Source: Fidelibacterota bacterium (lineage in GTDB: Bacteria; Fidelibacterota; Marinisomatia; SCGC-AAA003-L08; TS1B11). From it: a stretch of DNA of 64,000 nt. The position numbers and the translations under genes are program-made. Under the pieces are notes generated by a model that searched no databases, was not told where the DNA came from, and saw only the letters and a program-made list of their open reading frames with translations. The stretch spans positions 8,586 through 72,585 of the forward strand of contig JBHPIW010000011.1 of assembly GCA_042568495.1 (NCBI GenBank), read 5' to 3'. Of this stretch, positions 1-64,000 are shown in pieces; position 1 is the stretch's first letter; each line of letters begins with the position of its first letter.

Positions 1-2238
1 TCGTATCCATAACCAGTGGTGTCACCCACGTCAGATCGGAGACGAAATCGCTGTATTCGCTATAGTACAGATCAAAGGTGGCGCGGAGCCGGTCCCGAAT
101 TATGCCTACATAGCCCACTTCGTAGGTCCATAGGTCCTCGCTGATCACAGGATCAATAGCTACCATATCTTCCGACTGCAGCCATTGTTCCGTACGATCA
201 AGAATAGCTGGAATCTGTAGTGCAGCCCCCCTCGGGACGGGTGCCAACCTGAACTCCGTTGCTGATCCGGCCCGGAGATCGTACATCAGTAAATTTCCAT
301 CCGGGTCGCGGGAGTAGTGAAATCCAGAGGGATTTCCCCGTGCCATTACGGGGACGGGTGGCACAGTCCCGACGTGTAGCCTTAAATACAGGCCGGAAGA
401 AGAAGGAGTCCGGAAAGCCCTCGCGGCAGTCAGCCGGAAGGTCTGATTCGGGTCCGGCTTCCAGAGCAGTCCGATCTTCGGCGAAAACTGTGGTTGGTAG
501 CGGACAGAGCCGCCCAGGAGCGGGTCGTTGAGGAACTTGATTCCCTTATCCGATAACAGCCCGCTGTGTAGGTCCACCCGGCTGGCTGCGACCAGGTCTA
601 TCTGTGAAGTCAACCGTAAGGTAGTCTGAACATACACCCCGTATTCGTTGGTGGTAAGCAGCCCTTCCGCGAATTCATCGATCTTGCCGTCACCATCATT
701 GTCGATACCATCCTGATCATAACTCTCCGGATGGATTCGACCGGCTGGACCATCAGGAAGCGTTGTGCCATAGGTCTTAGGCATGGTACGCTGGTAATCG
801 AAGCCGGATATGACTTGGGAATCAAATAGCCGCGGCAGGTTCCCTGTAAGTTGCAGCTGGATGTGAAAGTAGGTGGATTCATCGCGGATGCGCTCGCCCG
901 TGCGTAGATTGCGTGTTGTTCCGGCATTGGAGGTGTTCAGATACACCTGGGCGTACAAGGGGCCCCTGACATATCGGACCTGGTAATACCGGTAGGTCCA
1001 ATCCTTAGCCAGGAAGCGAGCGGGAGGCGTGATGTTGATATTGGAGGCCACCGCTTGACCGTAACTCAGAATGATGCTATGGTCAGCCGCAAAGTCGTAG
1101 TCCAGCCTGAGATCCAGACGTTGATTTTCAATCCCGAAATCGGCTGTGTCGATCAATCCATCGTTATTCAGATCAGCGGTAATATTATCGATGGCGTAAA
1201 CCACGCTATCTAACGGATTGGTGTAGCTGCCATTGCCGTCCCTATCAAAGCGGATATCGTAGCCGTCCCAGATCCAATCGTATCTGAACGTATTGTCGTC
1301 AAGTTGGGCTCCCATCTCCCCGTCGTTTTCGGTCCAGAATCGGTGGTGACTTTTCTTTTCCTCGGGATCCACCCAGCGCCAATCAGTGGCACTGAAATCG
1401 ACGTAAGATACCTTGTAGCCCCATCTCCCTTTGGCTCCTGCATACCGGAACTGCCACTTGCGCAAATCATGATTGCCGATATTCAGTTCATTGTATCCCC
1501 CAACAGACAGGGAGGGCTTCTTGGTGATGATATTCGCAACTCCGGCGTAGGCATCTGGACCGTACAAGGCGGAAGAAGGTCCCAGTACGATCTCGATCTG
1601 GTCAATATCCTCGGAAGCTGTCGGGATTGTATTGTAGGCGATGAGTCTCAATGAGGGCACATTGGCTCTCCGGCCGTCAACCAGGGTCATCAGGCGTGAA
1701 CTGAAACTGGAATTGAAACCTCGGACTGACAGGTTGAAGGCATCAATGCCAGATGCAGTGAAGTCCACACCTTTAAAGTGCTTGAAATAATTCCCCAGGT
1801 TCGGGCTGGTTGACCGGCGGATTTCCGCTGCGGATAGCACCGCGGTGGCAGCCGGAGCATCGGTGATTTTCTCTCGTCGGCCCCGGCTGGCAGTGACCAC
1901 GTATCCCTTCAGCAGAATGGATTCCACCTCCAATTCCACATTGATTTCTAGCGCGGGACTCGTTTCTTTCCCCAATTCAATCATTCGTTCATATCTACGG
2001 TATCCGATGTAAGTCACTTCCAGCTGATAGGTATCGGCAGGCAAGCCTATGAGACTGAATTCGCCGCGCTCATCTGTAGCCACGCCTGCCACTTGCGCAA
2101 GTGATGTTCCGGTAAGTATAACATTGGCTCCCGGTAGAGGAACCAACGTTTCTTTATCACACACCGTCCCGTGAATCTCAAATTGGGCTGACTGTCCCCA
2201 GAGTGCAGCGGTGCATAGAATGACTGCCAGAATTCTCA
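1..2238 (-). CDS. TonB-dependent outer-membrane receptor, 5' part only (ATG at 2238; reading frame stays open to the window edge, so the gene continues beyond position 1). N-terminal carboxypeptidase-regulatory-like domain plus plug.
   Basis: My own translation from the ATG at 2238 gives 746 or more stop-free codons. It starts MRILAVILCTAALWGQSAQFEIHGTVCDKETLVPLPGANVILTG... (signal peptide plus CarbopepD_reg-like), then ...DQIEIVLGPSSALYGPDAYAGVANIITKKP (TonB plug signature). It contains a DNDGDGKIDE Ca-binding-like loop. It is absent from the ORF track because there is no stop inside the window. Confidence 0.75.
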
Positions 2239-2350
2239 TGGCTCTAGCTGCAACAAGATCATTGATAGGGTCCAGTATAGAGCAAGTTCCTCACCGGCTA
2301 TTGAATGTTGGGCCGATTGTTAAATCCATCTGAATTGTAAGTCATGCAGT

Positions 2351-3430
2351 TTAGGGAATTCTGGTCCAGGTTGTGGTGTATTCGATGATCTCATTGATTG
2401 GGACACAAACAGGATTGACGATCTCATATCTCAGTTTTCCACCGCCGGCTGCATTTGTCTCATCGAATTCTTCAACGCTGTCATCCGTACCCAACAGAGT
2501 TGTATAGGGAATATCCAGTCCCGTGATATCCTCCACTAATCCGTCATCCGCTCTTTGTTCGAGCAGCGCCAGAGCCTCCTCATACGTTACCGAGCTGTCA
2601 GCTATAAGTGCCTCCGCCGCTACCTTGATCGTGAGAGCATATAACGTGAGAAAATTTCCCCAGCGTGACGAGCGGCCGCTCCGGTCCCTGATGAAACCGG
2701 TGGGGCTCAGCCAGCCCCGGGATGAAAAGGCACCGTCAAGGCCAACTGGTAGATCAGCGGCACCGTGGATCACTCGCCTAGCTTCGTCCCAGTCCTCACC
2801 ATATCCCTCCGCCAGTTGATCATGACCATCGCGGTCGATGAATATGATCTCCGCTGTGATTCCGTTGTTGTAAAACGCCAGTTGTCCATCATCGAAGGTT
2901 GGCAATACCTGATCGTAAGGCCCCGGCTGAATTCCAAAGCGTCCATTGAGATAATCAGCCTCGTAAATCCCGGAATCGAAAATCTGGGGAATAATCATTT
3001 CGGTCCTGCAGGAGTCTATAACCAACCTCAGGGTTGGATAGGTACCGGTGATCGAATATGTGAGATCCTCATTGAACGTCGCGGTCATTGAAATTTCCAA
3101 AATCTGCAGCAAAACCGAATTGAGGGCGGCAATGGTATCGAGAATGGTATCTCCGACGGCAAATGCAGCAATGGTCTGGGGAGTCATAAAGGCAGGTACA
3201 TCTGCAAAAACAAGCGAATCCACCAGGCGCCCGGTGACCAGGTAAACCGTATCCGCTGGACTTCCGGCAGGCTGAGCGATATCTCTCACCCAGTCAACCC
3301 TCAATTCAGACAGTTGCCAGTGGCCCACCAGTGACCCAGTGTTATCAAGTTCATTTTTCTCATCACAATGACCGACCAGAATAATTACAGCCAGAGCAGC
3401 CGGCCAGATTCTGATAGAGTGTAGTCTCAT
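2351..3430 (-). CDS. Hypothetical lipoprotein, downstream partner of the TonB receptor
   Basis: Start most likely at MRLHSIRIWPAALAVIILVGHC (signal peptide with a lipobox-like ...LVGHC), not at the upstream MNKIII... chosen by the ORF track. No recognisable catalytic motifs. Confidence 0.45.
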   Translation of the reverse strand: MRLHSIRIWPAALAVIILVGHCDEKNELDNTGSLVGHWQLSELRVDWVRDIAQPAGSPADTVYLVTGRLVDSLVFADVPAFMTPQTIAAFAVGDTILDTIAALNSVLLQILEISMTATFNEDLTYSITGTYPTLRLVIDSCRTEMIIPQIFDSGIYEADYLNGRFGIQPGPYDQVLPTFDDGQLAFYNNGITAEIIFIDRDGHDQLAEGYGEDWDEARRVIHGAADLPVGLDGAFSSRGWLSPTGFIRDRSGRSSRWGNFLTLYALTIKVAAEALIADSSVTYEEALALLEQRADDGLVEDITGLDIPYTTLLGTDDSVEEFDETNAAGGGKLRYEIVNPVCVPINEIIEYTTTWTRIP

Positions 3431-3629
3431 GAGATCTCCTGGAGTAATGATCAGATTCCGATGCAAAGATGTAAAAAGGTAGAACACACCAATTTGGGTT
3501 ACAATGATTATTTTATTCAATCAGGGCAATTAATTATGGCGAGCTGCGGCAGCATAAGGTGATGATAGAGAGGCTGAATTGAAAGGATGTAAGGGGTGAA
3601 GCGCCGGGGAGAATTATGCCGAAATCAAG

Positions 3630-3746
3630 TTATTTCTGTTTACTCATCCACCGCCAGAACGTCATGATGAGAATAACAATCCCCAGGGTTAGAGGCAGCG
3701 TGACGGTTAGAAAATGTTCTCCCACATAACGGAATACATCTCCCAT
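3630..3746 (-). CDS. Possible 38-aa single-pass membrane protein (MGDVFRYVGEHFLTVTLPLTLGIVILIMTFWRWMSKQK), likely co-transcribed at the 3' end of the etfBA-EMO operon
   Basis: GGGAGG lies 8 nt upstream of the ATG. The ORF starts 24 nt after the stop of the Fe-S oxidoreductase gene on the same strand. It has a hydrophobic core with a basic C-terminus. It falls below the 60-aa cut-off of the ORF track. Confidence 0.3.
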   Translation of the reverse strand: MGDVFRYVGEHFLTVTLPLTLGIVILIMTFWRWMSKQK

Positions 3747-3770
3747 AGCTCCAGCCTCCCTACTGTGTAC

Positions 3771-5822
3771 TCACTCCTTGATGCCAGGAGGAGTATCTGT
3801 TTCTGACAGGTTCCCAGCGACCAGTTCAGCGATATCCTTTAGTTGTACGCTTTCTTCCCGGCCGCTCACTTTTAGGGCGTCATCCAACATAATCAAGCAG
3901 TAGGAGCAGGCGGTGGCTATGGTCTCAGCACCGGTTGCCACAGCTTGATCCAGACGCTCCGTATTGATTCGTTCCCCCTGATCGATCTCATACCACATAT
4001 TTCCGCCCCCGGCTCCGCAGCAGAAGCTTTGAGCATGCGACTTGGTCATTTCCACTATCTCGCCTATCGGATTCATGATTCGGCGCACCAGTTCTCGCGG
4101 TTGTCTGTAGATGCCATGATGCCGGCCAAGGTAGCAGGGATCGTGATACGTCACCCTCTCTGCTACGTTCGAGGATAATGCCAAACGGCCTTGACAGATT
4201 AGTTCTTCAAGGTAGGTTGAATGATGCAGCACCTGCCAGTTTGCGCCCAGCTGGCGGTAGTCAAATCCTATAGTCTGGAAGCAGTGAGGGCAGGGAGTGA
4301 CAATTTTATTGAATGTGTATTTGGAAAGGGTGGTGATATTTTCTTGAGCCAGGGTTTCGTACAGGTACTCCTCACCCATGCGGCGGGCAAAATCGCCGGT
4401 GCAATTCTCTTCCTCACCCAGCACAGCATAGTCCACGCCCGCGGCCCTAAAGATGGTAACCAGGGCTCGGCTGACCTCTTGGTTACGGGGATCATAGGCA
4501 CCTGCGCACCCCACCCAGTAAAGTACGTCTGCCTGCTTTTTTTCGGACATCACCGGTACATCCAGCTCCGCATCCAGCGCCCATTTCAGTCGGTTCGCCC
4601 GTGGGAAACCCCATGGATTTCCGTGCTGCGATGTCTTTTCCAATGGACTCGCTGCGTCCTGGGGCGGTTTTCCTTCGGACAAGATTAGATGCCTGCGCAT
4701 TTCTATAATTGTTGGAATATGATCGATCAGCACCGGGCACACTTCCATGCATGCGCCACAGCTGGTGCATGACCACAACTCCATTGGAGTGATCAATTCT
4801 CCTATGAGTGCTTTAAGAAGAACCCGGTCACCAATAGTCGTGCCATACAGGTTGTGGCGCAGATCCTGGATGATCTTCATCGGCGAAAGCGGTTTTCCTG
4901 TGGCGTACGCTGGGCATACGGATGTACACCGCGCACATTCCGTGCAGGCGAGTACGTCTAGGAGCTGCTTACGGCTGAACTCTCTGATCTCGCCCGCCCC
5001 CAGCGCTAGTCTTTCTACATCAATCTCAGGATTCTCCAATAGCTGAGCGATATTCATCGATCGAAGATTGCCCCGCTCGGCATTGTTAGTAAGAGCCACA
5101 TTTACGATTCCCATCAGGATGTGGAATAGTTTGGTCTGTGGCAGCAAAGCGATCAGGATTAAAGCCAGTCCGGCATGACTCCACCACAGCCATGGCTGCC
5201 AGGTGATCCAGGTTGATACCGGGACCAGGGAGGTCAACGGATACGCAATGAAGGAGGATGGTGCATGAGCGGGATTCTCGATTGCCAGTCGTGCCGATTC
5301 CGCAATGAATCCACCTGCGACCAGCAGAAGCAGGAGCACAAGTATCCCCGTATCGGCGAACACACTGCCTCGCTCACGAAATGCCTTATGTGGCAGAGGT
5401 TCCGGCCTGAGTCCCGAATATCGACGCACAATGGCCAGCACAACACCGGCAAAAAGTAGCAGACCTCCGATCTCGTTGAGGATCGCGAACCAGGGCGTGT
5501 CCTTCGCAGGGAGGAAGTCTGTCCATACTCCGCGTTCCACCAGGAAATCTATACTGGTGGCGAAGAAGAGTTCGATGAAGCCCCAACCTAGACACAGGTG
5601 CATGATCGTGGCATAGGTGAATTGTCTGGAGGAAACTTTGCGTTGGCCGATCCCGTAATACACCAGATTCCGGAGGATTTCCCAAAATCTGAGAGATAGG
5701 GCTTCCCGGCGGCCAATTTTTATCACGAATGCTCGTCGGAAATTGTAGAAAAAATAAAATAAGGCGAGACCCGCAAAGATGTAAAAGACCTTGGGAACGT
5801 GTATTATCTCACCATCAATCAT
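3771..5822 (-). CDS. Membrane-bound Fe-S oxidoreductase: N-terminal cytochrome-b-like TM domain, 2x[4Fe-4S] ferredoxin motifs and two CCG (HdrD/GlpC-like) domains. Putative EtfAB:quinone oxidoreductase (EMO/FixX-like partner of Etf).
   Basis: The roughly 250-aa N-terminus has 5-6 hydrophobic helices with conserved His (IMHLCLGW, WWSHAG, LFHILMG). It is followed by CTECARCTSVCP and CTSCGACMEVCP clusters and by CCG motifs (VGCAGAYD...CTGD; DPCYLGRH...FCCGAGGG). It sits immediately downstream of etfBA. Confidence 0.8.
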   Translation of the reverse strand: MIDGEIIHVPKVFYIFAGLALFYFFYNFRRAFVIKIGRREALSLRFWEILRNLVYYGIGQRKVSSRQFTYATIMHLCLGWGFIELFFATSIDFLVERGVWTDFLPAKDTPWFAILNEIGGLLLFAGVVLAIVRRYSGLRPEPLPHKAFRERGSVFADTGILVLLLLLVAGGFIAESARLAIENPAHAPSSFIAYPLTSLVPVSTWITWQPWLWWSHAGLALILIALLPQTKLFHILMGIVNVALTNNAERGNLRSMNIAQLLENPEIDVERLALGAGEIREFSRKQLLDVLACTECARCTSVCPAYATGKPLSPMKIIQDLRHNLYGTTIGDRVLLKALIGELITPMELWSCTSCGACMEVCPVLIDHIPTIIEMRRHLILSEGKPPQDAASPLEKTSQHGNPWGFPRANRLKWALDAELDVPVMSEKKQADVLYWVGCAGAYDPRNQEVSRALVTIFRAAGVDYAVLGEEENCTGDFARRMGEEYLYETLAQENITTLSKYTFNKIVTPCPHCFQTIGFDYRQLGANWQVLHHSTYLEELICQGRLALSSNVAERVTYHDPCYLGRHHGIYRQPRELVRRIMNPIGEIVEMTKSHAQSFCCGAGGGNMWYEIDQGERINTERLDQAVATGAETIATACSYCLIMLDDALKVSGREESVQLKDIAELVAGNLSETDTPPGIKE

Positions 5823-5932
5823 TTCCCGAAAACCTTAGTAGATATCTTGAGAGCCAGAGTCTTGGTTACGTTCCATATATTCTACCATTCTGCCCTATGT
5901 TCCGGATCCATGCCTGGTATGCGGGAAAGAAC

Positions 5933-6898
5933 CTATGTGCGTTCCTTGAGGGCGACTGTCAGGTGCGGAACAATCTCGATGAGATCGGCTACAATGCCAT
6001 AGTCAGCTACATCAAATATTGGGGCGTTCTGGTCTTTATTGATGGCAACGATGCAGTTGGAATTCTTCATTCCCACTTGATGCTGGATGGCGCCGGAGAT
6101 TCCCACCGCAATATATAACTTGGGGGAGACGGTCTGGCCTGATGAACCTATCTGGCGCTCATGGGGCAGCCAACCATAATCCACTACCGGCCGGGATGAG
6201 CCCAGCTCGGCACCCAATGCTTCCGCTAGTTCCTTGATCATCTCCAGATTCTCTTCTTTCCCGATACCACGACCGATGGAAATGATCCGCTCGGCACGAC
6301 TGAGATCAACGGCATCCCTGGCCTCCTGAAACCTCTCACCAGGTCGTACCCGCGGCTGGATTTCCGCCAAATCGACATCAATACTGCGAACCTGGGATGA
6401 ACCGGTAGCTAATCCGTCTGACCTGAAGGCGCCCGGTTGAAACGCCACAAAAACCAGCCCGGGTGTGGTTTGGACATCAGAATTGATTTTTCCCTGAAAG
6501 ATCTGACGACTCCATACCAGCTCCCTATTGTAATGAAAGCCGATGCAGTCACTTATCAGCGGCCTTTTCCAGCGGCGGGCAAGCCGTGGTATCCAGTCCC
6601 GTGCCTGGTAGGTATAACCCGCAAGGAATAGATCCGGCTGTTCCGCATCGAGAATCTGGCTCATGGCAGCCGTGTAATACTCGGCGGAATACGCCACCAA
6701 TTCATTGCCTGGCACCAGCAGGATTTCACTCATCTGCAGATTTGCGAGTTCATCCGGTATCTGCTCTAGCCCAAACACCACACCGGTGATTTTGGCGTGT
6801 AAGGCTTCCGCCAGATCCTGGGCGCCCTGTAGAGCCTCAAGTGAGGACCGAGAAACTTTGCCATCTTGATGTTGAATAAACGTAAGGATGCTGTCCAT
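5933..6898 (-). CDS. etfA: Electron transfer flavoprotein alpha subunit
   Basis: ...PKLYIAVGISGAIQHQVGMKNSNCIVAINKDQNAPIF... is the classic EtfA FAD-binding C-terminal signature. The stop is 3 nt from the etfB stop region and the genes are operonic. Confidence 0.9.
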   Translation of the reverse strand: MDSILTFIQHQDGKVSRSSLEALQGAQDLAEALHAKITGVVFGLEQIPDELANLQMSEILLVPGNELVAYSAEYYTAAMSQILDAEQPDLFLAGYTYQARDWIPRLARRWKRPLISDCIGFHYNRELVWSRQIFQGKINSDVQTTPGLVFVAFQPGAFRSDGLATGSSQVRSIDVDLAEIQPRVRPGERFQEARDAVDLSRAERIISIGRGIGKEENLEMIKELAEALGAELGSSRPVVDYGWLPHERQIGSSGQTVSPKLYIAVGISGAIQHQVGMKNSNCIVAINKDQNAPIFDVADYGIVADLIEIVPHLTVALKERT

Positions 6899-6900
6899 AA

Positions 6901-7680
6901 TTATATGACTTTCGCTTCATTGTCGAGTTTGTCGATCAGCTGCGTGACAACTTCATCAGGTGTACCTACCAGGAAGGTGGTCTCTTTCACCCGGGGAGGA
7001 ATATAGATGCGGTTTATGTGTTGATCCACCAACAGCTCGGTAGGATCCTGCCCAAGGTCATCGGCTGCCAACTGCTTGATCTCTTTACTCTTCATCGCCA
7101 TGATACCCCGGAGGCTTGCATAACGGGGTTTGTTGATCCCCGACTGGATGGTGAGAAGAGCCGGGAGGTCTACCTCGATGTGTTGAAACCAGCCCCCCTC
7201 CTGTTCCTGTTTCACCTTGAGTCGACCATCAAGTAACTCGGTTTCAACAACCAACGTTACATGAGGAAGATCCAGTTCCTCTGCTAACAAGGGTCCCAAC
7301 TGGGAGTCACCCGTATCGTCGGACTGGAGTCCGCAAAGCACGAGATCAAATTCCTCTTCCTTCAATGTTTTTGCGAGAATCGTGGCTGTGCCTTGGTTGT
7401 CCAGGTGCTGGAAAGCAGGATCATTCAGGAATAGCGCCCGATCGGCTCCCTTCGCCAGTGCATCCTTAAGGACCTGGCCTGAACGTTCCTGGCCTACACT
7501 GCAAACGACAACTTCGCCTCCATGGGATTCCTTGAGAAGTAAGGCTTCCTCCAATGCATAGGAATCACATTCACTGGTAGTGAATACGAGTTGATCTTCT
7601 ATAACCCATGTCTCGTCGGAATTGATTCTTAATATAGATTCTTTATCGGGGACTTGCTTGATCAGGACGCATAAATTCAT
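6901..7680 (-). CDS. etfB: Electron transfer flavoprotein beta subunit
   Basis: MNLCVLIKQVPDKESILRIN...VVCSVGQE...LVLCGLQSDDTGDSQLGPLLAEELDLPHVT is the canonical EtfB sequence. Confidence 0.9.
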   Translation of the reverse strand: MNLCVLIKQVPDKESILRINSDETWVIEDQLVFTTSECDSYALEEALLLKESHGGEVVVCSVGQERSGQVLKDALAKGADRALFLNDPAFQHLDNQGTATILAKTLKEEEFDLVLCGLQSDDTGDSQLGPLLAEELDLPHVTLVVETELLDGRLKVKQEQEGGWFQHIEVDLPALLTIQSGINKPRYASLRGIMAMKSKEIKQLAADDLGQDPTELLVDQHINRIYIPPRVKETTFLVGTPDEVVTQLIDKLDNEAKVI

Positions 7681-7814
7681 ATCAGGCCTTTCATGGATCT
7701 GGATATGTTATACAGATTTCTTCCACACAGATTTCAGTTCGAGTATTTCGTGTGAGCTAATTTAGATTATTATGGGTAATGGCTTGCTCCTCATAGAAGC
7801 GGGCGATGTGTTAA

Positions 7815-8228
7815 TTAAAAATATTCCAACGGTTCTTCCTGCAAGCTGGTTTGAATCTGGCCATTCTCTCCCGTCAGGCTGAGAATGTAGTCTTCCCCTG
7901 CGTCAAGTTGCAGGGACACATAACATGATTGTGAAGTTTGGTTACCATCGCAAGGTACCCGCCGAATTACCAGCACATTTTGATCGGAATGAATTTCAAG
8001 GTGACGAACGACCTGTTGTCCGGGTAGTATCGATGGATCAACCATAAATGTTTGCATGAGACTTCCATCGCTGCCCTCTACGAAGACCCAGTGACCCTCG
8101 AATCCTTGTAATATGTGTACCTCAAGAGTGGAGACTGTCTCCGAATTGGCCATATTGAATAGTTGGCCGCAACCTGCTGTAAATAACCAAGCGAGCAGCA
8201 AGATGGGGATTATTTTAACATGAGCCAT
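7815..8228 (-). CDS. Hypothetical lipoprotein
   Basis: Start at MAHVKIIPILLLAWLFTAGCGQ (signal peptide plus lipobox Cys). The upstream part of the ORF-track ORF (MSYPGRFCFCHC...) looks non-coding. Confidence 0.4.
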   Translation of the reverse strand: MAHVKIIPILLLAWLFTAGCGQLFNMANSETVSTLEVHILQGFEGHWVFVEGSDGSLMQTFMVDPSILPGQQVVRHLEIHSDQNVLVIRRVPCDGNQTSQSCYVSLQLDAGEDYILSLTGENGQIQTSLQEEPLEYF

Positions 8229-8421
8229 GATTGTCACCCTTCTCAGACAGTGACAGAAACAGAACCTACCTGGATATGACATCAGGCCATACGCTGTGGA
8301 ACTTAGAAAGTCGTCAAATGAATTTCAAGATATACGGCACAATCCGGAAATCCGGCCATGGAAAAGCACCCGATTCCCCCGTTCTTGATAGTAAAATACG
8401 CCTATGTAGATAGGGGACAGA

Positions 8422-9819
8422 ATGAAACTTCGGCTATTCATAATCATAGGGTTCTTGCTGACATCAGCCAGCTTCCTGCATGCCCGGAAAGTGATCTCTG
8501 ATAAGATTCTTGATAACGGATTGCACGTTGTTGTAGTCGAGAATCATACGGTGCCCCTGGCAACCATCGCGGTTGTTTTCAAGTACGGCTCATTCGTTGA
8601 GAATGCGGAGAATAACGGACTCGCGCATTTACTTACACATATGCTTTTCCAGTCCCAACGAAATATACCCATTCTTCCCGCGCGCCTCCGGCAGTCAAAT
8701 CGCTTATATCCAACTCAGGAGGCGTATCTGAATCGCCTTCAGGAATTGGGCGCCTTGACTGCCGGAGGCGCGCGGGAAGAATGGGTATATTTCGTTGGGA
8801 CCCTCGCAGCAGACTCCCTCGAATCCGGACTTGAATATGTATCCGAGTCAGTGCAGTACCCCATGTTTACCGATGAAGTACTACAGTACGGAAAGCAGTC
8901 CGTGTTAAGCGAGCTTGAAGAAATCATGGCTAACCCGAAGTACGAGCTAGATAAGGGCATAAGCAATCACTTGTGGGGCAAGTATTATTTCAGCAGGAAA
9001 AATTATTTTGGAAAACGTGAGGTCGTGGATACTGCGACAATTGAACAGATCCGACTCGCGCAGGAACAGTATATCGTCCCCAACAACGCTGCGCTGCTCA
9101 TCGCGGGGGATGTGAAGCCCCGACAGGTCTTTAAAATTGCCCGGGATATGTTCAGTGATTGGCAAGCGGGCGCCGATCCGGCAAACATCAGCTCTATCCC
9201 ACCCGTACCACCCCTGATGGCGAACCAGGACACCATCGTGACCCAGCCGGTAAATAATGTGGAGCTCTTATTGGCTTGGCAAGGCCCCGGCGTAAATGAT
9301 GATGTGAAGGGTACCTTTGCTGCGGATGTGTTCTCATTCATTATGGGTCAGCAAACCTCTGAATTCCAAAGGAATCTTGTTGGCTCGGGGCTCGCCCTGC
9401 ATGCGGAAGTTTTCTATTATACTCAAAAATGGAACGGTCCGATCTATATCCGACTCATGTGCCGTCCACAAAAGTTTTGGGATCTTTACCGGGCCGTAAA
9501 CGCTGAAATCCAACACTTTACTACGACAGACTATTTCACGGATAAGCAGCTGGAGAATGCCAAGACAATGCTGGAGGTCAATGCTGTATATCAACGCGAC
9601 GAGGCCTCCAAAGAAATTCACTCGGTCGGCTTCTGGTGGGCTGTCACAGGGTTGGAATATTACCGATCCTACCTGGACAATCTGCGGGCAGTCAGCCGGG
9701 AAGATATCGACAATTATGTAAACCGATACATTCTTGACCGGCCACACGTTACCGGCGCTCTTATGAGTCGCGAGGTTAAAAGACAGCTCAATGCGGGAGA
9801 AGGGAGTCTCTTGCCATGA
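8422..9819 (+). CDS. Secreted M16-family (pitrilysin-like) protein with a degenerate zinc motif (HLLTH in place of HxxEH)
   Basis: Signal peptide MKLRLFIIIGFLLTSASFLHA. M16 N-domain ...NGLAHLLTHMLFQS... aligns to G-x-x-H-F-L-E-H-M-x-F-K-G-T. Both His are kept, but the catalytic Glu is Thr. Confidence 0.8.
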   Translation: MKLRLFIIIGFLLTSASFLHARKVISDKILDNGLHVVVVENHTVPLATIAVVFKYGSFVENAENNGLAHLLTHMLFQSQRNIPILPARLRQSNRLYPTQEAYLNRLQELGALTAGGAREEWVYFVGTLAADSLESGLEYVSESVQYPMFTDEVLQYGKQSVLSELEEIMANPKYELDKGISNHLWGKYYFSRKNYFGKREVVDTATIEQIRLAQEQYIVPNNAALLIAGDVKPRQVFKIARDMFSDWQAGADPANISSIPPVPPLMANQDTIVTQPVNNVELLLAWQGPGVNDDVKGTFAADVFSFIMGQQTSEFQRNLVGSGLALHAEVFYYTQKWNGPIYIRLMCRPQKFWDLYRAVNAEIQHFTTTDYFTDKQLENAKTMLEVNAVYQRDEASKEIHSVGFWWAVTGLEYYRSYLDNLRAVSREDIDNYVNRYILDRPHVTGALMSREVKRQLNAGEGSLLP

Positions 9820-11126
9820 GGCATCAGCTACGGATTGGCATCATTGCCTCGCTCACCCTTTTGGGATTCACTGCTTGTTCGGGTCCTGCGAAAGTCGAAA
9901 CGACCAGCTTCATCGTGGATGGCCTCCAGGTGATACTTAAAACAGCTGGCGGCAATCCAGTTGTCGCTGGTGGATTCTTCCTGCTTGGTGGTACAAATTA
10001 TACCGGTACTCAACAGGCAGGGATCGAAGCCTTCTTGCTGGAGGCGGCTACTCATGGGACGGCCAGCTTGCCGAAAGATGAGCTCAATGCCCGAATAGAA
10101 TCCATGGGGACCAAGCTTCAGGCAACTGCCGCATATGATTATAACGGTCTTACTTTCCAGTGCCTGCGGGAACATTTCGATGATACATGGAGGATGTTCG
10201 TCGACGTGCTTCTGCATCCGCGCCTTGAGCCAGTCGAACTGGATTTGGTACGGGAACAGATTATCGGCTGGATCGAGTCTGAAAATGATCTGGGTCGGAA
10301 ACAAGCCCACAAAGTTGCCAACAATCTATTCTATGAAGGTCATCCCTACGGTATCAGCACCTTAGGGAATACCTCCTCGGTTACCAGGTTCTCCCGCAAG
10401 GACTTGCTTCAGTACCATCGCAGCGATGTTACCAAGAACCGTGCCTTGCTGGTGATCGTTGGGGATCTGGATCCCAGGGACATTACCAACCGGGCCCGTG
10501 CTTTTGCACGGCAGATTCCTCTTGGTCCAGAAATGCGGCTGCCGGGCTTGTCCTTTGAACCCGGCGAGCCAGATCTAGCCATCGCTGCCCGTAACCTGCC
10601 GCGTCATGTTATTGTTGGGATGTTTCCAGCCCCTAAGCCTGGCCATCCCGACTATCCTGCTTTCACAGTTGCTATGGGTATTCTCAGTGATCGCCTGTTC
10701 GAGAATTTGGCCACCGACCAGAACTTGGCTGCTGATCCCCATGCCGGATTTGCTCACAGGATTGCCAATCATGGCTATATTATTGCATCTACTCCCAGGC
10801 CGGACGCATGTGTCAAGACTATCTTTCAGACGATCGATCAGCTGATTTTGGTCCCCATCCCGGAGAATCAACTTCGAGGCATGCTGGCCCTCTTTAATAC
10901 CCGCCATCTGATGAACAATGAATCAGCCATGAATCAAATGACCCAACTGGCGCGTTGGGAAATTGTCGGTGAGGGTTGGGAACAATCGGACCGGTACGTG
11001 CCTGAGATCAGTTCACTGCAGCCTGGTGATATACAATCAATAGTACGCAAGTATGTGAAAAACTTCCATTTCGGTGTAGTGGGAAATCCTCGAGGAGTAA
11101 CAGAGAGCCTGTTCACAAGCAGGTAG
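9816..11126 (+). CDS. M16-family protein, non-catalytic-type partner (no HxxEH), lipoprotein-like signal
   Basis: ATGA start/stop overlap with the upstream M16 gene. MRHQLRIGIIASLTLLGFTAC signal. The corresponding motif region reads GIEAFLLEAATHGT, with no His-x-x-Glu-His. Confidence 0.75.
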   Translation: MRHQLRIGIIASLTLLGFTACSGPAKVETTSFIVDGLQVILKTAGGNPVVAGGFFLLGGTNYTGTQQAGIEAFLLEAATHGTASLPKDELNARIESMGTKLQATAAYDYNGLTFQCLREHFDDTWRMFVDVLLHPRLEPVELDLVREQIIGWIESENDLGRKQAHKVANNLFYEGHPYGISTLGNTSSVTRFSRKDLLQYHRSDVTKNRALLVIVGDLDPRDITNRARAFARQIPLGPEMRLPGLSFEPGEPDLAIAARNLPRHVIVGMFPAPKPGHPDYPAFTVAMGILSDRLFENLATDQNLAADPHAGFAHRIANHGYIIASTPRPDACVKTIFQTIDQLILVPIPENQLRGMLALFNTRHLMNNESAMNQMTQLARWEIVGEGWEQSDRYVPEISSLQPGDIQSIVRKYVKNFHFGVVGNPRGVTESLFTSR

Positions 11127-11251
11127 TGTTTCACCAACCGGGCATGAATCACTTTGAGTTCGGGACACGCCCCGAAACGGTTTCCCTGCATCGTATACGT
11201 TGGTAGTAGCCGCTCTCGGCAGATCGGGCAGGTAACTGTCGGGCGTGATTC

Positions 11252-12301
11252 TCAGCGCCCCTTCAGGATTATACTGGATTCCCCTCGATGCGACATCGAT
11301 CCTATCACTGAGGCTGCCATACTGCCCTTCTCACTTAAAAGAGCAACCAGTCTCTCTGTTTTTTCGGGATCCACTGCTATCAGCAGGCCGCCGGAAGTCT
11401 GCGCATCGGCGGCAATAAGCTGATCGGTCTCGGATACTTCGCCGTCGATCACTAACACCTTTTCCACATAGGCCAGGTTACGCCGAGTGCCGCCGGCAAT
11501 GGCATCATTGGCGGCTAATTCTCTGACACCCGGAAGAAGGGGTAGGGCGGCAAAGTCGACTGTGGCCTGGAGGCCAGAGGCAGAGCACATTTCCAGCAGA
11601 TGTCCCAGCAGGCCAAAGCCGGTCACATCGGTCATGGCATGAACCCCTACCTCCAGGGCTGCTTCCGCTGCCTCGCGGTTCAGGGTAACCATGGATTCTA
11701 CCGCTTTGATAACGGAATCCTCGGGCGCGCTACCCCTCTTTATAGCGGTGGCGATGATACCGGTACCTAAAGGTTTCGTCAGCACCAATCTGTCACCCTC
11801 CTGCCCCGTGTCATTGCGGATCAGGTCCTCCTCTCTTACTTCCCCCGTTACGACCAGGCCATATTTGGGCTCAGTATCATCGATGGTATGGCCACCCACG
11901 ATATGGATTCCGGCTTCATGTGCTTTATCCACCCCTCCCCTAAGAATCTCGGTGAGCATCTCCAGGGGCAGCTCCTTGCGAGGAAATCCGACGATATTCA
12001 AAGCAAATAACGGCCGCCCCCCCATGGCGTAAATATCGGATAGCGCATTGGCCGCGGCAATTTGGCCGAACTGATAGGGATCATCCACGATGGGAGTGAA
12101 GAAGTCGGTACTCTGGAGGAGAATCCGGCCGTCACTCAGGCGGAATGCAGCTGCATCGTCAGCCTTGTCAAATCCGACGAGGATCCGATTGTCAGGCGGA
12201 TACCGAGGCAGTTTGCCCAGAACCTGGGCTAGGTCCTCCGGACCCAGCTTGCAGGCTCAACCAGATCCGTGACTCAGTTGTGTTAAACGCTTGTACATCA
12301 T
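11252..12301 (-). CDS. selD: Selenide, water dikinase (selenophosphate synthetase) with an in-frame UGA selenocysteine codon at complement(12257..12259): M(M)YKRLTQLSHGSG-U-ACKLGPEDL...
   Basis: The ORF track starts this gene at an internal GTG (12088). Reading upstream in the same frame passes through TGA, giving LTQLSHGSGUACK, which matches E. coli SelD LTQYSHGAGCGCK with Sec in place of Cys17. The downstream sequence ...TDFFTPIVDDPYQFGQIAAANALSDIYAMGG... and ...AMTDVTGFGLLGHL... is canonical SelD. Confidence 0.85.
12228..12248 (-). promoter_or_regulatory. SECIS-like hairpin in selD mRNA (GCUGGGUCC-GGA-GGACCUAGC) beginning 8 nt 3' of the UGA
   Basis: A 9-bp stem (one G-U) with a small apical loop immediately downstream of the in-frame UGA. 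Position and shape are consistent with a bacterial SECIS element. Confidence 0.4.
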
Positions 12302-12526
12302 AGACTGAATTTATCCAACCACCGTGGCCGGGGCATGGACTTTTACCTTATTCCAAAGAAGTATTAGACGTGGGGCCGACACATTAGCTGCCCTGTTGAT
12401 AAATGACCCGAAAATCATACCTGTCATCGATTTACATGGGTAACTTTTTGATCGCCATGAATAGGTTCCAGATCGGTAAACAAGGCTAATATATATTGGA
12501 AGTTGGCAATTTGTAAAGAATTGGGC

Positions 12527-14401
12527 ATGAATCAATCTGAAGAAAATCCAAAGAAGCCAGTACAGGAAATCAAGCAGGCAACTATTCGATTTGCTGGTGA
12601 TTCCGGGGACGGCATGCAGCTCACTGGTGGTCAGTTTACGGAAACCACCGGAATCGTCGGGAACGATCTGGCGACCTTGCCCGACTACCCCGCCGAAATC
12701 CGGGCACCTGCCGGTTCGCTGGCCGGTGTCAGCTCATTCCAAATCCAGTTCGGTGGAGCCGATATCACCACTCCCGGCGATGAGCCGGATGTATTGGTGG
12801 TGATGAATCCGGCCGCTCTGAAGGTACATCTACCGGAATTACGGCCTAACGGGATTATCATCGCCAATATATCTACGTTTAATAAGCGGAACCTCCAACT
12901 GGCCGGGTGGGAAGCAAATCCCCTGGAAGATGATACCCTGAAAGAATATCGGGTTGTCAGTATTGATATGAATAAGCTGGTGGAGAGCGCCTTTGAAGAT
13001 TTGGATCTAAGCAGCAAGGTTGTCGCCCGCTCGACCAATATGTTTGCCTTGGGATTGCTCTACTGGCTGTATGAACGTCCAATGGATAGCACCTTCAGGT
13101 TTCTGGAAACCAAGTTCAAATCACGACCGGAAATCGTTGAGGCTAACAAACGAGCACTGCAGGCCGGATACAACTTCGGCGTTACCACCCGGTTGATCTC
13201 CACCAGCTATGTTGTTACGAAAGCCAAACTGCCGGCAGGTACCTATCGCAATATCATTGGCAACCATGCCATTGCCCTGGGGCTGGTAGCTGCCAGTTAT
13301 CGCAGCGGCATCAAACTGGTCTATGCCGGTTATCCCATCACGCCCGCCAGCGATATTCTGCATATGGTCTCCGGGTACAAGAATTTTGGAGCGATTACCT
13401 TCCAGGCGGAGGATGAGATTGCTGCTGTCACCTCAGCCATTGGTGCCTCATTCACTGGAGCCTTGGCAGTGACCGGAACCAGTGGACCGGGTATGGCTTT
13501 AAAGACCGAGGCCATTGGTTTGGCAGTGTCCACTGAATTGCCCTTGGTGTTGATCAACGTGCAACGAGCCGGTCCGAGCACCGGATTGCCTACCAAAACG
13601 GAACAATCAGATCTATTCCAGGCTATGTACGGGCGCAATGGTGAAACTCCCGTTGTTGTATTAGCCGCTGCTACACCGGCTGATTGCTTCACCATGGCCT
13701 ATGAGGCCTGTCGCATTGCTCTCCAGCATATGATACCGGTGATCCTGTTGTCAGACAGTTATCTGGGCAACGGTTCCGAACCATGGCTGCTTCCGCGAAT
13801 GGAAGACCTTCCTCAGATAAAAAACCATAAAATCACTGAAGTGGATGACGAATTTCATCCATTTCGCCTTGCTGATAAGCACCTGATGGCCCGCAATTGG
13901 GCGGTACCCGGAACGCCAGGTCTTGAACATCGCATCGGCGGACTGGAGAAGGCTGAGAATTCCGGGAGTGTCAATTATGATGCAGAAAATCATGCGCGCA
14001 TGGTTCAACGCCGCCAGGAAAAGGTAGATGTTGTTGCCGAGCAGATTCCCGCATTAACTCCTTTTGGCGATGATCATGGTGGCCTGCTGGTATTGGGTTG
14101 GGGATCAACGTATGGCGCCCTTCGCACGGCAGTTGATCGAATTCGAACCGAAGGCCATTCGGTATCCCATGCCCACCTGAGGTATCTAAATCCCTTCCCG
14201 AAAAATCTCGGTGAAATACTCGTTAAATATCGAAAAGTACTGATCCCGGAACTTAATCGAGGCCAGTTGGCCCGGATCATCCGCTCCGAGTTTCTGATTG
14301 ACACTATTTCGTTTTCCAAGGTGCAGGGAAAACCATTTACAGCCACTGAGATTGAAGGAAAAGTACACGACGTGTTGAAGGAGCTGAAGGATGCCGGATA
14401 A
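12527..14401 (+). CDS. korA: 2-oxoacid:ferredoxin oxidoreductase, fused gamma-alpha subunit (KorA/OorA-like)
   Basis: The N-terminal gamma-like segment (FAGDSGDGMQLTGGQF) is followed by the alpha catalytic domains. It overlaps the beta-subunit gene by 11 nt. An alternative start lies at 12503. Confidence 0.8.
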   Translation: MNQSEENPKKPVQEIKQATIRFAGDSGDGMQLTGGQFTETTGIVGNDLATLPDYPAEIRAPAGSLAGVSSFQIQFGGADITTPGDEPDVLVVMNPAALKVHLPELRPNGIIIANISTFNKRNLQLAGWEANPLEDDTLKEYRVVSIDMNKLVESAFEDLDLSSKVVARSTNMFALGLLYWLYERPMDSTFRFLETKFKSRPEIVEANKRALQAGYNFGVTTRLISTSYVVTKAKLPAGTYRNIIGNHAIALGLVAASYRSGIKLVYAGYPITPASDILHMVSGYKNFGAITFQAEDEIAAVTSAIGASFTGALAVTGTSGPGMALKTEAIGLAVSTELPLVLINVQRAGPSTGLPTKTEQSDLFQAMYGRNGETPVVVLAAATPADCFTMAYEACRIALQHMIPVILLSDSYLGNGSEPWLLPRMEDLPQIKNHKITEVDDEFHPFRLADKHLMARNWAVPGTPGLEHRIGGLEKAENSGSVNYDAENHARMVQRRQEKVDVVAEQIPALTPFGDDHGGLLVLGWGSTYGALRTAVDRIRTEGHSVSHAHLRYLNPFPKNLGEILVKYRKVLIPELNRGQLARIIRSEFLIDTISFSKVQGKPFTATEIEGKVHDVLKELKDAG

Positions 14402-15422
14402 GAATATATCTGCAGAACCGCAACAACTGACACGAAAAGATTTCACATCAGACCAAACCGTGCGGTGGTGTCCTGGTTGCGGGGATTATTCGATCCTGGC
14501 CCAGATTCAGAAAACCTTCCCGGAGCTGGGACGCAACAAGGAAGACTTTGTTTTTATATCAGGAATTGGCTGCTCCAGTCGCTTTCCCTACTACATGAAT
14601 ACGTATGGTTTTCATACGATACATGGCCGGGCACCGGCTGTCGCAACGGGAGTCAAGCTGACGAATCCGGAGCTCAGTGTATGGGTAGTAACCGGGGATG
14701 GGGATGGTCTCAGTATTGGAGGTAATCATCTGATCCACCTTCTACGTCGGAACCTCGATATCAATGTGCTCTTGTTCAACAATCGGATATATGGGCTGAC
14801 CAAGGGCCAGTATTCTCCTACCTCAGAATTTGGCAAGGTGACGAAAAGTACGCCCATGGGCTCCATTGACTGGCCCTTCAATCCACCCTCGCTGGCCTTG
14901 GGCGCTGCCGCGACGTTTATCGCGCGCACTGTGGATGTGGAAAGCCAGCATCTCCAGGGCATGATCAAGGCTGCCTATGCCCACCATGGTACCTCATTTT
15001 TGGAGATTTATCAGAATTGTGTCATTTTCAATGATGATACCTTTGCAGACCTGACGGACAAATCAACCAAACTGGATCGACAATTGATACTTGAACACGG
15101 CCAGCCCATGCTGTTCGGGAGAGACAGAGAGAAGGGTATCGCAATGGATGCCCATCGTCCGGTGGTCATTGACCTGTCCGATGGAAAACATTCCACCAAT
15201 GATGTACTGGTCCACGATAAAACCGACCGCATGATTGCGCTGATCCTCAGCGAAATGACTTACCGGCCGGAGTTTCCCGTCCCCTTGGGAGTCATCTATG
15301 AGATAGAAAAGAATACGTACGAGGATTTGACGTACGAGCAGATTCAAAGCGCCGTAGATAAACTAGGACCGGGGGATATGGATGCAATACTTCATGCGGG
15401 CCATACGTGGGAATTGACATAA
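14391..15422 (+). CDS. korB: 2-oxoacid:ferredoxin oxidoreductase beta subunit (TPP-binding)
   Basis: VRWCPGCGDYSIL...GIGCSSRFPYYMNTYGFHTIHGRAPAVATG...VTGDGDGLSIGGNHL are KorB TPP-binding motifs. Confidence 0.85.
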   Translation: MPDKNISAEPQQLTRKDFTSDQTVRWCPGCGDYSILAQIQKTFPELGRNKEDFVFISGIGCSSRFPYYMNTYGFHTIHGRAPAVATGVKLTNPELSVWVVTGDGDGLSIGGNHLIHLLRRNLDINVLLFNNRIYGLTKGQYSPTSEFGKVTKSTPMGSIDWPFNPPSLALGAAATFIARTVDVESQHLQGMIKAAYAHHGTSFLEIYQNCVIFNDDTFADLTDKSTKLDRQLILEHGQPMLFGRDREKGIAMDAHRPVVIDLSDGKHSTNDVLVHDKTDRMIALILSEMTYRPEFPVPLGVIYEIEKNTYEDLTYEQIQSAVDKLGPGDMDAILHAGHTWELT

Positions 15423-15443
15423 TGTATCTGGAGGAGATATAGT

Positions 15444-15974
15444 ATGCACGAGGGTTTGGAAGACGAATTACAGCAGATGGAGGAACGGGAACAGGATGCA
15501 CCAGCTCTGGTAGCAGCCGTACACCTAGATGATCCGATCGGCAGCCTGGATCTGCAGCCTCTGATAGTGGTGGCTCCCTCTATGAACTTGGCAGACGCAA
15601 TTATCTTGATGGATGAGAACAATGTCGGGTGCTTGTTGGTCGAGGAACATCGGCAACTGGTGGGTATTTTTACTGAACGGGATGTTATTCGCCGGGTGGT
15701 TGGAAAGGGATATGATCACACTGTCATTACCATCGGTGAACACATGACCCGCGAGCCGGATACCATCCTGATGGATGACCCGATCGCATTTGCCCTCAAT
15801 TTCATGTTTGAGCATGGCTATCGACATGTTCCCGTTGTAGATGAGGGTAAAAAGCCAGTAGCTTTTGTGTCGATCAGAGATATCGTGAATCACTTGGCGG
15901 CCTTTTATCAGAAGGAAATCTTGAATCTACCCCCGCGTCCTGTGCGCAAGGGCGATTCCAGGGAAGGCGGCTGA
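15444..15974 (+). CDS. CBS-pair domain protein
   Basis: Two CBS-like segments (...LMDENNVGCLLVEEHRQLVGIFTERDVIRRV... and ...MFEHGYRHVPVVDEGKKPVAFVSIRDIV...). Confidence 0.65.
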   Translation: MHEGLEDELQQMEEREQDAPALVAAVHLDDPIGSLDLQPLIVVAPSMNLADAIILMDENNVGCLLVEEHRQLVGIFTERDVIRRVVGKGYDHTVITIGEHMTREPDTILMDDPIAFALNFMFEHGYRHVPVVDEGKKPVAFVSIRDIVNHLAAFYQKEILNLPPRPVRKGDSREGG

Positions 15975-16018
15975 CCTCTCACTCCTAACCATCAGCCGCA
16001 ATACTGCGCTATTACTAT

Positions 16019-17437
16019 ATGACAATCAAAAGGAACAACACTATGGGAACTCGAATTGAACGCGATTCAATGGGCGAAATGCAAGTCCCTGATACAGCGT
16101 ACTATGGAGCTCAAACCCAACGGGCAGTGGAGAACTTCCCCATCAGCGGTTTGCCGATCCCGACCGGGATGGTCCGTGCCCTGGGCATGATTAAGAAGGC
16201 CGCTGCACAGGCGAATCTGGATCTGGGTTTACTGGATAAAGAACGGGCAACTGCCATCATGAATGCGGCTCAGGAGGTTATCGATGGGAAATTGGACGAT
16301 CAGTTCCCGATTGATGTCTTCCAGACCGGATCCGGCACCTCGAGCAATATGAATGCGAATGAGGTAATCGGGAACCGGGCCAGCGAGATGATGGGCGGGC
16401 AGATCGGCGCGCGTGAGCCGGTTCATCCCAACGATCATGTAAACAAAGGCCAGTCCAGCAACGATATAATCCCCACTTCTATCCACGTCGCGGCTGCCAT
16501 CGCACTAGCGAAGAAACTGCTTCCGGCCCTGGAAAAACTCCACCAGGCTTTAGATAAAAAGGCCAAGGATTTTGATCATATTCTCAAGATCGGCCGCACT
16601 CACCTGCAGGATGCTACTCCTATCCGACTCGGTCAGGAGTTCTCCGGCTACGCGGCCATGGTGAAATATGGCATCGGTCGGCTGACGCACGCTCAGGAGG
16701 CACTTGGCCGGCTGGCTATCGGCGGCACAGCCGTCGGGACCGGTATCAACACCCATGTGGAATTCGGTGGCCGGGTAGCCAAGGAACTCTCCAAAATAAC
16801 GGGATTGAATTTTGTAGAGGCACCAAATCACTTCGAGGCTCAGGCAGCTTTCGATGGTGCCGTGGAGGTTTCCGGAGCACTGAAAACTGTGGCAGTCAGC
16901 CTGAGTAAGATTGCCAACGATATCCGCTGGCTGGGATGCGGACCTCGCGCCGGCTTGGCAGAACTGAAACTCCCTGCCGTACAGCCTGGCTCCAGCATCA
17001 TGCCCGGAAAAGTCAATCCGGTGATCGCCGAGGCAATGATTCAGACCTGTGCCCAGGTTCTTGGGAATGACGTGGTCATCGCCTTGGGTGGTCTCGGAGG
17101 CGTTTTCGAACTCAACCTTATGCTGCCATTGGTGGCGCGTAATCTGTTGGAAGGCATGGAATTCCTGGCGGGTGCCGTGACCATGTTCCGGGAAAAACTA
17201 CTGGAAGGTCTTGAGCCCGATGAAGATAAATGTGCCGATTACATCGAGGGTAGCTTGGCCATGTGCACTTCCCTGGCTCCCGTGATTGGCTATGACGCGG
17301 CCGCTGCGGTCGCCAAAGAGGCCTTCGAAACAGGCAAAACGGTTCGCCAGGTTGCCAGGGACAAGAATCTGGTCGCAGAGGAAGAGCTGACTCGTCTGCT
17401 TGATCCGATGAGTATGACCAAGCCAAAAGGCTCTTAA
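16019..17437 (+). CDS. fumC: Fumarate hydratase class II
   Basis: GSSIMPGKVNP signature. FPIDVFQTGSGTSSNMNANEV and the N-terminus (RIERDSMGEMQVP..YYGAQTQRA) match FumC rather than AspA (which has QGGAGTS). The start may be the internal Met at 16043. Confidence 0.85.
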   Translation: MTIKRNNTMGTRIERDSMGEMQVPDTAYYGAQTQRAVENFPISGLPIPTGMVRALGMIKKAAAQANLDLGLLDKERATAIMNAAQEVIDGKLDDQFPIDVFQTGSGTSSNMNANEVIGNRASEMMGGQIGAREPVHPNDHVNKGQSSNDIIPTSIHVAAAIALAKKLLPALEKLHQALDKKAKDFDHILKIGRTHLQDATPIRLGQEFSGYAAMVKYGIGRLTHAQEALGRLAIGGTAVGTGINTHVEFGGRVAKELSKITGLNFVEAPNHFEAQAAFDGAVEVSGALKTVAVSLSKIANDIRWLGCGPRAGLAELKLPAVQPGSSIMPGKVNPVIAEAMIQTCAQVLGNDVVIALGGLGGVFELNLMLPLVARNLLEGMEFLAGAVTMFREKLLEGLEPDEDKCADYIEGSLAMCTSLAPVIGYDAAAAVAKEAFETGKTVRQVARDKNLVAEEELTRLLDPMSMTKPKGS

Positions 17438-17470
17438 ACCCAATCCGCAAATCCGCTGGAAATCGAAGTA

Positions 17471-17514
17471 CCCCCTTGGAGTGGTCTTTTTCTCCAAGGG
17501 GGACTTCATTTTTG
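17471..17514 (+). terminator. Rho-independent terminator after fumC
   Basis: CCCCCTTGGA ... TCCAAGGGGG is a 10-bp stem with a 12-nt loop, followed by CATTTTTG. Confidence 0.6.
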
Positions 17515-17532
17515 TAATAAAACTGAACCTTC

Positions 17533-19833
17533 TTGCCTGACAAGCGTAAATTATTTCAAGATCCTGTAAAGAAGAGTATCATGGCCAAACAAAATAATCC
17601 GGGCAGCAAGAATTCTGAAAATGGTCAGACTGGTCTGTACGGCCCCCCGGAAAATGAAAAGCGATCCAGGAAGTCAAACGGTTGGCGGCAGGCTTTTCGG
17701 AATGCATTCGTTACCCTGGTGGCGGTGACAGTCTTGCTATCCCTTTATCTGGCGTACCTTTCCCGCGATCTTCCATCACTGCGGCAGCTCCAGGATTTCA
17801 GCCCTGCCGTGGCCACCAAAGTGATTTCCCGTGATGGCAAAGTTCTGATCGAACTTTTTACCCAGCAACGGGTTCTCATCCCCAGGGAACAAATGCCTGT
17901 TGATGTTCGCAATTCACTGTTGGCTATGGAGGACCAGCGGTTTTATCAGCATTGGGGTGTGAGTATGCGCGATTTTGCCCGGGCGGTGGCGGTAAATCTC
18001 GCCACCCTCAGCTATAGTCAGGGCTTCAGCTCACTGACCCAGCAATTGGCCAGAAACCTCTATGACACCATCGGCTTCCGCAAAACACTAGCGCGTAAAT
18101 TCAAGGAAATCATCACCGCCATTCAGATTGAGCGCACTTTTACCAAGCATGAAATTTTGGAGATGTACCTGAATTCCATCCACTTTGGCCATGGTACGTA
18201 TGGCATTCAGGCCGCTGCGCAGGAGTTTTTCGGGATTGACGCCCGGGATCTCAACCTGGAACAGGCAGCAATGCTCATTGGGGTGCTCCCTTCGCCAGCC
18301 CGCTATAGTCCCCTCAATCACCCGGATCGAAATTTTAAGCGCCGCAATCTGGTCCTGCGAGCAATGGTCGAAAACGGATATCTCGAAGCTGAAGAATATG
18401 ATCGGTTGCGCTTTAAACCTATTGATGTGAGACGGACAACCCTGGCGCCCGGCTCCGCACCCAACTTCACCGAGCATGTTCGACGTCAGATGGAAATCGA
18501 GGATGAGCGCCTGGGAATCAACCTGTATCGCGATGGATTGGAGATACACACCACCCTGGACTCGCGTATACAGGAGATCACTGAGCGGATTTTCACAGAG
18601 GAAATCCAGATCAACCAAAAGGTGTTTAATGAGCACCTCCTGTCGGCCGATTCGCTCATCTACAGCATAGTCGATACAACCATTTTCCCCCTCGATTCCA
18701 TAAAAGCAATGATCCGTGGTGAATTGCCGATTGATGACCGGTTAAAAGATAGACTGCTGGTCCAGGGAGCTGTCATTATCCTCGAGATTGACACCGGCCA
18801 TATCCTTGCCATGGTTGGTGGAAGGCCGGATTATCCGGACTATTTCAACCGGGCGACGCAAGCCCGTCGCCAACCCGGCTCCACCTTCAAACCCATGTTG
18901 TATATGACGGCCATTGACCGGGATTACCCCGTTTCAACACTGATGCTGAATCAGTCCCTGTCCAGCACCGGTGATGCCATCATCGACACCACCATCTGGG
19001 ATCCCCAGAACGATGATCGCTCTTCCAGCGGTCTGGTAACATTGCGCTACGCTCTTCAGCATTCCCTGAATATTGTCTCCGCCCGCATGATTCAGGAACT
19101 GGTCACGCCCCAGCAGGTAGTGGATATGGCTAAGCGCTTTCAGATCAAGACACCGTTACGGGCGGTACGAGCCATTTCCCTTGGTACCAGCGAAGTGATT
19201 CCACTGGAAATCACGGCAGCGTATTCCGCTATTGCCAATCGGGGTGTATGGGTAGAGCCTATCGCTATTACGAGCGTGGTAGACCGCCGGGGGAAAGTAC
19301 TTCGGGAATTCATCCCGGACCGCAAGGAGGTCATCAAAGAAGATAAAGCCTATTTGCTGTTGGATCTGATGAAAGGGGTGATGAACGGGGGTACCGGCTC
19401 ACGAGCACGCTGGATGTACCAATTCAACCATCCGGCTGCCGGGAAAACGGGTACTACCGATAACTGGACCGATGCCTGGTTCATCGGTTACACACCCCAC
19501 CTGTCCGCTGGAGTATGGGTGGGTATCGATGGTCCACCACTGGTTAGTCTGGGCGAAGAGCGCTATGGGAACATAGTCGCCCTGCCAATCTGGGCTCGCA
19601 TTATGCGCGAGGTTCAGGAAACTTTTGATCTGGCCAGGTTGGATTGGCCTATGCCCGATGGCATCGTGCGGTTAGATGTGTGCAAGGTCACCAAGGATCG
19701 ACCCACCAAGTATTGCCCGGAACGGGAGCGTGAAATATTCCTCGACGGAACCCAACCTCCCGACCAATGCCAGGTACATACCGGCGTGGATACCGAGCGG
19801 TATCATCCCGACGACGACATTTTCCTGAACTGA
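17533..19833 (+). CDS. Class A penicillin-binding protein (PBP1A-type transglycosylase/transpeptidase)
   Basis: N-terminal TM segment, a GT51 transglycosylase motif (MEDQRFYQHWGV...), the transpeptidase SxxK (GSTFKP) and KTG (AGKTGTT) motifs. Confidence 0.85.
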   Translation: MPDKRKLFQDPVKKSIMAKQNNPGSKNSENGQTGLYGPPENEKRSRKSNGWRQAFRNAFVTLVAVTVLLSLYLAYLSRDLPSLRQLQDFSPAVATKVISRDGKVLIELFTQQRVLIPREQMPVDVRNSLLAMEDQRFYQHWGVSMRDFARAVAVNLATLSYSQGFSSLTQQLARNLYDTIGFRKTLARKFKEIITAIQIERTFTKHEILEMYLNSIHFGHGTYGIQAAAQEFFGIDARDLNLEQAAMLIGVLPSPARYSPLNHPDRNFKRRNLVLRAMVENGYLEAEEYDRLRFKPIDVRRTTLAPGSAPNFTEHVRRQMEIEDERLGINLYRDGLEIHTTLDSRIQEITERIFTEEIQINQKVFNEHLLSADSLIYSIVDTTIFPLDSIKAMIRGELPIDDRLKDRLLVQGAVIILEIDTGHILAMVGGRPDYPDYFNRATQARRQPGSTFKPMLYMTAIDRDYPVSTLMLNQSLSSTGDAIIDTTIWDPQNDDRSSSGLVTLRYALQHSLNIVSARMIQELVTPQQVVDMAKRFQIKTPLRAVRAISLGTSEVIPLEITAAYSAIANRGVWVEPIAITSVVDRRGKVLREFIPDRKEVIKEDKAYLLLDLMKGVMNGGTGSRARWMYQFNHPAAGKTGTTDNWTDAWFIGYTPHLSAGVWVGIDGPPLVSLGEERYGNIVALPIWARIMREVQETFDLARLDWPMPDGIVRLDVCKVTKDRPTKYCPEREREIFLDGTQPPDQCQVHTGVDTERYHPDDDIFLN

Positions 19834-20004
19834 TCATACCGTGAACCGCTTCTTTTGAATAGCAGGATCTCATCCTCGCCCTTGAAGCCAGGTTCTGCAT
19901 TTAAATGGGATAGCTGATCCCCGGCTTGTTTCTGGCTGTGCCTGCCCGAACCATTGTAGTAAATTTACATCTTTACGGGAATTCCAAGCCTTGATGGCAT
20001 CTGT

Positions 20005-21399
20005 GTGTTGAGATCACTGTTATATTGGCTCTATCAGAAACGCTGGCTGATACTGGCTATCGCCATCGGGACTCTGCTGTATCATCTTCCCTATCCTGAG
20101 GGCGTGTCCAAGGATGGCTATCGCACCATCATCCTCACCATCGTTGTTATTATCCTGATTCTCACTGAAGCGGTTCCCCTGCCTGGTATCGCCCTCTTCA
20201 TCGCCGTGATGCAGGTGAGCTTTGCCATCGCCAAGCCCTCCGAAGTCGCTCAGTCCTATATGAGCGATGCTGTGTTCTTCATTATGGGATCGCTCATGTT
20301 GGCAGTAGCCATCGTTCGCCAGGGATTGGATGCCAGACTGACTCTGGCTGTTTTATCTCTTACTGGTACCCGCGTGAAAACGATCATGTGGGGATTCTTC
20401 ATTATCTCACTCCTCCTCACATCATTTATTGGGCAACATGCCGTTGTTTCGATGCTGTTGCCGGTAGTCCTGACTCTACTCCGAAACATTTCGGATGAAG
20501 AACAAGAAATTCGCGGACTTACGATGATGATGCTCTTCGCCATTGCATTCGGCAGCATCATTGGATCCATCGGCACACCCTCGGGAGGTGCGCGTAACGC
20601 CATTATGATTAATTACTTTTCAGATTTCGGCCTAGCGAAAATCAGCTACCTGCGGTGGATGGTGTTTGCCTACCCCGTTATGCTGGTACAGATCCCGCTG
20701 GCCGGTTGGGTGCTCTCCCGGACCTTCAAACCCGAGGTTACCCGTCTGGATGATGCCGTCTCCAAGCTGAAAACTAAAGTCGCGGCGGCGGGCCCCCTCA
20801 CCAGTCAGCAGGTCCTGGCTATTATCCTGTTCATCATGATTTTCCTGGCGTGGGTATTCCTGAGTGAACGATTTGGTCTGGGGATCATTGCACTGGCAGG
20901 CGTCTTTCTCTATCTCGCCAGCGGATTGGTGCAATGGCAGGAGATCAATCAGCGAACCAACTGGGGCGTCGTTCTGTTGTTCGCGGCGGCGATCTCCTTG
21001 GGTGTGCAGCTGAAAAACACCGGAGCCGCACTCTGGCTCGCCCAACAGCTCCTGCACCTATCCGGTGGATTCCTGGAGCGTTTCGCGATCGCGCAATACA
21101 GCCTTGTTATCACCCTCACTGCAGTGGTTGCCAACTTTATAAGTTCCAGCGCCACAGTGGCGGTTCTGGGGCCATTATTCATGAACTTCGGAGGTGATCC
21201 TGTTCTGTTGGGAATGGCAACCGCCGTGGCCTCAGCATTCGGCTATCTCACTGTTGTGGGGGCGCCAGCGGGGATGATCATTGCTGCCACGGGCCTGGTA
21301 AGGGCCAGGGATTTCATTCGGGCTGGTTGGCGTCTGACCCTGGTTTCCCTTTCCGTTTTAATGCTGGCACTTTTATTCTATTGGCCTCATATTCAGTAG
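20005..21399 (+). CDS. Ion-transporter (IT) superfamily permease (ArsB/NhaD/DASS-like anion transporter)
   Basis: Polytopic membrane protein. Repeated hairpin-like segments with Gly/Ser/Pro-rich reentrant motifs (GSIGTPSGGARNA). Paralogous in topology to the downstream DASS gene. Confidence 0.55.
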   Translation: MLRSLLYWLYQKRWLILAIAIGTLLYHLPYPEGVSKDGYRTIILTIVVIILILTEAVPLPGIALFIAVMQVSFAIAKPSEVAQSYMSDAVFFIMGSLMLAVAIVRQGLDARLTLAVLSLTGTRVKTIMWGFFIISLLLTSFIGQHAVVSMLLPVVLTLLRNISDEEQEIRGLTMMMLFAIAFGSIIGSIGTPSGGARNAIMINYFSDFGLAKISYLRWMVFAYPVMLVQIPLAGWVLSRTFKPEVTRLDDAVSKLKTKVAAAGPLTSQQVLAIILFIMIFLAWVFLSERFGLGIIALAGVFLYLASGLVQWQEINQRTNWGVVLLFAAAISLGVQLKNTGAALWLAQQLLHLSGGFLERFAIAQYSLVITLTAVVANFISSSATVAVLGPLFMNFGGDPVLLGMATAVASAFGYLTVVGAPAGMIIAATGLVRARDFIRAGWRLTLVSLSVLMLALLFYWPHIQ

Positions 21400-21434
21400 T
21401 GGGTTATGATTAATACAGGTAGAGTGAAGGATTA

Positions 21435-22310
21435 ATGAGATTTCTAATAGCGGTTAGAAGCACCACCTATTCCGAGCGCACTCTGCAGATCGGAAGTCAG
21501 ATCGCCAACGCGTTTTCAGCCGACCTTTCAGTCGTCTACGTAGGTGATCGTCCGCCCGAATTACTCTCTGGCGGTGTCCGACTTGCTCGCGATGCCCTGC
21601 TGAATTGGGAGATCAATCATCCCGGTGTGGAAGTCCTGCGCTGGGCCTATCGACGTCTTCAGGACTGGGAATTTATCGATCCCTCCCTGGAACAGTTTGA
21701 TCCGACAAATTTGGTTGAGGATGCCGATCGCATCCGGGCGATCCTGCCACACGTCCATGGAGAAAAGATAAGACTCATCTTCCGCGAGGGGGATCCGGTA
21801 GACCAACTCCGGAAAGAAACAGAGTATCGGGATTATGTGCTATCCATCGTGGGTGGGGGCAATCGCAAGGGACTCACCCGGCAGCTTATCCAGTTCGTGG
21901 ATACCAGTATGCTATTCGTGAAAAACTGGGATCCCGAATGGAACTATAAGGTTCTGTTGTGTGCAGATGATTCCCAGGCAACTAAACGGGCGGTGGTATT
22001 CGGGGCTCAGGTGGCTCAACATTACAAAACCCAGGTGGAACTGCTAACCGTCAGTAAGACGCAGCGGTTCGGTGAGGGCTATCGGGGTGCGGCTCGCTGG
22101 GCACAGCGCTATCTGGAACGGGTGAAAGTGCCCTATAACCAGCACTTTGAAACCGGTGACCCCAGCTCGGTGTTTGTCGAGTTCGCTGGCTCTGATCATA
22201 TAATCATCATGGGTAAATCACGGATGAATCCAATCAAGGCTTGGTTTAGAGGTACCAAACCGGGCAAAACGGTATTGAAGGCTCACAGTCCGGTAATCCT
22301 GGTCCGTTAA
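21435..22310 (+). CDS. Tandem universal stress protein (UspA-family, two Usp domains)
   Basis: Two alpha/beta Usp-like halves (MRFLIAVRST...LSVVYV and KVLLCADDSQATKRAV...HIIIMGKS...SPVILV). Confidence 0.55.
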   Translation: MRFLIAVRSTTYSERTLQIGSQIANAFSADLSVVYVGDRPPELLSGGVRLARDALLNWEINHPGVEVLRWAYRRLQDWEFIDPSLEQFDPTNLVEDADRIRAILPHVHGEKIRLIFREGDPVDQLRKETEYRDYVLSIVGGGNRKGLTRQLIQFVDTSMLFVKNWDPEWNYKVLLCADDSQATKRAVVFGAQVAQHYKTQVELLTVSKTQRFGEGYRGAARWAQRYLERVKVPYNQHFETGDPSSVFVEFAGSDHIIIMGKSRMNPIKAWFRGTKPGKTVLKAHSPVILVR

Positions 22311-22434
22311 ATCAATCCTCAGCCTTCGTCGATCATTAGCGTTCGTACTCTCATACCTTCATTGCAATCTGTCAACAGAATCCACGAATATCAACGGGGA
22401 CATAAATAAGCGATTTAAAAATGAAGGATAATCA

Positions 22435-23850
22435 GTGCTAGACACCAGACGCGAAGGCCTCCGGTTGTGGGGCAAACTGGAGTTCCGCTCCGGTCGTGCC
22501 CTAGTGAAGGTTATAGCCTGTGGAGTAGTCGCGGCCGGAATTACCCTCCTACCTGTTCATCCAGGTCTGAATGATGCCGCACGCTGGACATTCTTCATCT
22601 TGATACTGGGAGCCGGATTGTGGATCACGGAGGCGATTCCTTCCTTCTCAGTCGCCTTATTAATTATCGCCTTGGAGATCATGATCCTTGGTCGACCCGG
22701 TGGTGTATTCGCTCAAACGCCCTCGGATTGGGAGATGTTTGTCCGGCCCTGGTCCAGTCCCATCATGTGGCTTTTTCTTGGTGGTCTGGTACTGGGTGAA
22801 GGTGCCCAGGCAACCGGTCTGGACCGCTTGTTTTCCCGGTATGTCCTGAGGTGGTTCGGGACTACGCCGAATGCCATCCTGCTTGGATCGATGAGTATCA
22901 CTTTTCTTTTCTCCATGTTCATGTCCAATACCGCCACAACGGCCATGATGATGTCCGTGATGGCGCCTATCCTGGTAGCTATAAAGAAGGAAGATCGCTT
23001 CGCCAAGGCACTTCTGCTGGGCATCGCGATTGCCGCCAATGTAGGCGGTATGGGTACCATCATCGGAAGTCCTCCCAATGCCATCGCCGCCGGAATGCTG
23101 AACGATGTCTATCCCATCGATTTCGCCCGTTGGATGGTCGCCGGTTTGCCGCCGGCACTGGTGCTGTTCATCTTGGCCTGGTTCTATTTGCGCTGGGCCT
23201 TCCCCTCCACTGCTACACATATTGATATATCGGGATTGGAGATTGGAACACGGACGGGTGCCCAGCTACCCATGTGGAAGAGATTAATGATCATGCCGGT
23301 GTTTGCATTGACGATTTTACTCTGGATGACCGGTCAGTTCCACGGCATCCCGATCCCGGTAATCTCTTTCCTTCCGATCACGATCTTTGCCGTCGCCGGT
23401 ATTCTGACGGTATACGAGATCCGTCACTTGCATTGGGATGTTCTGTTGCTGTTGGCCGGCGGACTTTCCTTGGGTGTCGCCGTCCGACAGACCGGCCTGG
23501 CTGAGTGGATCGTAACTCGTTTGCCGGTGGAACATCTTCATCCCGTGGTTCTGGCGTTTTTCATGGGCTACCTGACCATGCTGCTATCAAATTTCATGAG
23601 TCACACTGCCGCCTCCAATATTCTGGTACCCATTGGCATGGCCGTAGCTGCCGGTTTTGAACCACGTGTGGTGATTCCCGTAGCCTTGGGGGCATCCACC
23701 GCTATGCTGCTGCCGATTTCAACACCGCCCAATGCGATTGTATTTGCCAAGGGTAGCCTGAGAACGGCCGATATGGTTAAAGGCGGCCTGCTCATGGGGC
23801 TGCTGGGCCCGGCCGTAGCAGTGCTGTGGTGCCTCTGGTTGTTCCGCTAA
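22435..23850 (+). CDS. DASS/SLC13-family divalent anion:Na+ symporter-like permease
   Basis: SNTATTAMMMSVMAPI and GSPPNAIAAG (SPPN reentrant-loop motif) repeated in the two halves (second half: STPPNAIVFAKG). Confidence 0.7.
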   Translation: MLDTRREGLRLWGKLEFRSGRALVKVIACGVVAAGITLLPVHPGLNDAARWTFFILILGAGLWITEAIPSFSVALLIIALEIMILGRPGGVFAQTPSDWEMFVRPWSSPIMWLFLGGLVLGEGAQATGLDRLFSRYVLRWFGTTPNAILLGSMSITFLFSMFMSNTATTAMMMSVMAPILVAIKKEDRFAKALLLGIAIAANVGGMGTIIGSPPNAIAAGMLNDVYPIDFARWMVAGLPPALVLFILAWFYLRWAFPSTATHIDISGLEIGTRTGAQLPMWKRLMIMPVFALTILLWMTGQFHGIPIPVISFLPITIFAVAGILTVYEIRHLHWDVLLLLAGGLSLGVAVRQTGLAEWIVTRLPVEHLHPVVLAFFMGYLTMLLSNFMSHTAASNILVPIGMAVAAGFEPRVVIPVALGASTAMLLPISTPPNAIVFAKGSLRTADMVKGGLLMGLLGPAVAVLWCLWLFR

Positions 23851-23857
23851 TTAAAAA

Positions 23858-23887
23858 GCCCCTTTCCCTGCAGTCAGGAAAAGGGGC
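23858..23887 (-). terminator. Intrinsic terminator for the minus-strand CoA-transferase transcript (also sits 3' of the convergent DASS gene)
   Basis: GCCCCTTTCC/GGAAAGGGGC is a perfect 10-bp stem with a 10-nt loop. On the minus strand it is followed by TTTTTAA. Confidence 0.5.
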
Positions 23888-24020
23888 CTGTGCGAATTAC
23901 CGTGATCTTGAACCTGCCTGATTAGCTCCCGTCAAGCCATTTTGCGAACGCGTTAAAGTAGTAATCCCGTCCCAGGAAGTCCCGCACCAGCTCCACCATA
24001 TCAGTGCTCTGAGGCTTCTT

Positions 24021-25334
24021 TTAAAATACCTTCCTGACACTGAATCCACTCTCGAGGGCATATTTGTATAGCTCGTCCCTGAAGTCGGGATGAGCAATTC
24101 GAATAAGCTGCTCGGCACGCTGACCGACAGGTTTGCCGTTCAGGCTGGCGACACCATATTCCGTAACCACGTAATGCACGTCCCCTTCACTGGTAACTAC
24201 TCCCGCACCTGCCTCCAGGTGTGGGACTATGCGCGATACAATCTGGTCACCGGATTTAGCAGTGGCTGGAAGTGCAACAATGGGTTTACCCCCGGGTGAT
24301 CGTGCCGCCCCACGGATGAAATCCACTTGGCCGCCAATCCCGCTGTAAAAATGCTTGCCGAGACTATCGGCACAGACCTGCCCCTTCAGATCAATGGAGA
24401 GGGCTGAGTTGATTGCCGCCACCTTGGCGTTGCGGGCGATATTAAAGGGATCATTCGTATACTCACAGGGACGCATCTCCAGGATCGGGTTACTGTCCGC
24501 CCATTCGTACAGCCGCTTTGACCCGATCATGAAGCTGGTTACCACCTTGCCCGGATTAAGGGTCTTGCATGCGTTGGTGATAACACCTGCTTCCACCAGG
24601 TCCATTATTCCGTCGGAGATCATCTCACTATGAACCCCCAGATCCTTGTGGCCGGTCATGCTGCGAAGCGCTGCGTCGGGAATCTCGCCGATGCCTACTT
24701 GGAGTACTGCCTCATCCTCCACCAGGCTGCTCACAAGGTTGCCGATTTTTTGCTGAATTTTGGGCGGTTCTTCAACCTCGTAGGTGTACAGCGGATAGTC
24801 AACCTCCACCAAGTGCTCGATCTGGCGGACGTTGATGAAGGAGTATCCATATGTGCGCGGCATCTGGGGATTGACCTCGACAATCACTTTCTTGCTGGCC
24901 AGATAGGCTGCACGAACCACATCCACTGACACTCCCAGGCTGCAGTACCCCCATTTATCGGGGGGTGAGACCTGAATAAGCGCGACATCAGGCTGCAACT
25001 GCCGCAGATATTTTGGTACTTCTGATAAAAATGCAGGGACGAAATATGCTCGTCCTTCGTTTACGGCCCGCCGCACATTTGCACCGATGAACCAGGCATA
25101 GTGGGTGAAACTCTCCTCCATACCGGGAAGTACATAGGGCGCAGACTCCTCCGTGGAACCCATGGTCAGGATATGATGTACCTGGATATCGCGCAGCTCT
25201 CCCTTCCGCGCGGCCATTGCCTGAACCAGCGTTTTCGGAACTGCAGCACCTGAGCCCACAAATACCTTGTCGCCGGATTTAATGATTTCTACGGCTTCTT
25301 CTGCCGGAGCCCATTTCGCCTTGTCCGCTTTCAT
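24021..25334 (-). CDS. Acetyl-CoA hydrolase/transferase family protein (4-hydroxybutyrate or succinyl-CoA:acetate CoA-transferase-like)
   Basis: Full-length family pattern: ...VFVGSGAAVPKTL...LQVGIGEIPDAALRSM...GGQVDFIRGAARSPGGKPIVALPATAK... Confidence 0.8.
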   Translation of the reverse strand: MKADKAKWAPAEEAVEIIKSGDKVFVGSGAAVPKTLVQAMAARKGELRDIQVHHILTMGSTEESAPYVLPGMEESFTHYAWFIGANVRRAVNEGRAYFVPAFLSEVPKYLRQLQPDVALIQVSPPDKWGYCSLGVSVDVVRAAYLASKKVIVEVNPQMPRTYGYSFINVRQIEHLVEVDYPLYTYEVEEPPKIQQKIGNLVSSLVEDEAVLQVGIGEIPDAALRSMTGHKDLGVHSEMISDGIMDLVEAGVITNACKTLNPGKVVTSFMIGSKRLYEWADSNPILEMRPCEYTNDPFNIARNAKVAAINSALSIDLKGQVCADSLGKHFYSGIGGQVDFIRGAARSPGGKPIVALPATAKSGDQIVSRIVPHLEAGAGVVTSEGDVHYVVTEYGVASLNGKPVGQRAEQLIRIAHPDFRDELYKYALESGFSVRKVF

Positions 25335-25363
25335 GGTATTCTCCTCCTTCGTTCCGTTGTCGA

Positions 25364-25792
25364 TTACGCCAGCTCTTCTTCGTTATATAGCACAATCTCG
25401 GATTCAATCTCAACGGATTCATTGATAGTGTGGGTGACGGAACAATATTTCTCTTCTGAGAGCTGCACTGCCCGTTCCAGCTTCTGCTTTGGCAGATCCC
25501 TTCCCCAGAAATGATAGACCATCTTGATTTTGGTAAACTTCCGGGGCTGTGTCTCCGCACGTTCGCCGATCAATTGGATTCGAAAATCGCGGATCTCGAC
25601 CCGCATTTTATTCAGCATAAGTTCCACATCAATGCCGCTGCACCCCCCCAGAGCCATTAAAACCAGTTCAATAGGGCGGGCACCACCATCTTGACCACGG
25701 TTCTCCGGCTTGGCATCCATCACCACCCAGTGGTTCGATGGTCCCTTGGCAAGAAAAGTGCTGCCTTCTACCCGTCTGACTTCGACCTCCAT
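25364..25792 (-). CDS. OsmC/Ohr-family peroxiredoxin-like protein
   Basis: Both conserved Cys are present (ALGGCSGIDV and EEKYCSVTHT). Confidence 0.8.
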   Translation of the reverse strand: MEVEVRRVEGSTFLAKGPSNHWVVMDAKPENRGQDGGARPIELVLMALGGCSGIDVELMLNKMRVEIRDFRIQLIGERAETQPRKFTKIKMVYHFWGRDLPKQKLERAVQLSEEKYCSVTHTINESVEIESEIVLYNEEELA

Positions 25793-26048
25793 TCGCTATG
25801 CTCCTTCCAGGATGTGAATGCAATTTGATGTTGTTAAGATTCCATTGCCGTAAAGCTACAACCCATAGTACAGAACCGGAAAGCCAGAATTAGACTGTTT
25901 AGGTGCTGGCTGAGTAGTATATGCTCCTTTCGAGCGGCTCTTGCTGTTCTGGTCGGCCACAAATAAATCTATCTGTAGCGATTCCTTTCAGGCTTTACCT
26001 TTGCGATTATCCTGAATATGCCAACAGTCATTATTTGAGGGCTCAACC

Positions 26049-28469
26049 ATGCGCAATTTCTTCAAATGGATCGGTATCCTGATTCTGGTCCTGGTTATCC
26101 TCTTTGTACTTTTTCCTAATCTGCTCTTTCGAGTACCAGAACCCATACGCTCCGGCACCCTGAACCTACCTGGCCTAGAGTCATCCGTTATGGTGATTTT
26201 TGACGATTATGCTGTACCGCACATTTATGCGGGAAATGAACGCGACCTGTTCTTCACTGCCGGCTATATTATGGCCTCCGAACGGCTGTTCCAGATTGAC
26301 ATGGTCAATCGTGCTGTGCAGGGACGCTTGGCGGAGATGAACTCCGGATTGGTAAACGCCGATAAATTCCTGCGAACCTGGGGCTTCCATCATATGGGCA
26401 AGCAGATCGCGGCCAATCTGGAGCCTGAGAGCATGGGTATCATCCAGTGGGCATGTGATGGCATTAATGCGTATATCGATGGTCATCGAGATAACCTGCC
26501 CCTGGAATTCAAGCTGATTGGACATCAGCCATTGAATTGGGATCCATCTATTACCTGTGGCTTCGCCCGTCTACAGGGTCAGGACCTGAATGTGGCTTGG
26601 GTCGAAGAACTAGCGATAAATCATCTGCTGGAGACATTCGACGGGGACATGGCCAACGACCTGTTCCCTGGAGTCGTCCCAATAGACATACTTTCGGAAC
26701 CTTCCATGTCCGATGCAATTATTCCATTACTGGAAGCCACCAAAGATGTACAGCGGGACCTTCGAGCTGTTCTCGGCAATATGACCGGTTTTACGGCCAG
26801 CAACAACTGGGTGGTATCCGGCTCCCGTACCGGAAGCTTTCCACTACTGGCCAATGACATGCACCTGGGCTACTCCCAACCCCCGGTGTGGTATGAGATG
26901 CACTTGGTGGGGGGACGTTTCAACGTACGGGGAGTAGCCTTTCCCGGGATTCCCGCCATAATGAGTGGTAATAATGAACACATAGCTTGGGGCACCACGA
27001 ATGTGAGCGCCGACGACACTGACTTTTATATGGAGGAAATCAATCCGGATGATTCCACCACCTATCTTTACAAGAGAGATTGGATTCCCTTCACGTTACG
27101 GGAGGAAATTATTCAGGTTCGAGACGCAGAGCCGGTGACGTTCACCGTCCGGGAAACCGTACATGGTGTGATCATTAACGATATCAATACGATGGCGCGC
27201 CAGACAGACCGGCCTATCGCCATGGGTTGGACCGGTTATGACATCTCTGATGAAGTCACCGCATTTCTCAAGCTGAATCTCGCCACTAATTGGGACGAAT
27301 TTACCGAAGCAGCCTCTTACTATGGTGTACCGGGACAGAACATGATTTATGCTGATCGGGAAGGGAACATCGGCTGGCGGCCGTTCCTCAAGGTACCCAT
27401 CCGCAAGGCCGGTGGGAGTCTGCGTGTTCTGCCTGGAGCCTCAGGCGAGTATGACTGGCAGGGATATGTCGCCTTCAAACAAATGCCCTATCGCTTCAAT
27501 CCTCCTCAGGGCCATATCGCTACTGCCAATCATCAAATCATTACCGCAGACTTTCCCTACTACGTCTCCCACTACTGGTTACCTCAGTACCGCTTCCGCC
27601 GCATTTCTGAGCTGCTTGCGGCTCGTGATAGTCACAGCATAGAAACCTTTATGAGCACCCAGACGGACGTTCTTTCGGTTCAGGCCAGAGATATTCTCCC
27701 GATTCTACTGGGTGCCTTTGAAGGACCAGCCTCCGAGGAGGAATTGGAATCCCTGGTTCAGGATGCCTTGTTGGTGCTCCGTGATTGGGACTATTTCATG
27801 GATGCGGAGTCAACCGCCCCAACTCTCTTTATTACTTGGATCAAGCAATTGAAAAAGGCGATCTATAAAGACGAAATGGATCGGGCCGGCGATAATCTCT
27901 ATGAGCATTTCCTCAGTACCAGCTTCGATACGAAAAGCCTTGCTCGAGTTCTTACACTGGAGAGTTCTCCCTGGTTCGATGATGTGAATACACCGGAGCA
28001 GGAGAACCGCGACTCCATCATTCGGCAGGCACTGATAATGGCCGTCGAGGATCTTACCGAGCGGCTTGGCAAAAAGTCCACGAAATGGACCTGGGATCGT
28101 CTTCATACATTAACCCACCCCCATTCGATTGTTGGCGATGATGCGCTTGGCAAGTTCCTGAACTGGTGGCTGGGACTGAATGTGGGGCCGTTCCCCATGA
28201 GCGGTTCAAGCAATACCGTGAACGCCATTGGGCACAGTTCCACGGAGCCGTATATCACAAAGAACGGTCCCAGTGAACGCAGTATCATCGATCTGTCAAA
28301 TCTGGATAACTCTCGTATGGTGTTGCCGACCGGTCAGAGCGGCCACCCCTTCGACCGTCACTATCAGGACCAGGCCAAGCTGTTCAACAGCGGACAATAT
28401 CGCCCGGTGCACTTCAGCCGGGAGGCGGTGGAGCAGAACGCCTACAGCACCCTGATCCTCCAGCCGTAG
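26049..28469 (+). CDS. Penicillin-acylase-family Ntn hydrolase (S45; penicillin amidase or AHL acylase-like), secreted
   Basis: N-terminal TM/signal. SNNWVVSGSRTGSFPLLANDMHLG contains the Ser nucleophile at the start of the beta-subunit. 806 aa. Confidence 0.8.
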   Translation: MRNFFKWIGILILVLVILFVLFPNLLFRVPEPIRSGTLNLPGLESSVMVIFDDYAVPHIYAGNERDLFFTAGYIMASERLFQIDMVNRAVQGRLAEMNSGLVNADKFLRTWGFHHMGKQIAANLEPESMGIIQWACDGINAYIDGHRDNLPLEFKLIGHQPLNWDPSITCGFARLQGQDLNVAWVEELAINHLLETFDGDMANDLFPGVVPIDILSEPSMSDAIIPLLEATKDVQRDLRAVLGNMTGFTASNNWVVSGSRTGSFPLLANDMHLGYSQPPVWYEMHLVGGRFNVRGVAFPGIPAIMSGNNEHIAWGTTNVSADDTDFYMEEINPDDSTTYLYKRDWIPFTLREEIIQVRDAEPVTFTVRETVHGVIINDINTMARQTDRPIAMGWTGYDISDEVTAFLKLNLATNWDEFTEAASYYGVPGQNMIYADREGNIGWRPFLKVPIRKAGGSLRVLPGASGEYDWQGYVAFKQMPYRFNPPQGHIATANHQIITADFPYYVSHYWLPQYRFRRISELLAARDSHSIETFMSTQTDVLSVQARDILPILLGAFEGPASEEELESLVQDALLVLRDWDYFMDAESTAPTLFITWIKQLKKAIYKDEMDRAGDNLYEHFLSTSFDTKSLARVLTLESSPWFDDVNTPEQENRDSIIRQALIMAVEDLTERLGKKSTKWTWDRLHTLTHPHSIVGDDALGKFLNWWLGLNVGPFPMSGSSNTVNAIGHSSTEPYITKNGPSERSIIDLSNLDNSRMVLPTGQSGHPFDRHYQDQAKLFNSGQYRPVHFSREAVEQNAYSTLILQP

Positions 28470-28479
28470 GCTGCCCCTG

Positions 28480-29328
28480 GTGGATGCAATCACGTTTTGG
28501 CTGCCCTTACTGTTCATCGTTGGATCGGTAGCGGCAGCCGTGCGTTATCTTTGGTTCTGGAAAACACGCGACGTTGGTCTGCACCCTGAAAAACGCTTGC
28601 TGATCTTGGGCCATCGGGGTGCTCCCTCTCAAGCGCCGGAAAATACCCTGCCCGGTTTTCAGGCAGCCTTTGCAGCCGGATTGGATGGCATCGAGCTGGA
28701 TGTGATGGAGACCGCCGACGGCGAGCTCGTTGTCGCCCATGATTACGATCTGGAGTGGCATACAAATGGTACCGGCTTTATTCATGAGACCATGGCTGAT
28801 GTGCTTCTCCAGGTGAATGCCGCCCATCGTTGGGAACCTGATTTTCCATCTACGCCTATACCGCGGCTCGACGATGTCCTGAAGATTCTTCCGGAGCATG
28901 TAATTGTTAACATCGAACTGAAAACTCAGAATTGGTTTCATCCCGGATTCGAACGGAAAGTCCTGGCCCTGGTACACCAGTATGATCTTGAAAAGCGTAC
29001 TGTCATTTCCAGTTTCAATCCTTTCTCCCTGCTGAAGGTACGCTGGCTGGCATCGGAGGTGGCGGTTGGCTATATCTGGCGCAGAGATACACAGGTCCCC
29101 TGGTATCTCCGCCGACCCTATCTCCTGAATCTGGTACAGCCCCATTTCTTTCACCCTCAGGTCTATCTGGTGACTCGAAAATTTGTGGAGAAAGCCCATC
29201 GGCATGGTATGAAAGTGAACGTATGGACCGTGAACAACCGTCCGGTGATCGACTATTTGAAATCCTTAGGCATCGATGGTATTTTCACCGACTTTCCCGA
29301 GCTGATTACATCCGTAAAGGAGGATTGA
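28480..29328 (+). CDS. Glycerophosphodiester phosphodiesterase (GDPD family), membrane-anchored
   Basis: LILGHRGAPSQAPENTLPGFQAAFAAGLDGIELDVMETADGELVVAHD is the GDPD catalytic His/Glu motif block. Confidence 0.8.
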   Translation: MDAITFWLPLLFIVGSVAAAVRYLWFWKTRDVGLHPEKRLLILGHRGAPSQAPENTLPGFQAAFAAGLDGIELDVMETADGELVVAHDYDLEWHTNGTGFIHETMADVLLQVNAAHRWEPDFPSTPIPRLDDVLKILPEHVIVNIELKTQNWFHPGFERKVLALVHQYDLEKRTVISSFNPFSLLKVRWLASEVAVGYIWRRDTQVPWYLRRPYLLNLVQPHFFHPQVYLVTRKFVEKAHRHGMKVNVWTVNNRPVIDYLKSLGIDGIFTDFPELITSVKED

Positions 29329-29382
29329 CTCCCGCAGGATCAGGCCATGGTTCGGTTTTTTGATGCAGTGTTTTGAAAGGAG

Positions 29383-31203
29383 TTGCATGTGCGACATATT
29401 ATACCGCTTGTTGTACTGATTTTTGCCTGCGCCCCAGGTCCCCCCAGGGAGCAGATACCTCCCCTCTCGCGGGAACCGATCTCACCCCAGACGCTCTATA
29501 CCCATGCCTCGTTCCTCGCCAGCGACAGTCTGTACGGCCGTGCTGCCGGCTCGGTCCACGAGCTGCAGGCCGCGGAATATATCCGCCGTGAGTTCACCAA
29601 CTACGGATTGGATGCCGCCGTTCCGGGCTATTTCCAGCCGTTTAATTTTGTGGAACGCGTGGACCTGGGACCCGGAAATATTCTTTCCTGGATGAGCGGG
29701 TCCTCGACAGACCGGGAGAAACTGCTCCCGGATAAAGATTTTCGTCCACTGGGATATTCCTCCTCCGGGTCCTCAACGGGTGCCCTGGTTTTCGCCGGGT
29801 ATGGCATTTCATCCACCGATCCCGGCTATGATGATTATGCTGGATTGGATGTGAATGGCAAGGTAGTGATGATCCTGCGCTATTCCCTGGACGGGACCGA
29901 TTTGAATGGGCCTTATGCTGCCCATACTCCCCTGAGGAAAAAGGTACTGCATGCCCGTGAGCAGGGTGCCGTAGCCGTAATTATCGTTACCGGTCCTGCT
30001 GAAGCAACCGAGGATCAGCTCATGAAGCTCCGCTATGACCGTGTAGGTGGCAATGCGGGATTGCCAGTGGTGCACGTTACTCGCGAGGCTGCCGATCGTC
30101 TCCTGGCCGCTGATCACCTCCTCATCGCTGAACTGCAGCGGGAAATCAATGCCACCCGTATGCCCCTAAGCCATGGACTGAAGGGAGTGACCGTTTCCGT
30201 CACCACCAACCTGATTCCTCATGAGGTGGAAGCGCACAATGTGCTGGCTACCCTGCCAGGTACGGGAATCCTGAAGAACCAGTGGGTAATTGTGGGCGCC
30301 CATTATGATCATATTGGAATGGGCGGCCCCGGTTCCGGTTCCATGGTCCCCGATACCATCGCCGTGCACAACGGTGCCGATGACAATGCTTCCGGCACCG
30401 CAGCTCTGTTGGAGCTTGCCCGCTACCTGGCAGCCAATTCCCCGGGCGTCGCTAGCCGTCGTTCCATCATGTTCCAGGCTTACAGCGGGGAAGAACGGGG
30501 TGCCCTGGGATCGTCCCATGTGGTGGAGCATTCACCGGTTCCACTCGACAGTGTGGTGGCCATGATTAACCTGGATATGGTAGGGAACCTGCAGGAGAAT
30601 AAACTGGTCATCGGAGGTGCCGGAACCTCATCCATCTGGAAAGAGCTCCTGGCCTCTTTAAACGGTGACTCACTGCATCTGATTTCCAGCGATGAAGGCC
30701 TGGGAGGTAGTGATCACACCTCCTTTTATGTGAAGAACATCCCGGTACTCTTCTTTTTCACGGGTGAGCATAGTCGCTACCACAGACCTACAGACGATGT
30801 GGAGTTTCTGAATCTCCCGGCTATGGCACAGGTAGGGCAGCTGGCCGCTCGTACCGTTGCCGATGTTGCCACCCGGCCCATGCCGCCCGACTTCGTGCGG
30901 GTTACCAGTGGCCGCCCAACCAGCCGGGGAGAAATCTCCGTCGGTCTGGGAGTCGTGCCCAATTTCACCTGGGAGGGGGAGGGGATGGCCATCTCCGGCA
31001 CCCGCGGTGGCGGCCCTGCAGATAAGGCCGGTTTTCAGGCCGGGGATGTCATTATCCGCATCGCAGATACGGATGTGAAAAACATCTACGATTACATGTA
31101 TGCTTTGCAGGAACTGAAAGCTGGGGTATCAATCACAGTTCTTGTACAGCGAGGGGAAGAGGAACTGGAACTCCAGGTAGTACCGGAGCTTCGAAACCGG
31201 TAG
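29383..31203 (+). CDS. M28-family zinc aminopeptidase with PA domain and C-terminal PDZ domain, secreted
   Basis: WVIVGAHYDHIGMG...HNGADDNASGTAALLELARYL (M28 metal ligands), then the PDZ-like ...GGGPADKAGFQAGDVIIRIADTDV... Confidence 0.75.
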   Translation: MHVRHIIPLVVLIFACAPGPPREQIPPLSREPISPQTLYTHASFLASDSLYGRAAGSVHELQAAEYIRREFTNYGLDAAVPGYFQPFNFVERVDLGPGNILSWMSGSSTDREKLLPDKDFRPLGYSSSGSSTGALVFAGYGISSTDPGYDDYAGLDVNGKVVMILRYSLDGTDLNGPYAAHTPLRKKVLHAREQGAVAVIIVTGPAEATEDQLMKLRYDRVGGNAGLPVVHVTREAADRLLAADHLLIAELQREINATRMPLSHGLKGVTVSVTTNLIPHEVEAHNVLATLPGTGILKNQWVIVGAHYDHIGMGGPGSGSMVPDTIAVHNGADDNASGTAALLELARYLAANSPGVASRRSIMFQAYSGEERGALGSSHVVEHSPVPLDSVVAMINLDMVGNLQENKLVIGGAGTSSIWKELLASLNGDSLHLISSDEGLGGSDHTSFYVKNIPVLFFFTGEHSRYHRPTDDVEFLNLPAMAQVGQLAARTVADVATRPMPPDFVRVTSGRPTSRGEISVGLGVVPNFTWEGEGMAISGTRGGGPADKAGFQAGDVIIRIADTDVKNIYDYMYALQELKAGVSITVLVQRGEEELELQVVPELRNR

Positions 31204-31253
31204 CGCTTGCTGGAAAAAATAGACAGTAACTCTAGGATTGTCGAAGTGTGATC

Positions 31254-31535
31254 CTATAGAAACTCTGTTTTCATCTCCAGTAGAATCCAATCTTGATTCT
31301 GCTCCAGGCGCTGGGCAATCTCCGACAACCGCTTTTCTACCACTGTTTTTTCTGCTGCCACCGTCACAAAGGCCAGCTCTGCCCGGTTCCACACCTCCTG
31401 CCGACCTACCTCCGCCACGGATACATTCATCCTGCTCACCACCCGATCCTTGAGCGATTTGATCACCCGCCGCTTGTCCTTCAGCGAATAGGCGTCGGGA
31501 ATGGAAAGCGCAGCCTGGAGCAGACCGATGTGCAT
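31254..31535 (-). CDS. DUF503-family small protein
   Basis: MHIGLLQAALSIPDAYSLKDKRRVIKSLKDRVVSRMNVSVAEVGRQEVWNRAEL... matches the conserved DUF503 pattern (..SLKEKRRVLKSLKDR..NVSVAEVG.QD.W..A.L). Confidence 0.5.
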   Translation of the reverse strand: MHIGLLQAALSIPDAYSLKDKRRVIKSLKDRVVSRMNVSVAEVGRQEVWNRAELAFVTVAAEKTVVEKRLSEIAQRLEQNQDWILLEMKTEFL

Positions 31536-31549
31536 CAGGCGGTTAGAAT

Positions 31550-32452
31550 CTAATTCTGTCCCCCCAGAATAATCGGCAGACCGCTCTCACCTGAGCCGAT
31601 CACCACCACCTTGGCGTTCGGGCTACTGGCCAGTTTTTCGGTGGCCTCGATGCCCTTCCACTGCAGTAGCTGGTCGCTAATGCCCTCCGCCACGATCTTC
31701 TGGAAGTCGGCGATGCCCTGGGCTTCGATGCGCTTGCGGTCGGCTTCCTGGCTCTCGCGCGTTAGTATGAACTCCATGCGCTGGCTCTCCTGCTCTGCCT
31801 TGAGCTTCTCTTCGATGGCGGCGCTTAGGTCCGCGGGCAGTACTACCTGCCGCAGGGGTGTCGATTCCACCAGGATACCCCTGGGAGAAGTGGCAGAGTT
31901 GAGCTGCGCCTGGATGTTCTGGGCAACTTCCTCGCGCATGTCAGTGTACAGAGCCTTGGCTTCATACTGTGCCGTGATGCCTCGAATTGTCGAGCGGAAG
32001 TTGGGCAGCAGGATCTTACGCACGTAGTCAGCTTCCCGGCCCAGGGTTTTGTACACCTCCGGGGCCATGGTGCCGTCCAGGTGATAAATAATGCTGGCCT
32101 CCAGTCCCACTGATAAGCCTTCCTTGGAGGGGACCCGCATCTCCTCGCGGATTTCCTGGGTTTTGATGGTCATCTTGATGACGTTCGCCAGGGGATTTAC
32201 CACGTTGATGCCCGAGGTCCGGGCACGGGGATTCACCGTCCCGAAGAAATCCACTACCCCCACTGTTCCAGCAGGGATCACGGTGAGGGTCTGGAACACG
32301 GCTAGCAGGATGGCGATGACGCCGATAATCTGCACTCCCCGCACGCTTAGACCCAGTGAAGCCAGTCGCTGGGCCAGGTTATGCTGGCGGCGAACCTGTG
32401 TGGCGACACCAAAGGCTATCAGGGCAATAATTAAGAATAGAACGAATCGCAT
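31550..32452 (-). CDS. SPFH/band-7 (prohibitin/HflC-like) membrane protein
   Basis: N-terminal TM, an SPFH core, and a coiled-coil C-terminal region (...QESQRMEFILTRESQEADRKRIEAQGIADFQKIVAEG...). Confidence 0.8.
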   Translation of the reverse strand: MRFVLFLIIALIAFGVATQVRRQHNLAQRLASLGLSVRGVQIIGVIAILLAVFQTLTVIPAGTVGVVDFFGTVNPRARTSGINVVNPLANVIKMTIKTQEIREEMRVPSKEGLSVGLEASIIYHLDGTMAPEVYKTLGREADYVRKILLPNFRSTIRGITAQYEAKALYTDMREEVAQNIQAQLNSATSPRGILVESTPLRQVVLPADLSAAIEEKLKAEQESQRMEFILTRESQEADRKRIEAQGIADFQKIVAEGISDQLLQWKGIEATEKLASSPNAKVVVIGSGESGLPIILGGQN

Positions 32453-32705
32453 GATTAGGCGCTCCTCTCGTCGTTGTTCGCGTTGAAATCAAGTTGAAAT
32501 AGTCTTTGAAGCTAGGGCTAATCGTCGGTCCTTTCCGATGTTTTTTCTACCACGCAATAAAAACACGGTATTCAGCACCGCTGGATCAATACTTGCATTG
32601 AGCCGTTTTCAGCACTATTGTTGGCCTGCAAGGGTGATGGTGATGGCATGTGACAGTTTCACGGTTGTGTTTGCCTCATATCACCACCTGAAAAGAGCCC
32701 GTGTT

Positions 32706-33368
32706 ATGCGTCTGTCCCTTTTTACACCCGAAGATGAACTCCTCCGTCACTTCCATCTGGAAGATACAGGACGGTCCTACCGGAAACACTACAACATTGT
32801 TCCCGGGCAATCCGTTATGGTATTGGTGGAACGGGAGGGGATATACCGGCTCACCGAACTGACCTGGGGGCTGATACCTGCCGATGCCCATCATCCCGCT
32901 GTTGGGGCTGGGCTGTTTCAGGTCCGTCAGGAGTCATTGCTGGAGCTGGAGGCCATGCGCCAGCGCCTTGAAAAGCGGCGCTGTGCCGTGCTATGCAATG
33001 GCTTCTTTCTGTGGCAAAAATCCATTCAGGGCTCCCAACCATGGTATGTCTACCTCCGTGACAGTGTCCCCTTCGCGCTCGCTGCCCTGTGGGAAATGTG
33101 GGGTCCCAGGGGCGAAGAGCCCGTCTATAGCTGCACTATTGTGACCAGTGAACCAAACGAACTTGTAGCTCCGGTCCACCACCGGATGCCCGTCATTCTT
33201 GCTAAAGAAAATATGTCCCCATGGCTGGACCAGCAGAACACCGATCTGGAACAACTGCTGGGTCTGTGTGTACCCTATCCCAGCGCAAGTATGGAGGTGC
33301 ATAAGGTGTCACCGCTCGTGGATAATGAGGAGAATGACACCATAGAAGTGACCGATCCGATCCTGTAG
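32706..33368 (+). CDS. SRAP/YedK-family (SOS-response-associated peptidase, abasic-site sensor) homolog lacking the Cys2 nucleophile (starts MRLSLF...)
   Basis: Collinear with E. coli YedK: RYNVAPG/HYNIVPG, VFWGYAP/LTWGLIP, QPFFIY..PIFMAAI/QPWYVY..PFALAAL, HDRRPLVL/HHRMPVIL. Residue 2 is Arg rather than Cys, and the WFEW Glu is Leu (FFLW). Confidence 0.7.
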   Translation: MRLSLFTPEDELLRHFHLEDTGRSYRKHYNIVPGQSVMVLVEREGIYRLTELTWGLIPADAHHPAVGAGLFQVRQESLLELEAMRQRLEKRRCAVLCNGFFLWQKSIQGSQPWYVYLRDSVPFALAALWEMWGPRGEEPVYSCTIVTSEPNELVAPVHHRMPVILAKENMSPWLDQQNTDLEQLLGLCVPYPSASMEVHKVSPLVDNEENDTIEVTDPIL

Positions 33369-33503
33369 CCATCTGTAATAAGGGATTCCTGGCCAGGTTC
33401 CATCCAATGACTCTCGCACCGCAAGGTGGTTAACATATACCTAATGTCGATGAGCAATACGGACCTTTAGGGATGTAAGTTTGCTATCGATCCTGGATAT
33501 TAC

Positions 33504-34901
33504 TTGGAGAGATTAGGCTTGAATTCGAATCGTTTTAATGTACTCATTATCGGTGCCGGTCCTGGTGGCATGGCGGCTGCCACCCGAGGGGCTCTCACGG
33601 GCTTGAAGATCGGCCTTGTGAATGGTCAGCGGATCTGGGGCTATGGCATTCATGGTGCCTACAAGTCCAAGGGTATGTACGAGTTGGCCAAGGACCACCT
33701 GGTGGCCACCAAGCCCGGCCGGGGTTATCTTCCCGCACCACCCAGGATCGATTTCAGCGAAGTGCAGAACCAGTTAATGCAGGGCAGTACCGAGCTGGAG
33801 GACATATACCACGAACAGATTCGTGTTCTGGGCATCACCGAGATCAAGGGTTTCGGATCGTTTGTTGACCCCCACACTGTGTGCGTCAATGGTGCCAACT
33901 ACCAGGCGGATCACATCATCATCGCCACCGGAACCGCGCCAAGATGGCTGCCTGGGATCCAGCGCAAGCACGAACTGATCATGACCAGTGATGAGATTGT
34001 CTCTCTTGATCGCCTCCCCGATAGTCTGATGATCATTGGGGCTGGCATCATTGGCTGCGAGTTCGCCTCCATTTTCAACAGTTTCGGCACTAGGGTAACG
34101 CTGCTCGATTCTCACCCGAACATCCTCGCTCATGAAGATGACGACATCATCATGTTCCTGACCGAGAATTTCAGGGCGAATGACATTCGATTGTACCGTT
34201 CGACACAGCTCGAATCCATGCAGGTGAAGAAGGGCCAGGTGGTCACACGCCTTCAGGATGGAAAGGAGATCATGACCGAACGGGCCTTGGTAGCTGTGGG
34301 GCGCACGCCCTGCACTGCCACATTGAATCTGGATGACGCGGGGGTCCAGACCAGCTCCACGGGATTCCTCCCCGTCGACAATCGCTGTCAGACCAATGTG
34401 GAGCATATTTATGCGGTTGGTGATGTGGGTATGCGCGAATCGGGGCTGGATCTCAGCCTGGTGCATGTGGCTGAAGCCGAGGGAAATCAGGCCATCCATC
34501 ATATTCTATGCCAGGAGGAACCGCTTGCAATGGAGCACATTCCCTTCATCATCTTCACCATTCCCCTGATCGCGGGGGCGGGGGAGAGTGAGAAAATCGC
34601 CCGTGTAAAGTATGGTAATGTACGCGTTGCGCGCCTGAACAATGTCCGTAATCACCGCGCCCATGCCATGCGCAATTTTACCGGATTTGTGAAGCTGATC
34701 GTCGGTCCTGAAGGAGATGATCAAATCCTGGGAGTGCGTGCTTGCGGCCCCCAGGCGGACAGCCTGATCGGAGAGGTTTCTCTCGCCATTCAGCACCGTC
34801 TGCCCTACACCTGCCTTATGGATGCGATCCATGCCCACCCTTCGCTCTCGGAGAGCCTCCATAACGCGGCTCGCATGCTGGCTGGGCTCTATCCCAACTA
34901 G
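33504..34901 (+). CDS. Class-I pyridine-nucleotide-disulfide-oxidoreductase-family flavoprotein (dihydrolipoamide-dehydrogenase-like) without the redox-active CxxxxC
   Basis: FAD-binding GAGPGG, an NAD-binding GAGIIGCEF, and a dimerisation-domain HAHPSLSE (HPxxE) motif are all present. Where GGTCLNVGCIPSK would sit the sequence reads NGQRIWGYGIHGAYKSKG, with no Cys. Confidence 0.75.
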   Translation: MERLGLNSNRFNVLIIGAGPGGMAAATRGALTGLKIGLVNGQRIWGYGIHGAYKSKGMYELAKDHLVATKPGRGYLPAPPRIDFSEVQNQLMQGSTELEDIYHEQIRVLGITEIKGFGSFVDPHTVCVNGANYQADHIIIATGTAPRWLPGIQRKHELIMTSDEIVSLDRLPDSLMIIGAGIIGCEFASIFNSFGTRVTLLDSHPNILAHEDDDIIMFLTENFRANDIRLYRSTQLESMQVKKGQVVTRLQDGKEIMTERALVAVGRTPCTATLNLDDAGVQTSSTGFLPVDNRCQTNVEHIYAVGDVGMRESGLDLSLVHVAEAEGNQAIHHILCQEEPLAMEHIPFIIFTIPLIAGAGESEKIARVKYGNVRVARLNNVRNHRAHAMRNFTGFVKLIVGPEGDDQILGVRACGPQADSLIGEVSLAIQHRLPYTCLMDAIHAHPSLSESLHNAARMLAGLYPN

Positions 34902-34916
34902 CTGGTAGTCTCTGTC

Positions 34917-35480
34917 TTATTCCCTGGACTTATCTCGATATCGGTAGCGGCGGGCTAGCTCATAGCCCACCACACCGAACGCGGTGGCCACGTTCAGCGA
35001 CTGCTTGATCCCTGCCATCGGTAGTTCGAGGATCAGATCGGCCATCGCCACCAGCTCCTCGGATACACCGGTCACCTCGTTCCCAACTACGAAACACACT
35101 GGGAACCGCACAGGTGCTTCCCAGAAGTCAACCGCATCCGTTGTCTGTTCCAACACCACGATTTGCATTCCCTTCTCCTGCAGGTCCCCTGCCAGATCGA
35201 CCGCACTGCTGTGCTTCTCCCAAGGAACCGTATGCTCAGATCCCAATGCCGTTTTGGAAATTTCCCGCTGGGGAGGAAAGCCGGTATAACCGCACAGGTA
35301 AAGTTTTGCCAGGTGCAGCGCGTCGGCGGTTCGGAACATGCTGCCCACATTGTACAGGGAACGCACGTTTTCCAGGATGGTGTACATCGGCAGCCGCGGC
35401 CGGTTGTGTACCTCGTCCAGCGAAGGCCGGGCCTGCTTCAATTCCAGATCGGTCATTTTTCGGCGGATTGATTTTGCCAT
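34917..35480 (-). CDS. SpoU/TrmH-family RNA 2'-O-methyltransferase
   Basis: SPOUT C-terminal knot motifs (...VVGNEVTGVSEEL...LELPMAGIKQSLNVATAFGVVGYEL). A possible start is the Met at 35456. Confidence 0.7.
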   Translation of the reverse strand: MAKSIRRKMTDLELKQARPSLDEVHNRPRLPMYTILENVRSLYNVGSMFRTADALHLAKLYLCGYTGFPPQREISKTALGSEHTVPWEKHSSAVDLAGDLQEKGMQIVVLEQTTDAVDFWEAPVRFPVCFVVGNEVTGVSEELVAMADLILELPMAGIKQSLNVATAFGVVGYELARRYRYRDKSRE

Positions 35481-35698
35481 GCGGGCATTTGCCTGATTAT
35501 ACGTGGGAATTTACGTGCTTCGCCTGGCTCTATGCCCCCATCAGTGTAGATTGTGATTTTTGTGCTAGACGATTCAGGTCCATCCTGATTCCATCTCCTG
35601 CTGAAGTAGGCGTTTAGGCTGTCGGACGAGTAACCAAGAAAGCCTTGTAGCTCTTCTTTTCCAAGCTGCAACTTGGATGCGCATCAAGGAGTCTACCG

Positions 35699-37117
35699 AT
35701 GAGAATGTTTCCTTTCGTGATGGCCTTTTCGATTGGCCTCTCAGGTTTAACAGCCCAGGCCCCGCTTACTGTCGGAGCTGATACCCGAACCGATCTTCAT
35801 GTAACGGTGTACAACAGCGACATCGGTTTGGTGAAGGATACCCGTTCCTTTTCCCTAGCCCGCAGCGGTCGGCTTGAAGTGTTGCTGGAAGATGTAGCCT
35901 CCCGGATTCAGTCCGAGACCGTTCTCCCCCTGAGCTTGACCCCTGAAAATCCGTTGACCGTGCTGGAACAGAACTACGAATATGACCTCCTCTCACCTAA
36001 TACACTATTGGAAAAATACGTAGGGAAGACGGTCCAACTGGTGACCTATAACGTGGATAACCAGGTAGTGGAGCGCAAGAGCGGTACCCTGTTATCCACA
36101 AATCAAGGACCGGTTTTCCAGGTGGGCAAGGATATTCACGTTAACCATCCCGGGCATGTCATCTTGCCGGAAGTTCCGGATGAACTGGTGGCTCGCCCCA
36201 GCCTCCGCTGGATGGTGGAGGGTGAGAAAGGTAGTCACACCGTGCAGGTGAGCTACCTCACGAGTGGACTCAGCTGGAAGGCAGACTACGTGCTGAAGGT
36301 CAACCAGGATGCCACTCTCGGTGACCTGACCGGCTGGATCACCGTCAATAACGAAAGTGGTATCGCTTATCCCGATGCAGCGCTTAAACTGGTGGCCGGC
36401 GATGTTAACCGGGTGGAGCGGCAGCCGATGAAGCGAGGCCGGCGGCCAGTCTTGGCCATGATGGCTGAGGAGGCAGCCCTGCCAGAAGAAGAAGCCTTCA
36501 TGGAGTATCACCTGTACACCGTTCCCTGGAAGACCACCCTCAAGGATAACCAACAGAAGCAGATCAAGCTCCTCAGTCATACCGGGATTGGTGTCGAACG
36601 TCGCTATGGCACTACTATTCAGCAGTATATTATACGAGCCCCCCAATCCGGTCCATTGGAATTGCCAGTGAATGTGCAGGTGGTTTTCCAGAACACTGAG
36701 CAAAATCAGATGGGCGTTCCGCTACCGAAAGGCATAGTGCGTATTTATAGTGAAGATCAGGCCGGCACCCTCCAGTTTGCCGGTGAGGACCGCATCGACC
36801 ATACACCGAAAGATGAGGAAGTGCGGCTATCACTGGGGAAAGCCTTCGATCTGGTGGTGAAAGCCCGCCAGACCGGTTTCGAACGCAGTGGGCTTACACG
36901 CCAGAGATTGGACAGCGGGTATGAGATCAAGCTCCGCAATCGCAAGGATGAGGGCGACGTCACAATCAACGTCTATGCCCCCCTTTTCGGGGATTGGGAG
37001 ATTCGCGAAGAATCCCACGAATACGTGAAAGTCGATGCCTTCACCGTTCGCTTCCCCGTTGCTGTGCCGGCGGGACAGGAAGTTGTATTAACCTATGATG
37101 TAAGGGTAACATTCTGA
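35699..37117 (+). CDS. Secreted DUF4139-family protein (hypothetical)
   Basis: Signal peptide MRMFPFVMAFSIGLSGLTAQA. A long beta-rich region with no catalytic motifs. The stop overlaps the start of the next gene (ATGA). Confidence 0.55.
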   Translation: MRMFPFVMAFSIGLSGLTAQAPLTVGADTRTDLHVTVYNSDIGLVKDTRSFSLARSGRLEVLLEDVASRIQSETVLPLSLTPENPLTVLEQNYEYDLLSPNTLLEKYVGKTVQLVTYNVDNQVVERKSGTLLSTNQGPVFQVGKDIHVNHPGHVILPEVPDELVARPSLRWMVEGEKGSHTVQVSYLTSGLSWKADYVLKVNQDATLGDLTGWITVNNESGIAYPDAALKLVAGDVNRVERQPMKRGRRPVLAMMAEEAALPEEEAFMEYHLYTVPWKTTLKDNQQKQIKLLSHTGIGVERRYGTTIQQYIIRAPQSGPLELPVNVQVVFQNTEQNQMGVPLPKGIVRIYSEDQAGTLQFAGEDRIDHTPKDEEVRLSLGKAFDLVVKARQTGFERSGLTRQRLDSGYEIKLRNRKDEGDVTINVYAPLFGDWEIREESHEYVKVDAFTVRFPVAVPAGQEVVLTYDVRVTF

Positions 37118-38259
37118 TGCAGGTACTTGTTCTTGGTGGGGGTCTGGTGGGTAGTGCAATCGCACGAAATTTGTCGCGTGATGCGAGTTTGGCGATTACC
37201 GTAGCTGATTTCAGCCAGGAGGTCTGTGAAGCGCTCAAGGAGCAATATGGCCTACACTCGATAAAACTCGATGTGAGCGATGAGCAAGCCCTGACAAAGG
37301 CTGTAAAGAAAGTCGATCTGGTGGTGGGCGCTGTCCCGGGATCGCTGGGGTATGCCATGCTGGAAACGGTCATCCGCGCGGAAAAGGATATCGTGGATAT
37401 CTCATTCTTCCCCGAAGATCCACTTACGCTGCACCAGCTGGCTTTAGATCATGGCGTTACTGCTGTTGTTGACGCGGGCCTAGCGCCGGGATTGAGCAAT
37501 TTGGTACTCGGCCGCTATCAACGGGAGTATGATCCCCTGGATCATTTCGCCTGCTATGTGGGGGGATTGCCAAAACTCCGTAAGTGGCCTTTCGAATATC
37601 AGTCGGTCTTCTCCCCGGCCGATGTCATCGAGGAATACATACGCCCGGTGCGGATGAAAATCGGCGGACATCTGGTCACCCGGGAAGCCCTCTCGGATCG
37701 GGAGCTCATCGACCTGCCCCGAATTGGAACCTTGGAGGCCTCCAACACCGACGGCCTACGCACCCTGTTATCCACCGTCCAAGTACCAAATATGCTGGAA
37801 AAAACCCTCCGCTATCCCGGTCACTCCGAACGCATGCGACTGCTTCGGGATACCGGGTTCTTCAGCCCCGAATCCCTGGATATCAAAGGTCATCCGGTAG
37901 CGCCTCTGGATGTAACATCCCGGCTCCTCTTCCAGGCCTGGCAGCCCGAGGAAGACGGGCATGACCTGGCGGTGATGCGGGTGATCCTGTCGGGACTTCT
38001 GGATGGCAGGCACATCACTACCACCATCGATCTATTTGACGAATACGATCCGGTCACCGAAACCACCGCCATGGCCCGTACCACCGGGTATACCTGTGCG
38101 GCGGTTGTCCGGTTAGTGATGTCTGGTGGATATCACGATCCCGGTATCCGTCCCCTGGAATACCTGGGAGCGGATAAGGAAGTCTATCGGCAGCTGTTGA
38201 AGGATTTGACCGAGTGGGGGATTACCCTCAATATCATCCAATCGGTCGAAGAGGATTAG
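37117..38259 (+). CDS. Saccharopine-dehydrogenase-family NAD(P)-binding protein
   Basis: MQVLVLGGGLVGSAIARNL Rossmann start and overall Sacchrp_dh-like length and pattern. Confidence 0.7.
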   Translation: MQVLVLGGGLVGSAIARNLSRDASLAITVADFSQEVCEALKEQYGLHSIKLDVSDEQALTKAVKKVDLVVGAVPGSLGYAMLETVIRAEKDIVDISFFPEDPLTLHQLALDHGVTAVVDAGLAPGLSNLVLGRYQREYDPLDHFACYVGGLPKLRKWPFEYQSVFSPADVIEEYIRPVRMKIGGHLVTREALSDRELIDLPRIGTLEASNTDGLRTLLSTVQVPNMLEKTLRYPGHSERMRLLRDTGFFSPESLDIKGHPVAPLDVTSRLLFQAWQPEEDGHDLAVMRVILSGLLDGRHITTTIDLFDEYDPVTETTAMARTTGYTCAAVVRLVMSGGYHDPGIRPLEYLGADKEVYRQLLKDLTEWGITLNIIQSVEED

Positions 38260-38263
38260 CTCG

Positions 38264-40120
38264 CTATTCCGGGATGAGCTGTTCCAACGGTGGCAGGGAA
38301 GAATCCGGGAAGACCAGGCTGTCAGCCGGTTCCATATGCAGGATTGAATCCGGAGGCGATGGCTCAAACGAGATCGAATCCGAGATGACGATGACCGGTA
38401 ATGTGACGGCACCCATGTCATCGACCTGGAAGCGCATGACCAATGCGGTATCTACATGCACGGGGTAAACCTCCCTTTGCATTGTTTGTAGCCAACCGGC
38501 GATCAGATCCTCCTGGTGATCTCCAATCCAGGCCTCTATCAGACGCGGACGCAGTGATTCAAACGAAGGGGTATTCGCTGCTCGATAAGCATGTGGTAGC
38601 GCCAGCACGGCGTATCCACCAACCAGCTCCGGTCCCACCAGATTATCAGGATTACGACCCGCCGCGGCTATTAGTGCCGGTGCCATAGGCCCGTAGATCT
38701 GTAACGGTACCCAACCCAGCCGTCCATTCAGCTTTCTGGCCCACTCTCTCAAGGTGTGGTGCCTGGCCAGCTGACCGAAATCTGTGCCCTGGTTTATCAT
38801 TGAATCCCGGAGAGTATTGGCCAGGATTGTATCCCGGATTACGATCTCTGACAGATTGATCAGGGCTGGTGTCCGGTATTGATCTTCGTGAAGGGTGAGA
38901 AATGACCGCAGCGAATCCTCGACCGGGATCGTTTGACGGAGAACAAGGGCCTGAATGGAGTCTCGCACCGTTTCCAGCATTACAATGGTCCGCATGCTGT
39001 CCGCTTCGGAGAATAACCAGTCTGCCACTGGCATGGTGGCTACCAACTCTTCCAGCTGCACCCACATCATCAATCGGCGGCAGAGTGCGTGCAGATCTTC
39101 CTCATTGGTAATCGGTATGCGCTCTTCCGGCAAGAGCAAGACAGCTGTCGACCGCAGCCAGTTCAGGGAGTAGGGCTTCCCCGAGATTGTAAACACCACT
39201 TCTTCCAACAGCTTGACTAACTTGGGATCGCTCACCGCTTCGTCCATCTTGCCATTTAGAATGCCTGCTCGCAGAATCCGGCGGATGCCCCTCCGATTCC
39301 ACTTGAATGGCAGGCTGGCTGCCCAATCCTCCAAGGTCTGGAGCGCCGTAGTGGTGATTTTCCGGGGACGCAGTTCCGCGGCGATCCGCTGATAGTGCCT
39401 CACCCGCTCGAAATGTCCGTGATCGGGGCGGAATTCTTTCCCCAGCAGCTGAATGACCTGATATTCCTGTCCGGCCTTCAACGGTGGAGAGATCTCTCCC
39501 AGCGTCAGATCGTACGCCCGCCGGGCAAAGAGCGAGTCCAGCCGTGGGGGGAATCGCCACCCTGTTTCACCGGGTTGGTCCATGAATCCTGGTGTTCCCG
39601 CTGCCTGAAGGGCCAGTGCCTCAAAAGGCTCTCCTGTATTCCATCGGGCGCGGAATTCTTTTGCCGTAAACTGGTCGGGCAATGTCAAATACCGGGCCAG
39701 CAGAATCGTGTTCTGATAGCGGTATTCTGCCTCCACCTCCTCAGGTGCCACCGGGATTTCCTCCACCAATTGACTCCGGGCGACACCACCCAGCAGAACT
39801 TCCCGCCGGGCCTGCTGACCGGCCTGCTGCACGTGAATATCCTGAAACAGTCCAGTCTCCTGACCGTACAGTGTGATGATCGCTTCTTCGATCTGCTCGT
39901 CGATGAACCTCAGCCGGGTCTCTAAGCTATCGGCATCCGCGATTTGCCGCAGCCACGTTCCGTACTGATGGCTGAAGTCCTCCACAAAGAGGCTGTCCAT
40001 TCCGGTCCACGTCACCAGTTGGCCCAGCACAAGTACGGGTAGGAATAACGCCGCGCTCATCACCCAGGCCCACCCCTGGCCATGTCGATATGGTATGCTG
40101 CTGTGTCTCATTGATTCCAT
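38264..40120 (-). CDS. Periplasmic chaperone-like protein (PpiD/SurA-like, degenerate parvulin segment), N-terminal TM anchor
   Basis: An N-terminal hydrophobic helix and a long helical region. The segment LGEISPPLKAGQEYQVIQLL weakly resembles the parvulin G-x-S-x-P-x-x-T-x-F-G-Y-H-I-I core. The call is tentative. Confidence 0.35.
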   Translation of the reverse strand: MESMRHSSIPYRHGQGWAWVMSAALFLPVLVLGQLVTWTGMDSLFVEDFSHQYGTWLRQIADADSLETRLRFIDEQIEEAIITLYGQETGLFQDIHVQQAGQQARREVLLGGVARSQLVEEIPVAPEEVEAEYRYQNTILLARYLTLPDQFTAKEFRARWNTGEPFEALALQAAGTPGFMDQPGETGWRFPPRLDSLFARRAYDLTLGEISPPLKAGQEYQVIQLLGKEFRPDHGHFERVRHYQRIAAELRPRKITTTALQTLEDWAASLPFKWNRRGIRRILRAGILNGKMDEAVSDPKLVKLLEEVVFTISGKPYSLNWLRSTAVLLLPEERIPITNEEDLHALCRRLMMWVQLEELVATMPVADWLFSEADSMRTIVMLETVRDSIQALVLRQTIPVEDSLRSFLTLHEDQYRTPALINLSEIVIRDTILANTLRDSMINQGTDFGQLARHHTLREWARKLNGRLGWVPLQIYGPMAPALIAAAGRNPDNLVGPELVGGYAVLALPHAYRAANTPSFESLRPRLIEAWIGDHQEDLIAGWLQTMQREVYPVHVDTALVMRFQVDDMGAVTLPVIVISDSISFEPSPPDSILHMEPADSLVFPDSSLPPLEQLIPE

Positions 40121-40148
40121 TAGGTCTAAATACGGATGCCGAAACTAT

Positions 40149-40787
40149 TCAGCCTTGCTGTTGGATGCTAACCATTTTTTCCGGGTTGCGTCTCCAGATG
40201 GATAAACCGAAATAGACTCGGTAAAATCCCAGTCCAATTGCTAAACCGGCCACCGAATCCCACAGGTAATGCTGCTTGATGAGAAATGTAGCCAGAAAGA
40301 TCATACCCATGGCAAAGAACCAGATTCCCTGCCAGCGGGGAAAGGCATCCCGCATCCGCAAGGCGATAATGCTGGAGACCACCACGTGCTCTGAGGGGAA
40401 GGAATTCTGCCTCAGGTAGTCCAGGCAGATGGTCTCGTGCATCCAGGTGAAAGAATAGCGTGAGAAATCCAGGCTGTCCAGCAGATCCACCCGCACCGGC
40501 CAGACCAGATAGACCAGGTAAATCGCCACGCTGACCAGCACCAGTCCCAGCATGGTACGGCGGAATTCCTTGAGATCCGGCAGGAAAAAGGAACCCGCTA
40601 CCAGGAGGAAGTGCCAGTAATAGGGAATCACCATCCAGGGAACGAAAGGTATATGCCGATCAGGGGCGGCAAGCCATTCCGGGGGCGGAATCGGCTCCAC
40701 CACCAGGGGGATCAGGAAGTACACCCCAACCATCCCAACGAACAGCAGGTACCAGCGCAATCGGTTGATAATCTCATAGCGGCTCAT
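40149..40787 (-). CDS. PAP2-family membrane phosphatase
   Basis: Start at MSRYEIINRL. The ORF-track ORF extends further upstream through the tRNA gene and that extension is not real. PAP2 motifs include ...SFPSEH... and several TM helices. Confidence 0.7.
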   Translation of the reverse strand: MSRYEIINRLRWYLLFVGMVGVYFLIPLVVEPIPPPEWLAAPDRHIPFVPWMVIPYYWHFLLVAGSFFLPDLKEFRRTMLGLVLVSVAIYLVYLVWPVRVDLLDSLDFSRYSFTWMHETICLDYLRQNSFPSEHVVVSSIIALRMRDAFPRWQGIWFFAMGMIFLATFLIKQHYLWDSVAGLAIGLGFYRVYFGLSIWRRNPEKMVSIQQQG

Positions 40788-40919
40788 ATCCGGTCCCAGA
40801 TCGGGAAAACCGGTTAATGTTAACGGCGTCAGACGGGAATTGACCAGAAAATCCGATGGACAAGAAGACGGTTTTTCCGTTAGCCAATGCAACCCGTCAG
40901 ATATTAGCTTTGCCGCTGC

Positions 40920-40993
<74 letters not shown>

Positions 40994-40997
40994 CGTC

Positions 40998-41022
40998 GCA
41001 AGCCCAGCAGTGCTGGGCTTGC
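40998..41022 (+). terminator. Perfect 10-bp hairpin immediately 3' of the tRNA (GCAAGCCCAG-cagtg-CTGGGCTTGC)
   Basis: Seen directly in the sequence. It is followed by only a weak T tract (TTACATAC), so it may be a processing or termination stem. Confidence 0.35.
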
Positions 41023-41769
41023 TTACATACAGAATGTCTACGACATTCTGCCACTCGAATAGCAGGTTGATAGAGCCTGTCCTGCTTCTCCGCCATTGTG
41101 AGGAATTCAACATAACACCTACATATCCCCCCATTTTGAAAAAAGCTCCTGACGGGAAGGTGGTGGATTTCCATCAAGCCTCCTCTGAACCGCTGCCGGG
41201 CCTGTTGAAATGTCATCTTCATCCATCCAACCTCCTTTCCGTGCGTGCTCACGACAGGGAGCAAGGTATAATTCAACACCCCTATGCGGGCGGGGAAGCG
41301 GCAGGAGGCCTTCCCGACGGGAGGGAGGCGGCGAGGAATTCAACAAAACCCATACAAAATTCAACAGTTTGAAAGAACCGCCCGTCGGTGAAGCTGTCGA
41401 AATACGCCGGAAACTTCCAGCGGGGATGGGCCCCGACACTGCGGTCGGGACAGGCTGGACAGGCCGGGGCCACTGTTCGCGGTGATCAGCGAGCCAGGCC
41501 TCGATGAGCCACGGACGGGTATTAAGCGTCGTCATATCGCAACCTCCTTTCCACATTTGCCATTGCAGCGCGGGAGAAGGTACCGACAAAAAAAGGCGTT
41601 GTCGTTCGCCTGGTGCGCGAGGTGCGCGAAATACCGCCCAAATGGCGCAGGTTTTGAGATTTTGATTTTGAGATGAGTTTTGGGACACCCCATGAGGATT
41701 TTGGGACAGGTTATGATACAAGTAGCGAAGTATGTCAAAAAGGAAGGTTTTGGGGACTCAGTTAGTTCC

Positions 41770-41856
41770 CTACTTCAACAGCACCCCCGCCAGTGGTGGG
41801 ACTACTCTGACGCTTACTTTAATAACAGCATCTTGATAGAGATGATATATACGGGC
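41770..41856 (-). pseudogene. Fossil 3' end of a T9SS C-terminal-domain gene (...RIYHLYQDAVIKVSVRVVPPLAGVLLK*), preceded in frame by stop codons
   Basis: Both the peptide and the 3' flank (GGTTTTGGGGAC...) are homologous to the end of the intact T9SS gene at 42675 (GIYLARLTTPAYTNSLKLVLLK* followed by GGTTTTGGGGACAGG). Confidence 0.3.
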
Positions 41857-41947
41857 TTATCATTTGAAGTCAGAATGCCGATCATGAGGGGTAGCTATTA
41901 ATGAATACGGGCCGACCACCTCAATTTAAAATCGAATCAGGCAGGAG

Positions 41948-42412
41948 CTACCGGTCGGGAGCCTTCCTCTTGATTATCAAATACGCTATTACAACGATCA
42001 CACCAGTTCCGAGCGCTGCCCACCCCCCGCAAGTCATCGGTACAATTCCGTCAACGGTTGGGGTCAGTATGAATGCTGAGACAGCTCCCACTATAATTGG
42101 TACAAAGAATCCTGTTCGAAAGGCTCTACGATAACCAAATCCCTTCCGCTGCGCAATTGCACCAGTTAGACAAGCATAAAAGCCCATAATACTCAAGGCT
42201 GCCGTATGCCCAAAAATGAATCCTATCCATAATCCTCTGAATGCGAAAAAGCCAAGAAAACTAATGCTTAATACGCCGAGAAAGATCAATTCGAACTTGT
42301 TTTCGAAGGGAGTTGTCTGCTTATCCCTATTTAAAGCAGCATTCCGCTCTTGTTCAAAGCTTAGTTCACCCATTATTTCACCCTCGGTAATTTGAAGTAT
42401 ATCGGTTGTCAA
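41948..42412 (-). CDS. Hypothetical small membrane protein (about 4 TM)
   Basis: Hydrophobic helices (LIFLGVLSISFLGFFAF, IMGFYACLTGAIA, FFVPIIVGAVSAFILT, GTGVIVVIAYLII). An AT-richer locus with no recognisable family. Confidence 0.4.
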   Translation of the reverse strand: MTTDILQITEGEIMGELSFEQERNAALNRDKQTTPFENKFELIFLGVLSISFLGFFAFRGLWIGFIFGHTAALSIMGFYACLTGAIAQRKGFGYRRAFRTGFFVPIIVGAVSAFILTPTVDGIVPMTCGGWAALGTGVIVVIAYLIIKRKAPDR

Positions 42413-42674
42413 AGATCAGCGTCAGCCGGGATCGGGCTATTCGGTTCTGACTGCTAAAATTCAAGTTACCTAGCTAATTCCAAATCCGGCAAGGATGATT
42501 GCTAAGACCTTAAGCGAATCTTCGTTTGTGCAATTTTGGGTGTGCAAGTATCTCGGGGAGATACTTTCTCTTCATGTGGATCAAATCCTTACGCCACCAA
42601 TCAGGTTTAAAGACACCTTTTTGAGACCAGGAAAAGTGAGTGTCAGAAAGGATGGTTTTGGGGACAGGAGTCCC

Positions 42675-43952
42675 CTATTTCAGCAGTACCAGCTTGAGGG
42701 AGTTAGTGTACGCCGGTGTCGTCAGCCGGGCGAGGTAGATGCCGGAGGGGACATTTCTACCCCTTGCGTCCTTGCCATCCCACTGAACCTGGTGGTAGCC
42801 CGGTTCCAGCCCCCCCTCAACCAGCCGGGCCACTTCCCGGCCGAGGAGGTCGTATAGGATGAGTGCGACCTCGCTGGCGTGGGGCTGATCGTAGCGGATG
42901 GTGGTGCTGGGATTGAAGGGATTGGGATAGGCGGCAATCAAGCCAAATTCCCCCGGTGCTGCCCCATTGGAGCCCCGTTGATCGATGGAAAGCGGTTCGA
43001 GATCATCTATTATTGAGGCATCAATCCAGTGCGGATTGCCATCAGAATTGAAGAACAGATATGCACCATCGGCGGAAACTGATGGTCCTCCCTGGTACGT
43101 GCTAGTATTAACGGCACTACCCATGTTTATAGCTGGGCTCCATTCACCATCATTATCGCGAAAACTGATATAAAGATCATTGGCTCCGTAGCCTCCCGAT
43201 CTCGATGATGACCAGATCAAATAGCTTTCATCAGGGGCCACAAACGGTGCCAGGTCCATCCCGTCCGAATTAATGTTGTTGCTCATACGTACTGGTGCGG
43301 CGTATCCTTCTCCAGACTTCTCGCACATGTAGATATCAAGATCTGAAGCCACGGAAGACATTCTCAGATACAGGGTCTCATCGGCAGCGATGCTAATCTC
43401 CCATCCTCCATATAGACCAGTAACCAGACTGATTCTCACAGCAACTGGCTCCAACCAAGTGCCGTCAATACGAGAAGTTTTCCAAATATGGTAGTTGGAT
43501 TCACCTGGTTTATCCGATAAAAAATACATGATATTACCGTTATCCAGAAAGGTGGGACTGGCCTCAGCGTAGCCTCCATCAAAATCGGTACGCTGGGGAT
43601 CCGTCCAGATACCATCAATTATTTCCTGATAGCGAATCGTAATCCCCTCGTTATCGGTACCAACATAAATATCGGAATACATTTCCGTTCCATCGGAAGG
43701 GAAAACCAAGCCGTGGTGCCACCACCACTCACTGGTGGAGCGCAGCGATTCAGGTACAAATATTTGGGCGACGGTGCCCGGTGGCTCTTGCCCAAGGTAC
43801 GGACCGCTCCATAAGATGTCGGCATCCTGTCCGTTCAGCTCGCCCGGTTGACTGCATAATGGAACCATAAAAAACATAACTATCGCCAAGCAGCAACGAT
43901 ACACTACGAATATTTTCTCAACATGCAATCCAATCGTCTCCACAGGGAACAT
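42675..43952 (-). CDS. T9SS-secreted protein: WD40-like (PD40/TolB-type) beta-propeller repeats plus a type-A Por C-terminal sorting domain
   Basis: PD40-like repeats (SPTFLDNGNIMYFLSDKPGESNYHIW, APFVAPDESYLIWSSSRSGGYGANDLYIS, GPSVSADGAYLFFNSD). The C-terminus AYPNPFNPSTTIRYDQPHASEVALILYDLLGREVARLV...SGIYLARLTTPAYTNSLKLVLLK is a T9SS CTD. Start at MFPVET... Confidence 0.75.
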   Translation of the reverse strand: MFPVETIGLHVEKIFVVYRCCLAIVMFFMVPLCSQPGELNGQDADILWSGPYLGQEPPGTVAQIFVPESLRSTSEWWWHHGLVFPSDGTEMYSDIYVGTDNEGITIRYQEIIDGIWTDPQRTDFDGGYAEASPTFLDNGNIMYFLSDKPGESNYHIWKTSRIDGTWLEPVAVRISLVTGLYGGWEISIAADETLYLRMSSVASDLDIYMCEKSGEGYAAPVRMSNNINSDGMDLAPFVAPDESYLIWSSSRSGGYGANDLYISFRDNDGEWSPAINMGSAVNTSTYQGGPSVSADGAYLFFNSDGNPHWIDASIIDDLEPLSIDQRGSNGAAPGEFGLIAAYPNPFNPSTTIRYDQPHASEVALILYDLLGREVARLVEGGLEPGYHQVQWDGKDARGRNVPSGIYLARLTTPAYTNSLKLVLLK

Positions 43953-44525
43953 CCTGGCCTGGCCGCTATTCTTATTTCTGGAGTATCGGTTTGATGTATT
44001 ATTCATGGAGTGATTACTCTTTACTGCCTTGATTGAGCTGAATTCCGGGGCTATGGTGCGATAGATATACATAACTATTTCCCTTCAAATAATACTAATT
44101 ATCCCCGTCATCTGTGCATGCCTATAAAATGCAAAATGCGTACCGTTTCAAGTAGAAACTCACCATGATATCATGGAGCCTAATCAAATGATATTGATGC
44201 GAGAAGGAGTTTGACGATTGAGTTAAATCATGATGCCCGCAGCGAGTCATAATAACAGCTGGGGCCCTATCAGAATCCTGAAACTAGTATTAGTAATCTG
44301 ATGATTTAAATGGACACACCCAAGCGCTTCATAGTCAACATTGGTTAGCATTAGGCAAATTCTGGCCCTTCAACCGCCGGTTGAACAGTAGTCACTCCAA
44401 CACCGTCCATTTATTGCACACTTACACTTTTTCTCATCGGTGAGCGATGTACTTCTAATGCACCGATCTCAACCGGATATTGAGGAGATCACATAAGTTA
44501 TAGGGTGAGTTTCAGGCCCGTTGGT

Positions 44526-45359
44526 CTACAGGTAGGGCTGTAAATGAAGGCTGCGGGACTTATGCTGCAAACGGCGGATAGCACGCTCCTTGATTTGCCG
44601 GATCCGCTCGCGGGTGAGATTGAACCTTTCCCCAATCTCATTGAGCGTCAGGGCATAATCCTGGTCGATTCCAAAATACATTTTGATCACCGCTTGCTCA
44701 CGATCCGTAAGTGTGGCCAGGGCCAACCGTACATCCTCTTTAAGAGAGTCATCGAACAGGTGGCTGTCCGGCTCAAGCGTTTCCTCATCGGGTATTATAT
44801 GCATCAATGAGTTGGAGTCAATGTCGGAGAATGGCGTATCCAGGGATTGGTGCCGCCAACTGATCTGCATGGTCTGCGCCACCTCGTGAGGCTTCTTGTT
44901 TACGTGCTTGGCGATCTCTTCGATTAACGCCCGCCGCTCATACTGATTCCCCAGCTCTTCCGCCGCCTTGGCTACCTTAGTAATATCGCCCTGGCGGTTG
45001 AGTGGCACGCGCACCATGCGGGAATGATCGGATAGGGACTGGAGAATGGACTGGCGCACCCACCACACCGCATAGGAGATAAACTTGAATCCCCGGGTCT
45101 CGTCGAATCTCTCCGCCGCCTTGATCAATCCCAGGTTGCCCTCACAGATCAGGTCCTCCAGGGGCCGCCCCTGTCCCTGATGCTTCTTGGCGACGCTCAC
45201 TACAAAACGCAGATTCGCGATGATCAGTTCGTGCTTCGCGCGTCTGTCGCCCTTCTTGATCTTCTGGGTAAGCTCGATTTCTTTCTCCGGCTTCAGCGGT
45301 TCGTATCGGCTGAGCTCCGCGAGGTAATTACCTAATGCCCGATTTGACTTAACTCCCAT
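44526..45359 (-). CDS. RNA polymerase sigma-70 factor, compact primary-sigma type (RpoD/SigA-like, regions 2-4)
   Basis: Region 2 (DLICEGNLGLIKAAERFDETRGFKFISYAVWWVRQSI), region 3 and region 4 (LTDREQAVIKMYFGI...LTLNEIGERFNLTRERIRQIKERAIRRL). The 277-aa length is typical of Bacteroidetes-type sigma A. Confidence 0.85.
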   Translation of the reverse strand: MGVKSNRALGNYLAELSRYEPLKPEKEIELTQKIKKGDRRAKHELIIANLRFVVSVAKKHQGQGRPLEDLICEGNLGLIKAAERFDETRGFKFISYAVWWVRQSILQSLSDHSRMVRVPLNRQGDITKVAKAAEELGNQYERRALIEEIAKHVNKKPHEVAQTMQISWRHQSLDTPFSDIDSNSLMHIIPDEETLEPDSHLFDDSLKEDVRLALATLTDREQAVIKMYFGIDQDYALTLNEIGERFNLTRERIRQIKERAIRRLQHKSRSLHLQPYL

Positions 45360-45496
45360 GGGCGCAAAAACACCTTTCCTCTTTTTCCAAGCCGGATAAA
45401 TGCCGTTCAGGTTCGATATACGTCCTCATAGCAACATGACTTCGTTAGCCTGTAAGTTATCAGATTCATTAGGTCTTACCTAGGTATTGCTATCAC

Positions 45497-45524
45497 AAAA
45501 GGCCCCGGTTATCCGAGGCTTTTT
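45497..45524 (+). terminator. Terminator-like hairpin with a T5 tail inside the divergent rpoD/trpF-like intergenic region
   Basis: AAAAG-GCCCCGG-TTAT-CCGAGGC-TTTTT. The stem has one central mismatch. A-rich 5' and T-rich 3' flanks make it potentially bidirectional. Confidence 0.35.
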
Positions 45525-45698
45525 GATTATCAGCTGCAAGTTCCCGGATACATCTGCTTTCGCAGCCCCACCTTGATGGACTTGCAGTACTCAGGCGTCT
45601 CCAAGTGCAGCTTGCCAGTCTGTGGATAGATTGATATCCGGTGCAGTGGTATGTAATATCGACGTGAGGATAAGCAAAGCCAAGAACAGGAGCAGTGT

Positions 45699-46373
45699 GT
45701 GAGAATCCAGATTTATACTATGCAAACTATCGAAGAAGCTCAGGCTGTGGCTGCGCTGGGTGTCGATCATATTGGTATAACACCCGGCAACATAGGTTTG
45801 CCCGGTGAGGTGGACTTTGCCACAGCACGTGCGATTGTAGATGCGGTGGGTAATTCGGCTGTCAGAGTAGCCCTGTCGGTGGAATCCAATATGGATGCAA
45901 TTGAGGCGATGATAAAAGCAGTCCGTCCCGATATCCTACAGCTCTGCGGACCGGAGGATGCGCTCCTTCCCGATGCAGTGGGTACTCTGCGGGAACGTCT
46001 GCCGAAGGTAGCAATCATGCAGGCCATTTCCGTGGCGGGGACGGAGGCGGTGGATGTGGCCCTGGCCTACCAGGATGCAGCTGATTATCTTATTCTCGAC
46101 ACTACATCTGCGGATATTGTGGGCATTGGCGCGTCCGGCGAAACCCACGATTGGAACATCAGCCGCGAGATCGTCAAGCAGGTACAGATACCGGTCATTC
46201 TGGCGGGGGGACTGTCGCCGGAGAACGTAGCCGAAGCTATCCGCGTGGTGCAGCCCTGGGGAGTGGACTCGCTCACCCACACTAACCATCCACTTCCCGA
46301 TGGGGGCTTTCGCAAAGACCTGGACCGCATCCGTCAGTTTGTGGTGGCGGCCAGAGGAGTATCAGCAGTATGA
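45699..46373 (+). CDS. trpF: Phosphoribosylanthranilate-isomerase-family (TrpF-like) TIM-barrel protein
   Basis: GASGETHDW (compare GGSGQRFDW), ILAGGLSPENVAEA (compare LAGGLGADNCVEA) and LQLCG (compare LQLHG) align to PRAI. It sits with a sugar kinase rather than trp genes, so the physiological role is uncertain. Confidence 0.55.
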   Translation: MRIQIYTMQTIEEAQAVAALGVDHIGITPGNIGLPGEVDFATARAIVDAVGNSAVRVALSVESNMDAIEAMIKAVRPDILQLCGPEDALLPDAVGTLRERLPKVAIMQAISVAGTEAVDVALAYQDAADYLILDTTSADIVGIGASGETHDWNISREIVKQVQIPVILAGGLSPENVAEAIRVVQPWGVDSLTHTNHPLPDGGFRKDLDRIRQFVVAARGVSAV

Positions 46374-47317
46374 CAGGGTCACAGGTCGTGGTGCTAGGTG
46401 ACGCCAACGTGGATATGTTGATCCGTCTGCCGGATCGAGCGTCAGGCTCGCACGACCTAACACACACGGCTCCTCAATTGCATGGCGGTGGAACAGCGGC
46501 CAATGTATCGGTGGCATTGGCACGGCTGGGAGTGAAGGTAACGCTGGTGGGGGCGGTGGGGGATGATGGCTACGGCCGGTGGATGCTGGATGAGTTGGGC
46601 CGGGAGGGTGTGGATGTACAAGGAGTGTATTCGGTCCCGGATGCGTTTACCCCGATGGTCATGGCACTTATCGAACCTGATGGGGAGCGAACCGTGGTGG
46701 TCTGGCCGCCGGAAGGAGGTGCTCACACGCAGCTTCAAGCCGAAAATATTGACCCGGGATTACTGTCATCTGCAGTCTGGCTACACACGACGGGTATGTG
46801 TCTCAGAGCAGCCCCGGCCCGGGACGCGGTCCTGTACGCCATGGAACTGGCGCGGGAGGCGGGGGTAACGGTATCGCTGGATCTCAACCTGCGCCGGGAG
46901 TGCTGGGGATTGAAGGACGCAACCCAAAGGACGTTTGAGCGGGCGATTGAACTGGCGGACGTTGTCTTCGGGAATGCTGAGGAAGAGATCATGCCAATAG
47001 CCGGTGTGGATTCAGCTGAAGAGGCGGCGCGGCACCTTTGTGGCGGGAAGCGTACGGTTATCGCCCGGCAGGGAGACCAGGGAGCGCTGGTGGTCACACC
47101 GCAGGAGACCTTTCACGTGCCGGCATTCCAGACCAATGTTGTGGACACCCTAGGTGCGGGGGATGCCTTTGACGGCGGCTTCATCGCCGCCTGTATGGCC
47201 AAGGCTAATGTGAAGGAGGCAACGAGATGGGGCAATGGGGTGGCGGCCCTGAAGATTGGCCAAGCTGGTGCGCAAAGTCTGCCTTCCCTGGAAGATCTGA
47301 AACAGCTGCTGGGATAA
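46370..47317 (+). CDS. PfkB-family carbohydrate kinase (ribokinase-like)
   Basis: N-terminal GG motif (VVLGDANVDM) and the C-terminal DTLGAGDAFDGGFIAA anion-hole/ATP motif. ATGA overlap with the upstream gene. Confidence 0.8.
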   Translation: MTGSQVVVLGDANVDMLIRLPDRASGSHDLTHTAPQLHGGGTAANVSVALARLGVKVTLVGAVGDDGYGRWMLDELGREGVDVQGVYSVPDAFTPMVMALIEPDGERTVVVWPPEGGAHTQLQAENIDPGLLSSAVWLHTTGMCLRAAPARDAVLYAMELAREAGVTVSLDLNLRRECWGLKDATQRTFERAIELADVVFGNAEEEIMPIAGVDSAEEAARHLCGGKRTVIARQGDQGALVVTPQETFHVPAFQTNVVDTLGAGDAFDGGFIAACMAKANVKEATRWGNGVAALKIGQAGAQSLPSLEDLKQLLG

Positions 47318-47335
47318 AGCGACGAGGGATACAAC

Positions 47336-47581
47336 ATTCGTCAGACGAAATTCACCCGACGTAGTTTTATCAAGACCATAAGCGTTGGCGCGGCCATGGC
47401 GGCACTGCCAACCGGTTTCCTGGCAGGACGGGCGACGCGGAAGCCAAACATCGTCTACATACTGGCGGATGACCTGGGATACGGCGATCTGAGCTGCTAC
47501 GGACAGCAGAAATTCAGTACACCCCATATCGACCGCCCGCCCCTCATAAAATTTGCTAGAGATGTCTCATTGACACTGTAG
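47336..47581 (+). pseudogene. Remnant of a Tat-exported sulfatase: ATG start apparently mutated to ATT, truncated after about 81 codons
   Basis: [67 protein letters not shown] then diverges to a stop. A twin-arginine RRSFIK motif and the sulfatase N-terminal block are present. No ATG/GTG/TTG lies between the upstream stop and the RR motif. ATT sits where the Met is expected. Confidence 0.6.
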
Positions 47582-47798
47582 TAAATGAATTGGCACGAGA
47601 ACCTTGGAATATGTTAGCCATCCTCGTAGTTTTGGGCTAATATCGCTCTCTAGGAATTGACGATTCACAGCGCCAAAAAGTTAAAAAGCCGAGATCCTCG
47701 AAAAGTAATGCGTCATATTCAACACGTACTCGTTGTCCCTCGTGCCGTTCGATGATCCTTGTGGGGGACGAGACATTGAACATTCGTAAATCTACATC

Positions 47799-49055
47799 AT
47801 GAGCCGGACTGGCCGAGAAGAACACCGGGTTGTCGTGACCGGTCTGGGCGTGGTAAGCCCCATCGGTCTTGGCATTCAGGATTTCTGGGAGGCGCTGAAG
47901 ATCGGACAGAACGGTGTGGCCAGGGTTACTCATTTCGATCCCGCCGAATATCGCTCCCACATGGCGGCCGAGGTAAAGGAGTTCCATCCTGAAGAATGGA
48001 TCGAGCCGAGAATGGTTGATCGCATGGACCGGTTCACCCACTTTGGTGTGGCAGCATCCGCGATGGCCCTGGAAGATGCCGGCCTTGATACTGCACCTTT
48101 TGACCGAAACCGGGCTGGAGTCATCATCGGTTCCGGCATTGGAGGTTCGGACACGATACAAGAAGGCCATAGCAAGCTGGTCGAGAAAGGTCCCGGGGCC
48201 TTAAGCCCATTCTTTGTATCAAAGCTGCTTATAAACATGGCAACATCCATGGTCTCCATCATTTTCAAGTTGAAAGGGCCGGCATCCTCTCTTTCTTCTG
48301 CCTGCTCGACGAGCTCGAACACCATCGGCGATGCGTTTCGAATTATTCAACGGGGAGATGCAGATATCATGCTGGCTGGGGGAGCCGATGCCTCCATCAG
48401 CCCGCTGCCCTATGCGGGTTTCTGCGCGGCGCGGGCGATGTCAAAAAGGAATGATTGTGTTGAAAAAGCAAGTCGGCCGTTTGATAAAAACCGGGACGGA
48501 TTTGTCATGGGAGAGGGATCCGGAGTCGTGGTTTTAGAGCGGTTGGATCATGCCCTTAATCGAGACGCCGGCATTTACGCCGAACTTACCGGATATGGAA
48601 ATACCTCCGACGCCTTTCACTTTACGGCACCGGAACCTGAGGGTGACGGTATGGCCAGGTGTATGCAGGCGGCCTTGAGAGACGCGGGTATCGAACCGCG
48701 GGAGGTAGGATACATCAACGCGCACGGTACATCGACGCCCTTGAATGACAAGACCGAAAGTATCGCCATTATGAAAGTATTCGGTGAACATGCAACGGAT
48801 CTGAAGATAAGTTCAAACAAGTCGATGATCGGCCACCTGCTTTCCGCAGCGGGAGCTGTGGAATTTGCATCCACGGTGATGAGTCTTCAAACAGGCTTGG
48901 TGCCACCGACGATCAACTACGAGGAGCCCGATCCGGATTGTCCTCTCGATTACGTGACCGGTGGTGTGGAAGAGATCGAACCAGATGTGGCCATTAGCAA
49001 TTCCTTCGGCTTTGGTGGGGGAAACGTTTGCCTTGTGGTCAATAAATATGGATAG
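47799..49055 (+). CDS. fabF: 3-oxoacyl-ACP synthase II
   Basis: RVVVTGLGVVSPIG..., active-site Cys (SSACSTSSNTIGDAF) and His-His (NAHGTSTPLND...IGHLLSAAG) motifs. Confidence 0.85.
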   Translation: MSRTGREEHRVVVTGLGVVSPIGLGIQDFWEALKIGQNGVARVTHFDPAEYRSHMAAEVKEFHPEEWIEPRMVDRMDRFTHFGVAASAMALEDAGLDTAPFDRNRAGVIIGSGIGGSDTIQEGHSKLVEKGPGALSPFFVSKLLINMATSMVSIIFKLKGPASSLSSACSTSSNTIGDAFRIIQRGDADIMLAGGADASISPLPYAGFCAARAMSKRNDCVEKASRPFDKNRDGFVMGEGSGVVVLERLDHALNRDAGIYAELTGYGNTSDAFHFTAPEPEGDGMARCMQAALRDAGIEPREVGYINAHGTSTPLNDKTESIAIMKVFGEHATDLKISSNKSMIGHLLSAAGAVEFASTVMSLQTGLVPPTINYEEPDPDCPLDYVTGGVEEIEPDVAISNSFGFGGGNVCLVVNKYG

Positions 49056-49058
49056 CAT

Positions 49059-50126
49059 ATGACGATTCCCAAGTTACAAATAGGAAATATGACCGCAGAT
49101 GTGCCAATTGTGCAGGGGGCTATGGGTGTACGTGTTTCCCTTTCTTCCCTGGTCTCCGCTGTAGCCAATGAAGGGGGGATTGGTACTATTGCCAGCGTCG
49201 GTTTAGGTGACCTGGATGCCTTGGAACAAACATTCGAGAAAGAATGCCGGGAAAATCTGGTAAAAGAGATTCATAAGGCCAGGGAAAAATCTAATGGCAA
49301 CATCGCCGTCAACGTTATGGCTGCGCTCAGCAACGCCGACGACTTGATCAAGGCCGCCATCGGAGCAGGAGTAGAGATGATTGTGGTGGGTGCGGGCCTC
49401 CCACTCAAGCTCCCTCGCCTAGTGGAGAATAATTCTGTGAACCTGGTTCCTATTGTCAGCTCCCATAGGGCTGCAGATTTGATTCTGGGTACCTGGGGCA
49501 AGCGTTTCGACCGGACTGCTGATGCAGTTATTCTTGAGGGGCCGCTAGCTGGGGGACACCTGGGTTTCTCCAAGGAGCAGCTGCTCCAACCAGACAAGTA
49601 TTCCCTTGAGATACTTTTACCCCAGGTGCTTGAGGTTCTGAAGCCTTATGAGGATAGATTCGGAAGGAAAATCCCGGTAATAGCTGCCGGTGGCATTTAT
49701 ACGGGACAAGACATCGCCAGGATGCTGTCCCTGGGGGCTTCAGGGGTTCAGATGGCCACCCGTTTCGTCGGCACCGTTGAGTGCGGCGTGTCCCAGGAGT
49801 TCAAACAGGCTTATCTGGACGCCAAAGAAGAGGATATTACCCTCATTCAAAGCCCGGTGGGCCTGCCCGGCAGGGCAATAAGGAACAAATTCTTACGAGA
49901 CCTGGAGATCGAAGGCAGATTCAAGGACAAATGCCCCTACAAGTGCCTTACAAGCTGCAAAATTGGCGAGGCGAAATATTGTATCGCGAAAGCCCTCCTC
50001 AATTCCTACTTTGGCGACGTCGATCACGGACTCATCTTTGCCGGACACAATGCCTATCGCGTCAACAGGATAATGACGGTAAAGGATTTATTCGCAGAGC
50101 TTCTTCAGGAATTAGCAGCAGCGTAA
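49059..50126 (+). CDS. fabK: Enoyl-ACP reductase II / nitronate monooxygenase family (FabK-like FMN TIM barrel)
   Basis: PIVQGAMGVRVS...ANEGGIGTIAS and the NPD-family pattern, starting 4 nt after fabF. The functional assignment rests on that context. Confidence 0.65.
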   Translation: MTIPKLQIGNMTADVPIVQGAMGVRVSLSSLVSAVANEGGIGTIASVGLGDLDALEQTFEKECRENLVKEIHKAREKSNGNIAVNVMAALSNADDLIKAAIGAGVEMIVVGAGLPLKLPRLVENNSVNLVPIVSSHRAADLILGTWGKRFDRTADAVILEGPLAGGHLGFSKEQLLQPDKYSLEILLPQVLEVLKPYEDRFGRKIPVIAAGGIYTGQDIARMLSLGASGVQMATRFVGTVECGVSQEFKQAYLDAKEEDITLIQSPVGLPGRAIRNKFLRDLEIEGRFKDKCPYKCLTSCKIGEAKYCIAKALLNSYFGDVDHGLIFAGHNAYRVNRIMTVKDLFAELLQELAAA

Positions 50127-50372
50127 ATAGAATTCCCAGATTATCGCCGGGAACATCTGACCATGCCCCCATGCCAAGTCAGGATTGGGGGGTTCCCGTA
50201 TACAGCGGAATCCAATCCGTGGGTCAGGGGATGGGGGAAACAGGATGCAACTAATCCAGTCATGAGGGGGAATTACACTCTGTCACCGTTACAGGCACAC
50301 TATCAGGTTTCAAAGACCTGGTATGTTTCATCATAAATCATAGTTATCCAGAAAAAATTAGATAGGATCAAT

Positions 50373-50756
50373 ATGGCGATAAAAATTGACAAGCCAACTA
50401 TTATTGAAGCAGTTGGTAACAAGCCCAAGGTAATCGAGGAATACATTGGTTGTGTTAATTCACAGACGTCTGATGTAAGTATCGCGCGTATGAAAAGTCC
50501 GGCCGGTTGGGAGGAACCGGGGCAGAAGCCGGAATTCGATGAATATACAGTCGTCTTGCGAGGGCTGCTGCGTATAAGGACGAAAGAGAAAGAATTGGAC
50601 ATTCAGGCTGGGGAAGCAGTGATCGTGAATAAAAATGAATGGGTACGATACAGTTCACCTAATGAGGATGGTGCAGAATATATATCTGTCTGTTTACCGG
50701 CATTTTCGCCAGACACAGTTCATAGAGACGATAGCCAGGAAGGACAATCGACGTAA
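50373..50756 (+). CDS. Cupin-fold small protein (hypothetical)
   Basis: Size and beta-rich pattern (...DEYTVVLRGLLRIRTKEKELDIQAGEAVIVNKNEWVRY...) are consistent with a cupin. Low certainty. Confidence 0.4.
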   Translation: MAIKIDKPTIIEAVGNKPKVIEEYIGCVNSQTSDVSIARMKSPAGWEEPGQKPEFDEYTVVLRGLLRIRTKEKELDIQAGEAVIVNKNEWVRYSSPNEDGAEYISVCLPAFSPDTVHRDDSQEGQST

Positions 50757-51082
50757 CAAGCTGCTCGACGGAGTAACGGATCAGAGCCTTCTGACTATTT
50801 GAGGTAAAGAACTAAGCGATACAATTCGCCGTGACCAGGTTCAGATCACACCTTGCTGTATTCCGGAGGCGTCTCCAACCGAGTGATGGCAATACCGGAA
50901 AATAATTCTCGACTTTTGTTTCATGTGGTTGTCTCGGATGGCGCGCGATGGCAGGTGAAGCTACTGTGATCTCGCTCACGCTTGAGAATTATCCGGGATA
51001 TTCAATAGTCAATGCGAGAGTTGCTGATTAATATTGGGCCTGTTTATCTAAATCCCATTATTCCTTAAAGGAGCACCAGGAA

Positions 51083-51631
51083 TTGAGTCTGTTTGAATTT
51101 GTCATGGTACTGACCTCGATTCTCATCGGTTTGGGAATCGCGGAGCTGCTCAACGGGGTGGTCAGAATGCTCCGTTCGGATTTCAAGGAGCGTTATTATC
51201 TGCCCCAGATATTCTGGGCTATGTTCCTGTTATTACACCTGATCATCATATGGTGGAGTCGGTGGGATTTGCGCGATACTCTACAATGGAACTTTCTTCA
51301 GCTGCTTCTTTCCCTGACGGCGCCGGTGCTTATCTTCATCCTGGCGAGTCTTATTTTCCCCGAGAAGGTCAATGCCCGCATCCACTTCTTCCGTCACCGC
51401 CGCATATTTTTCTCACTGCTCACCGTGATCCTGGTCGTGGATATCATACACGAAACTGTCGTTGAGGGCACCGCTTTCTTCTCGTGGGATATCCTGCTGC
51501 CGGGACTGATCCTGGCCGCGATTCTCTGGGCCCGGTTTTCAAAGAATGATGCTGTTCATTACCTCACCTCAGTAATGTCTTTCTCACTGCTGACACTGTT
51601 CGTCTTTATCAACACCTACCTGCTTGCCTGA
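51083..51631 (+). CDS. Hypothetical integral membrane protein (about 5 TM)
   Basis: Hydrophobic helices throughout. It lies immediately upstream of the ECF sigma gene on the same strand. Confidence 0.4.
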   Translation: MSLFEFVMVLTSILIGLGIAELLNGVVRMLRSDFKERYYLPQIFWAMFLLLHLIIIWWSRWDLRDTLQWNFLQLLLSLTAPVLIFILASLIFPEKVNARIHFFRHRRIFFSLLTVILVVDIIHETVVEGTAFFSWDILLPGLILAAILWARFSKNDAVHYLTSVMSFSLLTLFVFINTYLLA

Positions 51632-51716
51632 TCGTTTGTGGCCTCCTCCAATTGCCACATTATGGGAAAAGTCATTTATCAGCCGGCCTTGAAACTTGGG
51701 AGATGCCCTTAGATAG

Positions 51717-52262
51717 ATGGGGTTCGAACCGACGGATGCAGATGTTGCCGAACAGATCCGCGTTGGCGATGAATCGGCTTTTCGTGCGCTCTTTAATGCC
51801 TACGCAGAACCACTGCTTGATTTTGCCTTTGGCTTCGTCGGGGATGAACAGATCTGCGAAGATATCGTGCAGGAGGTATTTGTCAATATTTGGCAACACC
51901 GGGCCCGGTTGAATCCCGAATTGTCCCTGAAAGCATATCTGTACAAATCAGTACGAAACCAGTCGCTTAAGGTTCTAAGGCATGCAAAAGTCGAACGTGC
52001 TGCAGAGGGATACCTTCAATCGCTTTATTACACGACAGATAACCCTGAAGAGGAATTAAATCATGCAGAACAGACGGTGTTGTTGGACCGGACCATCCGA
52101 CAACTGCCGGAAAGCTGCCGTACAATTTTTCTGATGAGCAAGTTCGACGGCCTGTCCTATAGGGAAATCGCCCATACTCTGGATATATCTATCAATACGG
52201 TAAAAACCCAAATGGGACGTGCCTTCACAGCCCTTCGCCGGAATCTCTTTCCAAAAAGATAA
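51717..52262 (+). CDS. ECF (group 4) sigma-70 factor, FecI-like
   Basis: Region 2 (ICEDIVQEVFVNIWQHRARLNPELSLKAYLYKSVRNQSL) and region 4 (LPESCRTIFLMSKFDGLSYREIAHTLDISINTVKTQMGRA). Confidence 0.75.
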   Translation: MGFEPTDADVAEQIRVGDESAFRALFNAYAEPLLDFAFGFVGDEQICEDIVQEVFVNIWQHRARLNPELSLKAYLYKSVRNQSLKVLRHAKVERAAEGYLQSLYYTTDNPEEELNHAEQTVLLDRTIRQLPESCRTIFLMSKFDGLSYREIAHTLDISINTVKTQMGRAFTALRRNLFPKR

Positions 52263-52314
52263 TCGTCCCACTACGGGATCAAGTCAGATGTCTCGCACTG
52301 AATTGGGAGTGTGA

Positions 52315-55002
52315 TCATCGATTCCATTCCCAGGTAATACCAAGCGACGGCAGCCGGGGAAACCAGTACTCATTTTCCGTGTAGATGACTGCCTGACCAG
52401 ATTGATCCATATAATCGTCATATTTAATGGTTCGTAGATTTTTAAAGTCTAACAGGTTAATCACCTGGAGGTATAGGGTTATCTGGCTACTGCGCAGTTG
52501 GATATTGCGGTTGATCCGCAGATCAACCCGTGAATAGGGATCATAGTTATCCCGGTTGTAAACGCTGAAGTCCTGACCCAGTCTGATTCCACCCTCAGGC
52601 GGCGTCTCCAGGAATTCCTCCAGATCAATATAGGGTAATCCCGAATGGGACTGATAGGCCAGATTCACCTGCCAGTCAGGATTGGGCCGGAAATTCAGAT
52701 CAAGATAGAACGTATGCCGCTGATCGTAGATATTCGGGTGAATAGTGAAACCTTGGGTATACATCGAATCTCGAAACACCAGGTTATTAATATTATCGTC
52801 AAAATAGACCCGCGCATAGCTGGCCCACCAGGAAACCTTGCCACCGCGGTCGTATTTCCAATAGAATTCAATCCCTTTGAAGCTAGCTCCATTCAGGTTC
52901 AATTGGTATCGATCACCTTCCAGCTCGGGGAATTGTATATGGTTGGACCCATTCCGGTATTTAGGCTGGAGGTGAGTCATTTTCTTATAATAGGTTTCCA
53001 CGCGAAAACTCATGCCGTTATTCTGAATTTGTTCGAACCCGGCCACCCAGTGCTCGGCCATTTCGGGGGGGAGGAAATTGTCTTCGCCGTCTTCTACGCG
53101 GATCTCGTGAATCCCGTCATTCTGGTAAAAATAACCCCAACCGGCACGAAAGAAGGTTTGTTCGGCCAGTGTCCAGACCAGATTCAATCTGGGACTTAGT
53201 TTGTTCGTATTGCTATAGCCGATGGCGTCAAATCGTAAGCCGATTTCCAGGACCAGCGGATCAAGGAATTTCAAGCGGTTCGACATGTGGGCGCTATATG
53301 AATTCCCTTTAGGATTCAGTATCGAATGGGCTGTGCGCTCATAGGTCACAACACTGTCACTGTTGATCCGGTCTTCATCAACTGTATGGAGATCGTAGCG
53401 ATAATCCGATTCATGGTGTTGGATGCTCATGCCGGCCTTGATATGCCAGCGATCTGAAAATTGCACATTCCAGTTTTGCCGGAGGCCGAATACGGTTGCA
53501 TCTCTACGGTCCACCATAGAAAAGGTCTCGGTCTGGTCGTAATTTGTTTCTTCAGATTCGCGACGGCGGCTCAGATTTCCAACCGACACTACCGCTTGGG
53601 AAAAGAGTCTGGGGAGAGGATTCGATCTATAGTTTATCCATCCGTAGGTATTGCCGAATTTCGTCTCACCCACTTTTTCTCTGTAGTTCAAAAAATCATT
53701 GTATTCGACATATTCCGTTTGGTCGCCGGCGTGGAGAAAATGGACGGAGAGTTGGTGCTTTCGGTCCAGTTGATAGTCCAATTTACCGTGGATATCATAG
53801 TATACCGGCCGGGGAACATCTTCCTCGTCTGCGCCCACTATATCCAGGAGAATGTCCAGGAAACCTCTTCTCATTGATAGAAACCAGGCTCCTTGAGTGC
53901 CACCATCGAATGTCCCCTCTGACCTGTAAAAGGTATTCGTCATACTCAATCCCAGGGATGTTTGGCTGCTGCCCTGGGATGGCCGTATCGTTTTCATGGT
54001 TAACACACCACTCATACGGTTGCCATATTCCGCCGGAAATCCTCCCGTGAGCAGATCGACGCCTTCTATGACACCCACATCGATAAAGCTGAAAGCACCG
54101 CCAGCGACGTCCTTCAGATGAAACGGCTCGTAAATCTCTACCCCGTCCAGCAAGACCAGGATCTCCTCATTCTCGCCACCACGAACGGTAAATTTGGCCG
54201 AAAAATCGTTGGCACCAACGCCCGGTAAACGGGTCAGTGCACGATAAACATCATCGCCGAACGTGATATTCTGCATATCCTCGTGGGTAAGAGTCTGCTG
54301 CATGGTTGGTCCCTTGCCCATGATGGAGAATAGACCCGGCGTAACCGTGATTTCCTGTAACAGGATCTGCCGCGGCTTCAATTCTACGGTTAAATCGGGA
54401 GTTGTATTCGAATTCGAGAGGTAGGTAACCACCTTCCGGGTTTCGTAGCCGATATACTCAAGTTGCAGGATCTGGAATCCCTCGGGGGCTCTCAATACAG
54501 TAAAATGCCCCGTCGAATCACTTACGCACCCGATATGCGTGCCCAGAATAGAGATATTGGTACCGGTCAGCGGCGCTTTTGTTTCCTGATCCAGTACCTG
54601 ACCGGAGATGGACGCGTTATGATCACGTCTGGCCGGAACCACAGCCAGCTCCTCATCGGGTGTCACTATCAGTGTTGTTCGGGTTCGCTGCAGCAGCACG
54701 AACAGAATCTCGAACACCGGAATGTTTTCCATGTCGAGGGTTACGATCTGATCAACGGGGATTCGATTCCGGTTGTAGTTCAACTTGAAATTGCCCCTGT
54801 CGGCGATGATTCCCAAGGCCTCCCCATAGGTGACCCGGTTCAGGTCTATCGATATGGAATCCGTGAGAGATGCCGGAATAGTATGCCAGTCGTACTCATC
54901 AATCAGGGCAATGCCAAAATCTCCTTCTGAAATTGCTGGCGAGATCATGATTACCCATAACAGCAGGGAGCAGGTGATCTTGCTTATATGAATATTGGAC
55001 AT
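52315..55002 (-). CDS. TonB-dependent receptor/transducer with N-terminal signalling (STN-like) extension and a carboxypeptidase-regulatory-like domain (SusC/FecA-like)
   Basis: 895 aa. N-terminal extension before the CarbopepD_reg-like segment (ISGQVLDQETKAPLTGTNISILG...), a plug, and a C-terminal barrel ending ...GITWEWNR. Immediately downstream of fecR. Confidence 0.8.
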   Translation of the reverse strand: MSNIHISKITCSLLLWVIMISPAISEGDFGIALIDEYDWHTIPASLTDSISIDLNRVTYGEALGIIADRGNFKLNYNRNRIPVDQIVTLDMENIPVFEILFVLLQRTRTTLIVTPDEELAVVPARRDHNASISGQVLDQETKAPLTGTNISILGTHIGCVSDSTGHFTVLRAPEGFQILQLEYIGYETRKVVTYLSNSNTTPDLTVELKPRQILLQEITVTPGLFSIMGKGPTMQQTLTHEDMQNITFGDDVYRALTRLPGVGANDFSAKFTVRGGENEEILVLLDGVEIYEPFHLKDVAGGAFSFIDVGVIEGVDLLTGGFPAEYGNRMSGVLTMKTIRPSQGSSQTSLGLSMTNTFYRSEGTFDGGTQGAWFLSMRRGFLDILLDIVGADEEDVPRPVYYDIHGKLDYQLDRKHQLSVHFLHAGDQTEYVEYNDFLNYREKVGETKFGNTYGWINYRSNPLPRLFSQAVVSVGNLSRRRESEETNYDQTETFSMVDRRDATVFGLRQNWNVQFSDRWHIKAGMSIQHHESDYRYDLHTVDEDRINSDSVVTYERTAHSILNPKGNSYSAHMSNRLKFLDPLVLEIGLRFDAIGYSNTNKLSPRLNLVWTLAEQTFFRAGWGYFYQNDGIHEIRVEDGEDNFLPPEMAEHWVAGFEQIQNNGMSFRVETYYKKMTHLQPKYRNGSNHIQFPELEGDRYQLNLNGASFKGIEFYWKYDRGGKVSWWASYARVYFDDNINNLVFRDSMYTQGFTIHPNIYDQRHTFYLDLNFRPNPDWQVNLAYQSHSGLPYIDLEEFLETPPEGGIRLGQDFSVYNRDNYDPYSRVDLRINRNIQLRSSQITLYLQVINLLDFKNLRTIKYDDYMDQSGQAVIYTENEYWFPRLPSLGITWEWNR

Positions 55003-55050
55003 CCTAAATGTGTTCCTATTATTGGCACAGATTTTTTCGCCGGGTTCATT

Positions 55051-56070
55051 TTATTCGGAAGCGGACAGGTGTATTATGCTGTCGGAGCGTTCATAATTCA
55101 GGTCGGTCAGTAATGTGATCATCTCCAGGATCGAATCAATGGACTTCTTTTGTGTATGCAGGGTCAGTCGTTCTGAAGCCAGGACGGAACTTGCGAGTGT
55201 GAATTTCACGTCATACCAGCGTTCCAGATGGAACAGGATCTCCTCCAGGGATACGTTGTCAAATCCCAGATCATGATCAAGCCAGGCCAGATACTTGGCC
55301 GGGTCCACGTCGTGTGGGGATTGTATCATCCCATTTTCCAGAACGGCCGCCGCCTGGCCGCCGGTGATGATCATTGCATCGATCCCTCGACCGCGAGCCG
55401 GACGTAAGGATACTCGGCCTTCCGCAACCGCGACTCTGACGGCGCGGTCCAGTTCCCAGCTGCGTACCGTAAATTTGGTACCGAGAACCTGGACGACCGC
55501 GTGATCAGTGCGGATGATGAAGGGCTTCGACGCATCCGGCGCTACCTCGAAATAGCCCTCTCCGTACAGCGAAACCTCCCTCGTTTTTGCCTTAAATCGG
55601 ATTGGGTAGGAGAAGGAACTCCCCGCATCCAGGGTTACAACGGTACCATCGCTCAAGGTAAGTTTTTCCTGGGCACCATGCTGCACCTTGAGCGTGGTAG
55701 GGGTCCCATGCAGCAGCGAATCAGATGTTACTAGAAATGAAAAAAGTCCCAATGAGATCGCAAGCAGTCCGCTGGCCATGACCAGCACCAACCTGGATTG
55801 TCTGGCGGTAGAAGACAGAGGGAATTGGCTCTCCCCCGGAGTTGGCAGCTGCTGAACTCCGGCTGCGTCGCGGATCTTCAGCCACAGCTTGTTCTTGTCC
55901 CAGAGATTCGGCCGTCTTATTCCAGGGGTCCAGGCCTTCGCAATATCGTCCATGGTCTCCCGATATTCAGGATTCGATTGCAGCCAGAGTTCCACTTCTC
56001 TGAGCTCTTCCTCACTGCATTCACCGGACAAATAGCTGGCGAGCAATTGATCATCTGGAAGGCTTTTCAT
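55051..56070 (-). CDS. FecR-family anti-sigma factor / transmembrane sensor
   Basis: Cytoplasmic N-domain (LLASYLSGECSEEELREVELWL), a single TM, and a periplasmic FecR domain (...VVQVLGTKFTVRS...). Confidence 0.75.
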   Translation of the reverse strand: MKSLPDDQLLASYLSGECSEEELREVELWLQSNPEYRETMDDIAKAWTPGIRRPNLWDKNKLWLKIRDAAGVQQLPTPGESQFPLSSTARQSRLVLVMASGLLAISLGLFSFLVTSDSLLHGTPTTLKVQHGAQEKLTLSDGTVVTLDAGSSFSYPIRFKAKTREVSLYGEGYFEVAPDASKPFIIRTDHAVVQVLGTKFTVRSWELDRAVRVAVAEGRVSLRPARGRGIDAMIITGGQAAAVLENGMIQSPHDVDPAKYLAWLDHDLGFDNVSLEEILFHLERWYDVKFTLASSVLASERLTLHTQKKSIDSILEMITLLTDLNYERSDSIIHLSASE

Positions 56071-56344
56071 AGTTCTTTTCTATCTCCTATCATGATCATT
56101 CTCTTGGGATCGTTTCTATACCTAATACCCTCACGTTCTCAATATGGGTGACAAGAAAACATCCAGATGTCTCTTTGGTAGGGATTCCGACCAAATCGGA
56201 TATCGGTTACTTTTTTACTTTGTGATTTCCACCATGGATTTCACCTGGTTTGTAGAGCTATATTGGAAGTGGACGCAACGCACCTGAAACGAGGGGAAAA
56301 CCGTATCCTATGATTGGCAATGTCAATCTGGAGCACAGGACAGT

Positions 56345-59300
56345 ATGAACACCGAAAACTTCGCGAAATTCTCAAAAGAATCGGCTCAAGGCTACCAGGA
56401 TATTCTGGAAGGCATCGAAGAGGGCTATTTCGAGGTTGACCTGGCCGGCAATCTTACCTTTTTCAACGATTCCATGTGCCGAATCGCCGACCTCCCCAGG
56501 GAAAAACTTATGGGAATGAACAACCGGGATTATACAACCCCGGAGACTTCCCAGAAGATGTACCAGGCTTTTAACGATATCTACCGTACCGGCCTTTCGA
56601 CGAAGATCATGGACTATGAGATTATCAGGACCGACGGAACGATCAGGAATCTCGAGCTCTCGGCATCACTGATCCGGAATCATGATGGAGAACCGGTCGG
56701 GTATCGAGGGATTGTACGCGATACAACCGAGCGCGTGCAGTCTATGAAAGCCTTACAAGAGAGTGAGGAGAAGTTCAGGACGCTGTCCGAACAGTCTCCC
56801 AATATGATTTTCATCAATCAAGGTGGCAGGATTATCTACGCCAATAGCAAATGTGAAGAGATTATGGGCTATACCAAGGAGGATTTCTACTCGCCCGATT
56901 TCGATTTTCTTACCCTTATAGCTCCTGAATCCATCCAGACGGTAATGGAGGTTTATGCCAAACATCAACGGGGAGAAGACGTATCACCCTATGAGTGCAC
57001 ACTTGTCACCTTGGATGGGAGACGGATCTATGGTCATCATACGACCAAGCTAATCAACTTGGATGGTGAACCGGCCATCATGGGTATTATTACCGATCTG
57101 TCGGAGCGGAAGCAGGCAGAGGAAGAGCTGCAGAAATTTAAACTGGGAATTGAAAAGACCAGCGAAGCCGTATTCCTGACCGATCCTGATGGGACGATTC
57201 GCTACGTGAATCCCGCCTTTGAGAATATCTACGGTTTTACACGGGACGAAGCCATCGGCGAGACTCCGCGGATTGTAAAATCAGGTGAACATTCTCCGAA
57301 GTTATACAAACAATTCTGGGAGACTATCCTCGCGAAGAAAGTGGTTACAGGGGAGCTGATCAATAAAACCAAAAGCGGTGAGTTGATACATATCGAAGGA
57401 TCGGCGAATCCAATACTAAACAGGCAGGATGAGATTATTGGATTCCTGGCGATCCAGCGTGACATCACCGAACGAAAACGGCGAGCGCACGAGATCCAGA
57501 GACGTACCGAAGATGTCAGCTTGATAAACGATGTCAACAGCGCCCTCAATAGCGGGAAACCGTTGGGGGAGGTTATTGAACTCTTATCGGATCGGATCAA
57601 GGGAATGTACTCATCACTTGGTGTCAGGGGTGCCGCAGTGTTTCTTTTTGATGATACCCGCGAACACCTTGTTATGCAAAATCTCCCCTTGAGCACGAAA
57701 GTGATCCGCCAGCTCGACAAGATTATTGGCCGACCACTCCCGCAGTTCAAGATCAGCAATATCGCCGGTTCCCTGCACAACGAGGTGGTGGCGTCGGGCA
57801 AGACAAGGATGCTGGACGATGCGAGAACAATTAACCAATGGATGCGGGAATTCGTTACAGAGTCCTGGATCAGCAATCCGACGCTGCGCAATCAATTGAA
57901 GAAGTTTGCTCCCCAGATTCGGAAGCTATTGGGAATAGAGGCGACCCTCATTATCCCGCTCAGGATCGAAGATGAAACCGTGGGCTTACTAGAGATCTCC
58001 AGTGCACCCGCATTCGACGCTTATGACATCAAACACCTGGAATTGATTTCCAATCAGCTCACGGTCGCAATCCGACGTAAACAGATGGAAGACGCGCTGC
58101 GGGAAAGTGAGGAACGCTACCGCAGTATTGTCAACGCCTCGCCCATGGGGATTCACCTTTACCACCTGGATGAGCAGAACCAGTTGATATTTGAAGGAGC
58201 CAATCAGGCAGCCGACCAGATTCTCAATGTGGACCACTCCCAGTTTATGGGGAAAACCCTTGAAGAAGCCTTCCCCGGCAACGTCAAGACGAATCTTCCT
58301 GATGGCTATAGGCGAATCGCCAGGGAGGGCGGTTGTTGGGGCCGGGAAAATATTGTGTACCAGGATGATCAGATCTCTGGAGCGTTTGAGGTGCACGCTT
58401 TCCAGGTCGGTCCGAACAAGATAGCGATCTTATTCACCGATGTCACTGAGCGTAAGCAGAAAGAAGAAGCGCTGCGCCTGACACAATTCTCCGTGGACCA
58501 TTCCAGCGACGCCGCCTTCTGGATGGGGCAGGATGCACGATTCGTATATGTTAATGAGATCGCTTGTCGCTCCCTGGGCTATTCCCGGGACGAACTCCTG
58601 GGGATGACCGTGCATGATATTGATCCGGACTTTCCAGCGGAGGTGTGGCCTGAACACTGGGAGGATCTGAGGCGTGAAGGATCGCTTACGATGATATCTC
58701 AGCATCGCAAGAAAAATGGTCAGATCATCCCGGTTGAGATCACCGCCAACTTTGTCGAATATGGGGGAAATGAGTATAACTGTGCCTTTGCGCGGGACAT
58801 TACCGAACGTCTGGAGGCTGAAGAAGCCCTGCGCGAATCCGAACGGATGCTGCGGGAATTCCATGAAAATGCCATTGAAGGCATCTTCCGTACAACTACG
58901 GATGGCAGAGTGCTTTACACCAACGAAGCCATGGCCAGGATTTTTGGATATGACAGCATTGAGGAATTCAAGCAGATAAACGTGTTCGACCTGTATCAGG
59001 ATAAACAGGATCGAGCCCGGATACTTAAGGATCTGGAGTCTCTGGATTATCTCCAGAACCTCGAACTCCATCTGCGGCGCAGGGATGGCGCCGATGTCTG
59101 GGTACAAGAAAATGCCACCGCTGTCAGAGATGAAGAAGGGAATATACGCTGGATCGAGGGATTCCTCTCGGATATTACCTCCCGCAGGGAGGCGGAAGAA
59201 TCTCTCCGGGATAGGGAAGAGGAGCTACGCCAGTCCCAGAAAATGGAAGCCGTGGGTCACCTGGCTGGCGGGATCGCCCATGATTTCAACAATGTCCTTA

Positions 59301-60352
59301 CCCAGATCTCCGCGGCTACGGAGTTGCTGGAGGCCAATGCGGAGCAGACATCGGGCGAGCGGTATCGGAATATTATCCTGGGTGCCGTGGAGCGCGGCAA
59401 GTCCGTGACCGATCGGATTCTAAAATTCTCGAGAAGATCCAAGCCTCAGTACGAGAGCTTTTCCATCGCTCTCCTGCTCAATGATATTGTGCATGTCCTG
59501 AGACATACCCTTCCGAAATCGATCCGCGTAAACCTGGAGACGAATAATCATGATTTCTCCGTCTGGGGAGATAAGGGGCAGCTGCATCAGGTATTCATGA
59601 ATCTATGTTTGAATGCCGCCGATGCCATGCCGAAAGACGGTGATTTAACCCTGAGCATCCGGCAGGCAAACGAGGATGAAGCTCGTCAACACGACGCTCA
59701 TCCGGAGCAGAAATTTGCGGCGGTTGGAGTCTCAGACACCGGCGCAGGGATGGATAACGAGACGATCGAGAAGATATTTAATCCCTTCTTTACCACCAAG
59801 AAAGCCGGCAAGGGGACCGGACTGGGATTGCCGATTGTCTATAGTATCATCAATGATCATAATGGATGGGTAGATGTGGCCAGCCAGCTCAAGCAGGGCA
59901 CCACCTTCACTGTTGGATTACCTCTCTCTAAGGAGCGTGCAGACCAGCTGACATCTGACTTTGAAGGAAAAAACCTCGTGGGAAATGGTGAACATATTCT
60001 GGTGGTGGATGATGAGCCCATGCTGCCGATGCTGCTAAGGGAGATTTTGGAGTCGGCAAATTATGTGGTCAGCATCGCCGAAAGTGGGGAATCCGCCTTG
60101 AAGCACATCCGGGAATCATCCGAACGCGTCGATCTCATCATAACGGATCTGGATATGCGAAACATGGGCGGGCGCGAACTGGTGGAAAGTATTCGTGGCG
60201 ATTCGTTGAAAACCCCCGTCATTGTGACCTCCGGCTATTTTGATCCGGACGAAGTGAAGGAATTAAAGAACCTGGATGTCGAGAGATTTATGAATAAGCC
60301 CTTCAAGGTGGAGGAAGTGATCAAGTTGGTGTACGAATCTTTAAGTGCCTGA
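56345..60352 (+). CDS. Multi-PAS/GAF hybrid sensor histidine kinase (at least 5 PAS/PAC modules, a GAF-like segment, HisKA, HATPase_c and a C-terminal receiver domain), cytoplasmic
   Basis: Repeated PAS cores (e.g. ...DGTIRYVNPAFENIYGFTRDEAIGE..., ...DARFVYVNEIACRSLGYSRDELLGMTVHDI..., ...DGRVLYTNEAMARIFGYDSIEEF...). H-box HLAGGIAHDFNNVLTQI, G-boxes DTGAGMD and GKGTGLGLPIVYSI, REC ILVVDDEPML...DLIITDLDM. No TM segment. Confidence 0.85.
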   Translation: MNTENFAKFSKESAQGYQDILEGIEEGYFEVDLAGNLTFFNDSMCRIADLPREKLMGMNNRDYTTPETSQKMYQAFNDIYRTGLSTKIMDYEIIRTDGTIRNLELSASLIRNHDGEPVGYRGIVRDTTERVQSMKALQESEEKFRTLSEQSPNMIFINQGGRIIYANSKCEEIMGYTKEDFYSPDFDFLTLIAPESIQTVMEVYAKHQRGEDVSPYECTLVTLDGRRIYGHHTTKLINLDGEPAIMGIITDLSERKQAEEELQKFKLGIEKTSEAVFLTDPDGTIRYVNPAFENIYGFTRDEAIGETPRIVKSGEHSPKLYKQFWETILAKKVVTGELINKTKSGELIHIEGSANPILNRQDEIIGFLAIQRDITERKRRAHEIQRRTEDVSLINDVNSALNSGKPLGEVIELLSDRIKGMYSSLGVRGAAVFLFDDTREHLVMQNLPLSTKVIRQLDKIIGRPLPQFKISNIAGSLHNEVVASGKTRMLDDARTINQWMREFVTESWISNPTLRNQLKKFAPQIRKLLGIEATLIIPLRIEDETVGLLEISSAPAFDAYDIKHLELISNQLTVAIRRKQMEDALRESEERYRSIVNASPMGIHLYHLDEQNQLIFEGANQAADQILNVDHSQFMGKTLEEAFPGNVKTNLPDGYRRIAREGGCWGRENIVYQDDQISGAFEVHAFQVGPNKIAILFTDVTERKQKEEALRLTQFSVDHSSDAAFWMGQDARFVYVNEIACRSLGYSRDELLGMTVHDIDPDFPAEVWPEHWEDLRREGSLTMISQHRKKNGQIIPVEITANFVEYGGNEYNCAFARDITERLEAEEALRESERMLREFHENAIEGIFRTTTDGRVLYTNEAMARIFGYDSIEEFKQINVFDLYQDKQDRARILKDLESLDYLQNLELHLRRRDGADVWVQENATAVRDEEGNIRWIEGFLSDITSRREAEESLRDREEELRQSQKMEAVGHLAGGIAHDFNNVLTQISAATELLEANAEQTSGERYRNIILGAVERGKSVTDRILKFSRRSKPQYESFSIALLLNDIVHVLRHTLPKSIRVNLETNNHDFSVWGDKGQLHQVFMNLCLNAADAMPKDGDLTLSIRQANEDEARQHDAHPEQKFAAVGVSDTGAGMDNETIEKIFNPFFTTKKAGKGTGLGLPIVYSIINDHNGWVDVASQLKQGTTFTVGLPLSKERADQLTSDFEGKNLVGNGEHILVVDDEPMLPMLLREILESANYVVSIAESGESALKHIRESSERVDLIITDLDMRNMGGRELVESIRGDSLKTPVIVTSGYFDPDEVKELKNLDVERFMNKPFKVEEVIKLVYESLSA

Positions 60353-60586
60353 CACAGCTGATCCCGATCCACTCCGCTTGTTTCCGGCTCTAGTGCTGAC
60401 CCCACCATTCCTTTCCGGCTAGGCCAGGTTGTGTGCATTTTAACCGTTTGGTGCATTTTTTCTATGCCAAGCCATGTAGAACCGCCTTCACGCCAGCACT
60501 TCTGATTATCACGAATTTGAATGGATATTTGTCCCCCTTCTGGATAAGTTACTCCAGTCTCTGATAATTTGGGGAGGAGTCAACTG

Positions 60587-61924
60587 ATGACGTCACCCTT
60601 GCCCGTTTTGCTGCTCGTTCCGTGGATTCTGCTGGCTCAGGAAAAGTCAGGTACGGAAGCTCACGGAATATATTCCTACGATCACTTCGAGAAACCTTCC
60701 GCGTGCCGCCCTTGTCATGTGGATATATTCTACCAATGGGAACAGGCCATGATGTCCCAGGCATACACCCATCACTGGGATGAGGTCGAATATTTCCGGC
60801 TGGCAGTACCTCACGCCGAAATCGAACCCAAGGTCGCTGAGGTGAAGGACGGCTGCAACGGCTGCCACGCACCGGCCGCCTTTATGGCCGGCGATACACC
60901 GCCGCCGCCGCCATCCGAAAACTCCCGGGCCAACGAGAGTGTCTCCTGTGATATCTGCCATACCATCAAGACCGTGGAAGCCGCAACTCCATTCAATTTC
61001 AACTATGTATCGACTCCCGGTAAAGTAAAGTACGGTGCGAAAGGTCGGGATCTATCACCGTACCACACTGTGGTGCAAAACGACTTCACCGGCACTCCCG
61101 AACTCTGCGGATCCTGCCACAATGAGCAAAATCCCTCCGGTGTCTGGGTAAAGTCTACCTACCTGGAGTGGGCAGAGGGACCCTATCCCGACCAGGGAGT
61201 CACCTGCATGACCTGCCACATGCCTAAAGCCCATGGCGTGAGTGCCATCATGGCCCAAGAGAAATCCATGGTAGCCCAACACCTGTTCCACGGCGCGCAC
61301 GACGATGGCAAGCTACGGAGTGTCGTGGAAATGCGGATGAATCCGGACGTCCGGGAAGTAGAGCCGGGAGAAACCGTGACCTTCAGCGTGCAGCTGTTCA
61401 ATGCCAAGACCGGTCACAAATTCCCCTCGGGGTCCGCGGAAGAGCGGGTGCTCTGGGTGCATGTGGAAGCCGTGGATGAGGATGGAAAGGTCTACCATCT
61501 GCCCGTGGATGCCAAGGGATTCCAGGGGGAACAGTACACTATCGCTTCTGAGGTTTTGGCCTATCGCGACATGGGTATCCCGCTCGGGATCCCGGACTTT
61601 CCCGGAATCCGCCGGGAAATGATCCCCGCCGGTGATCGCATCTTCAGGCTCCCATACCTTAATCCGGATGGAGAGATGACCATCATGCAGTGGTACACCG
61701 CCAGCCTGGGCACCGACTACCGCATCGGACCTCGTGAGACCAAGCTGGAAACCTACACCTGGCAGGTCCCGGATGATATCGCCGAGGGAAACGTGACTAT
61801 TCGGGCGGAGATGTACTACCGGAAGCTGCCCGTTTCAGTGGCTGAATTCCTTGGGGTGCCCGAAGAGGAATCGCGGGCAGTACTGGTCAACGACGCCTAC
61901 ACCTGGATCGAGATATTCTATTAA
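60587..61924 (+). CDS. Secreted pentaheme c-type cytochrome with a non-heme C-terminal domain of roughly 220 aa
   Basis: Signal peptide MTSPLPVLLLVPWILLAQE. Five CxxCH motifs (CRPCH, CNGCH, CDICH, CGSCH, CMTCH) in the first ~225 residues. GGAGGA lies 8 nt upstream of the ATG. Confidence 0.8.
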   Translation: MTSPLPVLLLVPWILLAQEKSGTEAHGIYSYDHFEKPSACRPCHVDIFYQWEQAMMSQAYTHHWDEVEYFRLAVPHAEIEPKVAEVKDGCNGCHAPAAFMAGDTPPPPPSENSRANESVSCDICHTIKTVEAATPFNFNYVSTPGKVKYGAKGRDLSPYHTVVQNDFTGTPELCGSCHNEQNPSGVWVKSTYLEWAEGPYPDQGVTCMTCHMPKAHGVSAIMAQEKSMVAQHLFHGAHDDGKLRSVVEMRMNPDVREVEPGETVTFSVQLFNAKTGHKFPSGSAEERVLWVHVEAVDEDGKVYHLPVDAKGFQGEQYTIASEVLAYRDMGIPLGIPDFPGIRREMIPAGDRIFRLPYLNPDGEMTIMQWYTASLGTDYRIGPRETKLETYTWQVPDDIAEGNVTIRAEMYYRKLPVSVAEFLGVPEEESRAVLVNDAYTWIEIFY

Positions 61925-61955
61925 GCATTTCACCACTAACCTGCGAGGGGGCCTC

Positions 61956-63167
61956 ATGAAAAATCATCCCAAACTCCCGCTCATCATTCTATTGGTTGGT
62001 GTCTTTGTCCTTCAGGTTGAGACCGCCTATGCCATTCCGGGATTTGCCCGTAAGTACGGTATGAGCTGCACCACCTGTCACACCATGTTTCCCAAGTTGA
62101 AGGAGTTCGGCGAGGAGTTCGCCGGCAACGCTTTTGTGATGGAGGGCCAGGAACCTCGCCGGGCGAACACGGACACGGGCGATGAACTGCTCCTGCTGCA
62201 GCGTGATTTCCCTGTTGCCGTCCGTTTCGATGTCTTTGCCCAGGCCCAAACAAACGACGACCATCCGGCTGCAGACTTCCAAACACCCTGGGGGGTGAAG
62301 CTGCTCTCAGGAGGCAATGTCACCGAAAAAATCGCCTACTATTTTTACTTCTACATGAGTGAGCATGGGGAAGTGGTTGGCGTGGAAGACGCCTACTTGT
62401 ACTTTTCCAATATTTTCGGGTCAGGCATTGGGGCTGCAGTAGGGCAGTTCCAGGTTTGCGATCCCCTGTTCAAGCGCGAGCTGCGCCTGACCTACGAGGA
62501 TTACCAGCTCTACAAGGTGAGAGTGGGGTATGTGCCCACCAACCTAGCGTACGACCGTGGGATCATGCTGGACTGGGGCGCACCCTGGGGCACCGACATC
62601 TTCCTGGAAGTGGTCAACGGTAACGGCATTGGTGAGTCTGAAGATGGCTATTACGACGGGGACAACTACAAGAATGTCTTTCTCCGCGCATCCCAGGGCT
62701 TCGGACCACTGCGCCTGGGAGCCTTTGGTTACCATGCTGCCAGCTCACTTAACGGGCAAGATAATATCATGCTGGCGGGAGGCCCGGATGCTACCCTGAG
62801 CGCGGGGCCACTGGAAATCAACTTCCAGTACCTCTGGCGGCAGGATGATAATCCTTATTATCAAGGAGACATCCCCGGAGATGCAACCATTACCAGTGGC
62901 AGCCTTGCGGAGGTTATCTTCTCCCCTCGCGGGGACCGCAGCCGCTGGAACCTGGTGGGAATGTATAATCAGGTCACCTCCGATGTTGTTGACAAGATAC
63001 CACTGGAGTATATTGATACATCGTACTTGTACGATATTGAGTATGAGACAGTTGCCTTGGCGGCCAATTACCTGGTGGCCCGCAACCTGCGGCTATTGGC
63101 GGAGGTGAAGTACGATCTGAAGGCTGAGCAAACCCGGTTTGTGATGGGATTTGTGGCGGCGTTCTAG
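61956..63167 (+). CDS. Cyc2-like fused monoheme cytochrome-porin: signal peptide, a single CxxCH near the mature N-terminus, and a roughly 360-aa predicted outer-membrane beta-barrel ending in Phe
   Basis: MKNHPKLPLIILLVGVFVLQVETAYA|IPGFARKYGMSCTTCHTMF... There are no further CxxCH motifs. The remainder is rich in alternating aromatic/hydrophobic beta-strand-like stretches and Gly/Asp turns, and the C-terminus ...RFVMGFVAAF is a typical OMP terminal-Phe signature. The ORF-track start at 61851 overlaps the upstream gene and is rejected. The functional assignment is by architecture only. Confidence 0.6.
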   Translation: MKNHPKLPLIILLVGVFVLQVETAYAIPGFARKYGMSCTTCHTMFPKLKEFGEEFAGNAFVMEGQEPRRANTDTGDELLLLQRDFPVAVRFDVFAQAQTNDDHPAADFQTPWGVKLLSGGNVTEKIAYYFYFYMSEHGEVVGVEDAYLYFSNIFGSGIGAAVGQFQVCDPLFKRELRLTYEDYQLYKVRVGYVPTNLAYDRGIMLDWGAPWGTDIFLEVVNGNGIGESEDGYYDGDNYKNVFLRASQGFGPLRLGAFGYHAASSLNGQDNIMLAGGPDATLSAGPLEINFQYLWRQDDNPYYQGDIPGDATITSGSLAEVIFSPRGDRSRWNLVGMYNQVTSDVVDKIPLEYIDTSYLYDIEYETVALAANYLVARNLRLLAEVKYDLKAEQTRFVMGFVAAF

Positions 63168-63264
63168 GATACCGCTTGCGCACCGGATGCAGGAGCAATC
63201 GCTCCCGGGTGACTACAGTGACGACTGGACTCTACATTCAGTTCCTTGAGAGCCAGGGTATCCC

Positions 63265-63660
63265 CTATTCCAGATAACTGACTTCATCCTGCGTGTCCCG
63301 CGTTCCAATGGCAAGGAAGATGCAGTCTTCCTCCGCATCATTCCGCATCTGATGAGCCGGTCCCCCCGGTAACACGGCTACTGCATCGCCGGGGCCAAGA
63401 GAATACTGCTCCTTGCCCCATCGCAGGGTTGCCTGCCCTTCCAATAACAGGAAGAACTCCTCCTCCAACGAGTGGGTATGGAATGTTGAGGATATCTGGC
63501 CTTTTTTAAGACGGCAATAGTTGACACCGATCCTCTCTGCCCCCGTAGCCTTACCCAGGCGGCGGCGGGTGCGGAAGCGCATAGAAGGTTTGTCCAGATA
63601 ATGAGCCTCCTCATGGACCTCATCCAGGTTTTTAATGAAATCTGGTCGGTTATCATTCAT
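63265..63660 (-). CDS. Cupin-domain protein
   Basis: Cupin motif region ...LLLEGQATLRWGKEQYSLGPGDAVAVLPGGPAHQMRND... Confidence 0.6.
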   Translation of the reverse strand: MNDNRPDFIKNLDEVHEEAHYLDKPSMRFRTRRRLGKATGAERIGVNYCRLKKGQISSTFHTHSLEEEFFLLLEGQATLRWGKEQYSLGPGDAVAVLPGGPAHQMRNDAEEDCIFLAIGTRDTQDEVSYLE

Positions 63661-63886
63661 AAACTAGTTCCTTTCTCATGCAAAGGGTGAATCCAGGCTG
63701 AATATTCACGGGCAAGGACTTCACCCAAAAGAGCCCAACATCCCGGCGATGAGGACATATATTGATGAATAGGACGATCAGTGTCAGGAACCATTGCACC
63801 ACAGGAGATGCATGGTATTTTATTGTCGGAATGCCAAGATCGGTCCATATCGAATACCGTTGACATGCCGTGCGAATCTTGTTCAT
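63653..63886 (-). CDS. Possible small membrane protein translationally coupled to the cupin gene (ATGAATGA overlap)
   Basis: The stop overlaps the cupin start by 8 nt. There is one hydrophobic helix (VVQWFLTLIVLFINI) and no family signal. Confidence 0.25.
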   Translation of the reverse strand: MNKIRTACQRYSIWTDLGIPTIKYHASPVVQWFLTLIVLFINICPHRRDVGLFWVKSLPVNIQPGFTLCMRKELVYE

Positions 63887-64000
63887 GCTGTTGACCTATC
63901 CCTGGGGAACTTGCTGGCTATACACAGAACCAGAAGGTCGAACGTGGCAGGATTCCTTCGGATTCGACTCCTGCCAAGTGCGCCAGAGTAGCGATTACCA

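Follow-up and report, generated by a model that had tools for sequence, protein, structure and literature searches.

Cyc2 proteins and pentaheme cytochromes

Cyc2 is the main metagenomic marker gene for iron oxidation, and all Cyc2-family proteins tested biochemically oxidise Fe(II) (PMC8406198, PMC7029218). Known members include Cyc2 of A. ferrooxidans, Cyt572 of Leptospirillum and Cyc2PV-1 of Mariprofundus, and the family is divided into clusters 1-3 (McAllister 2020; Keffer 2021). These proteins are at least 365 aa long and end in a barrel of about 16 strands that resembles OprO/OprP; OprP is the structural template reported for Cyc2 (PMC8406198), and the sequence AxPxFAR[Q/K][T/Y] ahead of the CxxCH motif is stated to be unique to the family (Keffer et al. 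2021, PMC8406198). Most matches beyond the classical iron oxidisers belong to clusters that are poorly understood, and what these proteins do is disputed. Cyc2-like genes have already been reported in Ignavibacteriaceae and Bacteroidetes (PMC6344600). Another survey (PMC9769843) lists them in Calditrichota, KSB1, Krumholzibacteriota, Gemmatimonadota and Bacteroidota, places most of the new homologs in cluster III, and includes, by the MAG names of Fig. S9, MAGs that carry four of the loci compared here (L003, L016, L022 and L031).

In MtrAB, PioAB and MtoAB, a porin of 26 strands encloses a decaheme MtrA-type cytochrome. Among pentaheme cytochromes, c552 of Thermochromatium tepidum (PDB 5ZE8) is reportedly a low-potential protein, and we know of no physiological role for it. 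The gene for MccSep lies in an ext cluster that presumably also holds the outer-membrane protein gene extI. MccSep is a selenocysteine pentaheme polysulfide reductase (Geobacter sulfurreducens ExtKL, GSU2937-2936, ~49 kDa) that was located experimentally in the periplasm; its catalysis is defined by a distal Cys at heme 2 and a Sec or Cys in the Ig-like domain, and the entry route of its substrate is stated as unknown (bioRxiv 10.1101/2025.11.18.688581).

The heme-porin ORF-B and its family

The window analysed here, a stretch of 64,000 nucleotides from a Fidelibacterota bacterium, contains two adjacent genes for exported proteins on the + strand, as an initial annotation of this DNA had described. 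ORF-A (60587..61924) encodes an exported soluble pentaheme c-type cytochrome of 445 aa, and ORF-B (61956..63167) a predicted Cyc2-family fused monoheme cytochrome-porin of 403 aa. Reading of the sequence showed a Shine-Dalgarno-like GGAGGAG (60573..60579, +) 7 nt 5' of the ORF-A ATG, which favours this codon at 60587 over the TTG at 60569 as the start, and a second such element, GAGGGGG (61945..61951, +), 5' of the ORF-B ATG. The gap between the ORF-A stop and the ORF-B start measures 31 nt, implying a single transcript. No terminator-like site was found in this gap, and the promoter and terminator scan gave site counts not above those in shuffled sequence.

The Cyc2 architecture that the initial annotation had assigned to ORF-B was borne out. 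By inspection, the N terminus, MKNHPKLPLIILLVGVFVLQVETAYA followed by IPGF, is a cleavable signal peptide (residues 1-26, cut between ...ETAYA and IP; 61956..62033, +), and a hydrophobic N terminus ending in a small-x-small motif is kept in the 46 homologs of alignment A1. The cytochrome domain, delimited by this alignment and the published motif (residues 27-70; 62034..62165, +), reads AIPGFARKY-GMS-CTTCH-TMF-PKL and contains the full signature AxPxFAR[Q/K][T/Y]-x3-CxxCH-x3-PxL. Its CTTCH (residues 38-42; 62067-62081, +) occupies residues 12-16 of the mature protein, about as early as had been claimed, and ORF-B has no second CxxCH. Conservation of the motif in orthologs, which had been proposed as a check, was complete: it is invariant in 46/46 aligned homologs, and 80/80 genome homologs have exactly one CxxCH. 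Also invariant in A1 are P28, F30, A31, R32, Y34 and S37 ahead of C38, C41 and H42, and P46 and L48 of the PxL behind them. The strict AxPxFAR[Q/K][T/Y] form occurs in 66/80 homologs; in the other 14, the [Q/K] position is filled by R, M or N, and one of these homologs also has His at [T/Y]. Across homologs, such conservation of the heme motif and its flanking signature argues against a chance occurrence.

The remainder of ORF-B, initially described as beta strands with an aromatic C terminus typical of outer-membrane proteins, forms 16 strands in the AlphaFold2 model (residues 87-402; 62214..63161, +), and the protein ends in ...GFVAAF with a terminal Phe. The mean pLDDT is 72, mostly 70 to 93 in the barrel and 30 to 48 in the cytochrome domain, the latter a low confidence expected of a model without heme. 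Between strands, the segment GQFQVxDPLFKRELRL (residues 163-178) is conserved. Structure-based comparison, a further check proposed at the outset, returned the anion porin OprP as best match to the 16-strand barrel. Searches of Pfam and NCBIfam with ORF-B gave no match, and a PDB sequence search with its profile gave nothing at E up to 1.

ORF-B shares with Cyc2 the signal peptide, the single N-terminal CxxCH, a length of ~400 aa and the 16-strand OprP-like barrel, and the spacing of its motifs equals that of Cyc2-type proteins from Methylocystis, Caballeronia and Ralstonia. With proteobacterial Cyc2-type genes from plasmid records standing in for reference Cyc2, hhalign yielded an E value of 1.2e-13 over the cytochrome domain only, and we consider this domain homologous to theirs on the basis of sequence. 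A tblastn comparison with the Methylocystis Cyc2-type gene gave E 1e-4, while published assignment to Cyc2 clusters 1, 2 or 3 uses BLASTP at ≤1e-5 to references or a FeGenie HMM score above cutoff, plus tree placement. These data argue that ORF-B belongs to the Cyc2 family, with iron-oxidase activity predicted from family membership alone.

Within the ORF-B subfamily, barrels are 46 to 57% identical across phyla (77 to 88% for the two closest relatives), in contrast to the 17 to 23% described between clusters for Cyc2 overall, and the carriers are mostly heterotrophic members of FCB-type and allied phyla. The occurrence of Cyc2 in an FCB-type bacterium had initially been called unusual. It is not: such genes were already reported in several of these phyla (PMC6344600, PMC9769843), and our A1 profile search retrieved 197 clusters (50% identity) at E ≤1e-30 and 3488 at E ≤1e-3. 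The portion of the literature on Cyc2 and Marinimicrobia that was covered contains no assignment of Cyc2 to Marinimicrobia.

The pentaheme partner ORF-A

For ORF-A, the count of motifs and the modelled C-terminal beta-sandwich agree with the five CxxCH and non-heme C-terminal domain noted initially. The motifs start at residues 40, 90, 121, 174 and 207 and together span 60704..61219 (+): CRPCH (60704-60718), CNGCH (60854-60868), CDICH (60947-60961), CGSCH (61106-61120) and CMTCH (61205-61219). They hold every Cys of the protein, exactly 10 in total, and no UGA or other stop lies in frame. In the model (pLDDT 82), a helical heme region is followed from about residue 245 by a beta-sandwich, giving a heme cap at residues ~30-245 and an Ig-like domain at ~246-445. 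All five heme sites are kept in 49 homologs from several phyla with 59 to 83% identity (alignment A3), again arguing against chance; roughly half of the homologs have CxxxCH at the first site, and extra Cys are not conserved in the family (none in 44/65 homologs). Long blocks, namely MMSQAYTHHWDE, NSRANESV, QHLFHGAHD and GHKFPTGS, are invariant, as are M56 and six His outside the motifs, which would supply sufficient ligands for all five hemes. ORF-A bears a signal peptide, the one feature from which we would place it in the periplasm; it has no lipobox Cys, and searches with it gave no match to a T9SS tail. Its identity of ~60% across phyla is a very high degree of conservation, one found more often in enzymes than in simple carriers.

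The only solved structure that ORF-A matched by sequence was c552 (hmmsearch to 5ze8_A, E 6.5e-14, in three collinear stretches over profile positions 41-440). Similarly, 5ze8 was the top Foldseek match of the ORF-A model (E 4.7e-19, TM 0.58/0.66, 20% identity). Both proteins have a five-heme N-terminal domain and a C-terminal Ig-like domain with an H-x-x-P-T-G, and sequence and model together indicate that ORF-A is a distant member of the c552 family, at the superfamily level. M56 aligns with a His in c552, which hints that heme 1 is ligated differently. A family that is structurally known and functionally orphan is hereby linked to an outer-membrane partner.

With MccSep, ORF-A shares five CxxCH in a helical cap and an Ig-like stem. 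Direct similarity is weak: the NCBIfam model ExtKL (NF040886) matched residues 119-303 with 44.9 bits, far under its cutoff of 250, and Pfam gave weak multiheme matches. Unlike MccSep, ORF-A has neither the heme-ligating Cys nor a Sec or Cys in its Ig-like domain, and its neighbour is a heme-bearing 16-strand porin rather than ExtH/I/J. We rejected an identity as an MccSep-type polysulfide reductase because the catalytic Cys and Sec are missing.

ORF-A and ORF-B homologs are tightly linked in both directions. Upstream of ORF-B homologs, 65/80 genome loci have an ORF-A homolog in the same orientation (adjacent in 64, at a distance of 3.1 kb in one), and five of the remaining 15 loci end at a contig edge; conversely, the ORF-A homolog is directly followed by a Cyc2-like gene in 74/74 metagenome loci that extend far enough to hold one. 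ORF-A is therefore a real, conserved partner of ORF-B, and many bacterial phyla from sediment share the pair. Comparison of the neighbourhoods of the 80 loci revealed no further conserved neighbour beside the pair. What had initially been taken for an unusual pairing is thus the rule in the subfamily. Proteobacterial Cyc2-type genes, in contrast, adjoin genes for HiPIP and two-domain c-type cytochromes, so that a mono- or diheme class-I cytochrome or a HiPIP stands there in place of an upstream pentaheme with an Ig-like domain. Gemmatimonadota carry the same barrel subfamily without ORF-A. The gene after the barrel is instead that of a class-I monoheme cytochrome c in five loci, of which four carry the label Gemmatimonadota; this fits the role of an interchangeable periplasmic partner. 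One homolog from Marinimicrobia (L001) lacks a neighbouring cytochrome gene. In a closed Fidelibacterota genome, the sequence turns into a run of N just after an ORF-A homolog of 84% identity, which masks any pairing there.

Our literature searches returned no description of a pairing of an ORF-A-type pentaheme with Cyc2, and nothing on ExtHIJKL together with Cyc2. The suggestion of an undescribed module consequently holds for the pairing, which appears undescribed, and fails for Cyc2 in FCB phyla, where the Cyc2 reading of ORF-B is not new. What emerges is a large FCB-type subfamily in which two genes form a fixed unit and a c552/MccSep-fold pentaheme is the concrete partner protein, a reason for caution in labelling such genomes iron oxidisers.

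Proposed direction and substrate of electron transfer

Our preferred, still tentative explanation is that the ORF-A/ORF-B operon encodes a two-protein electron conduit with inward flow, for Fe(II) oxidation or electron uptake. The 45-residue heme domain of ORF-B would sit in the periplasmic opening of the outer-membrane barrel or next to it. Since one heme is too short to cross the membrane, a dissolved species would have to diffuse into the pore; the likeliest candidates are Fe2+ and soluble complexes of iron, which would exchange one electron with the heme. Soluble ORF-A in the periplasm may be the dedicated partner, docking onto the heme domain and passing on or buffering electrons on their way between the outer membrane and respiratory complexes of the inner membrane, whose genes lie elsewhere. 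Such a conduit between outer membrane and periplasm would handle dissolved redox species, probably iron, and inward electrons could serve a heterotroph as an auxiliary source or in iron detoxification.

By analogy with the activity of the three characterised Cyc2 proteins, inward is the most likely direction. Nothing in the sequence fixes it, and the Fe(II)-oxidation module of the initial annotation is here reduced to an extrapolation from family membership. Counting against inward flow, the relatives of ORF-A are on the reductive side (MccSep a reductase fed by the respiratory chain, c552 reportedly of low potential), and the window is of an anaerobe type, with ETF, 2-oxoacid:ferredoxin oxidoreductase and a Sec-containing SelD, and without an oxidase, ccm or quinol-oxidising gene. 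The same features would suit the conduit run outwards, from the quinol pool through ORF-A and the ORF-B heme to soluble acceptors, for instance chelated Fe(III) or humic quinones, extracellular or pore-entering, in anaerobic respiration. We consider this unlikely, if a serious contender. With so many invariant His, most of the hemes are probably bis-His ligated, a type that is typically low-potential; FeGenie flags cluster-3 Cyc2, present in Geobacter and Rhodoferax, as possibly reductive; and Ignavibacteriaceae, which have Cyc2-like genes, are counted among Fe(III)-reducing taxa (PMC6344600). However, reductive function has been demonstrated for no Cyc2-family protein, the potential measured for the PV-1 Cyc2, ~+208 mV (PMC8406198), is that of a poor reductant for most forms of Fe(III), and the class-I monoheme c that accompanies the barrel in Gemmatimonadota is of a type that passes electrons to oxidases. 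The potentials of the six hemes of ORF-A and ORF-B would give a handle on the direction.

The enzyme-like conservation of ORF-A, with its long invariant blocks, and the lack of a cytochrome neighbour in L001 also count against the preferred conduit. The former is what one would expect if ORF-A were a periplasmic enzyme acting on a sulfur, selenium or nitrogen oxyanion and ORF-B its OprP-like solute porin with an accessory heme, comparable to ExtI-ExtKL. The cap-plus-Ig-stem fold shared with MccSep, whose ext cluster we take to hold an outer-membrane protein and whose substrate enters by an unknown route, is in agreement with this, as is a well-conserved barrel best matched by an anion porin. 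Nevertheless, it seems quite improbable: both MccSep catalytic residues are missing, with no Cys outside the motifs and no in-frame UGA, the ExtKL score is far under cutoff, the invariant His and Met suffice to fill all axial positions so that an open heme site is not evident, and a mere channel would not need the invariant ORF-B heme motif. More generally, a distinct module of FCB-type and allied phyla, in which a Cyc2-type heme-porin obligately coupled to an LPC/MccSep-fold pentaheme has a role other than classical Fe(II) oxidation, is possible though rather doubtful; that role could be reductive, with extracellular electron transfer towards soluble acceptors, or catalytic, with a small inorganic substrate arriving through the pore. 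If it were true, many metagenomic calls of iron oxidisers from Cyc2 in these phyla would be misassigned. As in MtrCAB, MtoAB and PioAB, a porin gene adjoins a multiheme gene, with presumed electron transfer across the outer membrane, and ORF-A weakly matches the Pfam MtrC/MtrF pentaheme domain (26.9 of the 30 bits required). A pentaheme threaded through the barrel to surface minerals or electrodes is nonetheless extremely unlikely. The ORF-B barrel has 16 strands, not 26, on which count we rejected this model, and its own heme; ORF-A, with five hemes and an Ig-like domain, is not MtrA-like, and its globular cap and Ig-like domain would be too wide for the lumen of an OprP-class pore. Dissolved species are expected as substrates here, against solids in those complexes. 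An ordinary porin, whose incidental or non-redox heme serves heme or iron uptake or redox sensing and whose pairing has no meaning for electron transfer, would explain why no curated family matches ORF-B and why an ECF sigma/FecR/TonB-dependent receptor set lies nearby. This too is very unlikely, given a heme motif and flanking Cyc2 signature kept in more than 80 homologs, the tight linkage to a multiheme cytochrome and a receptor set that is not conserved beside the pair in related loci.

Upstream of the gene pair, domain search identified a hybrid histidine kinase of 1335 aa (56345..60352, +) with six PAS domains, GAF, HisKA, HATPase and REC. The sensor kinase reported directly upstream was thus confirmed, but not as a conserved neighbour: the GAF-kinase family is present in 17/80 related loci, at varying positions and on varying strands. 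With this neighbourhood not conserved, we rejected the kinase as a part of the module; it is a possible local regulator.

The pentaheme cytochrome and cytochrome-porin genes

ORF-A (60587..61924, + strand, 445 aa), encoding an exported pentaheme c-type cytochrome, starts with an ATG preceded by GGAGGAG. The protein begins with a hydrophobic signal sequence without a lipobox cysteine and harbors CxxCH motifs at residues 40, 90, 121, 174, and 207, with no cysteine elsewhere. ORF-B (61956..63167, + strand, 403 aa), the monoheme cytochrome-porin gene, follows head to tail; its start, preceded by GAGGGGG, lies 31 nt from the ORF-A stop, and a terminator scan of this intergenic gap found no terminator-like site. 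The ORF-B signal peptide ends in AYA, followed by IP, the sole CxxCH (CTTCH) occupies mature residues 12 to 16, and the C terminus reads GFVAAF. Upstream of ORF-A, on the same strand (+), lies a gene for a hybrid histidine kinase of 1335 aa with six PAS domains and one GAF domain. The initial annotation had described both genes and this kinase accurately.

Neither Pfam nor NCBIfam models matched ORF-B, whose NCBI entry, from a Candidatus Neomarinimicrobiota MAG, is labelled hypothetical protein. More than 2500 homologs were found, every one annotated as hypothetical, in Marinimicrobia, Calditrichota, KSB1, Krumholzibacteria, Latescibacteria, Zixibacteria, Ignavibacteria/Melioribacteraceae, Bacteroidota, and Gemmatimonadota. 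Conservation of the CxxCH in orthologs, singled out beforehand as a check, was confirmed: the motif was invariant in an alignment of 46 homologs and present exactly once in all 80 homologs from the genome loci. The N-terminal consensus of the 46 homologs was A-I-P-A-F-A-R-K-Y-x-x-S-C-x-x-C-H-x-x-x-P-x-L. Keffer et al. 2021 define Cyc2 by a signal peptide, one CxxCH, an upstream AxPxFAR[Q/K][T/Y] stated to be unique to Cyc2, a PxL four residues downstream, and a 16-strand barrel, modelled on OprO/OprP, in a protein no shorter than 365 aa (PMC8406198). The strict motif was found in 66 of the 80 genome homologs, and the remaining 14 deviated only at the [Q/K] position, save for one that also had a His at the [T/Y] position.

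As proxies for functionally characterised Cyc2, we used proteobacterial Cyc2-type genes recovered by tblastn from Methylocystis, Caballeronia, and Ralstonia replicons, where, as is classical for Cyc2, they adjoin genes for a HiPIP and for c-type cytochromes. Motif spacing in these proteins was that of the ORF-B family, and profile-profile comparison aligned 57 cytochrome-domain columns (98% probability, E 1.2e-13). The barrels were left unaligned in this comparison, as expected given that Cyc2 clusters share only 17 to 23% identity. Searching 1.84 billion representatives with the ORF-B profile returned 197, 1190, and 3488 clusters at E ≤1e-30, ≤1e-10, and ≤1e-3, respectively. Among 17 of the weaker matches that were retrieved, nearly all had a FAR-like, CxxCH-bearing N terminus, the exceptions being two garbled low-complexity sequences. 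The proposal that ORF-B encodes a Cyc2-family fused cytochrome-porin is thus well supported, every defining feature tested being in agreement, with proteobacterial proxies rather than characterised Cyc2 as the reference.

The Cyc2-like identity itself is not new for these phyla, and the view that it would be unusual for the FCB group was not supported: there are many such homologs, and earlier studies had reported them (PMC9769843, PMC6344600). Metagenomes from the Southwest Indian Ridge yielded Cyc2 homologs in Calditrichota, KSB1, Krumholzibacteriota, Gemmatimonadota, Eisenbacteria, and Bacteroidota, about 75% of the new ones being placed in cluster III (PMC9769843). Fig. S9 of that study assigns cyc2-like genes to MAGs Dive96_bin3.89, bin2.107, bin3.154, and bin3.88, which are the MAGs of our genome loci L003, L016, L031, and L022, respectively. 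Ignavibacteriaceae and Bacteroidetes MAGs with Cyc2 homologs had been described by He et al. 2019 (PMC6344600). We found no published instance of Cyc2 assigned to Marinimicrobia in the part of the literature that was covered.

Fold of the pentaheme protein and its pairing with Cyc2-like genes

ORF-A homologs shared 59 to 83% identity across phyla, with long invariant blocks. At heme site 1 (window 60704..60718), about half of them (30/65) carried CxxxCH, for example CGSSCH, so that plain CxxCH counts label such homologs tetraheme. The sole PDB sequence match was 5ze8_A (E 6.5e-14), which is Thermochromatium tepidum penta-heme cytochrome c552, in three collinear segments that cover most of the protein. 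In the AlphaFold2 model (pLDDT 82) the heme cap is helical and leads into a beta-sandwich, and by Foldseek 5ZE8 was by far the best match to this model (E 4.7e-19, TM 0.58/0.66), other matches covering only the Ig-like domain. ORF-A therefore distantly resembles c552 both in sequence along most of the protein and in fold.

The NCBIfam ExtKL model matched ORF-A weakly (44.9 bits versus a cutoff of 250). ExtKL, or MccSep, the Geobacter pentaheme polysulfide reductase, is a periplasmic protein with a five-heme cap and an Ig-like stem, and it reduces polysulfide by means of Cys239, a heme ligand, and selenocysteine 325 (2025 preprint 10.1101/2025.11.18.688581). Unlike MccSep, ORF-A has neither residue, and no extra cysteine is conserved among its homologs. 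Because both catalytic residues are missing, membership of the MccSep-type enzyme family was ruled out, and ORF-A is a relative in fold. Six non-motif histidines and Met56 are invariant in the ORF-A family and, judged from sequence, could be enough to ligate all five hemes. The c552 residue at the position of Met56 is a His, from which we infer a hint of possible His/Met ligation of heme 1.

Linkage of the two genes was assessed in both directions, with 80 genome loci retrieved by the ORF-B profile and 80 metagenome loci retrieved by the ORF-A profile. A same-strand ORF-A homolog was located upstream of the ORF-B homolog in 65/80 genome loci, immediately adjacent in 64 and at 3.1 kb in one. 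Five of the 15 loci without it were cut at a contig end, and nine of the other ten were Gemmatimonadota or Longimicrobiales. Conversely, a Cyc2-like gene lay directly downstream of the ORF-A homolog in 74/80 metagenome loci; in each of the remaining six, the sequence runs out within 400 nt of the end of that homolog. Closed genomes with the pair include CP070677.1 and CP070707.1. A pentaheme partner, initially considered unusual, is hence the norm for this subfamily. No third gene family was consistently linked to the pair across the 80 genome loci; a GAF-kinase family occurred in only 17 of them, at variable positions.

In five loci lacking the pentaheme gene, four of them labelled Gemmatimonadota, the Cyc2-like gene is followed by one for a class-I monoheme cytochrome c of about 170 aa (Cytochrome_CBB3 / Cytochrom_C; for example L052 9202..9711, + strand). 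Here the periplasmic partner has been swapped in a lineage-specific manner. One Marinimicrobia ORF-B homolog had no cytochrome neighbor at all. The partner slot thus looks exchangeable between lineages, which fits the expectation for a periplasmic redox partner. We found no description of the pairing in the searchable literature, and the obligate, phylum-spanning association of a Cyc2-like protein with a c552/MccSep-fold pentaheme cytochrome appears to be undescribed. It offers a concrete route to settle the function of a large, non-canonical Cyc2 subfamily.

The 80 genome loci (L003 to L082) contained 98 members of the Cyc2-like family, at offsets up to about 4 kb upstream, so that some genomes have an additional copy no more than 8 kb away. 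At 84% identity, the ORF-A homolog of Fidelibacterota CP070656.1, a 3.06-Mb record (L166 11338..11600), was the closest one; after it come a stretch of N and an unrelated protein of 178 aa. The lack of a visible Cyc2-like gene there may be due to a gap in the assembly, to masking, or to genuine loss of the gene.

Direction of electron flow

In the arrangement we propose, which follows the Cyc2 model, a dissolved species would enter the ORF-B pore and exchange one electron with the ORF-B heme, and ORF-A would relay electrons between that heme and the inner membrane, in one direction or the other. An Mtr-type threaded model, with the pentaheme protein inside the barrel, was excluded because a five-heme domain cannot fit a 16-strand barrel and a single heme does not reach across the membrane.

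We give slightly less than an even chance to inward flow through the pair, that is, Fe(II) oxidation or electron uptake, for which speak the activity of every characterised Cyc2 protein as an Fe(II) oxidase (PMC8406198, PMC7029218) and the Gemmatimonadota variant with its oxidase-donor-type cytochrome. The same two-protein conduit might instead run outward, a rather unlikely reading that draws on the reductive or low-potential relatives of ORF-A, on the remaining gene content of the window, which resembles that of an anaerobic heterotroph, and on cluster-3 Cyc2, regarded by FeGenie as possibly reductive and present in Fe(III) reducers. The extreme conservation of ORF-A would also suit an enzyme for which ORF-B served mainly as substrate porin, by analogy with ExtI/ExtKL; however, ORF-A lacks the catalytic residues and the porin heme of ORF-B is invariant, and we consider this improbable.

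Envelope and metabolic genes in the window

Just upstream of the sensor kinase lies a trans-envelope signalling set (window 51717..56070) comprising an ECF sigma factor (+), a TonB-dependent receptor with CarboxypepD_reg and Plug domains (-), and a FecR-type anti-sigma factor (-); its position beside the cytochrome pair is not conserved in other genomes. The mention of T9SS in the initial annotation is supported by a PD40 / FlgD-Ig protein (window 42675..44072, - strand) whose T9SS type A sorting domain scored 28.7 bits for TIGR04183, versus a cutoff of 23. ORF-A and ORF-B have no T9SS sorting tail.

No oxidase or ccm genes were found within the 64 kb. Genes for EtfB and EtfA, followed by that of a 683-aa protein with a 4Fe-4S dicluster and two CCG domains (TfrB/LdhH/HdrD-like; window 3771..7680, - strand), resemble the modules, typical of anaerobes, in which ETF is linked to a membrane or Fe-S oxidoreductase. 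The selenophosphate synthetase SelD (window 11252..12331, - strand; TIGR00476, 319 bits) has an in-frame TGA between HGSG and ACK of its conserved site and is probably itself a selenoprotein, in which case UGA would be decoded as Sec in this organism. Finally, two DASS-family (Na+/dicarboxylate or sulfate) transporters are encoded either side of a universal stress protein, near a two-subunit 2-oxoacid:ferredoxin oxidoreductase and a class II fumarase. Together these genes (20005..23850 and 12503..17437 of the window, + strand) suggest a dicarboxylate-based anaerobic metabolism.
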